Shown piece after piece: positions 1 through 64,000 of a stretch of DNA of 64,000 nucleotides; positions within the stretch are counted from its first letter, which is position 1, and each line of letters begins with the position of its first letter. The notes under the pieces are model-generated. The model did no database searches. It saw nothing but the letters and a program-made list of their open reading frames with translations, and had not been told where the DNA came from. Position numbers and translations under genes: made by a program. The stretch comes from Lophium mytilinum. Its lineage: Eukaryota. The stretch lies in assembly GCA_010093605.1 (NCBI GenBank), contig MU004196.1, positions 1,200,606 to 1,264,605 of the forward strand, read 5' to 3'.

Positions 1-558
1 GGTAGAAAGCCCAGTCGCTGGAATATTTGCCGCGAGCAGTCTGCTGAGATGTCTACCGGGAAACTCATCTGCTTGTTGGATGTATTTGAGAATTTCCGCC
101 TCTGCCCAGGCCTGCTCGACCATTGTCGTAGCACTGTGGACCTTGACTGCGCAGATTTGGGCCTTTAGGCTCCCTGGCAGTTTCTTCGTTGGCTGCTTTG
201 CGATGTTAGGATAGTCTTCAAGAGCATCGCGAGGGATGCAATAGAACACTTTTCCAAAGCTCCCAGAGCCGGCCGGCTTGATCGACAACAGTTCTTTTGG
301 AATAGCATTTTCCCAGCAAACGACGGTGTCCATAACGACAGAGAACTCCGTGGGTTGCGATTCAGTCTCAGAATCGGAATCGGACTTATCGCTCTTGTCA
401 CTATCTTCAGCTGGTATTTCGACCATATCTTCTGGATTGGGGACAGGCCATCCACTCCCCAATTGAAATTGTCGATGAGAAGGAGCTAAGATGTTCTGGT
501 GAGTCCCCAGCTTTTCAGCGTCGGATCCCCAGCGATCTTGGACATCGTTAACATCCAT
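1..558 (-). CDS. Protein kinase-like protein, N-terminal part (runs off the window edge)
   Basis: Read manually; absent from the ORF track because there is no stop. Open frame from ATG at 558 (MDVNDVQDRW...) contains the glycine loop AGSGSFGKVF, the catalytic Lys motif ICAVKVH and the alphaC Glu in AWAEAEILKYI. Confidence 0.75.
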   Translation of the reverse strand, partial: MDVNDVQDRWGSDAEKLGTHQNILAPSHRQFQLGSGWPVPNPEDMVEIPAEDSDKSDKSDSDSETESQPTEFSVVMDTVVCWENAIPKELLSIKPAGSGSFGKVFYCIPRDALEDYPNIAKQPTKKLPGSLKAQICAVKVHSATTMVEQAWAEAEILKYIQQADEFPGRHLSRLLAANIPATGLST

Positions 559-1052
559 GTCGATGGTTAGCTGGTTTCTGTTTATGATACCTTGGATATT
601 GTCAGCGTATGCCTGTGGTTGTGGCATTTAGTATGAGCTTCTTACCACTTACATAGATGGGGTCCGTAGCCCAGCCCAGCACAATGTTGACTGGTATGTT
701 CTGTAACAATGCGTTTGTGAAGTGAATTTTCATAGTAGCTGGAGCCAGCCACGAAAGAGACATTGTGTTAGAGCTGATGGTTTCGAATACGATCCGACTC
801 GGAAGGAAACAAGGGAAAATTGGTCTATCAGATAGTTCAAGAGGAGCAGCCGTATAATGAGAAAGATTTTGGATTTGACGAGCGAATGAGGAAGACTTGA
901 TCAAGATAACCGAGAGGCTGGGGCAAGTGACTACCGTGTGGGGAACAAGCTGTATAACACGCGTCTGTTTTGCATTACATCGAGTTTTAATCGAGTTTGT
1001 TACTATTTTAACAATGCAGCCGCAATAGGAAGACCCCCCTGAACCTATTAAG

Positions 1053-2574
1053 TTAATCGCTCCTCTGATACCTGCTCTTCTCCCGCAGCTTCGGACCATA
1101 TCTAAAGAACGCCCACGGAATCGGAGCCATTGCGAGAGCACAAAACCCCAGCACACTTGAGGCCCAGCCGACACCAATACCCTGGTACATCTGCAGTGTG
1201 AATAGCGGAAATGCTGCAGCGAGAGAATACCGCGTCAGTGAATTGGCGCCGTTCGCAGACGCTCCGTACAGCGGGCCGTACGTGTCCATCATATACATTC
1301 CGGCCGAGAGGTAGATATTGAGACTACCGATCATGACGAGACACTGGGCCGCAATTGGACTGATCCAGTGTATGCTTGAGCGAGCGGTCCAGGCGAACCA
1401 GAAGAGGCCAGTGGGGAGACAAACGCTTCCAAACATGGCGCTGCATAGTCGGTACTCGGGCATTGCCTTTTCAGAGTTGCTTGTAGGCTGTAGCAGGAAA
1501 CGAGAAAGACTTGATCCTTGCGCAAGCCTGTCTATGGCCATAGCGAACATCGGGGCAAGGAGACACCCAATAATGAGGCCGAGGAATGACAGGCTTTGTC
1601 CCGTGAGTGAAAAGTCGTACTGGGTGGAGTAGACCCATGGACTTGCAATTACGAAGACGTAGAGGAGACCAAACTGGAACCCCATGTACATGCACAGTAA
1701 AGTGACTATAGGTTCTGTGAGGAGCATGTGGACCGGCCGGACGAGAGTCGTGCGAATAAATTTTGGAATTTGGTCTAAGCAGGCATTCCAGGATCTAGAC
1801 GGCCGTGTTTCCTCTGCTGCCCTCGCTTTTCGTTGAAGGATGATCTTCTTATACGATTCTCGAGTGAGTGCGATTGGACTAAAGAGAGTGGTTGCGAAAA
1901 AAAGAGTGGTCCATTGGGTCCATCGCCAGCCTTTACTCTCAGCTACGAAACCACCCACTAAAGGACTGACACACTCTATCAGCTCAGATTTGCCGTAAAA
2001 TATGGAGAGTTCATACACACCCCATTGCAGATCCGAGCACAGGACTACTGTAATAAATGATCAGAGGCCTTGCCCTTTCAGAGGGTGCCCACATGTCGGC
2101 GACCGTAGCTGTCGCGATGCTGACCCCCGGACTAGCAAAGGCACCTGCAAAGAATCTACACACACATACGGCCGTGAAAGTATGACAGAATCCGGTAGCC
2201 AGGACGAATAGGCCAAATACAGGCAGCACGACGAGATACACCGCTCTGCGGCCAAACGTTTCGCTCAATGGCGATGCGATGGTAGGACCGAACGCCATGC
2301 CGAGGTTGTACAGAGACACTGGGAGAATAGAGATGATCTCCCCGATCCGAAACTCAGCGGCCGTTTCTTGCCTTCCAGGTGCGTAGATGGAGGAGGCTAG
2401 AGTGCAGACGAACCCGATGCCACTGACAGCCCCAGAAGTATAGATCTTCCTACTGATAGACCAATTTCGAGCATTCTCAGGGTCTCCATTCCACAGCTCT
2501 TCTTCCTCTTGGCCACGGCTTTCTTCTTCTATTGGCGCATGGGTTTGAAGTTCGATGTGCGCAGAATCTGTCAT
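1053..2574 (-). CDS. MFS drug:H+ antiporter (DHA1 family), one intron near 1966-2020
   Basis: Motifs DPENARNWS..RK, SPLSETFGRR, GWRWTQW, PEYRL and AAFPLFT.QMY. ORFs 2011..2574 and 1053..2018 join through a GT..CAG intron to give AMG-PLVGGF. Confidence 0.9.
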
Positions 2575-3440
2575 CGTTCCGGCTGGAAGCGTATTCGTGC
2601 AAGGCTGATGGAGCCTTGACCTGTCATGGTATGTATGCGTTCTAGTCTGACTGAAAAAATATGTACTCTTGAAGCTATGGATATTGGGAGTGCGCTTTTA
2701 ATGCCATTATTGAAAGATTTCAGGATCGAGTTTCCGCGGCACCATGTGGCCGGCTAGACGGCAAAAGCTAGTACTATGTAGGGCGTGCTAGGTGGACTCC
2801 CTCTGCGCTTCTAAACCCTTGAGGCAATAATCTCCGCATGAGGCATCTAGATTACTTATCATCAAATTTGGAGACGGATGTTGATTTGACATGCTAGGCA
2901 AGAAGAAAGGCAGAAGACAACGTGGAGAAGAGCTCAGATGAACCAATTATGGGGATGTTTTAGAAGGGTTTAGCACGAACAAGACCCAATCTATCTGAAT
3001 TGGGATGACAAGAATGGCGTAGGGCCGAGGAGCGCTTGAGCGTATAGGGTAAGTGCAACCGAGATATCTATCACAAGCAGCTTCTGAACTGTAAAACAGG
3101 TACTCTACAACAACACATCCAATAGGCTTCTAATTTGCAGTATATCGCACTTTACAATAAGTTTGCTAATGCTTTGACGGTACAGCTGGGACCGGAAGAC
3201 ACCCCAGGACCTACTAAAGAATTAATTGTCAAATAGGGCCGCCTTACAGCGCGACTCCGGAGTCGATCAGCCGTTACACTGCTCCCCAACGTCTCGGAAC
3301 AGCGTTTCCGCTTCATGGTTCGCCGTCTCCTCACAGCAACGACATAAATGCGCCAGGTAAGTACGCGTCAGAAGAACAACACCAAAACTTCAATCATCTA
3401 GAAAAAAAAACCCCTATTTCAAAAGTCTATATTCTGAATC

Positions 3441-4349
3441 ATGCGTGTTGTCGTCTTCGGAGCCTCAGGAGTGCAAGGTGCATCCCAAGTCCCCGTCCTC
3501 TCCCGCGCCGGCCACGATGTCGTCGCCGTCAGCCGCAGCCCCAACCCCCTAGAGATTGACGGGCGAAAAGTTGAGACGGCCGCTGCAGACTTCAACGACA
3601 AAGCTGCCATCAGCCGTGTTCTCGAAAGCGCAGAAATCATCTTTCTAAACCTCCCGAGCACCTCCTTCCACCCCTCAGAGCCTATCATCGCCGCCGCCCA
3701 GGCAATCGGCGAAGCTGCAAAAGCCAGCGGTGTCTGTTTGATCGTCTTCAACACCAGCATGCCAGTCGCAGAGGTGTCGCAGGGCATCAAGGCGCAAGAG
3801 GACCGGCGGGAGATGCGCCGCGTGCTGCGCGCGTCGGGCGTGCCGGTCATCAGCATTCAACCCGTCTGCTACATAGACAATCTCCTAGAGGGATGGGCTC
3901 TCCCGCCGATCCGCGACCGCAACACGTTGGTCTACTGCCACAAACCATCGCTGCAGGCGTGCTGGATCTGCCACCACGACGTCGCGCAGCTCATGCTCGC
4001 CGCTGCGTTGCGGCCAGATCTGGCCGGGCGGGACATCCCAGTGGGAGGGCCGGAGGTGGTGCGGCTGCAGGAGTTGGCAGGGAAGCTATCGAACGCGTGG
4101 GGTAGGAAGCTGGAGTATGAGAATCAGACTGTTGCGGACTTTTGCGAGAAGATTTCGAAGACGATGCAGGGACGAGGTCTGGAGACGGAACGCATTGTCA
4201 GTCAGATGTTCAAGGCGTATACGTACTATAATGAGTCCCCTGACCACCCTTTCGTCATTGATATGGCACCAGTTCTGAAGGAGCTTTCTGTTAAGCTCAC
4301 GCCGATTGAAGAGTGGGCGCGGACACATCCGGTGCCAGGTTGGACTTGA
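3441..4349 (+). CDS. NmrA-like / NAD(P)-binding Rossmann oxidoreductase
   Basis: Intronless 302 aa ORF starting MRVVVFGASGVQG, with WICHHDVA and GGPE motifs typical of atypical SDRs. Confidence 0.85.
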   Translation: MRVVVFGASGVQGASQVPVLSRAGHDVVAVSRSPNPLEIDGRKVETAAADFNDKAAISRVLESAEIIFLNLPSTSFHPSEPIIAAAQAIGEAAKASGVCLIVFNTSMPVAEVSQGIKAQEDRREMRRVLRASGVPVISIQPVCYIDNLLEGWALPPIRDRNTLVYCHKPSLQACWICHHDVAQLMLAAALRPDLAGRDIPVGGPEVVRLQELAGKLSNAWGRKLEYENQTVADFCEKISKTMQGRGLETERIVSQMFKAYTYYNESPDHPFVIDMAPVLKELSVKLTPIEEWARTHPVPGWT

Positions 4350-4559
4350 AAAGGGACGTACAGTGTCTAGACATGAATCTAAGATATCCAATAAGTGTCT
4401 GTTTTGCTTTACACCGTGGTTTACATTGAAGTTGTTACCATTTTAACAGTATAGCTGCAACCGGAAGACGCCCCTAGACCTACCAGGAAGTAAATCTACA
4501 ATGTCATAGACATATGGCTGTGAACTAGACGCCTATACACCACCATGCGAAATAACCCT

Positions 4560-7500
4560 TCACGCAAACACGTCCACACTGATACGTTCATTTCTCAGCC
4601 CCTTCAGCCAAGCCTCTGCCTCCTCCCTCGTAGCCTCCAGGCCCTCCTGGGCCTTGCTTTCTTTCATCAGTTGGAATGCGCCTCCTCGCACGCCCTCCAC
4701 CATACCCGGACTGCCGCATAGGAATACCTTAGCACCCTGGTCCCAGAGGTCCACCAAGTCCTCTTTGTCTTTAAGCATGCGGTCCTGGACGTATTTGCAA
4801 CCCTCCGACGCGTCTGATTCCCGAGAGAAGGCATACCTCAAATCCACCGCCCCGGCCTCCGCCCATTTATCGAACTCCTCGCCATACAGTCGGTCTGCAG
4901 TGCGAGAACGGCAGCCAACAAAAAGCAGCGCAGGCGCAAGTTGGCGACCAGTCGACAGGAGGCTGGCGCGCTCCTGCACGAAGCCTCGAAACGGGGCCAG
5001 GCCTGTGCCGGCAGCGAACATAATGAGCGGCGTGTCCGTGTCCGAGGGTAAATGGAAGCTCTTGTTGCTTTTGCGCACGCTGACTTGGATCTGGTCGCCT
5101 TTGCGTAGGCTGCTTAGGTAGCTGCCGGCGACGCCGACGAAGCGGCCTTGGCCGGAGAGGGAGTCTGCGTCGATCACGCCGTACGTGATGATGCATGTGC
5201 TTGGGTTGCACAGCGGGGAGGACGATATGGAGTAGTGGCGGAGACGCATGGGTGGCAGCATGGCTAGAAACTCGGCGAATGGCAGGTTTATACTTGGGTA
5301 TTGATCCAGTAGGTCCAGAACGCTGACGCGTTGGTCGATGATTGTGTGGTATTCCGAACCTGAAAGGGAGGAGAGCGTTGATTTGGTGCCTTCTTGGTTT
5401 GTATAGTTCATGCACGCTTCGATATTCTAAGTTTAAGAGTTAGCGTAAGTACTTCGTATAATGGTCGAGCAGCCATCAAGATTACCTTCCTCGTCGCAGG
5501 CATCGAGAGCTCTACAAAGCCCTCCAAAAGCTTGAATGCGGACATTGGGGTGTTCTCCGGTAGATTCACTGGTCCCCCTGATTTAACAGTAACGGTGGCA
5601 TCCCATGGCAGGGCATATCGCGCGAGGACTCGCTTCACGCTCTCATCTGGATTTAAAGGTAGGACAGCGAGGTAGTCCCCGGCTTCGTACTCAGTCCCCT
5701 TTGGTAATTCAACCTCAAGATGTCGCTTTTCTGGCTCGCTTGGGGACGTCAAGATCTTTGCAGACACCACCGTGCCTTGTTGCACGTTTTGCTGGAGCTG
5801 CGAAGAGCGCATGTTTGTCGAGATCTCCATCTCTACTTTCGGTTCTGGTGGTGCGGCATCTCCGTTGCTGACAATGCTTCCGAAGGTTGAAAGCAGGGAG
5901 GGCCAGAATGTGTGGTCCGCCCAAGCATCAAAATCACTGAATATGTCGCCTTGCGCAGCATTCGCGCAGCCACGGTCGGCATATTTGGTGCCCCCATGGC
6001 TCTCCAGAAGAGACTCGATGAGCGTCGGTATTCTCTGGTAGGTTGCAGTCCAATCACCTAACTCAAGTCAGATCGTGGGACAGGAATGGATAAGAAATAT
6101 CATACTATGCCCGCATCCAAATACTGCAAAGTCAACACCGTCGAATTTCTTATCACCCGTCACCGATTGGAGCCACGCAAAGAAGTACGCGGCGTTATCT
6201 GTCGGCTCTCCTTCGTATGAAGCTGTAAGAATAACCACAGGCTGGTCTTTGGGTAGCCTGTCCACGGCAGAGTCCAGATCTGCAACGGTGGCTTCGTATC
6301 CGTGCTGGCGAGCGTCCGAGGTCAACCTTTGAGCCAGTGCTTGGCATGTTCCAGTGTTGGACCCATATAGAATGGTTAACTTCCTACCGGCCTGCTTTGG
6401 CTCTTTATTTTCAAGCGCTTCCGGTGAGTCTCTAGCTTTCGTCTCGTCCGAGGGGGCTGATAACGACTGCTGAAGACTCGTAGGCGTGATCCCCGGTCGA
6501 AGTGTTGCTCTCATGTAGAAGTCTTTCGGCTTGATAGTCAGGGTTGACTTGATCTGCAACTCATAACTAGGGTCGTCCATTGTGATGTTAAATTTTTGCA
6601 GCAAGATGGCCACGACGAGCAAAGCTTCTTGCCATGCAAAAGGCCTGCCTATGCATCCTCGCAGTCCGGTTCCAAATGGCTTCAAAGGCTCAGTAACATT
6701 TCAAAAAGGTGATTTGATTGAAACATACCTTCCAAGCGGATTTGGGTAGCTTCTCAAATGCTTCGTCCAACATTCTCTCAGGACGGAAATCATTGGCATC
6801 TTCTCCGTAAACTTTTGGATCTTTCTGGATCTTGCTGAGTAGGCAGAGCACCGAAGCATCCTTATCCAAGACGTAGTCTCCTTTTCCAATTGTGACTGGG
6901 TGTTCTTTATTCTCGTCTCGCGGGCGCCGTGTAAACCCTGGAGCGGTAGGAGTAAGTCGCAAGGTCTCTCGTAATACCGCGTTGATGTAGTGCAAGTCTT
7001 TGAGATGGTCTACGGTTATTCTTCCTTTGCCAATCACTCTATCGACTTCTTGTTGAGCTTTGAAATAGGTGTCGGGATTCTTGAGTAGGTTGTAGAATGC
7101 GAACGACAATAGGCCAGATGTAGTTTCATGCCCTTTGATTAAAGTGTCAGCGAGTTTCCTGTCTAACCACTGCCTCGCCACCAATCTGTGCTGAAATCAT
7201 CTTACCTGCGATCAGAAATGTAACCATGTTCGCTGCGATCAGCTCATCCCTCATGCCCTCACCCGTTTTGGGGTCTTTCCCAAATATCATAGTATTGAGC
7301 AAGTCCTTCTTCGAAGTCGGATTCTGCCGCCTATGTTGAACCATCTCGACTGCCAGTCCCGTTTGAAATTCAGTGTCTTTGCGCATTTGTTCGTTCGCAG
7401 AGAACATAAACATCTGAACTATGTTTGGGGTGCGCGTTCGAGCTTGACCAGCCGCCAGGGTCCGTGACATTGCCTCCACGAAGGGATGGGTTCCGTCGGT

Positions 7501-8105
7501 GTAGAAGCTGTTGAAGCGGAAGTCCATAGCGCATAGTGCAATTGTATCCAGCGTCAACCTGGTGAAGTCATCCGTCACTGGAATTTTGTACTCAGGCCCT
7601 AGCCGAGCGAACTTCAGTACAAGCTGTTCGGCAATATCGAGCATCTCTGTCTCAAGTTAGCATGCGGTACCGCGATTTAGATCCTCAGACGCACCATCGA
7701 ACATGCTTAGGACAGAGAGAGGGCCAAAGGCGGGCATGAGAATCCTATGGGCTTGGGTCCAGTCTGGGTGTTTTTCCTGTAGAATAGAGCGATTAGCCCA
7801 AAGAGAGAAAACCAGTGATCGTCAAGAATTACATCGGGGGCAGTGAACAGTCCTTTGGGGCCGCCCGAGCCCAGGGCGGCAAGTCCTCCTCCGGTTGCTT
7901 TGCAGAACCTTGTTTCATCGCAGAGTTCCTCGAACAACTCATGGTTTGCGACGATGATCCGCTCTCGGCCAAGGGTACAGAGCTTGAAGATCGGGCCATA
8001 CTGGTCTGCGAGTCTTTCTAAGGCACGCGTTGGTACCTCATCGTTAAGATCAAACAGATTGCCAACGAAAGGCAGTCCCTTGGGAGAGGGTATCGGTTTG
8101 GCCAT
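4560..8105 (-). CDS. CYP505: Bifunctional cytochrome P450/NADPH-P450 reductase (CYP505, P450foxy-like), multi-exon
   Basis: P450 motifs: FLIA|GHETT, ETLR, heme motif PFGTGLRGCIG. Reductase motifs: FMN LYGSNTGTC, FAD RHYSISS, NADPH AGTGLAPFRGF, YVQDR, C-terminal DVFA. Exons are separated by short GT..AG introns. Confidence 0.95.
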
Positions 8106-8755
8106 GGTAGGGCCTTATCGGCTACTACCAGGAGACAAAAAATAGAGAAAGGGAGAGCAGCGCTGAGATATTTAGAAGCAAATCCAGAAATATAAAATTG
8201 GAAAGAATAAAAGACTGGGAGATTGGGAGAAAGGAGGAAGGGAAGAATGCTGGGGACAACGCAGCCAAGCTCGGGAACTGAGCATCTCGATCCTTAAATG
8301 CATACGCTCTCGCCTGATACGCAAAGCCATGATGTGTATATCGAACGTCGCTCTCTTCGCCAAATGCGGCCATCATTGCGATGTGATTACCTGGCGCGTC
8401 GCCCCCGGAGGCCGGAAAACCCCAGCACTAGGTATTACTGCGGGGGGTTTCAGCCACTCAGCCCTACGAACTGGTTGCCGCATCCATCAACCATGCGCCA
8501 CCAGGCGAAGTTCGTCAAGGCATTGAGTTCAGCTTCAGCAGCTCGCGGAGTAGAGAGCGAAGGGCACAGCCACGTCGACTTCGCGGCGGCTCACAAGAGT
8601 GGGGTTTGGAAAGCGACGCTTGACGCGTGCATGGCGTGCTGACTTAGAAATACAGTCGGCAGCTCATCATCTCCTACATAGAACAACCTCTCCATCACCA
8701 TAAGTATAGCCGTTGCTCCTCATTACAGCATCCTCATTTTGGAGACATCGGAGCG

Positions 8756-10870
8756 ATGTCGTATCGTGGACGCCCCAGCAAAGGATGCCAGATGTGCAGG
8801 TTAGGCCCCCGCTCTCTTACCCACTTCTTCTCTCACACTAGCTGATATCTACCCAGATCCCGCAAAGTGAAAGTAAGTCCGTGCCAAGCCGACGTGCATG
8901 TTCTCCACTCTCCATCGACTTCGTGCATGCCCCGTTGTGGAAAGCCTCTCGATTCTCGCGTACGCGTCGATCAAGGAAATCCATCTCGCGCAACTTCTAA
9001 TATCTCCCTTGTGCCTGCGCGATGCTGACAAGAGCAGTGTGATGAGGCCAAGCCAAGCTGTTCGAGATGCGAGAAGACTGGGCACGAGTGCCTGTATAGA
9101 GACCAGTCCGACCTTCTCTTCCGGAACCAAACAGCCATTGCCGCCCAGAAGGCTGAAGATGGCTGGCGCAAGCGGGCGACCAAGTCCGGCACTCGCAGCT
9201 CCAAATCAAGCGAATCGCCACCAGCAGCAGTCGACCCAATCTCGAGTTTGACATCAGTGGCCGAGCATCTCAGTCTCACCAGACAACCGAGCAACGATCT
9301 CCAAGATCTCGCGTACTCCCGTTGGATCTATGATTTTGTAGTCCCGAACTCCAGCACCGATCCAGGCATTATCGCAGATGGCGTCTTAGACTTTCTACCT
9401 ATGTACGAGAACGCAGCTCCAGATTCGTGTCTAAGAGCTGCGACGCTGGCTACTTGCTACGCGAACTTTGATGGCCGCTTCAAGTCTGCGGAAGCTAAAC
9501 TGCGGTCCTCCGAGTACTGTGGGAAAGCTCTCAAGCTCATGCAAGCCGCAATCAAAGACCCAGTCGAATCCAAGTCGGATGGAACGCTTCTCACTGTCTA
9601 TCTGCTTGGCATATGGGAGGTAAGGTCTCTTTCGTTATCTCAATAGCAAATCATAGATCTAAAATAGCAAGAATCGGATACTGACGTATTGAGTTGCAGA
9701 ATCTTACAGCTGATACATACAATGGCCACTGGTTGGTTCACAAAAGCGGTGCAGTAGCTATCTTGAGATTCCGGAGCCCTGAAGAATACCATACTCCCGT
9801 TGCCTCGCGGCTTTTCGACCTAGGTGAGCCCTGATTTCAATATGACCATTGTCTTCGAACGCAGACTGAATTGGACACAGTTTATGCACAGATGGTCAGT
9901 GGAATCATGACTCTGTTGAGATCTATCATCGTTGTCTCTGCTCGCAAACTGACTCTGTTCGATCTAGCTGATGGGTAATCTCAACACCTGTGAAGAGCCG
10001 CCAGACGGGATAGACCATTGGGCAGACTCAGTACACACCTTCAAGATGCGTACCACGGGGATAACTCACTCAACAGTCCGACTATCCAAAGTCATCCACT
10101 CAGTCGTCTCAATCTGGTCCAAGTGGCGTAGACACGTCGCCGGCACCATCAGCGACCCGATTGACCCGATGAAGCTTTTAATGGAGGCGAACGAACTCGA
10201 CATCGCGTTTCAGACCTGGGAAGAGGAGAATCTGCCCGACAACTGGAAATTCCAAGTCCTCGAAAACAGGGCCTCGATATGGGGAGCATACGACACGAAG
10301 TGGGTGGACATGCTTCTAAAAAGTGAAGGGGCCCCGAAAGAAGTCCACGTATATGATTCTATCAAGATAATGTATTTGCCTCCAGCATGATAGCTTTTCA
10401 TATCCGCTGACACGTGAACTAGCTTTGGATGGAACCTCTACCGCACCGCGAGGCTCTTCCTCAACATAGCCATGCATGGAATGATGGGCATGCTAATGCT
10501 CTACTCGCCGCCAGGCAACTCTTCACCCATCGACCCAGTCCTTCTAGACCGGAGCCACATCGAATGCCAGATGTCGAGAATGGTGGAAGACATCTGCGCG
10601 TCCGTCCTGTCTCAATTCACGGTAATTATCAGAACAAAAGAGGACTCCAGCTCCGCGTCCAATGTCTGTGGGCTTCGAGGATACTACCTCCTCTGGCCGC
10701 TTGCCGTCACATCTCAGGTTTTAATGTCGGAGGCGATAGTGGGTATAGACGACAAGCGACTGGGCTGGATCCAGAACGTGTTGATATATCTAAAGAATGA
10801 CTTGGGAATCGCGAAAGCAGCAGCCGCCGTGAAGGCGATAAGCCGGTATTCAGAACGTGGTCCTCAATGA
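8756..10870 (+). CDS. Zn(II)2Cys6 fungal transcription factor, multi-exon
   Basis: Spliced N-terminus MSYRGRPSKGCQMCR|SRKVK|CDEAKPSCSRCEKTGHECLYRD. Downstream exons carry LLGIWE and GYYLLWPL...WIQNVL..L...LGI. Confidence 0.88.
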
Positions 10871-10876
10871 CGTCGT

Positions 10877-11290
10877 GGATTCCATGACAGGTTCAGGGGG
10901 GTCTTCCTATTGCTGCTGTATTGTCAAAACAGTAACAAACTCGATGTAAAACACGATGTAATGCAAAACAGACGCGTGTTACACATCCTATTGCAAGGTA
11001 CCTAATCTTTATCCTCATAATCTTGACATCGTAGATTTCAATTCTATGACAGGTCCCAGGGGTGCCTTCCAGTTGCAGCTATACTATCGAAACAGTAACA
11101 AACTCAAATGTAAAATGCGGTTCGATGCAGAACAGACACTTAACTTACATCTTTTCGCAGGGTACCTGGTTTACGCCCCCACAATCTTGACAGTGTAGAA
11201 TTCAATTCCATGGTACGCCCAGGGGTGTCTTCGTATTGCGGCCGTATTGTCGAAACTATACATCAACCGTGCTAATTTGAGGCCCACTGC
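10877..11290. repeat. Degenerate tandem repeat family A, about 163 bp unit, about 2.5 units
   Basis: Recurring block ttc(c/t)atg..aggggg.tcttcctattgc..tattgtc(a/g)aaac at about 10880, 11042 and 11206; ggtacct...aatcttgaca...tagatttcaattc also recurs. Confidence 0.8.
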
Positions 11291-11563
11291 GAATCAAATC
11301 CATGTTCACGGCTCGCATATCACCACTATGAGAATATTGGGAAGTATAGACTAGGTATTGTAATGACGAGATCTAAGGATGATTTCCCCATAAGGGCCTG
11401 TACCCAGATTGAACAATAAAGAAAAGTACCGCGCCGCGCAGAGAACCCCAGAGTTCCAGATACCATCCCGCGCAGGCAATGTGACAACAAAAATTGACTT
11501 CGGCAGAACGATGTGGAGCCGAGAGCTCGGGTATCTTCTCATTCTGCACTTTCTCCCTCAAGC

Positions 11564-12936
11564 CTAAACCTCCTGGATACGTCCAACCATGGCCGGCTCT
11601 TTTGATTCTTCCTCTGACGATGAACCCACTGACTTGTCGCTGTTCTCCGAATTGAACGAGTCCACAGTGGCAGATGCTCGCCTGTCGTACCGGGTATCCC
11701 ACACCTTAAGCGTCCCGCTCTTCGGGAGAGCGATCTGAGGAGTCGGCTTCGTCCTGAAGGGGAATACGGCAATGACCTTGTATCGGAACCAAACACCTGA
11801 AACAATATCCCAAACGTTGAAGACGTCTTTAAGGGCGTGCCATGTGCTATACCGCTTGTGGTATTGCTGCTTGGTGTGGCCAGGAAGGTACGGCTTCGGG
11901 CTGAAGGGCCACACGAATCCGATGGAAAAGATGAGCATCTCGCAGCAGGTCATGAACGCCGGAGTTCCGGTCTGCAAGTCGCGGAAGCTGGCCGTCTTGG
12001 ATGGCTTTAGGGTTCCAGCTGATGAAAAGGCGGAGAATAGTGCGTTCTGGATGAGCGTGACGGCAATGACGCACTTGAAGACGAGGAGCTTGGTCATGGC
12101 GCCGTGCGGCTTGAGGGTCGGCCTCAAACGGTGGTAAAAGGTGAGGACAGCGAACAGTCCGATAATGGTGGATGCAGATTGGACAGACACGACGGCGAGC
12201 TTGGGGTTCTTTTGATTGAGGGGGCAGATAACGCCCTGGATGACCTCCGATGCTGTGGTGGTGATGATTCGAACGGGGAGAAGCTGGAAGACGCAGAGCC
12301 AGATCACCTAGTAGCTAACTGTTAGGCTTTGGCGATGGAGAATGCGATGTTGATCACTTACGTAGAACCACTTCAAACTCCCATTGTCATGTTTCTTCTG
12401 TCCCTTCTTCCACCTTGACTGGCGTTCCAGAGAGTGGAAGAACTCTAGCCGGGTTTCCTCGTGAGGGGCGACATAAGCAAGGAAGAGTAGGAAGATGGAG
12501 CAGAGTGCAAAACATTCGTAAAGTTGCGCGATTGGTTCCAAAAACCCGGCCTGGTCATAGTCTCGGGCAGACCAGAAGTTGAAGATGGCGTAAATTGGCG
12601 TAGTAATAATGATACGAATCATCCTATGTCTGTGAGTTTCCTACTTTAGAAAAGATAGGCTTAATGCTACGTACTGCTTTTGCTCCCCAGGATTGACATA
12701 GTTGGTCAGATGAAAGTATGCATGACTTAAAGAAATAGCAAGCGTTATGAGCGCGCATACACCAGAAACGATGGTGATGATCTTGTGGTAGGTAAAGTCC
12801 CCACTGATTGGCTCAGCATAGCCTTCAAAAGAGTTAGCACATAAATTGGAGGTATGAGTAGGACTTACTTACTTAGGAAATAAGGCAATGTGCATGTCTC
12901 TTCAGCTTTCTTGTAAGCCTGGAGGAGGGCCTGCAT
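11564..12936 (-). CDS. Organic solute transporter alpha / TMEM184-family membrane protein, 4 exons
   Basis: HLTNYVNPGEQK|MIRIIITTPIYAI, YECFAL..F.LF, KLLVFKCVI, CCEMLIF and FSPKPY motifs; canonical introns. Confidence 0.85.
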
Positions 12937-14874
12937 GGCCGCATCCTTGGCTTTTTGTTCTGCTGTTGACATCTTGTCGATTGAACGGTATGATGTCCAA
13001 AGATAGGAAGGATCCAATGCAGATGCACCCGCTAGAATCGGGAGGATTTAGAACTCTCAGTCAAGTTAGACTGATTTCTTTCTCTGTAGCGAAGGTCGAG
13101 GTGTTCGAGAATGTGATGGACCTTTGAGACGGTGTGGATTCAGTGTTTATGAACGAACTACGACGGCCTTCGGACTTTCTGGAGCCTGAGCACTCGACAG
13201 ATGCGCAGCTTGGCATCAAGGCTCGCACCATGGTTGCGGGGAGGATGCTGAGGTGGGTTTCAGGAAGATGTCCGTGCGACTGAGGAGCATCATCGTGCAT
13301 TCGGACTCCGCTACAAAATCTAAGAAACTCCCAATGCGTTTGCTGAGGCTGGCCATAACGTACAGCCTCTAGCGAGTTTCTGGGGGTCGATAGTCGAAGT
13401 GTCGGTGGTTGGGAAGTAGAAGCGCCGCGATGTCGTCAAGCAAGTCCGACGAGGCGGAGAACGGACCTCGACATTCTACTAACTACGGAGTGCTTGGCAC
13501 TGGTAACGGGTTTGACCTACGTTTTGGTGTTCATAACATCGTGAACTAAGATTTCTGGTAGGTCCGGACCGTATGTCGTATCATAGTCATAGAGTCTTGT
13601 CAAACTCCGAATATCCTCATACAATTCATAGTACTCGTTGATTTTCGATCCTCATCTCATTCTTTTTGCAGTCTAAACTACAACGTCGTATCTATGGTAT
13701 AGTGGAAACCTGGATGCTAGTCGGCCTCAGAGTATCTCCATAAGGTAGTTTCATAGTTGGTGTACGACAATAGCATCTTCAAGACATGCTGGGTATTGTG
13801 ATTCCCTCCTAAGCCTTGCACTGGCTAGATGGGGTCCACCTACGAATGCTGAGTCAATCAATGCGCTGTACACTGCAGGAATGATGACTGGATGAAAGTT
13901 TTAGGCGGTGTGGGCTTTGCTCACTCATCTCTGAGGTCGTACTCCGTACTCCGACAGATCCACTAGCGCCTCTTATTTTAGTCAGTTCTCACCTCGCTAG
14001 CTTGTTCATGTAGACTGTTACCACTCCACTAATGTGTCCACCCTCGAAATATGGCATGACAACCGAGCGCTTTACCTATATTCCCTCGCTGTCTCCGAGA
14101 ATTAGGAAGGTGTCGATGTTTGGGGTATTAACGATTTGGCTAAGTGTGGTCCAACATCCTCGCCGGCGTTGACCAAAAGCTTGTGGAAACGGAGTGCGAC
14201 GACATTGATCAGACATCTTGTAGTATCGGTGCGCGTTTCGAGCACATTACGCTTTCAAGGCGGAGTGGGCAAATTGCAGAAGAGTATGAAGAAAGTAATC
14301 TAGCCGTGTAAAGCACTCGAAGCGTGTTCTGGGGCTTAACCAATCATGTTTCGATAAATATGTTTATCGCAGTTGCAGGGGATAAAGATATATGAAAAAT
14401 AAACAAAAAGTGAGAGCAACTTCGAGACTATAAGACGAGAGAGCGCTCACATCTATAAATTTATGGGAAGTGTAGTACAGGATTACACCGTTCCGGTGGG
14501 TATTTTTCAAACCCCAGTTACACGTCGGAAATGTGCAGCTCCCACCGGCGTCTTTTGTGGGAAAGCTACCAGCATGCGTTGTTTTTGACGCAGGTACACA
14601 TCATTAATAGCAGGGATGGCCAACATATAAATGCTTCCAGAATGAACATCGATAACGTGATCAGGTGTTCACGCGTTCCAAATTAACTTTTGGGTGTTGA
14701 CTCGCGCTAGTTCCATACTTTCTCACCGCCACTTGCAGCCTCGACAGTTGTCCTTCTCAGCGGATCCACGCATCAAGTTGCCCGTGCTGCCCAACAAAAT
14801 GGCTGAAGCAAACTTTGCACTCCCGCAAGCTGTACTCTCCATCTGCAGCAGCAATGCGGCACTTCGACCCGGTT

Positions 14875-16276
14875 ATGGCGAGTGAAGACAACGCCCTTAG
14901 GGCTGCATCTCTTCGGGACGAGGGGAATGGCTTCTACAAGATCGGTAACATGGTCCAAGGTACGCCCGAGAAGAGCACACGCTCCATGCTTTTGCTGATG
15001 AGATATTTGTAGCCGTCAAGTCCTATAGCGAGTCCACAACACTTGCCCCCGACGATGCTAAGCCTCTCTCAAACCTCTCCGCTGCCTACTTCGAGATGGG
15101 AAGATACACCGATGCTGTCAAATATGCCGAATGTGCTTTACGAAAGCTTCCTGGCGACGAGTTTGCTCTCAGGCGTCGATGCCGGCTTCGGATCATGAAG
15201 GCTCACATCCATAACAAACGCCATAGCCTTGCGTGGGGCACTATGAGGCAATTGACCAAGGATAGACATTTTGTGAAGGATGACGAATGGCGAATCCTGA
15301 ACAGCGCCCTGGAGCAAGCGCACGACTTCAGCGAGTCTCACGATGCGAATCGTGCTCTGTACGTTCAGACTTACTGCCGTGTTTCCTACTTCGGACGACT
15401 TATTCTGACAACACTAGGCGAGATGAAGCTGCGTACTCCGACATGGACCACGACGGGACATGTCCTGATTTCGATGTCCCTCTCAATGGAGGGCGGCCAC
15501 ATTTCAGCGGTCTCGTTGAACGAGATGAGCTCGAGACCTCGCTATACGGCCTATTTCTGAAGCTAGCGTTGCCAACACGATGCCCCCATCGCGATCCCAC
15601 CCTCGTATACACGCCGTTTGATATGACGATGATGTTCAGAACGGTGACACAACTTCATGAACTCGAATACCCCGCACATTGGCTTTCTACCGTCCTTCAC
15701 AATCTTGCCCACGGCACCATGATTACGTCCGCCCGAGCCCCGCCAGCATACCCGGTTATACGCAAAGACTCGTGTGTCATAGAGCATAATAGAAAGAGGA
15801 AGATCTCTGTGAAACCATTTGCAGCAGAATTCAGCACACTCACAACGCTGTTCACCTCTGATCTACCCTTCGGCGTGATCAGCCCTGTACTCCCTTGTAT
15901 ATCAAACGTGCACAGGTATTCCATCGTTTTTCCAATCCTTGAGACGACAGAAAGTAGAGATACCAGTTTGATACTAGTGTTTCTCAACACAGCCCTCCCT
16001 TCATTCTCCCGATTCGCGGATCTCAGACATGCGTTGCTGGACGATGACAAGGGCGACAGTAGTGCCGACGCTAAACGGCTTCGGGAGGAGGGAGTTGTAA
16101 TTGTTACGAGCCTCAACTGGACTATGCCAGAGCGGAGAGCTGAGTTTTGGATGAGAAAAGATGAGGTTGAAAGGTGGTGTGACGGAGGGAACTGGGAGGT
16201 GAGTGTATGGCAGATGGATGATTGGACTGCCGTGAGTAGTGGCGTGGCCGTGAATGAGGCATTATCGGCGTATTAG
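14875..16276 (+). CDS. TPR-repeat protein, possibly internally deleted; 2 introns
   Basis: LRDEGNGFYK...LSNLSAAYFEMGRY TPR motifs. An intron GTACGT..CTGAC..TAG (about 15359-15418) joins to an exon with LFLKLALP...YPAHWLS...TSARAPP. Confidence 0.65.
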
Positions 16277-16317
16277 ACCGCGGAGTCTTGGGCGTTATCT
16301 ATAGATGGAAAATTACG

Positions 16318-16570
16318 ATTTTAGAATAGGTCTAGGGGGTTCTTCCTATTGCAACTATATTGTCAGAAGTACATATCAACCCTGTTGCTTTAAAACCCAC
16401 TTGTAAATTGCATCGTTATCATATATCTTATAGCAGGGTACCTAACTTACACTCTAAGAAAACTTGATATTATAGATTTCAATTCCAAGTAAGTCCAGGG
16501 GCGTCTACCCATTGCGAACGTACTGTCAAAACTATACATCAGCCCTCCTAATCTGAGACCTTCTGTAGCA
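16318..16570. repeat. Second locus of repeat family A, about 1.5 units, more AT-rich
   Basis: agggggttcttcctattgc (about 16334) and aggggcgtctacccattgc (about 16497); gcagggtacct and tagatttcaattcca match 10877-11290. Confidence 0.75.
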
Positions 16571-16984
16571 TACCTAGGTAGAGTAGTAGAACTAGTCGTA
16601 ATTGTTGGACTCTTTAATAAGCCATATAGCTCTAACATAGTTTCCCTCGAGGGCAGGTTTGAAGTCAATAATTCTTTCATGGTACTAATTCTCTCCAGAC
16701 CCTAATATTTAAATCATGCAGTTATTAGTGTTAGGCGAGGAGCATCAGGTTAGGACAGAACCAGGACGACTAGGACGAGATCCGTGCACGAGCTAACGAA
16801 CTTCGACCCCAACTGCGACCCCAACTTTAGCCTTGCGGCCTCGCGGCTATGGTCTGATCGTGAACAATTGCCACCTCCACTCAGGAGCTTGCTTCCCTCC
16901 GCATATCATAAGCGCTCTCTCCACAGAGCCTGTCCGTCTTGAACGTGGAGGTCTGTGTCCTTCTACCCCTCACGACCATGAAGG

Positions 16985-19900
16985 ATGAACCCGCCGTCAT
17001 TCTCCAGTCCGAGCGAGCGACTGAGTACCTTCTTTTCAGCTCAGCACGAGGGTAGAGCATATACCGACTTGGAGATTCAGCAAATATCCCATCTTCTCGT
17101 TCACCTCCAGGAGTCTTGGAGCAGATATCCTCGCACTTACATCGTACTGCGCACCATCAGAGAGCTAGCCTTACTGAACCAGCTTATAGACCTGGGCTTC
17201 ACCGATCACTGGTTCCCCGTCGAGGTCCGGAGCCTTCCTCAAAGCCTCAGCCCATCTATTCGATCCGCCTTCGTCAAAGCACAATCGTTGGTGCTCACAA
17301 AGTCGATAGACCTGGAGAAGGGCGAGTCTGGGCGGCATGGACACTTTAGCAAGGACGAACCCTTGCCTTTCGAAATAAAAGGGAAGCTTGGAAGCGGAGG
17401 ATTTTCCCAGGTGGACAGAGTGCTCAGTCTCATCAGCTACAAGGAGTATGCCCTCAAGAGGACTCGTCGAAGGGTTGCTTTCGGCAATGACACCCGGGAA
17501 GCGTTCAAGCGTTTCAAGGCCGAAGTTGAGATTATCAAATATCTCAAGCACCGCCATATGATCGAGTTTGTCGGCAGCTATACAGATCCCGTATTTCTCG
17601 GCATCCTCATGTCTCCAGTGGCAGACACGGACCTTGCGAAATATCTGAAAGGAATTGCAAGCTCAACCTTCGCTGGGTTACCACCTGTGGAAGATCTTAC
17701 GAATCTCCGGTCCTATTTTGGCTGCCTAGCTAATGCTCTTCAATATCTCCACGAGCAATCAATCAGACACAAGGACATTAAACCCCAGAATATTCTTATT
17801 GAAAGTGGCAACGTCCTCTTCACCGATTTCGGGCTGTCGCGAAACTTCCAAGATGCGACCGGTAGCACGACATCAGGAATGACCTACATGACACCGCGAT
17901 ACTCTGCTCCCGAAGTAGCTGCTTATGATGCGCGCAATACGTCTGCCGACATCTGGTCTCTCGGCTGCGTCTTCTTAGAGATGACGTTGACTCTCAAAGG
18001 GCTCGATTTAAGTTACATGAACGAATTTTTTGAAAGCACTGGATCTCGCGATCCTTACGTTAATTGCAACCCGGAAGCAACTGCCAAGTTGATTGCGCAG
18101 CTTTCAGTTACCGAACCACTCCTTGATAACGAACCACTAGATTGGATCAAGAGTATGCTTATTCGAGATCGCCACCTACGGCCAACTGCAGCACAAGTCT
18201 TTACTTCTATCGTTGATCGACATCACTTCAATGGCCTAAGCACTACGTTCTGCGGAATATGTTGTCTTGCTACCGACGAGTCGGATTCTCACGACAGTCT
18301 ATACGAAGAGTTCAATACAGATTCGAACGGAACGGGAAGTAGCTTTCCAGCTATCAGCTCTCACAGTGCAGAGGAGACGGTGCAACCTTCAACCTATCAA
18401 CAAGGCCCAGCATCTAATTCCCGTCAAAAAGAGCACAAACGGTCAAGCACTATCAGTGAAATGCTTGGAAACGAATCCCTATTCAGCCGCAAGCCGGCCG
18501 CTAAGGACCAAGGTCATGAGGAGCAACAGTCTTCATACCCTCCGTCTAGTGGATTTACAGATGCCGTTCTACGTACCTTGAACGAAGCTCCTACCAAAGA
18601 GCCAGATGGCGTGAAAGTCGACCCTCAGTCAACTTCTCTAAAGAGTAAAGAAGAGCATAATGATCCATCTCCTTTCACAGCGATATCGACTCCACCACCA
18701 CCGGGCAATATGCCCCCTTCCCCACCCTTGAATGAGAAGACCCCGGACGCTAAGTCTACTTTTACGAGCGAAGTATCCTCAAAACGGCCTTCCATACCTC
18801 TGCAGCTGAATACTGACGAATCTGGCCACGATCAAGAGAGTGACAAATTAAGGGAAGAGACTATTAGCGGTATGAGACCGCCCAGAGAAGCATTGCCCTT
18901 GCCAAGTGAATTTGACAGCTATTGGGCTGACTTCGCTGCCAATACGCACCCACAAGAGAAGAAAAGGGAGTGTGCAATATGCGCAGAAAGCTGTCCGATT
19001 CCGGATCTGCCCTCTCTCATGAATTGTGAGCACGAGCCACAGGTTTGTAGCGATTGTTACCAACGCTGGATTGCTTCGGAACTAAACAGCAAGAGTTGGA
19101 AAGAGATCAAATGCCCAGAAGAGGGTTGCAAACAGATATTATGCCACGCGGAGGTGCAAGAGTATGCTACATCGGAAGTATACGCGAAGTGAGCATCATT
19201 CCCATCCCTTTATGACTTTGCTCGATTCTGATGGCATCTTCTAGATTCGACGCTCTCTCCGCCCGCGAAGCACTTAACAAGTTATCCAAGGTCGACCCTG
19301 ATACTGGTGCGGATAACATGATGTCGGCATTTCTGCGAACCCGCACTCCGTCGCCGCCCGGTGGATACAAAAGCACTATTGTTAGATCAACATCTAATGC
19401 TAGTGCTAGCGCCGACAGTGTCAGAAAATTTGGAGGCATCAGGAGGAATGTGTCTGTCTCATCAAAGTTTTCATCACGCCCATCTAGTCCGGTGGCGTCC
19501 TCGTTCGCCACGCCGTCGGCACCACCTGCAATTCACAGGAGTAACACTGTTCCATCAAAACGATCTCCTGCCAACAATCTCTTCAGCCGGAATCAGCAAG
19601 CCTCAGTACCTGCACCAGTACTGGTGCAATCGGTGGCAACTCAGCGGCCGCCAGAGACAGCCGAAGAAACACCGTCGCCTGATAGAGCATTTCAAACTGT
19701 CAAAGTGCCGAGAAAACCAGTCAAGCGCTATCAATTGAGTGATACACTGGATGAGGGTAGAAACACTTATTACGACAACTGGGAGTTGGAGAGCCGCTAT
19801 CGATTAAGTGATTCGAAGGGGAGCAGTAGTGGCATGCTCCAGTACACCGAATTGGAGAGCCCAAGCCAATCTCAATGGACTCTTCCCGTTGTATCGAACC

Positions 19901-20881
19901 CCACTTCGTCGGCCTCGGATGTAAATCCTTTCTCCGAACCCAAGAGCTCTAAACCGAAGAGTAAGAAGAAAGACAACCGCCTGCTTCGACTTTTTTCCCC
20001 CAAGCCTAGGGGCGAAAAGCCCGTGTCTCCACAGCAAACTCCGGAAACACCTCGTCGCGATCTTGCATCATGGTGGAAAACTTTTGAGAAAAGACCTGAC
20101 GCTAAAAGTACCGAGGGAAGGGTGTTTGGGGTCCCTCTGAGGACAATGATTCCTTATGCCAACGTGGCTATCTCACTATGTAACGAAGACGGGGAGAGCT
20201 TCATTTACGGCTACGTTCCTATAGTTCTTGCAAAGTGTGGGGTGTTTCTCAAGGAGAAAGGTATATACCCTCTCTGACAACTCCCACTCACATTGCTAAT
20301 TCGTTGCTCTAGCCACAGATGTAGAGGGCATATTCGTCACGCCTGGTTCGCCTAAGCGCATTGCAGAGCTGAAAGTTATATTTGACAGTCCAGACAGGTA
20401 TGGAAAAGGCCTCGACTGGACCGGGTACACTATCCACGATGCCGTTGGTATACTCATCCTCTTTCTGCAATGTCTGCCGGAACCTGTTGTTCCGTACGAT
20501 CTGTACGACGCCTTCGCCGCGGTGGATATCTACGAGAAAGAGGATATCAGTAAGCTCGTGAAGGAGTACCAGTCGCTTGTCAAGCAGCTTCCCCCCTTGA
20601 ATAGGCAGCTGCTCTTGTATCTGCTGGACTTCTTTGCGGTTTTCGCATCTAAGAGCGAGCTGAATGGGGCGACTAGCGATGTCTTAGCATCGATTTTTCA
20701 CACCAACATCCTTCGGAGGTACAACTCGCTTGACGAGGACATCGCACCGGAGGATTTGATATTCAGCAAGGAAACTCTCGTGTTTCTTATCGAGAACCAA
20801 GACCACTTCCTCATCGGAATGGAATCATCCTCGGACACTGCTGAAGATAGCGGAACCACGCCCAAAGAAGTGCCGGACTGA
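16985..20881 (+). CDS. Ser/Thr kinase - RING finger - RhoGAP-like fusion protein (introns 19189-19244 and 20261-20312)
   Basis: Kinase: LGSGGFSQV, YALK, HKDIKPQN, DFG, APE. RING: CAIC...CEH...CSDC...CPEEGC. Both introns splice in frame into a Sac7-like GAP domain (VFGVPL...YGYVPIVLAKCGVFLKEKATDVEGIF). Confidence 0.85.
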
Positions 20882-21404
20882 GAGACCAGGATCGTTTGTC
20901 TATCATGACCGATGCGCTGAAGATCTCGTCTTGAGATCTCTCGGAGACAGAGCCTCCTCATTATTCTCGCTGAAGATGGAATCCGAAGAGCACGCTCGGA
21001 CGACGTCAAGAGTATGAAACAGCAATTCGTATATATCGTGTGCGGAACTACTACGCTACCATCCCTACGAAATACCACCTTCACCGATATCACAAGCGGC
21101 GGTTCCGACGGCAACCCCGTCGATTTCGGTGTCCGGCTTCGATGTCAAAGTCGAATTTGTGAAAGAAATTTAGTGGCAAGAGGATAACTGGAACGTAGGA
21201 GATAATAAAAAGAGCGTCGTTGTGTATAGTAGGCATCAAAACCATGGAATAGTATATAATGGCAGTTCCATACATCATGTGTACAAACTCCTAGTCACGT
21301 GCTCCCTTTTCTGTGTTCACCGTGAATGCAGGCGACTACTCCTTCGACGAAGATGCAAGTTCAGATATCGGACACAATCAATTCTGTAACTTCTAGTAAC
21401 TAGC

Positions 21405-22190
21405 CCTCGTCCACGTAGCGCTTACCGCTCGTGCCCTCTGCGTCTACCAAAATCGATTCTACGCGGTCAAACCTGTAAATACTTGCAACAAAAGTGGACA
21501 AAGCCTCTGCGGAAGTGCCTCGGCTTGCTTGCTTGCCTATAGAGTCGTGGGCCTGATTTTAATGGGTTGTTTTAGAGGTAAGAAGGGACTACAGCGCGGT
21601 CACGCTGCGTACCCCTCCGCGTCTATCAAAATCGATTTCATGCGGTCAAATCTGTAAATCTTTGTAACAAATCAGGACAATGCGTGTATATAAGCACCTC
21701 AGCGTGTTCTAACATGCATAGAGATAGACACATGATTTGAAGTCGACAGTTGGGAGATGAAACAGGACTACGAAAAGCTCACGCCGCGTACCCTCTACGT
21801 TCACCAAAATCGAACTTCCGCGGTTAGATTTGTTGATTCTTGTACTAAAAAAGGCTGTTGCGTGGGCAGAGGCGCCTCGGCGTGCTTTTGAAACACTGGG
21901 GATATAGGCTGGTTTTGGATCGATGCTTGTCGAATCAAAACGAAGTACACTATAGCCACGCGGCGTACCTCCCCCTCTCTCAATTTCAATCTCACACGGT
22001 TAATTCCGTAAAACTTTGTAACAAAATGTACCTTTTCCTGGCCTGAAGCCACTCAGCGTGTTTTCCTAACCCTACAAACATGAGCCCGATTTCGTATCGA
22101 TACTTAGCGGATAGGAAGGGACTACGAAGGGTGCACGCCGCGTCTACGAAACTCAGAGTCATGCGGTTTATTCGGTTACTTCTTGCAACT
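21405..22190. repeat. Degenerate tandem repeat family B, about 179 bp unit, about 5 units
   Basis: Block cgtcta(c/t)caaaatcgat..(c/t)gcggtcaaa.ctgtaaat at about 21441, 21620 and 21798, with more degenerate copies at about 21977 and 22141; ggactac...cacgc(c/t)gcgt also recurs. Confidence 0.8.
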
Positions 22191-22568
22191 ACGCTGGGTG
22201 GTTCTTGGTGGGAGGACTTCAAAGAAATGTAAAGGGATCCAAAGAGGTCGGGTTCATGGTCTGAGTTATGAGACATGTCAATAATAAGCTAAAAGCGAGT
22301 TCAGATCCCACGGACTGGCTCCCGGTTATACGTCTTAACAGTGCCAAAACGGACCTAATTCCAAGGTCTGATTTCAAAGGCATGCCAATAACGTGCCAAA
22401 ATGTAATTCAAATTGCACAGACTGGCTCCCGTTAGTACATCTCAACGCTGGCAAATTTGACTCAGTCCTCAGATCCAATGCAGAGTCTCCTATCTATCAG
22501 CATATTAAACGTATTTGAAACCACAGCAGTCTCAACATTAGTGAATTTCGTACAGTATTCTACATGCC

Positions 22569-24723
22569 TCAAACAAAATCAAAGGTATCTCCATTGGTGT
22601 CTTTCAGCATCCCCGCCACCCGCTTTGATCCAACGACCCTCTCAAGCCTAAACCCATCCCACTTCGAGAAAATGACTCTCACAGCAGCCTCAGAAGCATC
22701 GATCTTCCCTTCTGAAATGGTAGTACCCAGATACCCGCTGACAAGCTCCTGGTAGAATATGGGATTCTCAGGCAACGCGTACATGATCACCCGCTTCACG
22801 CCCCTGACCTGGTATCTTCGGAAATGATGCGCGCGACCGGTGTACAGAAGCACGGAGTGTCGACCGGTCAGGAAATGCGAGCGTGCGCGGCGAACGTCGG
22901 GGACGTTGACGTACTCGGATATAGCGCCAAAGGAGATATTCTGCGTGGCTGTTGAGTTGGCGAAGTAGTTCCGGATGCGGACGAAGTCGAGGTATGAAGG
23001 TATGAAGATGACTATTCCTTGAGCACCATCTGGGGGCTTGGGGTATTTAGTCAAAGCGGGTACGATGGTGCTGGTGAAGAATTTGAATCGCGCATCTGGG
23101 TCGTTGGCGGCAGATGGAGAGTCATAGCGCGAGAAAGTTTGTTTGATCTGGAGACCAATAGTGGTGATGGCGCCATCATAACTGGGGCTGTACTTCATCC
23201 TTCCGGCGACATTTCGCATGTGTTTGGAGAACAGGCTGTTGAGTTCTGGAGTTAGATAAGCAGATAGGACGATCGTTTGGCGTATATGTGCTGCTGTTCC
23301 TTCGTCGAGGTACCACTTGCGGACTCGGCTGATATCGCAACCGTGGAGGTCTTTCGGTCGTAGGTTGAGCTCGTCGAAGACGTACTCCACATGCTCCCAG
23401 TTTTGCATAAGCATAGCATCCGCTTGATCTGCGATGACAACCTCAATAGAACTAAGGAAGTCGGAGTCTTTCTGTTTTGGCCCTCCATTTTCAATGGCCC
23501 TTCGTAGTCCTAGGGGGCTGGCAAATATGATGTCGGAATTGTAAAACTTCGAGAAGAACTTTGCAGTCTTCCGAGTAAATTTCATTCCGATACGGAACTC
23601 GTTATCATCGTTCCCCTCGAAGAGTTCCCTGAAATCTTCTGGCTTGTCGTCTGAGAATTTCTCTTCAGTTTGGGAGTATTCGTCCACGAAGCGCTTCTTG
23701 TTCTCTTGCTGCTCGATTTCGCACAAGGATATAATAGTCTCAACGTATCTTACGCAAGCTTGTCTAGTTTCTACGAGTATGAGTACTTTAGGGCGAGTGA
23801 AGCCTTGATCACGACATTCTAGTTCCTCGTCTTTGACTAGGCGGGCGTTGTTCTTCACGACTCGATCTCGGGTCTTGAAGATATGATTTAACGCATGTAG
23901 GCAGGTGATTTGACGGAGGCGGGTGGCATTGCGTACAGTCCTGGCTCCGAACAAGAGGTCCTGGTAGTCAAATATATGCGGGACGAGGTCTCGTTCGAGG
24001 GCATTGAAGTCCGAGAGAACTTCTAGAGCCGGTGTTTGAAGCTTCTGCTTCAGTTTCAGATCTTTCGGTGACCGTATTCTGTGCTTGGAAGGGACTTGTT
24101 CCGTTCCAGGAAAGGATATCAAGCACTTTGCAAAATCTGCTGCTGCTGCCTTTCGGGTAGGCCATAGGTTTTCGTTGATGGCCTTCAATCGTAGTGACAG
24201 TTCATTATCATCTGGGTTCGCGAAGTGTGCCTCGAAGGGATCCTCGTCGTCCTCATCCGAGTCTTCGTCGATGATAGCTTCCACCTCCTCTTCCTCCTCT
24301 TCGCCAGTCTCAGACTCAGACACGACTTCTTCTGAGGCTTCTCGGATATCTTCCTCCTGACGTGACTCATCCCCAAGTTTCCTTCTCTTATTCCGGTGCT
24401 TTCCCTGCTTAGTCGAGTCCTGGAAAGATTGGAGCAGGGCGCTGTAGGGTTTCACGACAGTCTCGGTTTCTTCTTCTTCTGAAGACTCCTCCTCTTCACT
24501 AGAATGTGTGTCTAGGATCCCGCCATCTGAATCGGACCCGTCTCTGTTAATGTTAGCATGTAAATTAGCAATGCGTAAGAATCACTGACTCCACCGGATC
24601 TTCAATTCTAGCTTTGGTGAACGTATCTCTCCGCCCACCTCTACCACGACCTCCGCGACCACGTCCTCTGCCTCTGGGAGCTCCGCTGCCTCTAGAGCCT
24701 CCTCTTCCGCGAAAAGGTGCCAT
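22569..24723 (-). CDS. UTP25: U3 snoRNA-associated protein 25
   Basis: RGG-rich start MAPFRGRGG, then RDQGFTRPKVLI, SDIIFASPLGLR, MQNWEHV, FIPSYLDFVRIRNY and TGRAHHFRRY. Confidence 0.95.
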
Positions 24724-24942
24724 AATGTTGTTTTGACGTCGAACGCAGAGGCCGAACTTTTTCTTTACTAGCAACGAAAGCGGTGAGGTTTGGTGGGGCA
24801 GAACTTTGAATTTGGAAAATTGGCGAAGCACAACCAACACCAAAGGAATATCACGGCCCATTCCTTTGACCTCGACTGCACGCCCTCCTCCACCACCTCC
24901 CACCTCCACTCAGCGCCCTCACATCCGCACGCGCCGCCCACC

Positions 24943-26109
24943 ATGGGAGACACCGAATCCTTCCTCCACCTCGCCCGCCCGCTCGGCCCAGCGCCCGTAG
25001 GAGCGCAGCCCTCGACAGCCCCACTAAGCGTCGTGATACAACCACAAGTACAATGCCCCCTCCACCCTTCCTACACACGTACTCATAGCATACCCAGGCC
25101 GTCTTCTCCATCCTCGACCACTCCCTCCGCCGGCCCGCCGACCAAGACCGCGTCATCGGCACGCTCCTCGGCACGCGCACCGAAGACGGCACCGAAGTCG
25201 AGATCCGCAACTGCTATGCCGTGCCGCACACCGAGACAGCCGAGCAGGTCGAGGTCGACATGGACTACCAGAAGCAGATGCTGGCGCTGCACCTACGCGC
25301 CAACCCGCGCGAGGTGCTCGTCGGCTGGTACGCCACCAGCTCCGAGCTCAACACCTTCTCTGCCCTGATCCAGAACTTCTACTCGCAGCAGGGCGACGGC
25401 ACGTTCCCGCACCCGGCCGTGCATCTGACCGTCAGCACGGTGCCCGGCAAGGACATCGAGGCGCGGACGTACATCAGCGCGCCGATTGGGGTGACCGCGG
25501 AGCGTGCGGCGGATAGCTGTTTGTTCATTCCTGTGCCGCACGAGATCAAGTACGGCGAGGCGGAGAAGAGCGGGCTGGAGCTCATCTCAGGCGCCAAGGA
25601 CCGCGAGGACCGCTCGCAGGGGATCTTAACGGATATCGAGGCGCTGGAGCGTGCGGTGCAGCATGTGCTGGATATGCTGGAGCGCGTCTCGAATTACGTG
25701 AATAATGTGCTGGATGAGGAGGCGACGCCGAGCTCGGCCCTGGGCCAGTTCTTGATGAATGCTTTGAGTTTGGCGCCGAAGGTGGATCCGCAGGATATTG
25801 AGAGGGATTTGTATGTCTTGGAATTATACTTTATGCACGCATTTTTGGCTAACATATCACAGCAACAACCACATCCAGGACGTCCTAGTTGTTTCCTACC
25901 TCGCCAACACAATCCGCACCCAAATCGACCTTTCCAACCGCCTCGCAACAGCCGCCCTCACCATGGGCACCGGTGATCCACTGGGCGGTGCTGCCGGCGA
26001 CGGCGAGCGAAAGGAGGGTGGCGGCGGCAGGGGACGAGGAGGAAGGGGGCGTGGTGGTGGAAACCGGGGCGACCGGAACAACAACAGGGACAGAGACAAC
26101 GAGCAGTAG
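24943..26109 (+). CDS. eIF3f: Translation initiation factor 3 subunit F (MPN domain), 2 introns
   Basis: [11 protein letters not shown]...[18 protein letters not shown] and [27 protein letters not shown]. Confidence 0.93.
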
Positions 26110-26772
26110 ACCGTGTCCGTCTTCCCTGAATTCAAACCTCCCAATCTTGGCTTGTGGGCTCTTAGTGTGATTGCATTTCTTGTGCGGCAAAAAGGGCGTT
26201 TGGTTGGTCTGTCTCTGTCCAGGATTGGAGGCTGGCATGGGATGTGGGCTTGATCGATCGATAGAACCATGATGATGAGCATGGATGGGATTACAGATTT
26301 GATCTGTATTATGTGGCAACCTTATGAGCCACGCTGAGCATGCAAAACTCGTCTTTTGCGGTCATGTGTACAATTATGTGCCACTGCTTGGAGTGCTTCA
26401 ACAAGTTTCGAGATAGCCCAAAGCTAACAGGTTTTACCTCTTTTACATTTCAAAAGATGTCTTGAAGCACCCCAAACAGCGGCAGGCAAGTGTATAGGAG
26501 GCAGAGTGCGGCGTGAGTGTGCTACCTTTTTCATACTCCGCGTGTGAACTCCACCTGTCCGCTAGGACGAGAGAAAAGAAATAGAAAAGACATACACTTC
26601 CATCCCATTTGATTGACCGCATGCTAAAGCTTTCTGGCTTCCGCCGCTCTCCTGCTTTCGCTATAATTCGACGCCAGACTCCTGCCATGCCCGCTCGAAT
26701 AACCTCGATATAAAACCAACAGCAAACTGAATCGTACACTCCTATCCCGCCTCACCCCCCTCCCCATCCCCC

Positions 26773-27376
26773 TCACTTCCCCCTCCTCCCCCCTGCCACA
26801 CTCCCCTCCCCAACCTTCCTCTTCTTCTTCCTCCCCTTCCCTTTCCCCCCATCCACCCCACTAACCCCACTCACCGCACTCTCCCCATCCCCCACGGCCT
26901 CCTCCTCCTCCCCCGCCCGCTTCTTCGCCCCCTTCTTCTCCTCCCCCTTCGGCCCCCCCTTCACCACCGCCCCCTCATCCGTATTAAACGCCTTCCGCTG
27001 CGCCTTCATCTCCTTATCCTTCGCAATCAGCTCGCTGATCCGGCCCAACTTCGCCGCATCCCGCCGCAGCATGAATTTGAAGTCGTCGACTTTGATCTTC
27101 GCGCGCCGCGAGTGTTGGGCGGCGGCGGCGGCTTCGTGGCAGGATTCGATGATGAAGTCGGTGATGATTTCGTCGAGGACGGTGATGGTGGTGGGGAGGG
27201 GGGGGATGGCGTCGCCGAAGGCGATGAGGTAGGCTTCTACTGTTGGAGCGGGGGGTTAGTTGGGGCGTAATGGCGAGGGGGGAATTGTTGCAGTGGAACG
27301 AAGGTAGTGGAGGCGTACGGTCGGTTGTAGGGAACTGCTGGCCTTTCTGGCGCAGGCGCATCCGCGGTTCTGTCAT
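26773..27376 (-). CDS. TAF13: TFIID subunit 13 (histone fold), 1 intron
   Basis: MTEPRMR...|VEAYLIAFGD..P...TITVLDEIITDFI...KIKVDDFKFMLRRD..KLGRISEL. Confidence 0.88.
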
Positions 27377-27847
27377 TCTGCTATGGAAAGCGGGTGTGGT
27401 ATCGGCCTCGCGATCGGGTTTGCTGCACAGAGGTTCGCGACGTCCGGGGGTGGCGGGCTTGGAGCGCTGGTGGTGGTGAGGGAGTTGGTTGCGGCGAGTG
27501 AATGGGTCGGCGCAGCTAGCCGGGAGGTGTCGCGAACCTGCGCGAAGTCGAAGGGAAAGCGTGGGATCTAGACGATGACCTCGAGTTTTGGGCTATTGGG
27601 AAGCGCGTTGAAGCACTCCAAGCATTGGCGGGCTGGTGTACACACGACCGCAAAAGCTGAGGTCGCGATCGCCGTCATCCGCAGATCTCGGCGCGCACGT
27701 TTCTCCACCCCCGACCCGTTCACGGCTTTGACACCTCTCCCAACTTTCCCCAACCTCACTGATCCGATTCGCGAATAAACAACCCCCAAACTTCGCAACC
27801 TATAACCTCTGAAGCACCCCGAAATCCTACCCTCAAACAACCTCACA

Positions 27848-28173
27848 ATGGTACCCCTCTCCCCTACCCTCCCCCTCAAAACCCCCCCAGCTAACCCCCC
27901 CCAACAGACCGCCCTCTTCAACTTCCAATCCCTCCTGCTCGTAATCCTGCTCCTAATCTGCACGTCCACGTATCTGCACCACGTGTTCCCCGGCCCGATG
28001 GACCGCAACAAGGACGGCGTGTTGGGGGTGTTCTGGAAAGGCGCGAGGATTGGGGAGCGGTTGAGTCCGTATGTTAGTGTGGCGTGTGTGATTATGGCGG
28101 TGAGTTGATTTCGTTGATTGGGGGAAGGAAGGGGCTAATATATGGGTAGGCGAGCATTTTCATTGGGACGTGA
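27848..28173 (+). CDS. KSH1: Protein kish (small secretory-pathway membrane protein), 2 introns
   Basis: [23 protein letters not shown]...[32 protein letters not shown]. Confidence 0.9.
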
Positions 28174-29172
28174 GCGATGTGCGAAAGCGAGGGAACTGTG
28201 GGGGATGGGATGGAGTGTGGAAGGGGGAGAAACGGCGCATGGATGAGTTCTGTAACCTCGCTGTTGATGGCGTGGGCGGGTTTGGAGAGGTATCGCGACG
28301 AGGATCAGAGGATGGGAGTGGGGAATGGACGGTGGAATGGGGTTGTTTTAGCACGGAGTTTGGCGTTTGGGCGGGAGCATCGGCGGATATGGTTCCATCA
28401 CGATTATGGCGGAAAGTGATCATCAAAAGAATATCATAAGAAAGATAAATATCAATTCAAAGTCACATACCAATGTACTATCAACATGGAAGCGGTACTC
28501 TACGAATCGACAACCAACAAACTTACATCACACAAATCACCCAAGCCGAAGCAGTTCGTTGAACTTGTTTTCATAGATTATAACCATACTACCATCATCC
28601 CCTAGCCCACCCGGCCAACACCTCCACCCACGAACTATTATATACAGAATTTTCCTCCCTCATCTCCGCTTTTCGCTCCCCCTCGCCGCTAAGTCGCACC
28701 AGATCCTCCAAGTCTCCACGATCCAAACCAGATAGCCAAGATACATCTCTAAGTGTACAGTACAGCCCACCCGCACGCCGCCACCCAGCCGGCGCGAAAG
28801 CAGAGAAGAAGAGAAGAGAGTTTGGAGTTTAGAGAGTTTTTCCCGATTTCAGTCGGCTGTATCGATCCAGCCAGCTGAACACACGCGCACACACACTGTC
28901 CAGGTACCCGCAGTACCCCGAGTGCGTATCCCCACCATGACGCAAAGAAAACAGAGACTGGAACCGACACACGCAAGCCTCCCGATTTTCTAGTACGCAC
29001 ATCCGAACCAAGCCGTTACAGACCGACATTTAGGAGAGGGAAAGGAGAGGAAAAGAAAAATGACTAAAGTAGGAGACTAATTAAAGTCTACCACTCATAA
29101 GGAGGTAAAAACACAATCTTGAAGAAAAGAAGGAGACAGACAGGACCCGCTCCTCAACTCTTTAAGGCTTCA

Positions 29173-31134
29173 CTACCTCTTCCTCGTTCCACTTCCGCCG
29201 CTCTTGCTGTTCTCAAACCCGCCCAGCCCCTTCCGCGACTGCCTCTCGGCCTCGCCTTCGCTCGCGTACTCGACAACCACTGCGTCGTCCATCACGTAGT
29301 CTCCTTCCCGGTCGATCTGAGGGACACTTCTTGCATCCGCGTCATCATCCTCGTCATCATCCTCGTGATCGGAGACTAGGCCAGGATTAGACTCGACTGC
29401 ATTGGGACTCAATTCGACAGGGGAGTCTGGGAGGCTGCGGTCATGCGACTGACTTGCACTACTCACGCCAACACGAGGAAGACGCGGCGGCTCAGCACGG
29501 CCATGACCTTTTTGACTGCCGGTAGGACGAGCAGGGGCTTTGCCGTTTGCGGATGCGGAGTGGCTGTTGCTGGCAGGTAAACGGGCGAGCTGAGGCGTGG
29601 GCGCAACCTTGGAGATTGGAGTTTGCAGGGCCGAATCGGTGGTCAGCTCGTCATCTGAAGCCTCGAAGCTGGAGACATCGATTCGAGTACGGGCGGTGTC
29701 GACTAGGTTCTTGAGATCGCCTGGGAAGCCGCGTTTTAGGAGCAAGGCGTTCATCCAGGGGGTTTGAGGCGAGGGGACGAAGGGGGGTTGAGATCCGGGA
29801 GAGATAGCAGGAGAGGAAACGGGGGGGACCGAGGCTGAAGGAACAAGCCTAGGCAGAACACTGCGAGCATTGTTGGGTGCATTTGACCGAATTAATGGGT
29901 GAATGAAGCCGTTGCTCGCAGAGCCGACAAAGCCTACCGCCGGAGTGGGCGGCACGGACTGAGAGGGTTCCGAGGGCGGGATAATTGAGCCAAGTTCGTC
30001 AGTCTCAACAGGAACACCGCATGCCACGGCAGCAGCATCGTGACTCTTGTAGATTTGGTTGTGCTTGATGCGGCAGTGGTTGAGGAAACCCTGAGTGTTG
30101 GAGAATTGGCCACTCTGGCAAATGGCGCAGTACAACCGCACCCACTGACCGTCGGTCGACCGTTTGTGCAAGAGAGGGTCTACTTTCGGTACAGGCGCTG
30201 GATTTTCACCGAGCGACTGGAACCGCATTGCTCCGGTCGATGTCCGTGAGTTTCGGGACTTCCCGGTAGTCGGGACTTCCGCAAAGCTGCCACGGGTCGC
30301 ACGTCCTTCACCAAGTCCGAAGTACCCATGTGATTGCAACAAGCCTGTTTCCGGAATGGAGTCAAACTTCGGGTCTGGGATCAACCACTTGGCATAGTGT
30401 CGAGAGTATGGTCCATCAGTGACTCCCCACGGGGCAGCATGGACTGGCTCCGTGTATCCGCGTCGAGGTTGCAGTGCTGGACCCACGCCACCGCTGACAT
30501 TTTCAGACAGCGATTGCGAGCCCGGGTAAGGCACTAGCTGACACCGCCGTAGTTGCTCCAACGCGACCTGACACTTTCCCAGCTCCTGTTCGATAAGGCG
30601 CAGTTCGTTGTGCTTGAGGAGGATCTCGTAGTTGAACTGGGCTTCGATGGCCTGCTGAGTTGGCGTGAGGCTCGAGTCCATATCCAGAGCGTTCTTTTCG
30701 GTGGATTCGATTGACGATGCCGGCACAGCAGGAGGCTGCGAGATGTTGACCTTTGACTTGGCGACGCCTTCCTCTTTCGATGCGCTTCCTGCACTCAGAT
30801 CAACGGGTTTGACGGGCGCAGTGGCCGGGCTCTTGGCTTGAGGCTTGGAATTCCCGTGCGACACGACGATGCCGTCAAGCATTGGTTCACGGTCCTGTGC
30901 ACCCATGTTGAACACGGCACGCTTCACCTCGCCGGCCGTGCACTTCTGCTTCTTGACAAGATGCACGCTGGTCGCTGTCGACACCTCGGGGCTATCGGTG
31001 CGCTTGCGCTTGAAGGTGCTCAACAGCGGGATATCGACGACGGGCATGTTGCGCGGCTTGTGCAGGGCCGACTTCTCCATAATCTTGTCGCCGGGAGAGT
31101 CGGAGCTCCACGGAAGGCGGAACATGGACTGCAT
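29173..31134 (-). CDS. AHC1: AHC1-like protein (ADA histone acetyltransferase complex component); start uncertain
   Basis: Coiled coil QFNYEILLKHNELRLIEQELGKCQVALEQLRRC and C2H2-like CAIC...FSNTQGFLNHCRIKH...SHDAAAVACG. Confidence 0.75.
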   Translation of the reverse strand: MQSMFRLPWSSDSPGDKIMEKSALHKPRNMPVVDIPLLSTFKRKRTDSPEVSTATSVHLVKKQKCTAGEVKRAVFNMGAQDREPMLDGIVVSHGNSKPQAKSPATAPVKPVDLSAGSASKEEGVAKSKVNISQPPAVPASSIESTEKNALDMDSSLTPTQQAIEAQFNYEILLKHNELRLIEQELGKCQVALEQLRRCQLVPYPGSQSLSENVSGGVGPALQPRRGYTEPVHAAPWGVTDGPYSRHYAKWLIPDPKFDSIPETGLLQSHGYFGLGEGRATRGSFAEVPTTGKSRNSRTSTGAMRFQSLGENPAPVPKVDPLLHKRSTDGQWVRLYCAICQSGQFSNTQGFLNHCRIKHNQIYKSHDAAAVACGVPVETDELGSIIPPSEPSQSVPPTPAVGFVGSASNGFIHPLIRSNAPNNARSVLPRLVPSASVPPVSSPAISPGSQPPFVPSPQTPWMNALLLKRGFPGDLKNLVDTARTRIDVSSFEASDDELTTDSALQTPISKVAPTPQLARLPASNSHSASANGKAPARPTGSQKGHGRAEPPRLPRVGVSSASQSHDRSLPDSPVELSPNAVESNPGLVSDHEDDDEDDDADARSVPQIDREGDYVMDDAVVVEYASEGEAERQSRKGLGGFENSKSGGSGTRKR

Positions 31135-33362
31135 CGTGGCGAGGGTGGTTGCCTGGACGGAGCGACGGTCATCTGTGGTCGTGAGTGCGGCGGCGCAACG
31201 ACGTGTGGGTGGTGTGGCGCGTCTTGGTGACGTATCAGGAGAGCTCCGGTAACGGTCGCGTTGGGAGCGAGGTGCGAGTAGAGGGAAGAAGAGTGAATTA
31301 AGTAGCAAACAAGGCGGGTGCAAAGGAGTGCAAGAAGAAGAGGGCCGTCACGAGGCTCGAGGCAGCCGTCTGCAGTTGGGACGAAATGGTGGAGCTGGAG
31401 GCGGGCAAGATAAGGCCAGAAGCACGGCACGCAGCGGGAAAAAAGATGTTAAAAGTCGTGAATAGGGAAGTCAGAGGGGCACTGCAGCTCGCAGGCAGAA
31501 AAGGTGCCGGTCGGAGGCTGTGGTGGGGGGGATCCGTGGTGTGGGCGTGGTGTTGGTACGTGGTGGGTGAGGTTGTGAGGTTGAGGGCGAAGGGGTTGCG
31601 CACGGCGGCGAGGGACGGCTGCGAAAGCTGCGCTATGCCAAATATACCCTCACGGCGCACGCTCCACCGGCGATGCAGTGCTTGATTGGATGGACGGATG
31701 GGCGGGACAGCGCCGGCGTCGATTGTTATGCCATTCTCGAACCGCGACGGAATGTTAATCCACTCACCACGGCATCATTGACTCAGCGCTCTCTCGACAC
31801 CATGAATGTGCATCGTCATGAGTGTGGCTATATAGCCATCCCTCTTGTGCGCCACCGCTCTTTGTTCTCTCCGATCGAAGGCTCGCTGCCGTATTCCCGG
31901 CTCGCACATGCTTCCAAGCTACAAAACCTTGCTTCCGAGCCCGATGGCGGCCAGCTGCTGTCTCAAGCGTGTCAGGTCAGGCCGTCTGCCCTCCAGGCTG
32001 CCTCGTTGTCTGTTCCAGGGCCCCCACCATCCTCAACACCAGGCGACGTATCATGTCCATCGCTGCTGGCAATCCTCCAATCAGCGTGACCCCTCCTGCG
32101 CAAGTGCTAACAAGCGCATCGCGATGTTCCACCAGCTTCCACGGATCGCTCGCGGGTTAGGGCCCTCGGCGCCGGCTCCGCTTGCCTGGAGATTACGTCG
32201 ACAGCCACAACACCACCAATCCCGCCGTGAAACATCGCCAACTCACCCTTTCCCTAACCACGTGACTTTTTGACAGAGCAGAGCTTTCTCTCATCTTGGT
32301 TCGCTCACATCAGGCTGCTCGGGCGTCGGTGACGCTGTGTCCTGATGATTCAGCTAGTAGAGCCACCCTCCGGGCTCTTATGTTAACGGTTACGACTAAC
32401 TAACAGCGTAGAAGGTATTCTACTTTCGTCTCTTTATGAGGTAGTTCTCAACGTCGCGGGCCCTGCTCATAGGAATGATTGACGACCGGTCCTTCCGTGC
32501 CCGTGACTTCGTGTAGTCCCTAGATCTGCTGATTCTCATTGCCTGGATTACCCTCCCCAGGCCATCCGGCACATCGCAAAGAAACATGGAACTGGCGGGC
32601 GAAAACAGGGCATGGTGAGGGTCGACCACAGATGAGTGAAAAGCACAACCTTCCAAGGACGGGCCTTGGTCGTATAGGCATTGTGGTGGGTGATCAAAGG
32701 ACACAAAGATCAGGCTGAGAAGATGAGCCGCTGCTCCGATCAATCTCATCTCGTCTTTCATGTTCCAACAACCCAATGTGCACCCCCACACCCCTACCCG
32801 ACCACCTCTGCTCACGTGACCCGATGCATGCTGTTGAGTACAGCTCAAGTCCAGCTCAGCTTCAGCTTAGGTCTCGTTCAATTGACGATCGGTGGATACA
32901 GTTGCCGCAAAAGGGTGTGTCGATGTAATAATAGCACCTGATGCGAGACTTCCAACAACCCGGCTGGCACACGAAGCAGTTAGAGCTTCGTCCAAACCGC
33001 CCCGTTCATGAGTAGGCGGACTCCATGTTAATCATCTACCAGTCGATGATCGAGGTAGGCTTGCTTACGGCGTTAAGGTGCGTCCCATTCAAAATACCGT
33101 CCAATCCAAAAGCTAAGCTAACAAGGCAAATGCTTAGCCAACAAGGCTGCGGCAGCCCGCTGGCACAGGTCTGCCTTTGAATCTTCTCCTGCAGAATGGG
33201 GCTCAGAGGCAAAGCGCCTAGGGGCCAAGGAAGGCCATGATATATATTAGCATTCTGTTGTGCTTCATATTCGAATTTCCTCCTCGTCTTTATATTACGG
33301 GTCCTGGTCACGCGACTTACTTTCCAAAATCGACCTCTTTCCACGTTCACACGCATATAACC

Positions 33363-34587
33363 ATGCTCTTCGGTTGGAATAACAGGGGCTTTTCTTTCGA
33401 CGTCGAGGCCGATTGCAATAAATCGAACGCGTCGATAGACTGCAGCGTTTCGTTCCGTAATGGCTCAAACATCGTCTCAGCATTTGGACATAGAGATCAG
33501 ATCACCCCCGACCCAGATATCGCGGGGAAAGGGGTAAGGCGTCTCATTCTCTCTTCCCCGTTCACCTCTGGCGCTCGTTTCTCTGACACTACCTTCCACA
33601 ATCAGGTTTTCATCGCCCTCGCCGTCTAGGTCCTCCTCATCTGGGGAATGGCATTGATCTTGATGCATCTTGATTTCAGAGGCTCCAACCGAAAATGGCA
33701 CTACGTCATGCTCTTCTCGCTCTCGGACATCATGGGCGTATCAAGCTATCGTGTACATAGCCAACTTCATCAGCACGGGAAAGTGTAATTTGACAACCTA
33801 CCACTACTACGTCGCGCTGGACTCTGTTCTCGTCGCATGCTCGACCCTGGTCCTAATATTTATCTCCGCACGCCACCACTACCGTACGACCGTCGCTAGC
33901 CTCGTCAGATTCTCCGCCACGGTAGTCATTTTTAGCTTACTGGGGATCTTCATAGTCTACCTAGCCCACAAGAACAGGCAAGAACAGTTCCCAGAACTAT
34001 TTCCGCCTCGCTCCCGAAACGACAGCGCCATCCTGCTCCCCGTCTCTTGCTTCATCGACAAGGACCTGATCCACCTCAAAACCCCATTTGCCACCGACGT
34101 CAATCCACCCCTCCTCACTACAGAGCAGCAGGCCCGCATGGGGCGTCCCATCAAGACTGGGTACCTCCCGGAAATTATACTCTACCTGTTCCTCATGGCG
34201 TACTTGTTTCTGGGCATGTGCGCGCAGCTCTGGGACGTGTTCTGCAAAGACTCAAGGAGAGCGCACGTCGCGAAACGTACAAGTTTCGTCCTCAAAGCTT
34301 TCTGGTCCACGACGTTCCTGCTCTGCTTGGGCACCGACATCTACTGCATTGCTCATATCGGGTGGCTAAAGGGCTGGGCCGCCTCTTCAGGGTGGATGAA
34401 GGATGGTCGGGAGGGCGACCTGTCCACCATTGGGCAAATAATGGCTATTGCGACGCCGGGACTGTTTTTAGTGGCATGTTGCGACAAAGTGAAGTTTAGA
34501 AAGGGTCCGGAGAAGAACATGGACCACGAGGAGCGGTTGCCTTTGACGCAGCAAGGGTATAGTAGTGTTCCACAGCCGCGCCGATAA
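33363..34587 (+). pseudogene. Fungal multi-TM protein of the PDIAG-GV type, disrupted
   Basis: DPDIAGKG|V intron join, in-frame TAG at 33627-33629, then a frameshift near 33733 (LSDIM to AYQAIVYI). Hydrophobic helices and an IGQIMAI motif follow. Confidence 0.55.
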
Positions 34588-35166
34588 GGCAAAGGATTGG
34601 TTGTGTAGTTGGTTTGGAGTTCTGTTAGTTCGATCACTGATGACGAGGTGGCCTAGAACATCACCTGGAGCGGTTATCTGAGTCTCATTCAGCTTCTTTT
34701 AATATTTACACAACATCTCTGGGGGAGTTCTAGCGATATCGCAAGTATTCAGACGCCCCAAGCTTCTTTCTCTTTAGACTTAATCAATTTTGAGCTTCTA
34801 TTTGCTTTTCACGTTCTGCTTTAAGACTTCCATTTCTCTCATCTGGAAATACATTCAACATTTCGGCCAGGGTTCACTTTTACACAATCCTAACACCTTT
34901 CAATCCTACATCCAAGACGTCTACGGTCTCTTCCTACTTTTAGCATCTTTATGCCGCGAGCAAGTCCGGAGTCACAGTACAGTCATTAGACCAGTGCCCT
35001 TCATGATCTTCCGTCATTTTGACAGCGTACATGACGGCTTTGTCTGCATCTCGGCATGAATGGGCATTCGGCAGCCATAATATATTTCTCCAGCCAGCAG
35101 TCCTATCGCGCTAACAAAGAAAGGAGTTGACCTTCGTTTCCGGCTCGACGTAAGCTCGCCAACAGC

Positions 35167-35799
35167 TTAGAACCAATCGAACCAAATAATGGGAAATACT
35201 TCGAGACTTTCACTGTACCCAGACCTACAATACTCCATCACTTTCCGGTCCGTCTCCGTCAATACTCCCTTGCCAAGCCTTTTCAGCCCGTTATCAGCCT
35301 CCAGGCACCTCAAGATAGCAGATAAAGAAGCTTCCGCACTCGTTTCATCCCTTCGAACCTCAAGCGTCTTCGACTCTTCCTGAATCACAAGCACCGCTTT
35401 CAGCATATAAGCTAGCAAACGTGCTTCCCGAATTCCTTCAATGAAGGCGCGCACACGCCCGAAGAATGAACTCGGTCTTTCCACCTGCTGTTTCCTCTCG
35501 TTTTGCAGCCGCAGGTCGATTTCTTTCGCCAAAACCGGCACGCGGCGAATGAAATAAGTCAACGGCGAATTTTCTTTTGGTCTCTGAGGAGCTTGGTTCG
35601 GGTGCTTGGTTTTCAGGGCCGGCGTCTTGTTTATCGTAGGGTGGCGATCCATTGGGACTACTAAGCCCTGTGTCACCCCGCGTCTATTGGCTTGGCTTCG
35701 TAGCGAGGTGTGAAAAGCTCGATTGAGAAGTGGATAAGACGCAAGAGGGACAAATGCGTTAACCGATGGGAAACCCGGTGCTGGCAACCGGAGAGGCAT
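35167..35799 (-). CDS. Hypothetical protein with possible mitochondrial presequence
   Basis: 210 aa from ATG 35799; Arg/Ser-rich N-terminus with RAFHTS; similar to the neighbour at 35950-36586. Confidence 0.5.
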   Translation of the reverse strand: MPLRLPAPGFPSVNAFVPLASYPLLNRAFHTSLRSQANRRGVTQGLVVPMDRHPTINKTPALKTKHPNQAPQRPKENSPLTYFIRRVPVLAKEIDLRLQNERKQQVERPSSFFGRVRAFIEGIREARLLAYMLKAVLVIQEESKTLEVRRDETSAEASLSAILRCLEADNGLKRLGKGVLTETDRKVMEYCRSGYSESLEVFPIIWFDWF

Positions 35800-35949
35800 G
35801 ATGAAGAGCTGCCCGAATCCTACAGAAACCGAGCTGGGCGGACGCACTCTTAAGGTACCTCTGCCGAACGTTGCACAACTTCAACTATGGTGGCACAGCA
35901 TCTAGGCACCAGCATTCCTCAACCCGTCCCCAGATCCCCATCTCCTCTC

Positions 35950-36586
35950 TCAAAGACACAATAAACTCTCCCTCTCTTTCCCCGTCAAAACCCCCCTCCC
36001 CATCCCCCTCAACGCCTCGTCCACCAGCAAAAACCTCGTCGCTGCCGCCACCGTCGCCAGCTCCTCCAACTCGACCCAGAAGCCCCGCTCTGCTCCCATC
36101 ATCTCTCTCACCGCGCCGCGTAGACATCCTAGTAACTCCTCCTCTGCTTCCCGCCCATTCGTCTGCGCGTCGGCCTGTCGCGCGTCTATTCTCTGTCGGA
36201 TGGCGGGGAGACGGCTGTCTAGGTAATCTTGCGCTAGCACCGATCGGGCGGGTGGCTGCCAGTTGGGGCTCCGTACGCCTAGGGGTTCTGGAGAAGCGCG
36301 CAGTGTCATGTGGCTTTTTAGTAAGGGGAGTGGCTGGGGCGGCGAGCTGGTATGGCTGGGTGGGACTACGGTTGGGGGCGGTTGGGTTGCGCGGGGGAAG
36401 GAGGCGGAGAAAGAGCGGTCGTGGGGTGGTTTGGGGAGTTGAGGGAGGGAGGGACGCCGGGGGTGGGGCATTGCGGTTGAGTGGTGCTGTTGGAGAGGTT
36501 TGATGGTATTCGCGAGGGTGCAAGTGGCGGGCTGATGTCGGTTGGATACTTCGCGCACTGGTTGTAAAACGGATGGGCATCCACAT
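35950..36586 (-). pseudogene. Paralog of 35167-35799, probably frameshifted
   Basis: C-terminal TRFLLVDEALRGMGRGVLTGKERE resembles LRCLEADNGLKRLGKGVLTETDRK. The ATG-bearing N-terminus (MWMPIRFTTSARS) is in another frame. Confidence 0.4.
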
Positions 36587-37520
36587 TTAGCGGGACGGTG
36601 GGAAATGCTTATTAGAGAATGAGTTGGAGGCTGTTGGTAGGTTGTTGTTCATGTTGTTGTTGTTGTGGGGATCGCCATAATTGGAGGTGGTTGGGGTGGC
36701 TGGGGGTGCGACCACCAGCGTGATATCTCACCACATCGCCCCCCAATTGAATTCCATGAGCTCTGGTTCGTGTGAAGTTGATGTACTCAAGAACCGGAAC
36801 CTTGGTATTAGAGCCCAGAACTAAGTGAGAGTTTGCACTGGCAAGATGTATAAGCGGGAGCCAGTCCGTGCGATTTGGAGTGGATCTGGGTTTACTATTG
36901 TTAAGACTTCTAAATCAGACCTCGGAGTTACGTTCCTTTTCCATCGTTGGGAAGCATCAATTGGAGCGGGTTCGTGCAATATGAATTGATTCGGGCTTGT
37001 CATTGGCACGACTTGTCGTTGAGGTTACGGAACGAGGTCTCATACTATCACAGGTTGGTCAAAAAGCACTGGTAGACCTGACAGAGTCATTACTAGGTCT
37101 GACTAAATTACTAGCTGAACAGTTGCTAGAGGACAGTACTAGGGCACAGGTTTGGCCAGCTATCTCTTTTATTTGATACTGATTCATGATAAGGTTTCAC
37201 AGAACCTCGAACAGGGCAAGCCCGCTAATGGCCAGCTTATGGAATTCCTCTAATTCAAGCTCTTAGGGAATGAAACAAATTAAGCGCGTCGAGGCACCCT
37301 CAACGGTGGTGAGTAAGGGTGTATTGGAATTTGTCAAGGTACTGTAAGTAGACCTGGCCACGTTATGTACCGATACTATTAGGTCTCCGTAACAAGGAGA
37401 GAAGAAAAACTCTAAACCTACCCTTCGACGTTGTATACTTCTTAGCTAGAAGCCTATTTAGCGAACCTCTATTTCGTATGCAGTTTTTGCTCGTTAGCAT
37501 CGTTATTTGAAAGATTTAAG

Positions 37521-37615
37521 GCCAATGTCTATTTTCAAGCAGTGTAGATTAGACTGCCTCTTGACTAAATAACAGCTTAGCAGCTAGGCTGCCCCCTGCA
37601 GTGGTATCGAGCGAA
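37521..37615 (+). repeat. Direct repeat, left copy (about 95 bp)
   Basis: Ungapped match to 38546-38640; 70 of 95 positions identical by hand count. Confidence 0.8.
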
Positions 37616-37617
37616 AG

Positions 37618-38458
37618 TTAGAACCAAGATGGCCTAATGAAACCGGGTAATATACTCTTAAACACCGTCACCAAATCCTCCACACTTTCGCCCGTTACGC
37701 GCCCTACTAGACTCGCCGTTGTCTTATAACCCGCTACAACGGGCCCTATTACGTGCACGACCGACGTCTCCCGCAGCTTAAACGCATGATCGCCCCGTAC
37801 TACTAGCGAATGATAGGGCGTTTCATTGACATAGCTCCTATCCCCCTCCGCCCTAATTCCCATATACTGCTCGCGTACCTCCCGTGATTTCATGCCGATG
37901 CCCCGCCCTGTGTGCGAAGTTAGCGGACACGCGATCATGTGCTGCGGAAAAACTGCCAGAACCACCATATAGCGCATTTTAGTGGAAATGGGGCCAATGG
38001 TGCTTTCAGTGCGTGCTTCGCTGGTGGTTGAGACGCTGTGGTCGCCGAGCGGCGCGAAGTGCGGCGTGCAGAATATCGAGCCGGGGGCTAGCTCTGCGAT
38101 CTCTTCGCGGGTCAGAGTCCTTGAGGGAGCTTTGGAGTTCGCGGTGGCGAGGGTGAGGCTGGATAGGCTAGGGGTGGAGCAGGCGGAAACAGAGGGACAT
38201 AGCGCCAGAGCTGGCGGTGCTGCTTTGGCCGCCCATGCGGAGATTCTTGATTCGGGGGTTGAGCGAGGGGGGAAGTGAGGCAGCATTGCTGGTTGGTCTT
38301 GGGGGAAGGGGGTAGGCTAATGTTTGGGAACCTCCCTGCTGAGGGAGAGATTGTGCACCATTTCCTGAGCCTGAGGTTACCAGCTTCGACTTCGGATAGG
38401 GTTGGTAACGAGAGCTAGAAGAGGCTCTACTTACTTGTGAGCCTGATTGTTCGACCAT
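37618..38458 (-). pseudogene. DUF6590-like / PemK-MazF-like protein, copy 1 (frameshift at C6 run near 38270)
   Basis: Core PHFAPLGD...RTESTIGPISTKMRYMVV...CPLTSHTGRGIG is shared with copies 2-4. The N-terminus MVEQSGSQVSRASS is in a different frame. Confidence 0.7.
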
Positions 38459-38545
38459 TTTATTGATCTGTACAGTGTCAGGTGACCCTGGGCACACTTC
38501 TTCGCCACTGCTTCCAGTACTCTCAACGAATTTCGAGAATCAACA

Positions 38546-38640
38546 GCCGATGTCTACTTACGAGCTGTGCAAATTAGACTGCCTCCCGACTGACTACCTA
38601 CTGAGTAGCTAGACTACCTCTTACCGTGGCACCGAGCGAG
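38546..38640 (+). repeat. Direct repeat, right copy (about 95 bp)
   Basis: Matches 37521-37615 (gcc.atgtcta...attagactgcctc...agctag...gtgg.a.cgagcga). Confidence 0.8.
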
Positions 38641-39161
38641 CAAGATTTGGGCCAGACGACGATAGATCCCTAGGCAGGCCTATAAAATAGTACTGTACTA
38701 GTGATCTGGTAAGGTAGGTTGTTTCTGTGATAGAGGTTAAATGTCAGAAGGAGTTTTGTTTACTGACTTCTGATACAGTAGGCTCGAGTTATATTTGAAT
38801 TTTACCGTCCTTAAACAGTTCCAGGAATAGCTTAGAGACCGAGGAGAATCGTAGAGAGGAGGTGTTTACGGATATTCGATAGATAACGAGCTGATAGATT
38901 TAAAGTATGCTGAGCGGTAACCGCAATATGAAGACAAAGCCATTGTCTCTTAACGGCCATAAAAACGTCGGTAAAACTTCAGCTATGGATGTAGAAAGCT
39001 TCACAAGGTCTTTTTCGACCAACGAAGTCCTTTGTTTATGCTGAGACACCCTTGAACAAAGAGATCTTCCTTATGCTTGATAAAGCTCCCCAACCTCATA
39101 TACTTAGTCTGCAGCATATTCTACACAGATTTGATTTGCTCAATTTGATACACTGAAAATC

Positions 39162-40301
39162 ATGTCGACTCTCGGTTCGAGATGCAGTGAAGTCGTCAAG
39201 CAAGGTCTCGAGTCACTTAGAAGCCTTTTTGCAGAAGAAGATGCTCTCCCCGTCGCGCAACACGACGCCCATCCGCGAAGTGAAACCTCTAGCCCGATAG
39301 AGACCATCTCTTCGCCACAAGCAGCGCAAGAGCAAGATACTCCGCAGTCAAGTCCAAAGCTTTCAGTACCTCACAACGGGAGATGGATCTTTGCTGTAGA
39401 AGAAGAAACCGATTACACATTCGGACCCGCGCGGATGATCGAGGCATTTGATCACGGCCACTCTTGCGCCGCCATGCTTCTATCATTCGGGCTCTCACAA
39501 AAAATAAAAGCGGCCCTGAATGATCGCCGATCATTGCAAGATTGGCATATCCAAGTCCAGCTACAACGAGAGCATATCGCGGCTCGCGATGGCGAACTGA
39601 ACGCGAGCTTCTTCCGACAAGACATTCAACTTGAAAAGCTGGAGATCGCGGCTCGGAAGATGGGCGACGACGTTTCAGCTGAACTCCAACAGAAGATGAA
39701 AGAGCTTCAGGCTTCAAGGAGAGATATTACAGTGCAGCGAGCTAAGCTGGAGGAGGAGGAGAAGCGAATAGACGACCGTTGGCAAATGGCCCTCTCTCAA
39801 CAACGAGTGCTTCGTGAAGAGGTAGACGTCATACTCGAAGACGTTTTCGTGAACTGTCAGCTACTGCAAGAGCCCCAGGATCCTTCATTTGGGCAGCACA
39901 ATGCATATCCGCCAGTTGCACGGCGATCATGCGTCCAAGGTGACGATGACAGTGATTACTTGGCTCCGGGGGACATCACCTATCCAGAAGATACCGGAAA
40001 AGCAGTTCTCTATCCAGAGAATACTAGAGAGGCAGCTCGCTATCCAGAGAATACTAGAGAGACCGAAGATAGTCCAACTGCACACCTGGAGCGCGACGGC
40101 GCTAACCCGTCTCGCAAGCGGATACACGATTGGCTGGATAACTCTGGTGGCGAAAGCATAAGTCCGCCTCCACCATCGGAGCCTGAGATGGATCATTGGT
40201 CGGTTGATTCAGACAAGCGGTTTGAAAGTGTAAGTGTGCTTGCTGAAGAGCCTCTTAGAAAGAAAATCGACTGGTGGAGACAGAAGACTCGTCAAGACTA
40301 G
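39162..40301 (+). CDS. Acidic coiled-coil protein, copy 1 (internally shortened)
   Basis: Intronless 379 aa; EETDYTFGPARM, SFGLSQKI, EVDVILEDVFVNCQLL, C-terminal WSVDSDKRFESVSVLAE..RKKIDWWR. Confidence 0.8.
   Translation: MSTLGSRCSEVVKQGLESLRSLFAEEDALPVAQHDAHPRSETSSPIETISSPQAAQEQDTPQSSPKLSVPHNGRWIFAVEEETDYTFGPARMIEAFDHGHSCAAMLLSFGLSQKIKAALNDRRSLQDWHIQVQLQREHIAARDGELNASFFRQDIQLEKLEIAARKMGDDVSAELQQKMKELQASRRDITVQRAKLEEEEKRIDDRWQMALSQQRVLREEVDVILEDVFVNCQLLQEPQDPSFGQHNAYPPVARRSCVQGDDDSDYLAPGDITYPEDTGKAVLYPENTREAARYPENTRETEDSPTAHLERDGANPSRKRIHDWLDNSGGESISPPPPSEPEMDHWSVDSDKRFESVSVLAEEPLRKKIDWWRQKTRQD
39981..40070 (+). repeat. 30-bp coding minisatellite, 3 units (YPE[DN]T)
   Basis: tatccagaagatacc at 39981; tatccagagaatactagaga at 40011 and 40041. 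Confidence 0.85.
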
Positions 40302-41042
40302 GTAATCGGAATTGACCAAAGTCGTTTCTCTCCTTTCTCTTGACGGTCTTTCTTCACATGTGTTCGACGTGATCTTTGCATTGAAGCGTACAAGTTAGTC
40401 CTGAATACAAAAGTTCACCAACCTTCTATTCTGACACATTACCAGTTCCAAATGCTCGTGATTTTGTCGTGACTTGCCAAATTGCCAGTGCTCTTTCGAT
40501 TCCGAACACAGAACTTGAGATGGATATCTCTCTGAAAAGGGAAGTCCATGGATATCAAGTCTAATCCAGACCCAATGTCCACCTCTGGATTCCGTCAATC
40601 CACTCTTTAGGCTCTTTGAATCTTTCCCTCGCTAGTCTGTGAAAGTATAGTCGGTTAGTAGTGAAGGGTGTACGTTAAAATTAGAGCCGCGTTCTTGGTT
40701 TACTGTCTTACTTTTCAAGATGAAGTGTTGTGCCTAGGACCAACAGCTTCGGTGGCAAATGCGCCGACCCCGCTCTACCCTAGGAACGACCTGACCTGAG
40801 CAGCTAGCTTCATAACCCTATGTACCACCACCTTTCGCAATTGACGTCAACACCCACGGCAAGATTGCTGTCGGCGTGGGATGATGCGCACTGCCCGCTT
40901 CCGGCCGCGGACCGCTTCATCTGACAACGCCCAGTAGTTGAACTATTTGAATCCCCGATTACATCTCGACGACACCAATCCAAACCCGCTTGAAATTCAA
41001 TAGCTGTGAAATCGATCTTCACAACTAAAAAAGGGTACCAAA

Positions 41043-41925
41043 ATGTCGCAGATCATTTTATTCGACCTACCCTCCAAAGATCGCTGTGCCTGCTGGTCTT
41101 ACAACCCTTGGAAAAGTATATCTCGTGATTTCCTTTCTCATACAAAGTATCAGACTAACACCAATTTCTAGCTCGACTCACTCTCAATTTCAAGGGTGTA
41201 GACTATACGACGGAATGGCTCGAGTATCCCGACATAGCAGCTAGGCTGAAGTCTTTGTCAGTGTACTATTTCTCTCATCAAAAGCTATTGCGTCTAACAC
41301 GTTATGTCCAGCGACATCCCTCCAAACAAGAAAGGAGCAGAGTACACTATCCCTGCAGTGCGTCTCGCAGATGGAACCTATCTGATGGACTCCTTCCCGA
41401 TCGCGGAAGCTCTCGAGAAGGCCTACCCAGCCCCGTCCCTACATCTTGACTGGGAGAAATTGCCAGAGGTGATCGAGAAAATAAACCAACTCTCGGAAGC
41501 CACCACGCCGTGGTGGAAGGCGAAGGTTCCACGCAATCTCCTCTTGCCACGGTCAGCAGAGTACTTTTCTCGGACGAGGGGGCAGAGGTACAATATGCCT
41601 CTGGAACAGCTCGAGAAGGAGCTTGCCACCGAGGAGAAGTGGGTGGAGGTGAAGCCGATTTCTGGAGATTTGTGTGCTCTTTTGAAGGCGAGTGGAGGCC
41701 CTTACTATAAAGGAACTACTCGTAAGTTTCAAACTTTATGATCCAAAGCGGCATGGAGGCTTATGTAGAGATTTAGCATCTTATGCGGATTTTGTGACGG
41801 TGGGATTTCTGCAGTGCGTGAAGAGAGCTGATGAGAGTGTTTTTGAGAAGCTTGTGGGTCTGGAACAAGAGCTGAAAAAGCTTTATGATGCGTGCGGAAA
41901 GTGGTTAGAGAGGGATGACCATTAA
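41043..41925 (+). CDS. Glutathione S-transferase family protein, 3 introns
   Basis: MSQIILFDLPSK..CWSYNPWK|.RLTLNFKG..Y.TEWLEYPDI, YTIPAV...MDSFPIA..LE..YP, SYADF. Confidence 0.88.
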
Positions 41926-42254
41926 GAACAACAGGAAACGGTAGGAAGACTAGATTCATCGAACTCTGAGGTCATGATGTTTGTGAGCCTTGCGTACTTT
42001 GCAAGGGAGATCATCGTTTATCTAGCATTCTGAACACGAAGTATCAGTTTCATTTTCAAACGCGCCTAGTCATAGCCCTTGGCTCCTTGTCACTTTCTGC
42101 CTCTAATGGTCTCGAAATTTTGCAACCGTGCTATCATTCTATGTTCTATCAGTATGGTAGTTCTGTGATATCATTCTTGAAATAGAAAGTCTACACAAAC
42201 GCACTCAACCTTACTTTTTCGTTACCTTCGTCCATTCATCGCTAATTATGTCAT

Positions 42255-43046
42255 CTAGTCAAGAGATTCTTCGATAGCCTTCTCCATAAGATTCTTGAAG
42301 GTCTCTGCCAACAGCTCACAGCTCTCCACAGTAAGCTGACCTGAGATATCATTGACCTTACTATAGCTTACCGCAACGAGCGCCATGAGATGGACATTGC
42401 TCGTACTTTTTAGCGTAAAATTGTTCCACGCGTAACGCACTTCCAGCGGCTCATACGGCGTTTGATTATCGCCGCCGCCCGATGCGTCGTTCTGCATCTT
42501 CATCGCCATGTAGTTAGCGCGTACGTCAGCAGGCTTGTGCCCAATTCCACGGCCAGAGTGGCTGTAAAGAGGTAAGGCCAGCAAATGGTCCGGAAATTTC
42601 GCGATTACAATCATGTATCGATTCTTCGTAGATGCAGGACCTATGGTGGACTCTGTACGAGCTGAGTGGCCGACAGGAATGGTTGGGTCACCGAGAGGCT
42701 CGAAATGTGGTGCGTTTATGATATCCCCAGTCGTGCTTTTGGCATAGCTCACGATGACAGGGCCGGTGGAGCGCCCAAATCCTGTGTTGCGTGATGTGGT
42801 AGAAGCGTTAGAGCCTAATGTCATCCTCTGCATTCCGGTGCTGATGTTCGAAGGGTTGGCGGTGGTCCTCCATTGTCCGCCCATTGGATTATTGCTGACA
42901 TGTGATGCGTTAGAAGCAGCGTAGGGAGCGCGTCTAGCATTGCTTGCAGCACTTACTTGGGATGTATTCCAGTTTGAACGAGCAGCCCCTGCTTGACTTG
43001 ATCGCCAGACGCCGCCATTGGCAGTGGGAGCATTTTTTAAAACCAT
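42255..43046 (-). CDS. DUF6590-like / PemK-MazF-like protein, copy 2
   Basis: Intronless 263 aa; N/S/G-rich N-terminus, then GDIINAPH.EPLGD...ESTIGPASTKNRYMIV...LPLYSHSGRGIG. Confidence 0.8.
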   Translation of the reverse strand: MVLKNAPTANGGVWRSSQAGAARSNWNTSQVSAASNARRAPYAASNASHVSNNPMGGQWRTTANPSNISTGMQRMTLGSNASTTSRNTGFGRSTGPVIVSYAKSTTGDIINAPHFEPLGDPTIPVGHSARTESTIGPASTKNRYMIVIAKFPDHLLALPLYSHSGRGIGHKPADVRANYMAMKMQNDASGGGDNQTPYEPLEVRYAWNNFTLKSTSNVHLMALVAVSYSKVNDISGQLTVESCELLAETFKNLMEKAIEESLD

Positions 43047-43535
43047 TCTGAGTTTGATCGCGCGGATGGTGTGACTGACGGTAGGAATTTGGTGTATCTT
43101 GACTGTAGCCAGATCGCGAGGCTACCTTGTAACTCGAGATTTGATGATGTTAACCTTTTGAGTGATTTGAAGAAATACCTGCAAAGGTGATGACGAAATA
43201 CCAAAAGGCGAGTAAGAATGGTTGGTAGATCGAAAGGACCTTGATGAGAGTGAGCATATCAATCATCTTTAAGGTCGAACGGGACCGGAACAATAACATT
43301 GTATTATTTCCTGCGAGGGTTAAAGTGGGAAGGATGAACAAGACTTTGTATAGGTGATGTCGAATTTTCTGATCATTCTTTGTTCGATTACGCATCGTTG
43401 ACAAACAAAGCTACGTTGCTGAAGCCGAGAAAAGAGAATAAAGACTCGCAGGCCCTCATCGACCACAAAATAAAATTGCTGTCCCTCAGAGAACCTACTT
43501 ACTTGAAACCACAGAATTAGGTTGAAAATTGCGCC

Positions 43536-44897
43536 ATGGCTGTCACCGACTTCGTTAAGCAAACATTGCAATTTGTTGCGGGCAGATATCATGCCCTCAC
43601 GCGCATGGCAGACGAGTCGACCACATCGCTGGCAATAAGAGCGGAAGAAGACGCGATTCCTGAGGAGACTGCTCCACTGACGGTAGAAGAGGCCATGTTT
43701 CCACCAGCTGTTGGTTGCTTTTTTGGGGAAGAGGAGGAGAACGACTACACTTCTGGCCCTGCAAAGATGGTAGTAGTGAACGATGGGGCTAACGCGTCTG
43801 CTGCTCTCCTTCTTTCATACGATCTTTCAAAGAAGATCCAAGACGCTGTAATGGGCGATCGCGTACTCCAAGAGCTAGGGCTTCAAATCGATCAACAACG
43901 CAGCAATATCAATGCTCGCGAACAGGATCTACGCTACACTATTCTACGAATTGATCGTAAAATCGAGAGGCTCGAACTCAAGTTCAAGAAAGCTAGTAAG
44001 CTCACAGATGAACAGGTTCGCGAAACGGAGGAGCATAGAGCGGCCATCAGCGACCTAGAAAAGCAACGGGCAGACCTCGAGCTAGAAGATCATGATCTTC
44101 GGGAACGTTGGGAAGCAGCTCAGCAACGACAGCAGATGCTTCAAAGAGAAGTGAACGTCATCATGGAAGACGTCTTTGTCAAATGCCAACTTTTGCCACC
44201 ACAAGAGTCATTCGATGGCTCTCAGATGGAGCCATTCGATGGCGAGGGTTCAGATCAGTTTCCTGATGCCCCGGAAGGACTCGAATTCGAGAACCACCTT
44301 GGCGAAATTCCTCAGGCCCAGAATGTGACGGATGACTATCAAGATGTCGCTATGCAGGCGAGCACAAATCTGGAGCACCGCAAAGGTGATTTGATCCGGG
44401 CCCAGCGGAGTTTCGACACTTACCAAACCGGGTATGATGCTTCCCTTCAACAATATCTCTCCACTCAAATTAACCGCCCAATCATTGACTCACAAACAGA
44501 ACATGATCTACTCCATCTACAACGTGGGCGCACCCTTACGCGGCGCCTAATTGATGCCGAAGAGGCTCTCGAGGCCGCGGAGATAGCTGCCAAAGCCGCG
44601 AGATGCCCTACCAATTACTTCCAAGAGTCTCATTTCGGGGACGGCACTGATGATGGGTATCGCGAGAGTCAAGAGGCCGCAATAGCTGCCCAGGTTGACC
44701 GTAAGAAAATCGAGGCGTGGCTGGCGAAGGAACCCGCAAACGGAGATATGAGGAGGCCGAGTGAGGCTAAAACGGAGCCGGAGGTTGATGAGTGGAGCGT
44801 GGATGAGGAGAAGCCGTTTGATAGTGTAAGTGTCCTGGCGGAGGGGTCGCGGAGGAAGAAGATTGATAAGTGGCGGCGCCGGACCGGTGCATATTGA
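43536..44897 (+). CDS. Acidic coiled-coil protein, copy 2
   Basis: Intronless 453 aa, clearly paralogous to 39162 and 47384 (ENDYTSGPAKM, EVNVIMEDVFVKC, WSVDEEKPFDSVSVLAE). Confidence 0.85.
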   Translation: MAVTDFVKQTLQFVAGRYHALTRMADESTTSLAIRAEEDAIPEETAPLTVEEAMFPPAVGCFFGEEEENDYTSGPAKMVVVNDGANASAALLLSYDLSKKIQDAVMGDRVLQELGLQIDQQRSNINAREQDLRYTILRIDRKIERLELKFKKASKLTDEQVRETEEHRAAISDLEKQRADLELEDHDLRERWEAAQQRQQMLQREVNVIMEDVFVKCQLLPPQESFDGSQMEPFDGEGSDQFPDAPEGLEFENHLGEIPQAQNVTDDYQDVAMQASTNLEHRKGDLIRAQRSFDTYQTGYDASLQQYLSTQINRPIIDSQTEHDLLHLQRGRTLTRRLIDAEEALEAAEIAAKAARCPTNYFQESHFGDGTDDGYRESQEAAIAAQVDRKKIEAWLAKEPANGDMRRPSEAKTEPEVDEWSVDEEKPFDSVSVLAEGSRRKKIDKWRRRTGAY

Positions 44898-45644
44898 CTT
44901 TTTTCTTCTAGCTCTTCTTTGCTTTGCAATCAAGCGAGCATTCTCGCCACTTTATAGAGAGCCTGTTTTCATAGCTTGACAGAATTTCATTACCGCAGTA
45001 CCATTATCAGACTTTTCCTGCCTGTTGAGCTTAAAGAAGAAGGTTTAAATCTAAACCTAAGACCCCCTTGAGTATTCGTTGAAGAAGTAGTCAGCAATTC
45101 TTACATATTAAACAAAACTTCTCCCCGAGTCCTAGTGCGAATTCAGATCCGCCCTCAAACGCTTATTATTCTTTGTGAAATGACTGATCCGTTAGTGACA
45201 CCTTGAAAGCCCTTTACTCAAGAAAATATCGTATCTATGAAGAAGCAACCTATTACGTTAATGCTGGACAGGGAATTTACTAGGTACGGCTTCAAGTGAT
45301 GGCGCAATCTGCCCTTCATAATGCAATTCTAGGCGCTCTTCCGATGAGGGATGCTAAACTGTGTGTTACCGAACTTCTAGACCATTGGCTGAGCTTCGTA
45401 GCAGAATTTATCGTCACGTATCAAGTTCATTTGGAGCGAGAGAGTATGGGGGAGGGATTGCATTGTACTTACTAACATTGTGTCATTGGGGTTTGTCACC
45501 TTGTCAAGTCTTCAATAGAGTTGCTGGATAGATGACCACGTTGGCGGCCATCCGAGAAAACCATCGGGAAAGCGCATGCACTGCGATCTCGATCATTCTT
45601 TAGTCTTTCTAGTTGCTGGCTCGATATCATCCCGGCTAGAAGAC

Positions 45645-46136
45645 TTATTTAGCAGATTTCGCAATGAGATCCTGAAGGGTCTTTAGCATAGCTTTACGAC
45701 TCTGGACAGTGAGCTTACCAGCCACACAATTCGCCTTCCCGTAGCTGATCACACACGGCGCCATCAGGTGCACATTATATGTGCTCCTGAACGGTCCATA
45801 TCTGATGTCTAGCGGTGGGTATGGAGTGTGATTATCACACTCCTCTATTGGGGCTGTGTCGAGCTTCAGTGACATGAGCTCTGAATGCACCTCTTCAGGC
45901 TTATGCCCGATACCGCGACCGCTGTGAGTGTAGAGAGGGATAACGATCATGTGTTGCAGTAGCTTGATAAGCACAATCAGATACCGCATTTTCGTTGATA
46001 CTGCTCCGACGGTGCTCTCAGAACGGGCGGCACTGCCGAGGGGAACGCTCATATCGGCGAGGGGCGCGACGTGAGGTACGTTGATGATTGTTAGTAGCTG
46101 TACAGGGCATACGTAACCAGACCTACCCTTGCTCAT
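45645..46136 (-). CDS. DUF6590-like / PemK-MazF-like domain, copy 4 (in frame behind the stop of copy 3)
   Basis: IINVPHVAPLAD...SESTVGAVSTKMRYLIV...IPLYTHSGRGIGHKP; lacks the low-complexity N-terminus. Confidence 0.6.
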   Translation of the reverse strand: MSKGRSGYVCPVQLLTIINVPHVAPLADMSVPLGSAARSESTVGAVSTKMRYLIVLIKLLQHMIVIPLYTHSGRGIGHKPEEVHSELMSLKLDTAPIEECDNHTPYPPLDIRYGPFRSTYNVHLMAPCVISYGKANCVAGKLTVQSRKAMLKTLQDLIAKSAK

Positions 46137-46139
46137 GCT

Positions 46140-46991
46140 TCAAGCATCCTCAAGCCCCCTTGTCATAAGCTGCTTGAACGTCTGAGTAATCCCGACAATG
46201 CTCCGCGCCCCAATCTGTCCAACCACTGCTTTCACACTCTTGTAGTTGATGACCACCGGCGCTATCACGTGGGCGTTAGTTGAATCCTTCAGTCTAAACT
46301 TGGAGGAGTCCGCGTATCTCACCTCCAGCGCTGGATGTGGCGTCTCGTTAGTATGATCCTCTTCTTTGACGTCATGTGCCCTCAATGCCATATACTCTGC
46401 CCTAATATGTGCTGGCTTGAACCCGATACCGCGTCCAGTGTGTGAGAAGAGCGGACATGCGATCATGTGTTGAGGAAATTTAGCTAGCACAATCATGTAG
46501 CGGTACTTTGTGGAGAGAGGACCAATCGTACTTTCAGTTCGACTTGGATCGCCAACGGGCACGTTAGGGTCGGCTAAGGATGCGGCGTGTGGTGCGCAGA
46601 CGATGTCTCCGCGTTCGACGTCGTTGTATGTGAGAGGGACAAGAGCGCCGGGCAGGCTAATGTTGCCGGAGGTTGAGAAAGCTGAGGCGCGGGAATTAGT
46701 GCTCAGTTGTGACTGGCCAGTGCCAGAGGCATTGGCCCTCCATTGAGGGGTGCTTTGGCCAGGAGCATTAGAAGGTATGTTTTGGGGACCGGCAGTTGTC
46801 CGCCATGCTCCGTTCGGCCTCGATGCGTTTGTGCTCGCAGCAGTAGTGCCTGCGCGAGGCATTTGGTTGCCGTATATCGATTGTCGCGAGCTGGAGGCTG
46901 CGCTTACCTGGGAATTGGCGTAGAGATTTGAACCGGCTCTCGAGGCTGGTCCTAGAGCGTGACCGGCTGGCAAGTTGGCTCCCCTCGGCAT
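46140..46991 (-). CDS. DUF6590-like / PemK-MazF-like protein, copy 3
   Basis: Intronless 283 aa; RGDIVCAPH...RTESTIGPLSTKYRYMIV...CPLFSHTGRGIG. Confidence 0.8.
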   Translation of the reverse strand: MPRGANLPAGHALGPASRAGSNLYANSQVSAASSSRQSIYGNQMPRAGTTAASTNASRPNGAWRTTAGPQNIPSNAPGQSTPQWRANASGTGQSQLSTNSRASAFSTSGNISLPGALVPLTYNDVERGDIVCAPHAASLADPNVPVGDPSRTESTIGPLSTKYRYMIVLAKFPQHMIACPLFSHTGRGIGFKPAHIRAEYMALRAHDVKEEDHTNETPHPALEVRYADSSKFRLKDSTNAHVIAPVVINYKSVKAVVGQIGARSIVGITQTFKQLMTRGLEDA

Positions 46992-47383
46992 CGTGCTTGA
47001 TCAGAAATTTGATTGAATATCTTTGGTGGAAGGATATGCTGAATGGTATGGTCCGATACAAGTTTGGATGAAGCAATTGCAGCGATATTCTGATATCTGG
47101 GGGCAGTGTTTCTGAGGGTAACATGAAAAGCTCGTCTGTAATAAGAAGAACGGAAACAAGCATTGTAAGGCCTACCAAGAAAGAAGAGAAAACAATGTTG
47201 CAACACGTCAGAGATCAAATTAATCAATGTTCTTTCAAAAAGGGTATTAACTTCTTTGTTGATGCTGACACTTCCTCCATAAAGAACGTTGTGTAGAACA
47301 CATCAATGATGATAAGCCCGCGATTCTTCAATAAATGTCCGAACTAACAGTCCTCTCTCTGCAAACTCCACTTACACACGAAC

Positions 47384-48799
47384 ATGAATCTGACAAAGAA
47401 GCCAAATCTTGGTATGTTGGATTTTAGTTACCTCTGGCAAAATAGCGTCGATGGTCTTAAGACCCTCTGGACCCGCAAGCCTACGTTTGAGGTCGAAGAC
47501 AGATCCTCGCAAACGACAAGTGCAACGACAAGCTCGGCGGATGAACCGATGCAGGATGTAAGCATTGCTGGGAATGATATTGAAGAAGGACCGAGCACAC
47601 CGCCCGATGTCGACTGGGTCTTCGCCGGAGAAACGGAAGACGATTACACTGCCGGACCAGCAAAAATGGTTGAAGCCAGTGATGGAACCAAGGCCTGTGC
47701 TGCAGTCGCGCTCTCTTTCGACCTGTCAAAGAAGATCCAGGATTCTCTGATGGGTAGGCGTATGCTCCAACAGCTGAGTTTCGAGATCGAGCAACAGCGC
47801 GATGAAATAGCGGCCGAAGAGCAGAAGCTGACGATTTTCATCCTGAGACAAGATCGCAAGGTTGAGACAATCGAGATCGAGGTGGAAGAAGCCGGCGGCG
47901 AGCCTACAGCTCAGCAACAGGACAAGATGCAAGAGCACCGGGCCGCTATTAGAGAGACCGAGAAGCAACGTGCGATGCTGAAGGAGAACGACGAGTTACT
48001 CGTGCAGCGATGGGAAGGCGCTAGGCAACAGCAAGAGATGCTGCAGAATGAGGTCAACGTCATTCTTGAAGATGTCTTCGTGACGTGCAATCTTTTGCCG
48101 CCAGTGATGTACAATGAGCCTTCCTTGGAGCAGCATGAAGGATTCTACGATGAGGAAGAACAACCCTCCTTCGATGATGCGAACGTGTTCGAGGCTCCTA
48201 CGCTTGGTAATACGACGGTCGCTGGTCAGAACGTTCTTCGAGTAGGCGATAATGCCCAGAACGCTGCCATTCAAGCAGGCACAAACCTCGAACATAGCCG
48301 TGGCGACCTGCTTCGGGCCCAGCGCAACTTCGATGCCTATCAATGCGGGTACAACCAAGACCTCCAAGCCTACCTCTCCTCACAAGTCAACCGTCCTTAC
48401 GATGATGTAAAGCTAGAGCATGATCTGCTACATCTCCAAAAAGGCCGACGTCTCACGGGAGAGCTCATACAAGCCGAGAAGCGATTTGAAGACGCCGAGA
48501 TCGAAGCCAAAGCAGCCGGCGTCTTTCCAGGCTATTACCAGGAGTCCAACTTCGCCGATTGCCCAGATGACGGATATCGCGAGGGCCAAGAACTCGAGAT
48601 CGCAGCGCGTGTAGACCGCAAGCGGATCGAGGAATGGTTAGAGAATGCTGAAGGCGATGGCATGAGTCCGCCGCCGGAGCCGGAGATGGATCAGTGGTCC
48701 GTTGACTCGGATAAGCCGTTTGATAGCATCAGCGTGCTTGCGGAAGGCCCTAACCGAAAGCAGATCGATCGGTGGCGGCAGGAGACTGGCCATTGTTGA
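47384..48799 (+). CDS. Acidic coiled-coil protein, copy 3
   Basis: Intronless 471 aa; EDDYTAGPAKM, EHDLLHLQKGR.LT, YYQESNFAD..DDGYRE, WSVDSDKPFDSISVLAE..RKQIDRWR. Confidence 0.85.
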   Translation: MNLTKKPNLGMLDFSYLWQNSVDGLKTLWTRKPTFEVEDRSSQTTSATTSSADEPMQDVSIAGNDIEEGPSTPPDVDWVFAGETEDDYTAGPAKMVEASDGTKACAAVALSFDLSKKIQDSLMGRRMLQQLSFEIEQQRDEIAAEEQKLTIFILRQDRKVETIEIEVEEAGGEPTAQQQDKMQEHRAAIRETEKQRAMLKENDELLVQRWEGARQQQEMLQNEVNVILEDVFVTCNLLPPVMYNEPSLEQHEGFYDEEEQPSFDDANVFEAPTLGNTTVAGQNVLRVGDNAQNAAIQAGTNLEHSRGDLLRAQRNFDAYQCGYNQDLQAYLSSQVNRPYDDVKLEHDLLHLQKGRRLTGELIQAEKRFEDAEIEAKAAGVFPGYYQESNFADCPDDGYREGQELEIAARVDRKRIEEWLENAEGDGMSPPPEPEMDQWSVDSDKPFDSISVLAEGPNRKQIDRWRQETGHC

Positions 48800-49129
48800 T
48801 TGACTTCCGCTTTCGAGCGAGGCTCCCAGCTTCTTATTGATGTCGTAGCGTTTTAGCGTCTTTGCGTTTGGGTTGAAAGCAAAAGCGCATTTATATTACC
48901 AGTTCAATCTGATCAACACTGATATCCCAATACTGAAACCCCGAAATGCGTCGCTTAGTGATCGAATGGATATCGACATGTGAATTCGTGGTAAAGCAGA
49001 GTGCTTAGTGTCGCCGTGATAGCCGCGCAAGTACTTTTCGGGGGTGTAGTTCTGGAGCGAGAGGCTCATTGGAATTGAGAAAATAGGCCATAAAGCGAAA
49101 AGTGATAGCGAAAAGGGTGAGACTACCTT

Positions 49130-51175
49130 TCAAACAAGAACAATATCCTCTGACACTAGCTGGCCGGATTTCCAGACCTCAATGATCTCGCCGCTCATCA
49201 TATCACGGACATAGCACTCGCCCACCAGTTGGTATTGGCTACTAGCTCCGTGGTATTCATAGTCCTGAAAAGCCGTGCGCAGGACAAATGGAGTTTCACC
49301 ACCTAGCAATATGGCGACACGATCGCCAACTTCCAGCGCTTCTGGTCCTAATCCCATGTATCCTTCTTCTGTAATGAACAAGCGACGGCGGTGGCAGAAC
49401 GCCAGTACGGTATTGAACATTCTAATGAATGAATCCGTAGAGAATTTCGCAGTATGAATCTCTCTCCAAATTTCATCAAACGAGAGAGCGGGATCGTGTT
49501 GTCGAGTCAGACTACAGAAGAAGTTGCACTTCGTTTCAAATTCCGTATCCATAACCGGTAAGTGCCTCGTAGTAGAAACGTTTGCCGTCATCACTCGAAC
49601 GATTACGTTTTCTAGAGATTCATGGTCGTCATGAGTTTAGACGCTACGTATGGACGATAGGAAGTCTCGGATTGCTGCGAACAACTGAACCACACCAGAA
49701 TCGTGTTCGACGTCTCTGTCCATGAACTGACTGCGCATCAATACTTGCGATACTATAACTCCATGCAGCCTGAGACTCGTATTATCAGGGCCGGGAAGCA
49801 ATCTGAATGCTTCATCGCCAGAAGCACCATAGAATTTTCTCTGTTTTTCGGATGACGAATTTATCGGTTCGAAATAAGGATCTCCAGGCCATGAACGAAC
49901 CCAAGTAGATACACTCCTCCGAGAGAGCGCTAATCCATGATTGACGAGTCCTAAAAATACTAAATCTCGCTTGATCTCTATGAATTGCTGAATTGTAGCT
50001 CGGAAAGCGTGTAGTGGATCAATCGAGTAGTCTGGCTCAATGTTTAGCTCTGGAAACAAGTCTAATATGCTGTATACCCGGTCGATGGGAAGTGCGCATT
50101 TGAACACGAAGTCTGAGGTGAAATAGTTCCAGATGTCTCTGTGGCTCTTGGTTGTATGGATCACATAGGCGGCATGCAGGCGTTGCATAGTCCTCGATCT
50201 ATTTCCAAGATGCAACATACCGTATTTCAAGGCTGCAGTGACAAGTTCCCGACGGCAGAGCCATGACGCAGCTGCCCCCACTATATCCCAAGGAATCTCC
50301 AGTTCACCGAGCAATACAAGTGCTTTAGTAGCCAAGACTACCTCTTGAATCACCCAGATTCTCTCGAACCACACTTTATCAAAGAAGTTCAGAAGGGCGA
50401 CCCACCGCCTATCGATGTAAGGGGGGTATCCCCATGGCGCTTCACTTGGATCATCCAACCTCGGATATGGATTATCGCTGAAATTAGGGTCCGCTTGTTC
50501 CTCTAAAGCTGCTGAAAGAATTGGCAACGCTTGCAACTCATTGCTAACGATCTCGCCGAGCCAAATGAGTACCGTCTGCGCCCTTTTGTAAATTGAACCC
50601 ATCATCTTTACTTGGTGCGACTTTTCCTCGTTGTTTTTCTGATCGATACACACAGCGTCGATCCAAAATATGCGCTCGGTGTTGATCCTGCCGTGGGTCC
50701 ACCGGTCTCTTTTCTGGCATATTGGATAGCGAGTAATCATTTCATCTATCTCGTGGGATGTTTCTTGCTCGGCTTGGGGTGTCTCTTCCTCGGCCTCTCG
50801 CGAGGACATTTCCCCTCGCGATCGATATCGCCGCCACATCTTTGCAATGGGACGTGAGCCTTTCGCAAGACTTCTTCGTAGAATGGAGCGTTCTTTGATA
50901 GGAGCATCGGGTAGTTGGGGTGACGGATTCAAAAAACGAAGACCTCGGAGTGCATCGAAGAGGTTGACACCAACGAAGACCTCGTGCCCGTTCAAGTTGA
51001 TTGATTTTTTAGGTTCTGGGGCACCCCAAACGTAGGATAGAGCCTCGTACTCTGGCGCTGAATCGAAAGGAAAGACTTTGAGCTCGCCGACAATGTCGTC
51101 CTGGTCAGCTCCGGCATAAAGATAAAGCAATCGAAACGAGCCCTTCGGCAAGGGGGTTTGGTAGAACCCGGCCAT
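49130..51175 (-). pseudogene. HET-domain (HET-6-like heterokaryon incompatibility) protein with an internal stop
   Basis: YEALSYVWG, FWIDAVCIDQ, QVKMMGSIY, WFERIWVIQE; C-terminal GYMGLGP...PFVLR...LVGECYV. The two ORFs share a frame and are separated by TAA at 49637-49639. Confidence 0.8.
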
Positions 51176-52163
51176 ATCATCGGGTCAATGAATTCTTGGG
51201 TCGGATGAGTTTAGGACGATGGAAAAAGGCGGGGCGTCTGAACTTACCTATGCTCTTATTGATGCGTCACAAGACTGAACCGTCAGGCTGAAATGTGAAG
51301 ATGCTGCGCCCCAAAAAGCCAAGATCGTCCAAGATTTAGAACCAATCGCATATCAGCTGAGCCTTCTCCGAACAGCGACAGCCTGAGCCTCTATCTTTTA
51401 TTTGAGGAAGGCTGGATTTGATGCATATACGGAGGTTTTGGTGTGGTGGGAGGCACCAGCTGCGGAGACACCCATGTTGTATGTACGGACGCCGGAGGAC
51501 TATTCTGACGGAGAATTGGAGATCGTCTTGAAGATCTGCGGTCTAAGCGTGCGAGAAAAAGAGAGATGATGTTTAGAGTTGGCTGACGTGGAGAATGCAG
51601 AGTGGAGGGTAGAAGGGCATTTAATACTCGGAGCTTTGGCACACTTGCTTGTCAAACCTTCACCACTTGGTTCTCCTATTAAAACACTAACCATAGTTTA
51701 AAGAACTTGCCTACGTATGCAATAGAGCTAATTATATCCCTCAGCATTTTCTTAGGGTCTATGTACATTGTCTTGTCGCCAAACCTCAAGAAGTGGCACG
51801 TCCTTATGTTTAAGAATTACCATGCCACCTCGTAAAAGATGTCCGACATGGTCCGATCGTAAAATTACTCAAGAATCACACCACCACCGCCCTCCAGGAA
51901 GCATCATCCACGCGCCCATTATGTTCACGGCCTCCAGCGCTGCCAATGCGCGGGAGGAAGCGGCATATAAGAGCTGCCAATGTCCCGTCATGTGCACCCT
52001 CCGTATTCTTCCTTCCGGCCATCAACCTTCACAGCAGCCTCCCTGAGCTCTACTTGTCTTAGATTTTGCGAATTATATCTTGCATTAAATCTTATACCCA
52101 TCAAACCGAGTGTTTATCTTTCTCTTGTGAAGATTTGAGCCTTTGGCCCGCCAATCAGCCACC

Positions 52164-53394
52164 ATGGCCCCTCCACAACGGCGTATCATGCAGCACATTG
52201 ACCGCAAGGAACTGTATACGAACCTCGAGACAAGAATACACTATTTGCACTCGTTCTTGGACTTCAGTTCTAGTACGATTAAATGGTCCATCCTTGCTGA
52301 CAACAAAATTGCTAACCATAATGAAAGACGATATCGAAGCCCTCATCGGTGGTGCCAAATACATCAAAGCCCTCATCCCCGCCATCGTCAACATCGTTTA
52401 CAAAAAGCTCCTCCAATATGACATTACCGCGCGTGCCTTCGAAACCCGCAGCACATCCTACGAAGGGCCGGTCGATCTGAGTCTGACCGAGGACTCGCCC
52501 CAGATACTGTACCGGAAGATGTTTCTACGTGGATACTTGAACAAACTATGCTCCGATCCCAGCAGGATGGAGTTCTGGGAGTATCTGGATAAAGTCGGGT
52601 AAGAGGAATTTTTCAGTTTTGCTGCGACCCCATGGAGTCCTCCAAAGCACCATACACGCCTGCAGAAACCACATACAGCTCGTTCGATTCACAGCGTAGC
52701 CTGCTTCAAAACCATACTCCAATCCACGCCCCTAGAACCTTGACATTCTCTCCTCTAAATCCTAGTTAGCCCTGGGGCGTCTTCCACAGCCATCCAACCC
52801 CGCAGCACCCATACAAACCGCTTCCAATCCACAGTCCCACTAACATTTCCCAGAATGATGCACGTCGGCCGCGGCCGCACCCACCCTTTGCACATCGAAT
52901 ACGTCCACATCGGCGTCACCCTCTCCTTCATCCAAGACGTGCTCACCGAAGCCCTCCTCTCACACCCGCGGCTGCAAATGTCACGAAAGATCGCTTTAGT
53001 AAAGGCGCTGGGCAAGGTCATCTGGATCCAGAACGACCTTTTCGCGAAATGGTACGTACGCGACGGCGACGAGTTCGCGGACGACATGCACGCGCCTGAG
53101 GTGGAGAAAGAGGGGTACCTGCACGGAAAGAAGGTGATTCATGACGGAAGTGAGAGCGAGAGCGAGGCGGAGTCTGAGACGGGCGGTGGGTGCCCCTTCA
53201 AGGGGATGGGGACGATGAATATTTCAGGCGATCCGCCTGCGAGGAGGCCTAAAGATAGTCCACCGCCGGTACCGGAAAAGGGGCCAGAAATGGCGGTCGC
53301 TTCGCCAGAAGCGCAGCTACCGGCTAGTCCGTCAACACCGACGCCGAATGCAAAACGGCTCTCTGTTGGGAGCGCGATTCCGAGGCCTGTTTAG
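52164..53394 (+). CDS. Protoglobin / globin-sensor domain protein, 2 introns
   Basis: RIHYLHSFLDFS|.DIEAL, VYKKLLQYDIT, FWEYLDKVG|MMHVG, KALGKVIWIQNDLF.KWY. Confidence 0.8.
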
Positions 53395-53569
53395 CTGCTG
53401 TTTGGCGTGCTTTGGTACGGTAATGGGTTGGTTATTTGGTTATTCACACATGTCAGAATGTCATTCTCAGACTTCAGCTTCCGCTTGGGCACGTGATTCG
53501 CATTCTTCTATTCTATGTATCTTACAAGACCCTCCAAACCGCCTCCAGCCCACTGTCGTTCTACCACAC

Positions 53570-55477
53570 TCAAACTTTGTTCTCACCGTCCTCGAATTGT
53601 TCAACACCTTCGCCATTAGTGGCGGCTTCCGGTGCAATTGGTGCTTTCACGCGCGTATCGACCCATTGGAGACCGAAACAAATCACGAAAGCTCCAATCC
53701 CTCCCGCCAGTTCAAGCCACTGTAACAACCGCTGTTAGTCCTCAAAAGGCCTACAAAGGGTCAGAACAGCTTACGAAAGTCTCCGTAATGGCCCCACTAT
53801 AGGCCCTCAGAACCGCCCTCAGCTTGTCCGGGAAATACTGTCCCACCACGCTGCGTATCTCCACATTGCCCGCCGTCAGTAGTTGACTAATTTGCACCGC
53901 GTCTAGACTCGCCCCTATCCGCAGGTTCTTGACCACCCCATTGTGGTAAAGTGCTGCGGCGATGGCCTGGAAGATCGCGTTCCCGAAGAACTGCCCAAAC
54001 ATGATCAATGAGATGGCGAGCGGGATGTCGGCTGGCTTGTCTTTGAGGATAGACGGGATCAAGAGCATGGGCATCTGCAGCGCGGAGCCCATGCCGAGGC
54101 CTTGGAGGACCTGGAAGGTGGCCCAGCGGTTGGCGTTGGTCCCGAAAGCGGTGAGGAGGGTGAAGAGACCGCTGGCGAGGCAGACGACGGCGGTGCCGAA
54201 GATCATGATGGGGTTTAGGTACTTTAGAAATCGGGCTGGGTGGGTTAGCGTTCGACAGTGTCTACAAGCGGTTGGGGGGACTACGAACCTAGGATCCCGG
54301 TGGTTATCATGGCGATTGTTTGCATGCCGACGGTAGGGAGCATCCGAATGCCGCTGGCGGTGGGACCGACTCCTTTGACGACTTGAAACCATTCGGGGAG
54401 ATAGTAGGTAGGTACGACGTTTGTGCCGCCAAGGAAGACGATGTAGAAGAAGCAGACGTAGATGGAGCGCCGCTTCATCAGCGAGAAGGGGATCATAGCC
54501 GTGTCCCCCCGATACTTCTCCCAGGCGAAGAACAGCACCGCAACGACCGCAAACCCAACGAACAGCCCAATGATCGTCGCAGAACCCCAGGCATACTCAT
54601 TCCCACCCCACTGCAACGCCAGAAACAGCATAACCATCGACCCAGCGAAGAGCACGCACCCGCCCAAATCCAGCAACTGAATCTTCTGCACCACCGACCG
54701 CCCCTGCGGCAGCTCTTCCCTCGGCGGATGCAGAAACACAAGGAGCACCGCAATCGTGACCGCCCCCGTCGGCAGATTGATATAAAAACACCACCGCCAG
54801 CTCACGTGCTCCGTCAACGCGCCCCCGATAATCGGCGACACGACCAGCCCAATCGACATCACGCTCATCACCATGCCCATGAAGAGCGCGCGCAGCGCCG
54901 GCGGCGACACGATGGTCACGATGGACATGCCACCGGACGCGATGCCCGCGGAGCCGATGCCCGCGATGGCGCGCCCGACGATGAACATGCTGGAGCTGGT
55001 CGCGGCGCCGCAGATCAGCGAGCCGAGGAGGAAGGTGGTGAAGAAGGCTTGGAAGACCCAGCGCAGGGGGAAGATGGTGGCGAGTTTGCCGGTAAGGGGT
55101 TGCAGTGCGCAGGTGCTGAGGGGGTAGGCGGCGCCGTACCAGCCGATGTCGGCGGTGGTGTGGAAGTGGGAGGTTATGGAGGGGATGGCCTGGGGGTGGG
55201 AGGTTAGCGACGGGATTAGGAGGGTTTGTTTTGCTGTCTTTTGGGTATGGCTGGGCGATGTTGGATGGGTTTGAATGCGAGGTTTGGAGGGGAGAGGGCT
55301 TACTGTTGCGATGACGGCGATGTCGAGGCAGGAAAGGAAGCCCGCGAGGCAGACTGCGGCTACGACGCTGTAGAGCTTGACGCTTGTCAGGTATTGGGGC
55401 TCGCCTTTCATCTTGACTTCGATAGCAGTTGCCGTTGCAGTGCCATCTGACGCCGTGCTTTCTTTGGAGTCGTCCAT
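53570..55477 (-). CDS. MFS efflux transporter (DHA2 / 14-TMS type), multi-exon
   Basis: LDIAVIAT|AIPSIT..F....DIGWYG, LQPLTGKL, GRAIAGIG, WRWCFYINLP, LALQWGG; last exon ends ENKV* at 53570. Confidence 0.9.
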
Positions 55478-56638
55478 GGAGGATAGACAGGTCGAATGCG
55501 CGGAGCAGAGAAAAGAGAGCGATGGAATCGAGATAGAAGACCTGCGAGAGGAAAATACGCGCTATACACAAAGTCAATTCTGAGTCTGCCAATTTAGCAT
55601 CAGGATGGAGCTGTGTTTACCTTTTCGAATACTCGCGTCTAGTCAGTGTAGTTGCCGTCTAGGCGATCATGGTCGGCGCTGGTGTGTGAATTGAGTCCGA
55701 GGGGCTGCAAACAGAAGCATCAATATTTGTCCTACGAATTGAAGTGAGAGAATGTTGTTGTTGTCGTCCATACATACATAGTACGTTGAACGACTGCCTG
55801 ATAAAAGAAAGGGTTGCCGACTCCGACTCCGAGTCCTAGTCAATGCTTCCACAACATTGCAAGCCTCGTTTTAGCGAACCAAACAGAGCGCACAGAAAAT
55901 ATCCTGGCTCCATTATTTTGCCGGGAACTTGGGGCTAAATCCGCCGCACTGGGAGATTTGTATGCTGGACGCTCTTGGCTTGCAGATCTTGTGGCATCGA
56001 TTAGGCAGACATGTTGAGAAAAAGCATGTCAGATTTCCGAAAACGAAAGTTGAGGCATGGTTGAAGGAATGCAAGATCTTAGAACGGATGCAAACGAACG
56101 AGCTGTTAGGTTAGGTCTACCGTCCAAGGACTGAGCCTTGAGGCAAAATCGATTCTACTTGTACTTCATACCTGTACCTTGCATTACGCTACTGTCAATT
56201 AATACTAGTCAGTTTACAGCTCCCCGGTTACTCGAGTTTCAGGGGTTCGTCTCTCAAGTCCCAGGGCTGGAGTGTCACCCTCTCCAGAAATTTATCTCGT
56301 CAAGCAAAAGTTGATCAGGTAGGTCCTAGAAGATATTGAAGAAGGAATGACGTGAAAGCATAAACTTTATCCGAGATACTCTTTGCAGTCAGCGTTGCGC
56401 TCCATAAAAGACGGTATACTCGACTTATCAAGTCCAACAGAGGCGTTTTGACGCATGCAAAAGATGGTTGGAGATCTTGTCTTGAGGCAGGCATCTTGTG
56501 GATGATCTTCCACCTTCCTATCAATAGCCAGTTCCCCGTCAACACGACAGCTTTAGGCACCACACCTGGCCTTGATTGCTGTTCCTTCCTAGCTCTGGTA
56601 TCAAGGGTAGCTATATTTCGTGGCGCTAGTACAGATTC

Positions 56639-58878
56639 ATGCTAGTCGATTCACAAGCGCTCGCTTACTCGCCTGTTACCTCCCTCCAGAGCTCCGACTC
56701 CGTCTCCGATACGTCCACACCATCGCGCTACACCCCTTCGGCGACAACGGCGACAATGAACAGGGCTTCGCGGCGGAGAGTATGCAACCGGTGCGGCGAG
56801 CTGAAAGTCAGATGCACACTTCCAGAGGGTAGTGATACCTGCGAGCGGTGTGCAAGGCTAGGTCATCAATGCGTCTTTGTAAAGCCTGCTCGAACTCAGG
56901 CTCCTTCAAAGAGGTACGAGAGCGATCCGACCTGATTCGTCGAACGAGGACATTTGCTAAGCAACTGCCTGCAGAAAGGACCGCATCGACCAACTCCAGG
57001 ACCAGGTTGACAGCTTAGCGAACGAATTGGCTCTAAGGGTACGTCGCCAACCTGTCTTACTCTATGATGGATGGTAGAATAACAATGATGTTTACAGAGA
57101 CGTGAAGAGAAATCCATCGGATCGCCATCTGCTGCTGCTATAGCCGAACAACGTTACCAATCCCGAGGGCAACACTTGCTGGACTCGACTCCCAATCAAT
57201 CACCCCGTCCTACTCTATTAGGCGAGCCGCAGAATGCCATCGCCCAGTCGCATGACGTCTTCTCACGCGGATTTCTTACCATCAGTGCTGGTGACAAACT
57301 GATAGCGAAATTCCAGACAGTCAAAATGCCACTGTTTCCTTTCGTAATCATCCCGCCGGATTCAACGGTCTTTTCTCTTCGTCTAGAGTACCCGTTCTTA
57401 CTCCTAGCCATCTTGACAGCCTCGACTGAAGACGACCGACCGTTACAGAGGAAGCTAGAGACTGAGTTCAGGACTACCATATGCAACCGCTTGGTCATGA
57501 CTGATGAGAGGAATATGGACTTGCTCTTGGGACTCCTCGTTCACGTCGCTTGGCACCATTACCACTTCGAAACTGTGCGACGTCAGCTGTACATGATTAC
57601 GCAAATGGCTATTTCGATCGTTGTGGATCTGGGGCTTGACAGGGACCACAACTTCGGGCTACGGGATATCGCCGCGGAAGTGCAAGGGCACCTACAAGAA
57701 GATGACAATGCAGAGGCACGACGTCATACTCATGCCGAGAAACGAGCTCTTCTAGGTTGCTACTATTTATACTCTGTGTAAGTATCCTTCCAAGAAATCT
57801 TAGTCGTGAGCGATGCTAACACCATTTCAGGTCTTCAATATTTCGGAAGCAACTGTACATGAGACATACCGAGTGGATCGGCCGGTGTTGCGAAGATCTT
57901 GCAGCTCGACCGGAGTATCCCTCCGACGTATATCTGAAAACGTTCATCGATATTCAGCTCCTGTCAAGAGGTACTGAAGATATCATCAACGGCCAAGATA
58001 TCTTGCGCGGCATGAGCCACGTTGACGCACCTTTTGAGTGGCACCGCCAACTCAGCGACGTTAAAGAGTTCGGCGAACAGATCCTTGCGCGACACGCTCA
58101 AGATGATCCCAATATTCCACGTGAGTTCCTTGGCTTTGTCTCCTGATTACCATCCCGACATTCCTAACCTCGAATAGAGTCGCTACTACGTGAACTCCAA
58201 GCCATCCCGATCTACATCAACAAAAGCTTTCTCCTCCGAAAAACTACAATAATCTCTCTCTACCACCCCGAGTCGAAACTTCCGCTAGATTTGATCATGA
58301 GAGACCTCTTCTCTGGCGCCTTAAACTGCGTAAGGACAATGTGCGAACTCCCTCACGACGTCGTCCCCCACCTCCCACAAACCTGTCACACTATGATCTG
58401 GTACAGCCTCCTAGCAGCCACAGAGATAGCCTTGTCGTCTTCAAACAGCGGCGCCAGCAACCACGAAGTCAAGCTCATCTACGACCTAGCCGTCGAAGCC
58501 AACGCTCTCCATAAGAGCCTCTCCGTCGGTAATGATGTATGGGCCATCTCCCAACGCGCAATCGGCTTTGTTATCTCGTGGCTTGAGCGATACGAAGCAC
58601 AGGGTCTGCAACGTCGGCCCCCTAAAGAGGGTAGTAGCCATCCAAGACCGGATCCAGGCTTACCGAGGGTAGCCAATCCTGCGAATAGCGGGCATAGCCT
58701 ACCTACGTGGGAGAATATGGATGCGGCGAATATCGATCCAGAAGCTTTCCATGGACCGGCTTGGGATGAGGTTATGCAGAATATGTTGATAGACGACTTT
58801 TTCCCGTGGGACATGAACGGACAGCTGCCGTTGCCACAGACTATGGGAGGCTCTGGGGCTTGGTCGAGTGGATTGTAG
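56639..58878 (+). CDS. Zn(II)2Cys6 transcription factor, multi-exon (alternative start 56756)
   Basis: CNRCGELKVRC...CERCARLGHQC; middle region FPFVIIP, PFLLLAIL, KRALLGCYYL. Confidence 0.88.
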
Positions 58879-59085
58879 GATACTAGTCAATGAAGCGATT
58901 TGGTTCCTCCGTGGTAGCTTATGGAAACTTCTGGGGCATGGTGAAGTGGATTGTAGGATAGTAGTCAATGGTCTCATTTGGTTTCAAAGGGGTAGTCATG
59001 ACAAACCCCATGGTTTCTAGGAATAGAATGTATACATACTCACAGAGAAGTCGCCTTGATTCGCGATTCAAAACAGCTTTTGCCA

Positions 59086-60157
59086 TTACAATGGCGGCGT
59101 ATCAGCAAACAAAGCTGACACCATTGCCGGAGGATACCGCTCTCCATGCACCTCCGCCGCCTCACTCGCATCTCGAATCCTCTTCGCCTCCTGTTCCGAG
59201 AGCTTGATCTTCAAGCTCGCCACATTCTCCTCTACTCTAGCAACGTTCGTCGTGCCCGGAATAGGAAAAACATCATCCCCTTGACTCAACAACCACGCCA
59301 GCGTAATCTGGCTCCCCGTCACCCCCTTGTCCTTCGCCACCTCCAGAATCTGATCCACCAGCTTAAAATTCTTATCAAAATTCTCCTCCGAAAACCGCGG
59401 CATCATCGCGCGAAAATCGCCCTCCCCAAAATCCGCGCGGCTCTTGATCGCCCCGGACAAAATCCCCCGCCCAATCGGCGAATACGCCACCACCGCGACC
59501 CCCAGCTCGCGCGCCGTCGCCAGCAGCCCGATGCGCGGGTCCTCGATATCCAGCGCGAACGGCGAGTACTCGAGCTGCACGGCCGTGATGGGGTGGACGG
59601 CGTGCGCGCGCCGCAGCGACTCGGCGCTGCATTCCGAGAGGCCGAGGTGGCGGATCTTGCCCTCTGCTTTGAGCTCTGCGAGCGCTTGCACGGTTTTCTC
59701 GATGGGGGTTTTGCGGTCGAGGCGGTGTACGTAGTAGAGGTCGATGTGGTCGACGCCGAGACGCTTGAGGCTGCGCGCGCAGGCTTGCTTGGCGTATTCT
59801 GGGGAGCTGCAGTTTTCGGTGTGGCCGGAGTCTTTGATGGGCGCGGCGAATTTGGTGGCGAGGAAGATGTTGGCGCGGCGGTCTGGGTTTTTCGCGAAGT
59901 ACTTGCCGAGCATGTCTTCGTTGTCGTTGTAGACGTCGGCTGGAGGGGAGGTTAGTCATTGGGAGGTTAGGAAGTGGAGTGGGGAGTTTACCAGAGTCCC
60001 AGAATCGGTAGCCGAGCTCGTAGGCTTTGTCGAGGACTGCGAAGCGCTCTGTGTCTGGCTTTGGGGTGCCGTAGTAGGCGCTCAAACCCATAAGGCCGAA
60101 ACCGAGGCGGGGGACTTGGGGGCCGCCTTTGCCTAGGGGTGCTGTGGGAAGAGACAT
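59086..60157 (-). CDS. Aldo-keto reductase (YakC-like), 1 intron
   Basis: LGFGLMGLS, FWDS|ADVY, IFLATKF, IDLYYVHR, LGLSE, AYSPIGRG, PIPGT. Confidence 0.93.
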
Positions 60158-60837
60158 TCTGATGGACTAGAGAGTTTTCTTTTGATGAAGTGCAAGTTGA
60201 AAAGTGGATAGATGGAGAAAAGAAGATGAGGGTTGACGAAGTATATGTATATATAGGCCTTGTGAACTACGGCAGTTTGAATCACCCTCCCAGACCCGGT
60301 AGACGCAAATAAAGCATTCCGGCTCCGGGATCTCCGCATGAATGATCCATTTATTTCTCGATCTAGATCGTGAAAGTTCGTACGAGATGCGAGAGGTAAT
60401 TGAAGTGGGGGAAATCCATGACGTGAGGGCGGGGATAAGATGGAGTTAAGAAGCTATCAGGGTCACTGATAGGTAGTATACGAAATACTGTGGTGTCCCC
60501 GCCTTACATTCATCGATGGCCTGTGGAGCGTCTCATAACGCGTTTTCAGGGTGTAGTAAGGTGTTGAGGGATCCAATGAGATGGATTTCAGGGGTGATGT
60601 CAGATTCCTAGATCACGTGTGTCATCCCGCAACGCCAAGTTCAACCTCACCTCATCGTCTCTCCCATCCCATCTCATCTCGACACTATAACGCTGCCGGC
60701 GATAGAATTCTCAAGCTGATTGTGCAACTTGCTGTCACCACTAACTCAGCTTATATTGACTCTACAAAGCTCTAGAATCCGGACCTCTAGAACTAGAATA
60801 CCTTCTAGGACTCCCTTCGAACCTCAATACAAGCGAC

Positions 60838-61560
60838 ATGCCGAAGGACAAGACTGACATACCCCTCGACGACGGCAAATACCACATGCTACTTTGCGCT
60901 TCTGGCTCGGTTGCCACGATAAAGATCCCCGTAATCGTAGCTGCACTTGGACGCTACAGGAACATCTCAATACGTATCATCCTCACCAAATCCGCCACCG
61001 CGTTCCTTGCTGGACAGAGTACGGAGCAACCGGACTTACACACAATATCAACATCGCCATATGTCGACGGAATATACGAGGATGAGGACGAATGGAAACA
61101 GCCTTGGGTACGAGGAAACAAGATCCTGCATATCGAACTCCGGAGGTGGGCAGACATTATGGTGGTGGCGCCGTTGAGTGCGAATTCACTCGCCAAGATT
61201 GCTGGTGGACTCTGTGACAACCTTCTGCTGTCGACGATTCGGGCATGGGATACAACAGGGGAGTTGGATTTGGTGCGTCATGGCCTGGAAAAGAAGGTGA
61301 TTGTTGTAGCACCGGCGATGAATACGGCTATGTGGAAACAACCTATCACGGCACTCCATGTCAAGCTCTTGGAGAACGACTGGGGAGTGGATAACGGAGG
61401 GTGGATTCAAGTTTTACGACCTGCCGAGAAAGAGCTAGCTTGTGGAGATACGGGTATTGGCGCGATGACAAATTTCCAGGAGATCGTAAACGTTATCGTC
61501 ACTAGACTTGGACTAGAGGAGAGCAATGATGCTGTCAGAAATTTGGAGTCTTCACAATGA
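60838..61560 (+). CDS. Phosphopantothenoylcysteine decarboxylase (HFCD flavoprotein, Cab3/Hal3 family)
   Basis: SGSVATIK, LHIELRRWAD, APLSANSLAK, PAMNTAMW, LACGDTGIGAM; both the catalytic His and Cys motifs are present. Confidence 0.92.
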   Translation: MPKDKTDIPLDDGKYHMLLCASGSVATIKIPVIVAALGRYRNISIRIILTKSATAFLAGQSTEQPDLHTISTSPYVDGIYEDEDEWKQPWVRGNKILHIELRRWADIMVVAPLSANSLAKIAGGLCDNLLLSTIRAWDTTGELDLVRHGLEKKVIVVAPAMNTAMWKQPITALHVKLLENDWGVDNGGWIQVLRPAEKELACGDTGIGAMTNFQEIVNVIVTRLGLEESNDAVRNLESSQ

Positions 61561-62008
61561 GCGGCCAACAATTACCTTTGCAGGAAAAGGCAATAACTGA
61601 TCCCACCATAGAGAGCTCTTTGAAGCGACTAGGACGCTCACCGCGAGATGAACTATTGTTTGGATCAAAAGAGCGGAAGATCAAAATATACCCACGACGG
61701 CTCAGGGATAGATGGTCGACTGTTGTCCAGAAGCTGTGGCGATGTACCATTGTAAGGCTTGGGCGCCGTCAAGAACAGAGTCAAGTAATGGTCACGTTGC
61801 TATGTTATCCGTCAACTATTCACTGTTCCAAACTCGTTCACTCCAAACTCCTGGAATGTTTGCCTACAAATTGCAATGTCTTTGCCATTCCACAACATGT
61901 CGATCTCTCAAACTGAATTTGTTCATCTCCCACCACCAGATCTCCACTCGCACACTATCACCACATCTGTCTTCCATATAATCAATCCTTCTTCCTATCT
62001 CTAGCAGA

Positions 62009-63380
62009 ATGGCCGACCAGGGCTTTGGAAATCGGATGCGACAACTCGTCGGGTTAGGCGGTAACAAGAAGGGCAGGGTAAGGCATTTCAACCCCATACT
62101 TCCTTCGACCGTTACCTAACATATGCTCACAGCCCTCAAAGATTCCCACCACCGTCGGACCGGCCTCTAACTTACGACAGCGCGTTACCAAACCCAACGT
62201 CCGAGCTCAGGGTCCGTCCAAGGATCTGCTCAAGCAAGCACTCCTTAACCATACCCAGAACGGAACAATCGCCGCCCTCGCAATTCTGAACAAGCCGGCC
62301 ATGCGTCCGCAGGGTAACGCATCTACCTCGAAAGGCGTCGATGATGCCGATTCTTCCGACGACGAAGATGTCGAGGAAATGGAGCTTGTACAGCATACCG
62401 CCAACCGAACCGCCGCCCGAGTTTCCACCCCTGGGACCTTCACCCGAACGTCCCTCGACTACCACCCGCACCTCCACCTCGGTAGCTTCGAGATCGGCAG
62501 GGCCCTCGGCCGCGGCAAATTCGGTCGCGTCTATCTCGCGCGGCACCGCGACTCTTCCTTCATCTGCGCCCTGAAAGTCCTCACAAAGGCCCAGATCGCC
62601 AGCGAAGGAGACGAGAATCTCGTCCGCCGCGAAATCGAGATTCACTCAAAACTCTCCCATCCGGGTATATTGAAGTTCTACACCTGGTTCTACGACGCCA
62701 CTCGCGTGTTCCTAGTCCTTGAATATGCGCCGGGTGGGGAGCTATTTCGGAAGCTGCAGAAAAAGGGGAAGTTCGGCGAGCACGAGGCTGCGGTGTATGT
62801 GGCACAGGTTGCGGATGCGTTGGCGTATATGCACAAGAAAAACATTATGCATCGCGATATCAAGCCTGAGAATATCCTACTAGGATTTCATGGGGAGATC
62901 AAGCTTGCGGATTTTGGGTATAGCGTCCATTCGGCTTCGAATCTGAGGAGCTCGCTTTGTGGGACTATCGACTACATCCCACCGGAGATCGCGAGGCAGT
63001 TGCGGAAAGTTAGGCCGGGGAAAGAGGAGTTTTACAATCGGAATGTGGATCTCTGGTCGCTGGGTGTATTGGCGTATGAGTTGATGACGGGGAAGCCGCC
63101 GTTTGAGATGCCGACGAGGGAGCAGACGGAGAAAAAGATCCTGACGGGCAAGGTGCAGAGGACTGGTGTTGAGATGTCGAAGGAGGCGAAGTCTTTTATT
63201 CGAGCAGTAAGTTTCTTCTAATCTACGCACATTCGTCTTTGTCAATATATGCTAACGTTCTCCTAGCTTCTAGTCTTGAATCCAGATGAACGGTTGCCGC
63301 TAGATCAAGTCCTCGAGCATCCTTGGATCGTGATGCACTGCGGTCGGATTAGGAGCTCTAGAGGCATTTTCGGGTATTGA
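62009..63380 (+). CDS. Aurora-family Ser/Thr kinase, 2 introns
   Basis: FEIGRALGRGKFGRVYLAR, RREIEIH, HRDIKPEN, DFGYSVH...LCGTIDYIPPE; last exon LLVLNPDERLPL..VLEHPWI. Confidence 0.88.
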
Positions 63381-64000
63381 GATGGTGTGTCGGCTTGGCT
63401 TGATGCCTTGCAAGCTATTGTTATCAGCGACAAACTTTACCATAGCGTCGGGTGTCTGTGTGGTGAGCATGGGAATGCTCTTTACGGACTCTCAGAGGAG
63501 GGATGTAAGGTTCCGCCAAAAGGCCGTAAGCCATAAGGTATGGTGTATGTGAACTGTGGCGATGCCTACATCGCTACGTCTCCAGACCTGGGCTCCATTC
63601 TTAGTTCCGAATTGACGATAATGCTACAAAACACGATCACTGAACACAGGTATATATGTAACGTCTGTCGCTGATTCTTAGCCCTAACTTGCATGGTACG
63701 AAAAAGTAATCACTACACCTATAATCCATATTCCTCGAAACCCTATCAACCTATTCTCACGTACTCACAACTCAGCAGTGCAAAGCCAACACACGATAAT
63801 AAGTATACGATTCGGACTCCCTCTGCAGTACGTATGGCGCGTAATTTAAGTTTGTGGAGATCGCTTTCCTGACTCCTAACATAACGCTACGGCCACAAGA
63901 AATGGCTCCGAAATAGGCACAAAGACTATAGCAACCGCTATACTCGCAAAGGAGCCACCCGCCTAGTTAATGAAATCGCGTCGGCTGCACAAAACTTCGT

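Follow-up and report, generated by a model that had tools for sequence, protein, structure and literature searches.

A MazF/PemK-like fold predicted for the fungal DUF6590 family and a candidate partner gene

The four family A proteins encoded in a 64,000-nucleotide stretch of the Lophium mytilinum genome (hereafter the window, within which all coordinates are given; GenBank contig MU004196.1, positions 1,200,606 to 1,264,605) are, on balance, probably diverged eukaryotic homologues of the bacterial MazF/PemK/Kid toxins that are likely to cut RNA, and the product of the accompanying family B gene is their likely physical partner. The C-terminal domain of family A, about 150 residues long, would be the homologue of the toxin domain, and appears to keep the arginine at the start of strand 2 that serves MazF chemistry, the fold-shaping Gly, Pro and Gly, and a near-invariant Ser/Thr after the position of MazF Thr52. 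Given these retained residues, the most likely activity is RNA binding combined with metal-independent cutting, so that family A would bind single-stranded RNA at the site used by MazF and cleave it without a metal. MazF-type toxins are regarded as a prokaryotic invention, and a fungal family with the MazF fold and the catalytic arginine would add a eukaryotic branch to this superfamily.

All four family A paralogues in the window are encoded on the minus strand. A1 (37618..38286; 222 aa), delineated by ORF translation, Pfam search and paralogue alignment, consists of a disordered N-terminal tail followed by the MazF-fold domain; A2 (42255..43046) is a 263-aa ORF, compared with 238 aa and a different N-terminus in the annotated Lophium protein P0002; A4 (46140..46991; 283 aa) has the same length as protein P0005; and A3 (45645..46136) is a truncated copy with a 163-aa ORF. 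Comparison of each copy with the entire window using tblastn recovered exactly these four genes and none further, with pairwise identities of 38-48% and E-values between 1e-27 and 1e-58, so that the similarity among the paralogues is far above the chance level. Of the four copies, A2, A3 and A4 lie inside the interval given in the sequence-only reading (42255 to 46991), and A1 is located about 4 kb upstream. The motif that this reading described as shared by the four copies is borne out by 38 invariant columns in their alignment, which include I..., PH, L.D, R.EST.G..STK.RY and H....PL.[ST]H[ST]GRGIG.K, followed by C-terminal H, Y, G and S, but some of the proposed spacers were off by one to three residues: the spacing is I-xxx-PH rather than I..PH, with six residues instead of five from V to H, eight instead of six from H to Y, and seven instead of five from Y to G.

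By Pfam profile match, family A is DUF6590 (PF20233), a fungal family with no assigned function, as had been suggested when the motif was first noticed. A1 (32.6 bits) and A2 (30.0 bits) pass the gathering cut-off of 27 bits; A3 (16.7 bits) and A4 (19.9 bits) fall below it and are clear paralogues of the former two, and the DUF6590 model matches 96 of the 97 relatives in the alignment used here. The family is found in Ascomycota, and a protein-language-model search additionally detects a look-alike cluster in Basidiomycota. No paper mentioning DUF6590 or PF20233 was found in the literature searched, and queries combining MazF or PemK with fungal terms or with heterokaryon incompatibility returned nothing relevant, the one candidate passage being an entry on phage T4 in a reference list. 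Beyond the literature searched, DUF6590 gains a predicted fold like that of MazF, residues that may form its active site, and a partner gene that is conserved with it; the likeness to MazF would provide the family with a testable function.

The resemblance to the MazF/PemK fold that had been suspected from the motif is upheld by both structure and profile comparisons. The AlphaFold2 (AF2) model of the A2 domain (42258..42749, minus strand; 164 aa), built from the 97-sequence alignment, has a pLDDT of 94.7 and a pTM of 0.88, and contains an SH3-like barrel and a C-terminal helix, as in the solved structures of MazF and Kid. When this model was compared with the PDB using Foldseek, all of the matches listed, 27 rows down to rank 48, were MazF-family toxins, with 5hkc_A as the best match listed (E-value 8e-4) and target-normalised TM scores of 0.58-0.71; the E-values are modest, and the sequence identity to these matches is 9-14%. 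VIA-align and Foldseek together match the A2 domain with MazF, Kid and CcdB. Convergence, with the domain being some other small barrel of the SH3 type that ends in a helix and only looks like MazF, is a most improbable explanation: the best MazF match has a Z score of 11.8 compared with 5.7 for the best unrelated barrel, a gap of about 6, and the profile comparison and the positions of the conserved residues described next speak against convergence as well.

In the comparison of alignment profiles with hhalign, family A matched a MazF alignment (67 sequences, from 80 bacterial loci) with a probability of 81.6% and an E-value of 1.1e-5 over 94 columns that span the whole MazF domain, whereas the controls did not exceed 0.2% (0.2% for the reversed MazF alignment and 0.0% for the family B alignment). 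Against the sequence of E. coli MazF alone, the hhalign probability was 3.9%. The Pfam PemK_toxin model (PF02452) matches none of A1-A4 and 1 of the 97 relatives (E-value 0.0044), and HMM-to-sequence searches in both directions, run with small sets, gave a best E-value of 0.003. With these weak results for PemK_toxin, HMM and single-sequence searches, the sequence case for homology rests on one profile-profile comparison. A sequence search of the PDB returned nothing meaningful for the A2 domain and nothing for the family profile; in the protein-language-model search, a PemK/MazF cluster ranked 11th (score 0.89), which is to be taken as a lead only. Under the hhalign alignment, G8-D9 of the A domain pair with G10-D11 of MazF, G37 with G22, R44 with R29, P60 with P50, G68 with G57, and G137 with G92, and, with the exception of G57, E. 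coli MazF and ChpB share all of these residues. Seven conserved positions of family A, including the catalytic arginine, fall on conserved MazF positions, which further counts against convergence.

The candidate active site is conserved in one part and altered in another. As had been proposed, the K-x-R motif (K-N-R in A2, codons at 42618..42626 on the minus strand, K42 and R44 in domain numbering) maps onto the catalytic arginine, with R44 aligned to R29 of E. coli MazF and present in 97 of 97 relatives, and K42 in 96 of 97. Conservation in the same alignment is also high at S/T63 (96/97), G8 (91/93), G37 (93/97), P60 (92/97), G68 (94/97) and G137 (93/96). According to PMC10893535, the R29A substitution abolishes cleavage by MazF and T52A strongly lowers it, so that both the Arg and the Thr are needed; R29 and T52 of E. 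coli MazF correspond to R25 and T48 of the B. subtilis enzyme, the role of the arginine being taken from the same paper. The segment P-L-Y-S-H of A2 (42558..42572, minus strand) places P60 on P50 of MazF, Y62 on T52 and S63 on T53. The variability noted earlier at the Thr52 column, followed by [ST]-H, is seen among the relatives as well: 87 of 97 sequences have Tyr or Phe in this column and 4 of 97 have Thr, the next position is Ser or Thr in nearly all, and His64 is found in 47 of 97. The conserved Ser/Thr, being one position past the Thr52 column, may point away from the active site, and the caution about activity in the sequence-only reading was justified, catalysis being here a prediction from these residues.

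These observations lend some weight to a less favored explanation, namely that family A, though truly related to the MazF fold, has no catalytic activity left and instead acts as a module for binding RNA or protein within an ordinary cellular complex that includes B (in RNA granules, for instance), without behaving like a toxin. Such a loss would be compatible with the replacement of Thr52 by Tyr or Phe and the irregular His64, with the long, disordered, low-complexity N-terminal tail of family A, which is rich in Ser, Thr, Asn and Ala, and with the nature of B, a long coiled-coil protein of a type common in scaffolds. It seems rather unlikely all the same, because an active site accounts more readily than a scaffold does for the strict retention of Arg44, Lys42 and Ser/Thr63 at the site of MazF chemistry, and because repeated tandem duplication of the A/B pair in several lineages would be unusual for a housekeeping complex. 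Far less probable, and the least probable of the alternatives, is a CcdB-like mode of action in which a topoisomerase is poisoned instead of RNA being cut. CcdB is among the folds matched by the A2 domain and, like the type III toxins CptN, ToxN and AbiQ, represents another branch of the fold that scores below MazF and Kid.

Compared with the known MazF/PemK/Kid type II toxins (PF02452; 8zws, 4mzm, 1m1f and 5cr2), which are bacterial, the fungal family A domain is about 45 residues longer, has two inserts that are not present in MazF (residues 12-36 and 69-99 of the A2 domain), ends in a longer helix, and carries the disordered N-terminal tail as a fusion. Owing to the inserts and the extended helix, the domain may differ from MazF in how it dimerizes and in the shape of its RNA groove. 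At the sequence level, family A also departs from MazF in carrying the Ser/Thr one residue later than Thr52 and in eluding the Pfam PemK model. Longer fused forms of A, in the range of 462-2000 aa, were not found in the search, which is weak evidence.

Within the window, the family A genes form three head-to-head pairs with family B genes, each full-length A being divergent from a B gene on the plus strand. B1 (39162..40301; 379 aa) lacks the middle helical hairpin that is present in B2 (43536..44897; 453 aa) and B3 (47384..48799; 471 aa). The divergent starts are separated by 875 bp in A1/B1 (38287..39161), 489 bp in A2/B2 (43047..43535) and 392 bp in A4/B3 (46992..47383). The first of these unstranded intergenic regions is presumed to be a bidirectional promoter, and full-length A and the divergent coiled-coil B gene (380-470 aa) would in general share a short promoter region. 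The three intergenic regions have no common motif longer than 8 nt, and the single shared 8-mer is uninformative. The AF2 model of B2 (pLDDT 70.9) contains two long helical hairpins besides a beta hairpin; its C-terminal motif region is disordered in the model and yet is the most conserved part of B. No Pfam family matches B above the cut-off, with sub-threshold coiled-coil noise as the sole signal; Foldseek finds no PDB fold for the B2 model at E <= 1e-3, returning generic helical hairpins only; and the language-model atlas contains only nameless Ascomycota clusters. By Pfam and Foldseek, B resembles no known antitoxin.

The pairing extends well beyond the window. On 20 metagenome contigs with 34 B genes, retrieved using the B alignment, an opposite-strand DUF6590 gene is located upstream of 31 of the 34, the remaining 3 being at contig ends, and 14 of the 20 contigs carry A-B-A-B arrays. 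Homologues of A and B are found on contigs of equal size (50,264) in Glonium stellatum, and both are on a contig of 6,401 in another assembly. The trees of A and B (13 pairs) agree in the supported clades, with SH-aLRT values of 93/87, 97/100, 99/99 and 95/95. The two genes thus appear to be passed on and duplicated together in several lineages of ascomycetes, and such joint inheritance and duplication makes a physical partnership with A the most likely role of B, which would act as an inhibitor or regulator, in the manner of an antitoxin, or as a targeting part. A conserved, co-duplicating B would thus be a concrete second component. The relationship is apparently asymmetric, in that A comprises 189 clusters at 50% identity, compared with 23 hits for B, so most DUF6590 proteins probably lack a B partner.

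A stronger version of the MazF-homologue explanation would cast the A/B pair as the eukaryotic counterpart of a toxin-antitoxin module, with a MazF-derived RNase, a coiled-coil antidote that binds it via the disordered but conserved C-terminal motif, one bidirectional promoter, and tandem amplification driven by a part in some genetic conflict, for which recognition of non-self between fungal strains, the killing of spores and an abortive defence directed at mycoviruses are candidates. This must be considered speculative. Fungal and other eukaryotic two-gene toxin-antidote and allorecognition loci are tightly linked pairs that duplicate and diverge together, like A and B; in contrast to these loci, the A/B pair is known here from sequence, apart from any genetics of killing, drive or incompatibility. 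We know of no toxin-antidote or allorecognition system that employs a MazF-fold protein. The organization also differs from that of mazEF and pemIK, where the antitoxin is a small DNA-binding protein, MazE or PemI (AbrB/RHH fold), encoded upstream in the operon, as opposed to a divergent coiled-coil gene of 379-471 aa. In the type III modules (ToxIN, CptIN and AbiQ), a repeat RNA antitoxin lies beside the toxin gene, whereas in the region 37000-49500 there is no Rfam match and no RNA-antitoxin-like repeat near the A genes, the only tandem repeat, a 30-bp unit in 2.7 copies, being within the B1 coding region. If A is toxic and B protective, the pair would be a fungal two-gene toxin-antidote system built on a bacterial toxin fold, with implications for the way in which eukaryotes take up and domesticate such enzymes; should A prove harmless, A and B would nonetheless make a new RNA-directed protein pair that deserves to be defined.

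The metagenomic A/B pairs sit among housekeeping genes, namely those for Rad10, SelR and a SLAC1-like channel, and the same Rad10 neighbor is kept in two distant lineages, which agrees better with vertical inheritance of a cellular function than with mobile elements of the addiction type and is also among the observations compatible with a non-catalytic role of A. In the window, a HET-domain gene adjoins B3. When considered as a clue to incompatibility, this gene was set aside: in five related metagenome loci, 23 ORFs with a length of 130 aa or more were scanned and no HET domain was matched, and the adjacency is treated as incidental.

Part of the locus appears to be transcribed. Contigs from one sequencing run contain four GT..AG splice joints, which indicates that they derive from RNA, the RNA label of the run itself being only a guess. 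These contigs cover the A2 domain, A3 with the end of A4, and B3; the one across A2 (41777-42876) is unspliced. A3 is a truncated extra copy that has no partner and is probably co-transcribed with A4: it lacks the N-terminal tail, the GD start and a partner gene of its own, and follows directly after the A4 stop codon, in frame with A4. A splice joint in a transcript contig delimits a 47-nt intron in the A3 coding region (45671..45717, minus strand), the removal of which yields a translation identical to the annotated 146-aa protein P0007, with the C-terminal helix lost from the spliced form. A second joint, in a transcript contig extending into A3, marks a 61-nt intron in the A4 coding region (46262..46322, minus strand), and translation after its removal shifts the A4 reading frame.

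Family A is represented in the window by exactly four copies, 38–48% identical to each other, as found by tblastn with each copy. ORF listing and translation place all four on the minus strand: A1 (37618–38286), A2 (42255–43046), the short copy A3 (45645–46136), which starts one codon past the A4 stop in the same frame, and A4 (46140–46991). Their alignment contains 38 invariant columns, the main elements being PH, L.D, R.EST.G..STK.RY, H....PL.[ST]H[ST]GRGIG.K and the C-terminal H, Y, G and S, which reproduces the motif described in the sequence-only reading, except that A1 lies outside the interval assigned there to the four copies and a few spacer counts were off. The N-terminal tails of A2 (42747–43046, minus strand) and A4 (46620–46991, minus strand) have in common the short stretches SQVSAAS and WRTTA.P.NI and are otherwise disordered, of low complexity and rich in Ser, Thr, Asn and Ala; the A1 tail differs from these, and A3 has no tail.

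Over the part searched, A2 matches a hypothetical Lophium mytilinum protein at 100% identity, followed by relatives from Mytilinidion resinicola (86%) and from Glonium stellatum (49%). Pfam PF20233 is present in all three; judged by sequence, the source of the window is fungal. The suspected resemblance to fungal DUF6590 is borne out, with A1 (32.6 bits) and A2 (30.0 bits) scoring above the Pfam cut-off of 27, A3 (16.7 bits) and A4 (19.9 bits) scoring below it, and 96 of 97 aligned sequences matching the family. This alignment combines the four window copies with 93 relatives covering most of the domain; searched exhaustively, a set of 1.84 billion representative proteins yielded 189 relatives at E ≤ 1e-3, and in relatives of 113–540 amino acids the domain is mostly C-terminal. 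In an atlas search, the relatives belong to Ascomycota, with an additional look-alike cluster in Basidiomycota that lacks the Pfam family.

The AlphaFold2 model of the 164-residue A2 domain, built from the 97-sequence alignment (pLDDT 94.7, pTM 0.88), contains eight strands and, at its C-terminus, a helix of 23 residues. Among the Foldseek matches listed from the PDB (27 rows to rank 48), all are MazF-family toxins, including MazF-mt3, -mt1 and -mt9, YdcE, MoxT and the MazF proteins of S. aureus, B. subtilis and E. coli, with a best E-value of 8e-4 and a target-normalised TM-score of 0.58–0.71. The proposed MazF-like fold thus holds for the predicted monomer, since MazF-family toxins are the only matches listed; the domain may also form dimers, and a role like that of CcdB, one of the suggested structural comparisons, is unlikely. 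Compared with MazF, the A2 domain carries two inserts (residues 12–36 and 69–99) and its last helix is longer.

Plain sequence methods are blind to this link. PDB sequence searches give no matches for family A, the Pfam PemK model matches one of the 97 relatives (E 0.0044), HMM-to-sequence searches between family A and MazF reach a best E-value of just 0.003, and hhalign of the family profile against the single E. coli MazF gives 3.9%. Against a MazF profile, made from 67 ORFs of 90–150 amino acids from 80 bacterial MazF-family loci, hhalign gives a probability of 81.6% and an E-value of 1.1e-5 over 94 columns that span the whole MazF domain; with the same query, a reversed MazF alignment gives 0.2% and family B 0.0%. 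Mere convergence on the MazF fold is therefore an unlikely reading of a similarity that is seen in both the model and the profiles.

It is at the aligned positions that the fungal family is most conserved. In A2 domain numbering, hhalign pairs G8-D9 with MazF G10-D11, G37 with G22, R44 with R29, P60 with P50, G68 with G57 and G137 with G92; conservation among the relatives is 97/97 for R44, 96/97 for K42, 91/93 for G8, 93/97 for G37, 92/97 for P60, 94/97 for G68 and 93/96 for G137. In the E. coli MazF and ChpB sequences, retrieved for comparison, all of the aligned MazF positions except G57 are invariant. The mapping of the K-x-R motif onto the catalytic arginine is upheld because the profile alignment sets R44 on R29. 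MazF cleavage requires both this arginine and a threonine, R29A abolishing and T52A strongly reducing it, according to PMC10893535. The Thr52 column is indeed variable among the 97 relatives (Tyr 58, Phe 29, Thr 4) and is followed by Ser or Thr in 96, but the histidine that comes next in the motif is found in just 47. From the limits of the model strands (39–51 and 55–62), R44 should sit opposite residue 62 across the hairpin. A MazF-like active site is plausible. On the favoured account, family A would be a fungal, MazF-derived, RNA-directed enzyme that may cleave RNA; the main rival account makes it a non-catalytic RNA-binding or scaffold protein.

Every full-length A gene in the window faces a plus-strand gene of family B: B1 (39162–40301) faces A1, B2 (43536–44897) faces A2 and B3 (47384–48799) faces A4, with 875, 489 and 392 bp, respectively, between the start codons. 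No Pfam family scores above cut-off for family B, whose 23 sequence relatives include those from Glonium and the lichen-forming Xylographa and whose atlas look-alikes are unnamed Ascomycota clusters only. The AlphaFold2 model (pLDDT 70.9) comprises a short beta hairpin, two long helical hairpins and an unstructured C-terminal part, which holds the most conserved columns, with the motifs QES.F...DDGYRES.E and D.W...S...S.S....R..IDRWR; a Foldseek search with the model gives no matching fold at E ≤ 1e-3. Within B1, 2.7 copies of a 30-bp unit (39980–40061), encoding the repeated peptide YPENTREAA, stand in place of the middle helical hairpin present in B2 and B3.

The pairing extends beyond the window. 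When the B alignment was used to scan metagenome contigs, 20 loci were obtained, on which mapping of all A- and B-family proteins shows 34 B genes; the loci are redundant and fall into about five sequence groups. A DUF6590 gene lies 0.5–1.2 kb upstream on the opposite strand for 31 of these B genes, the other three being cut off from their upstream DNA by the end of the contig, and 14 loci have window-like A-B-A-B arrays. In Glonium, the homologues of A and B are each on a contig of length 50,264, presumably the same one, and a further pair is likewise assigned to one contig of length 6,401. Trees of A and B for 13 pairs (three from the window, those from Glonium and the contig of 6,401, and eight from six loci, the 14 other loci being excluded as near-duplicates) share supported clades (SH-aLRT 93/87, 97/100, 99/99 and 95/95), so that A and B have been inherited and duplicated together. 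Nothing else speaks as strongly for a joint function of the two. The A enzyme would act with its B partner, probably under the control of B; the two may bind each other and may behave as toxin and antidote. The kind of protein that family A represents is known; its setting is new and differs from that of the bacterial MazF modules in the eukaryotic host, the enlarged domain, the disordered tail, and an unrelated partner and gene layout. In the literature searched, no paper mentions DUF6590 or PF20233 and nothing is found on a fungal MazF-like/B pair.

In one public run, 62% of the sampled words of 42000–49000 are present, and its contigs contain four GT..AG joints and therefore derive from RNA. 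They cover B3, the A2 domain (unspliced) and a transcript on the minus strand that starts within A4 and continues through A3 (45369–46369), from which two short introns within conserved coding sequence are removed: one of 61 nt in A4 (46262–46322), which shifts the reading frame, and one of 47 nt in A3 (45671–45717), the removal of which gives exactly the annotated protein P0007 (146 amino acids), which lacks the C-terminal helix. Given these two introns and the missing helix, A3 has the look of an extra copy that is either decaying or regulatory, and retention or removal of the introns could serve as an on/off switch for A3 and A4. A glutathione S-transferase-like gene (41256–41925, plus strand) has two GT..AG introns of 55 nt each, as a transcript contig confirms. 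This contig also extends across two-thirds of A2 (the 3' part) on the opposite strand, so that the genes are convergent and may have overlapping transcripts.

Directly downstream of B3 lies a 512-amino-acid ORF with a HET (heterokaryon incompatibility) domain (49637–51175, minus strand, E 2.9e-29); among the ORFs scanned from related loci, no HET domain match is found. The neighbours there are Rad10, SelR and a SLAC1-like channel, with Rad10 common to two distant lineages, and accordingly the HET adjacency is probably incidental, and the pair seems to have been passed on vertically. No sign of transposons is seen among the window ORFs scanned. The cluster is flanked by ordinary fungal genes, namely two protein kinases, Utp25 and an MFS transporter (16985–19192, 22569–24455, 54281–55477 and 62301–63221), together with a P450/flavodoxin reductase, an aldo-keto reductase and others. 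The Rad10/ERCC1 gene is Pfam-confirmed in the metagenome loci L085 (3650–4882) and L088 (7185–8357), and its counterpart in L086 (7765–8997) is assigned by position; it lies 2–3 kb downstream of B where the B proteins are just ∼40% identical between lineages, so that the pair has kept its chromosomal neighbourhood.
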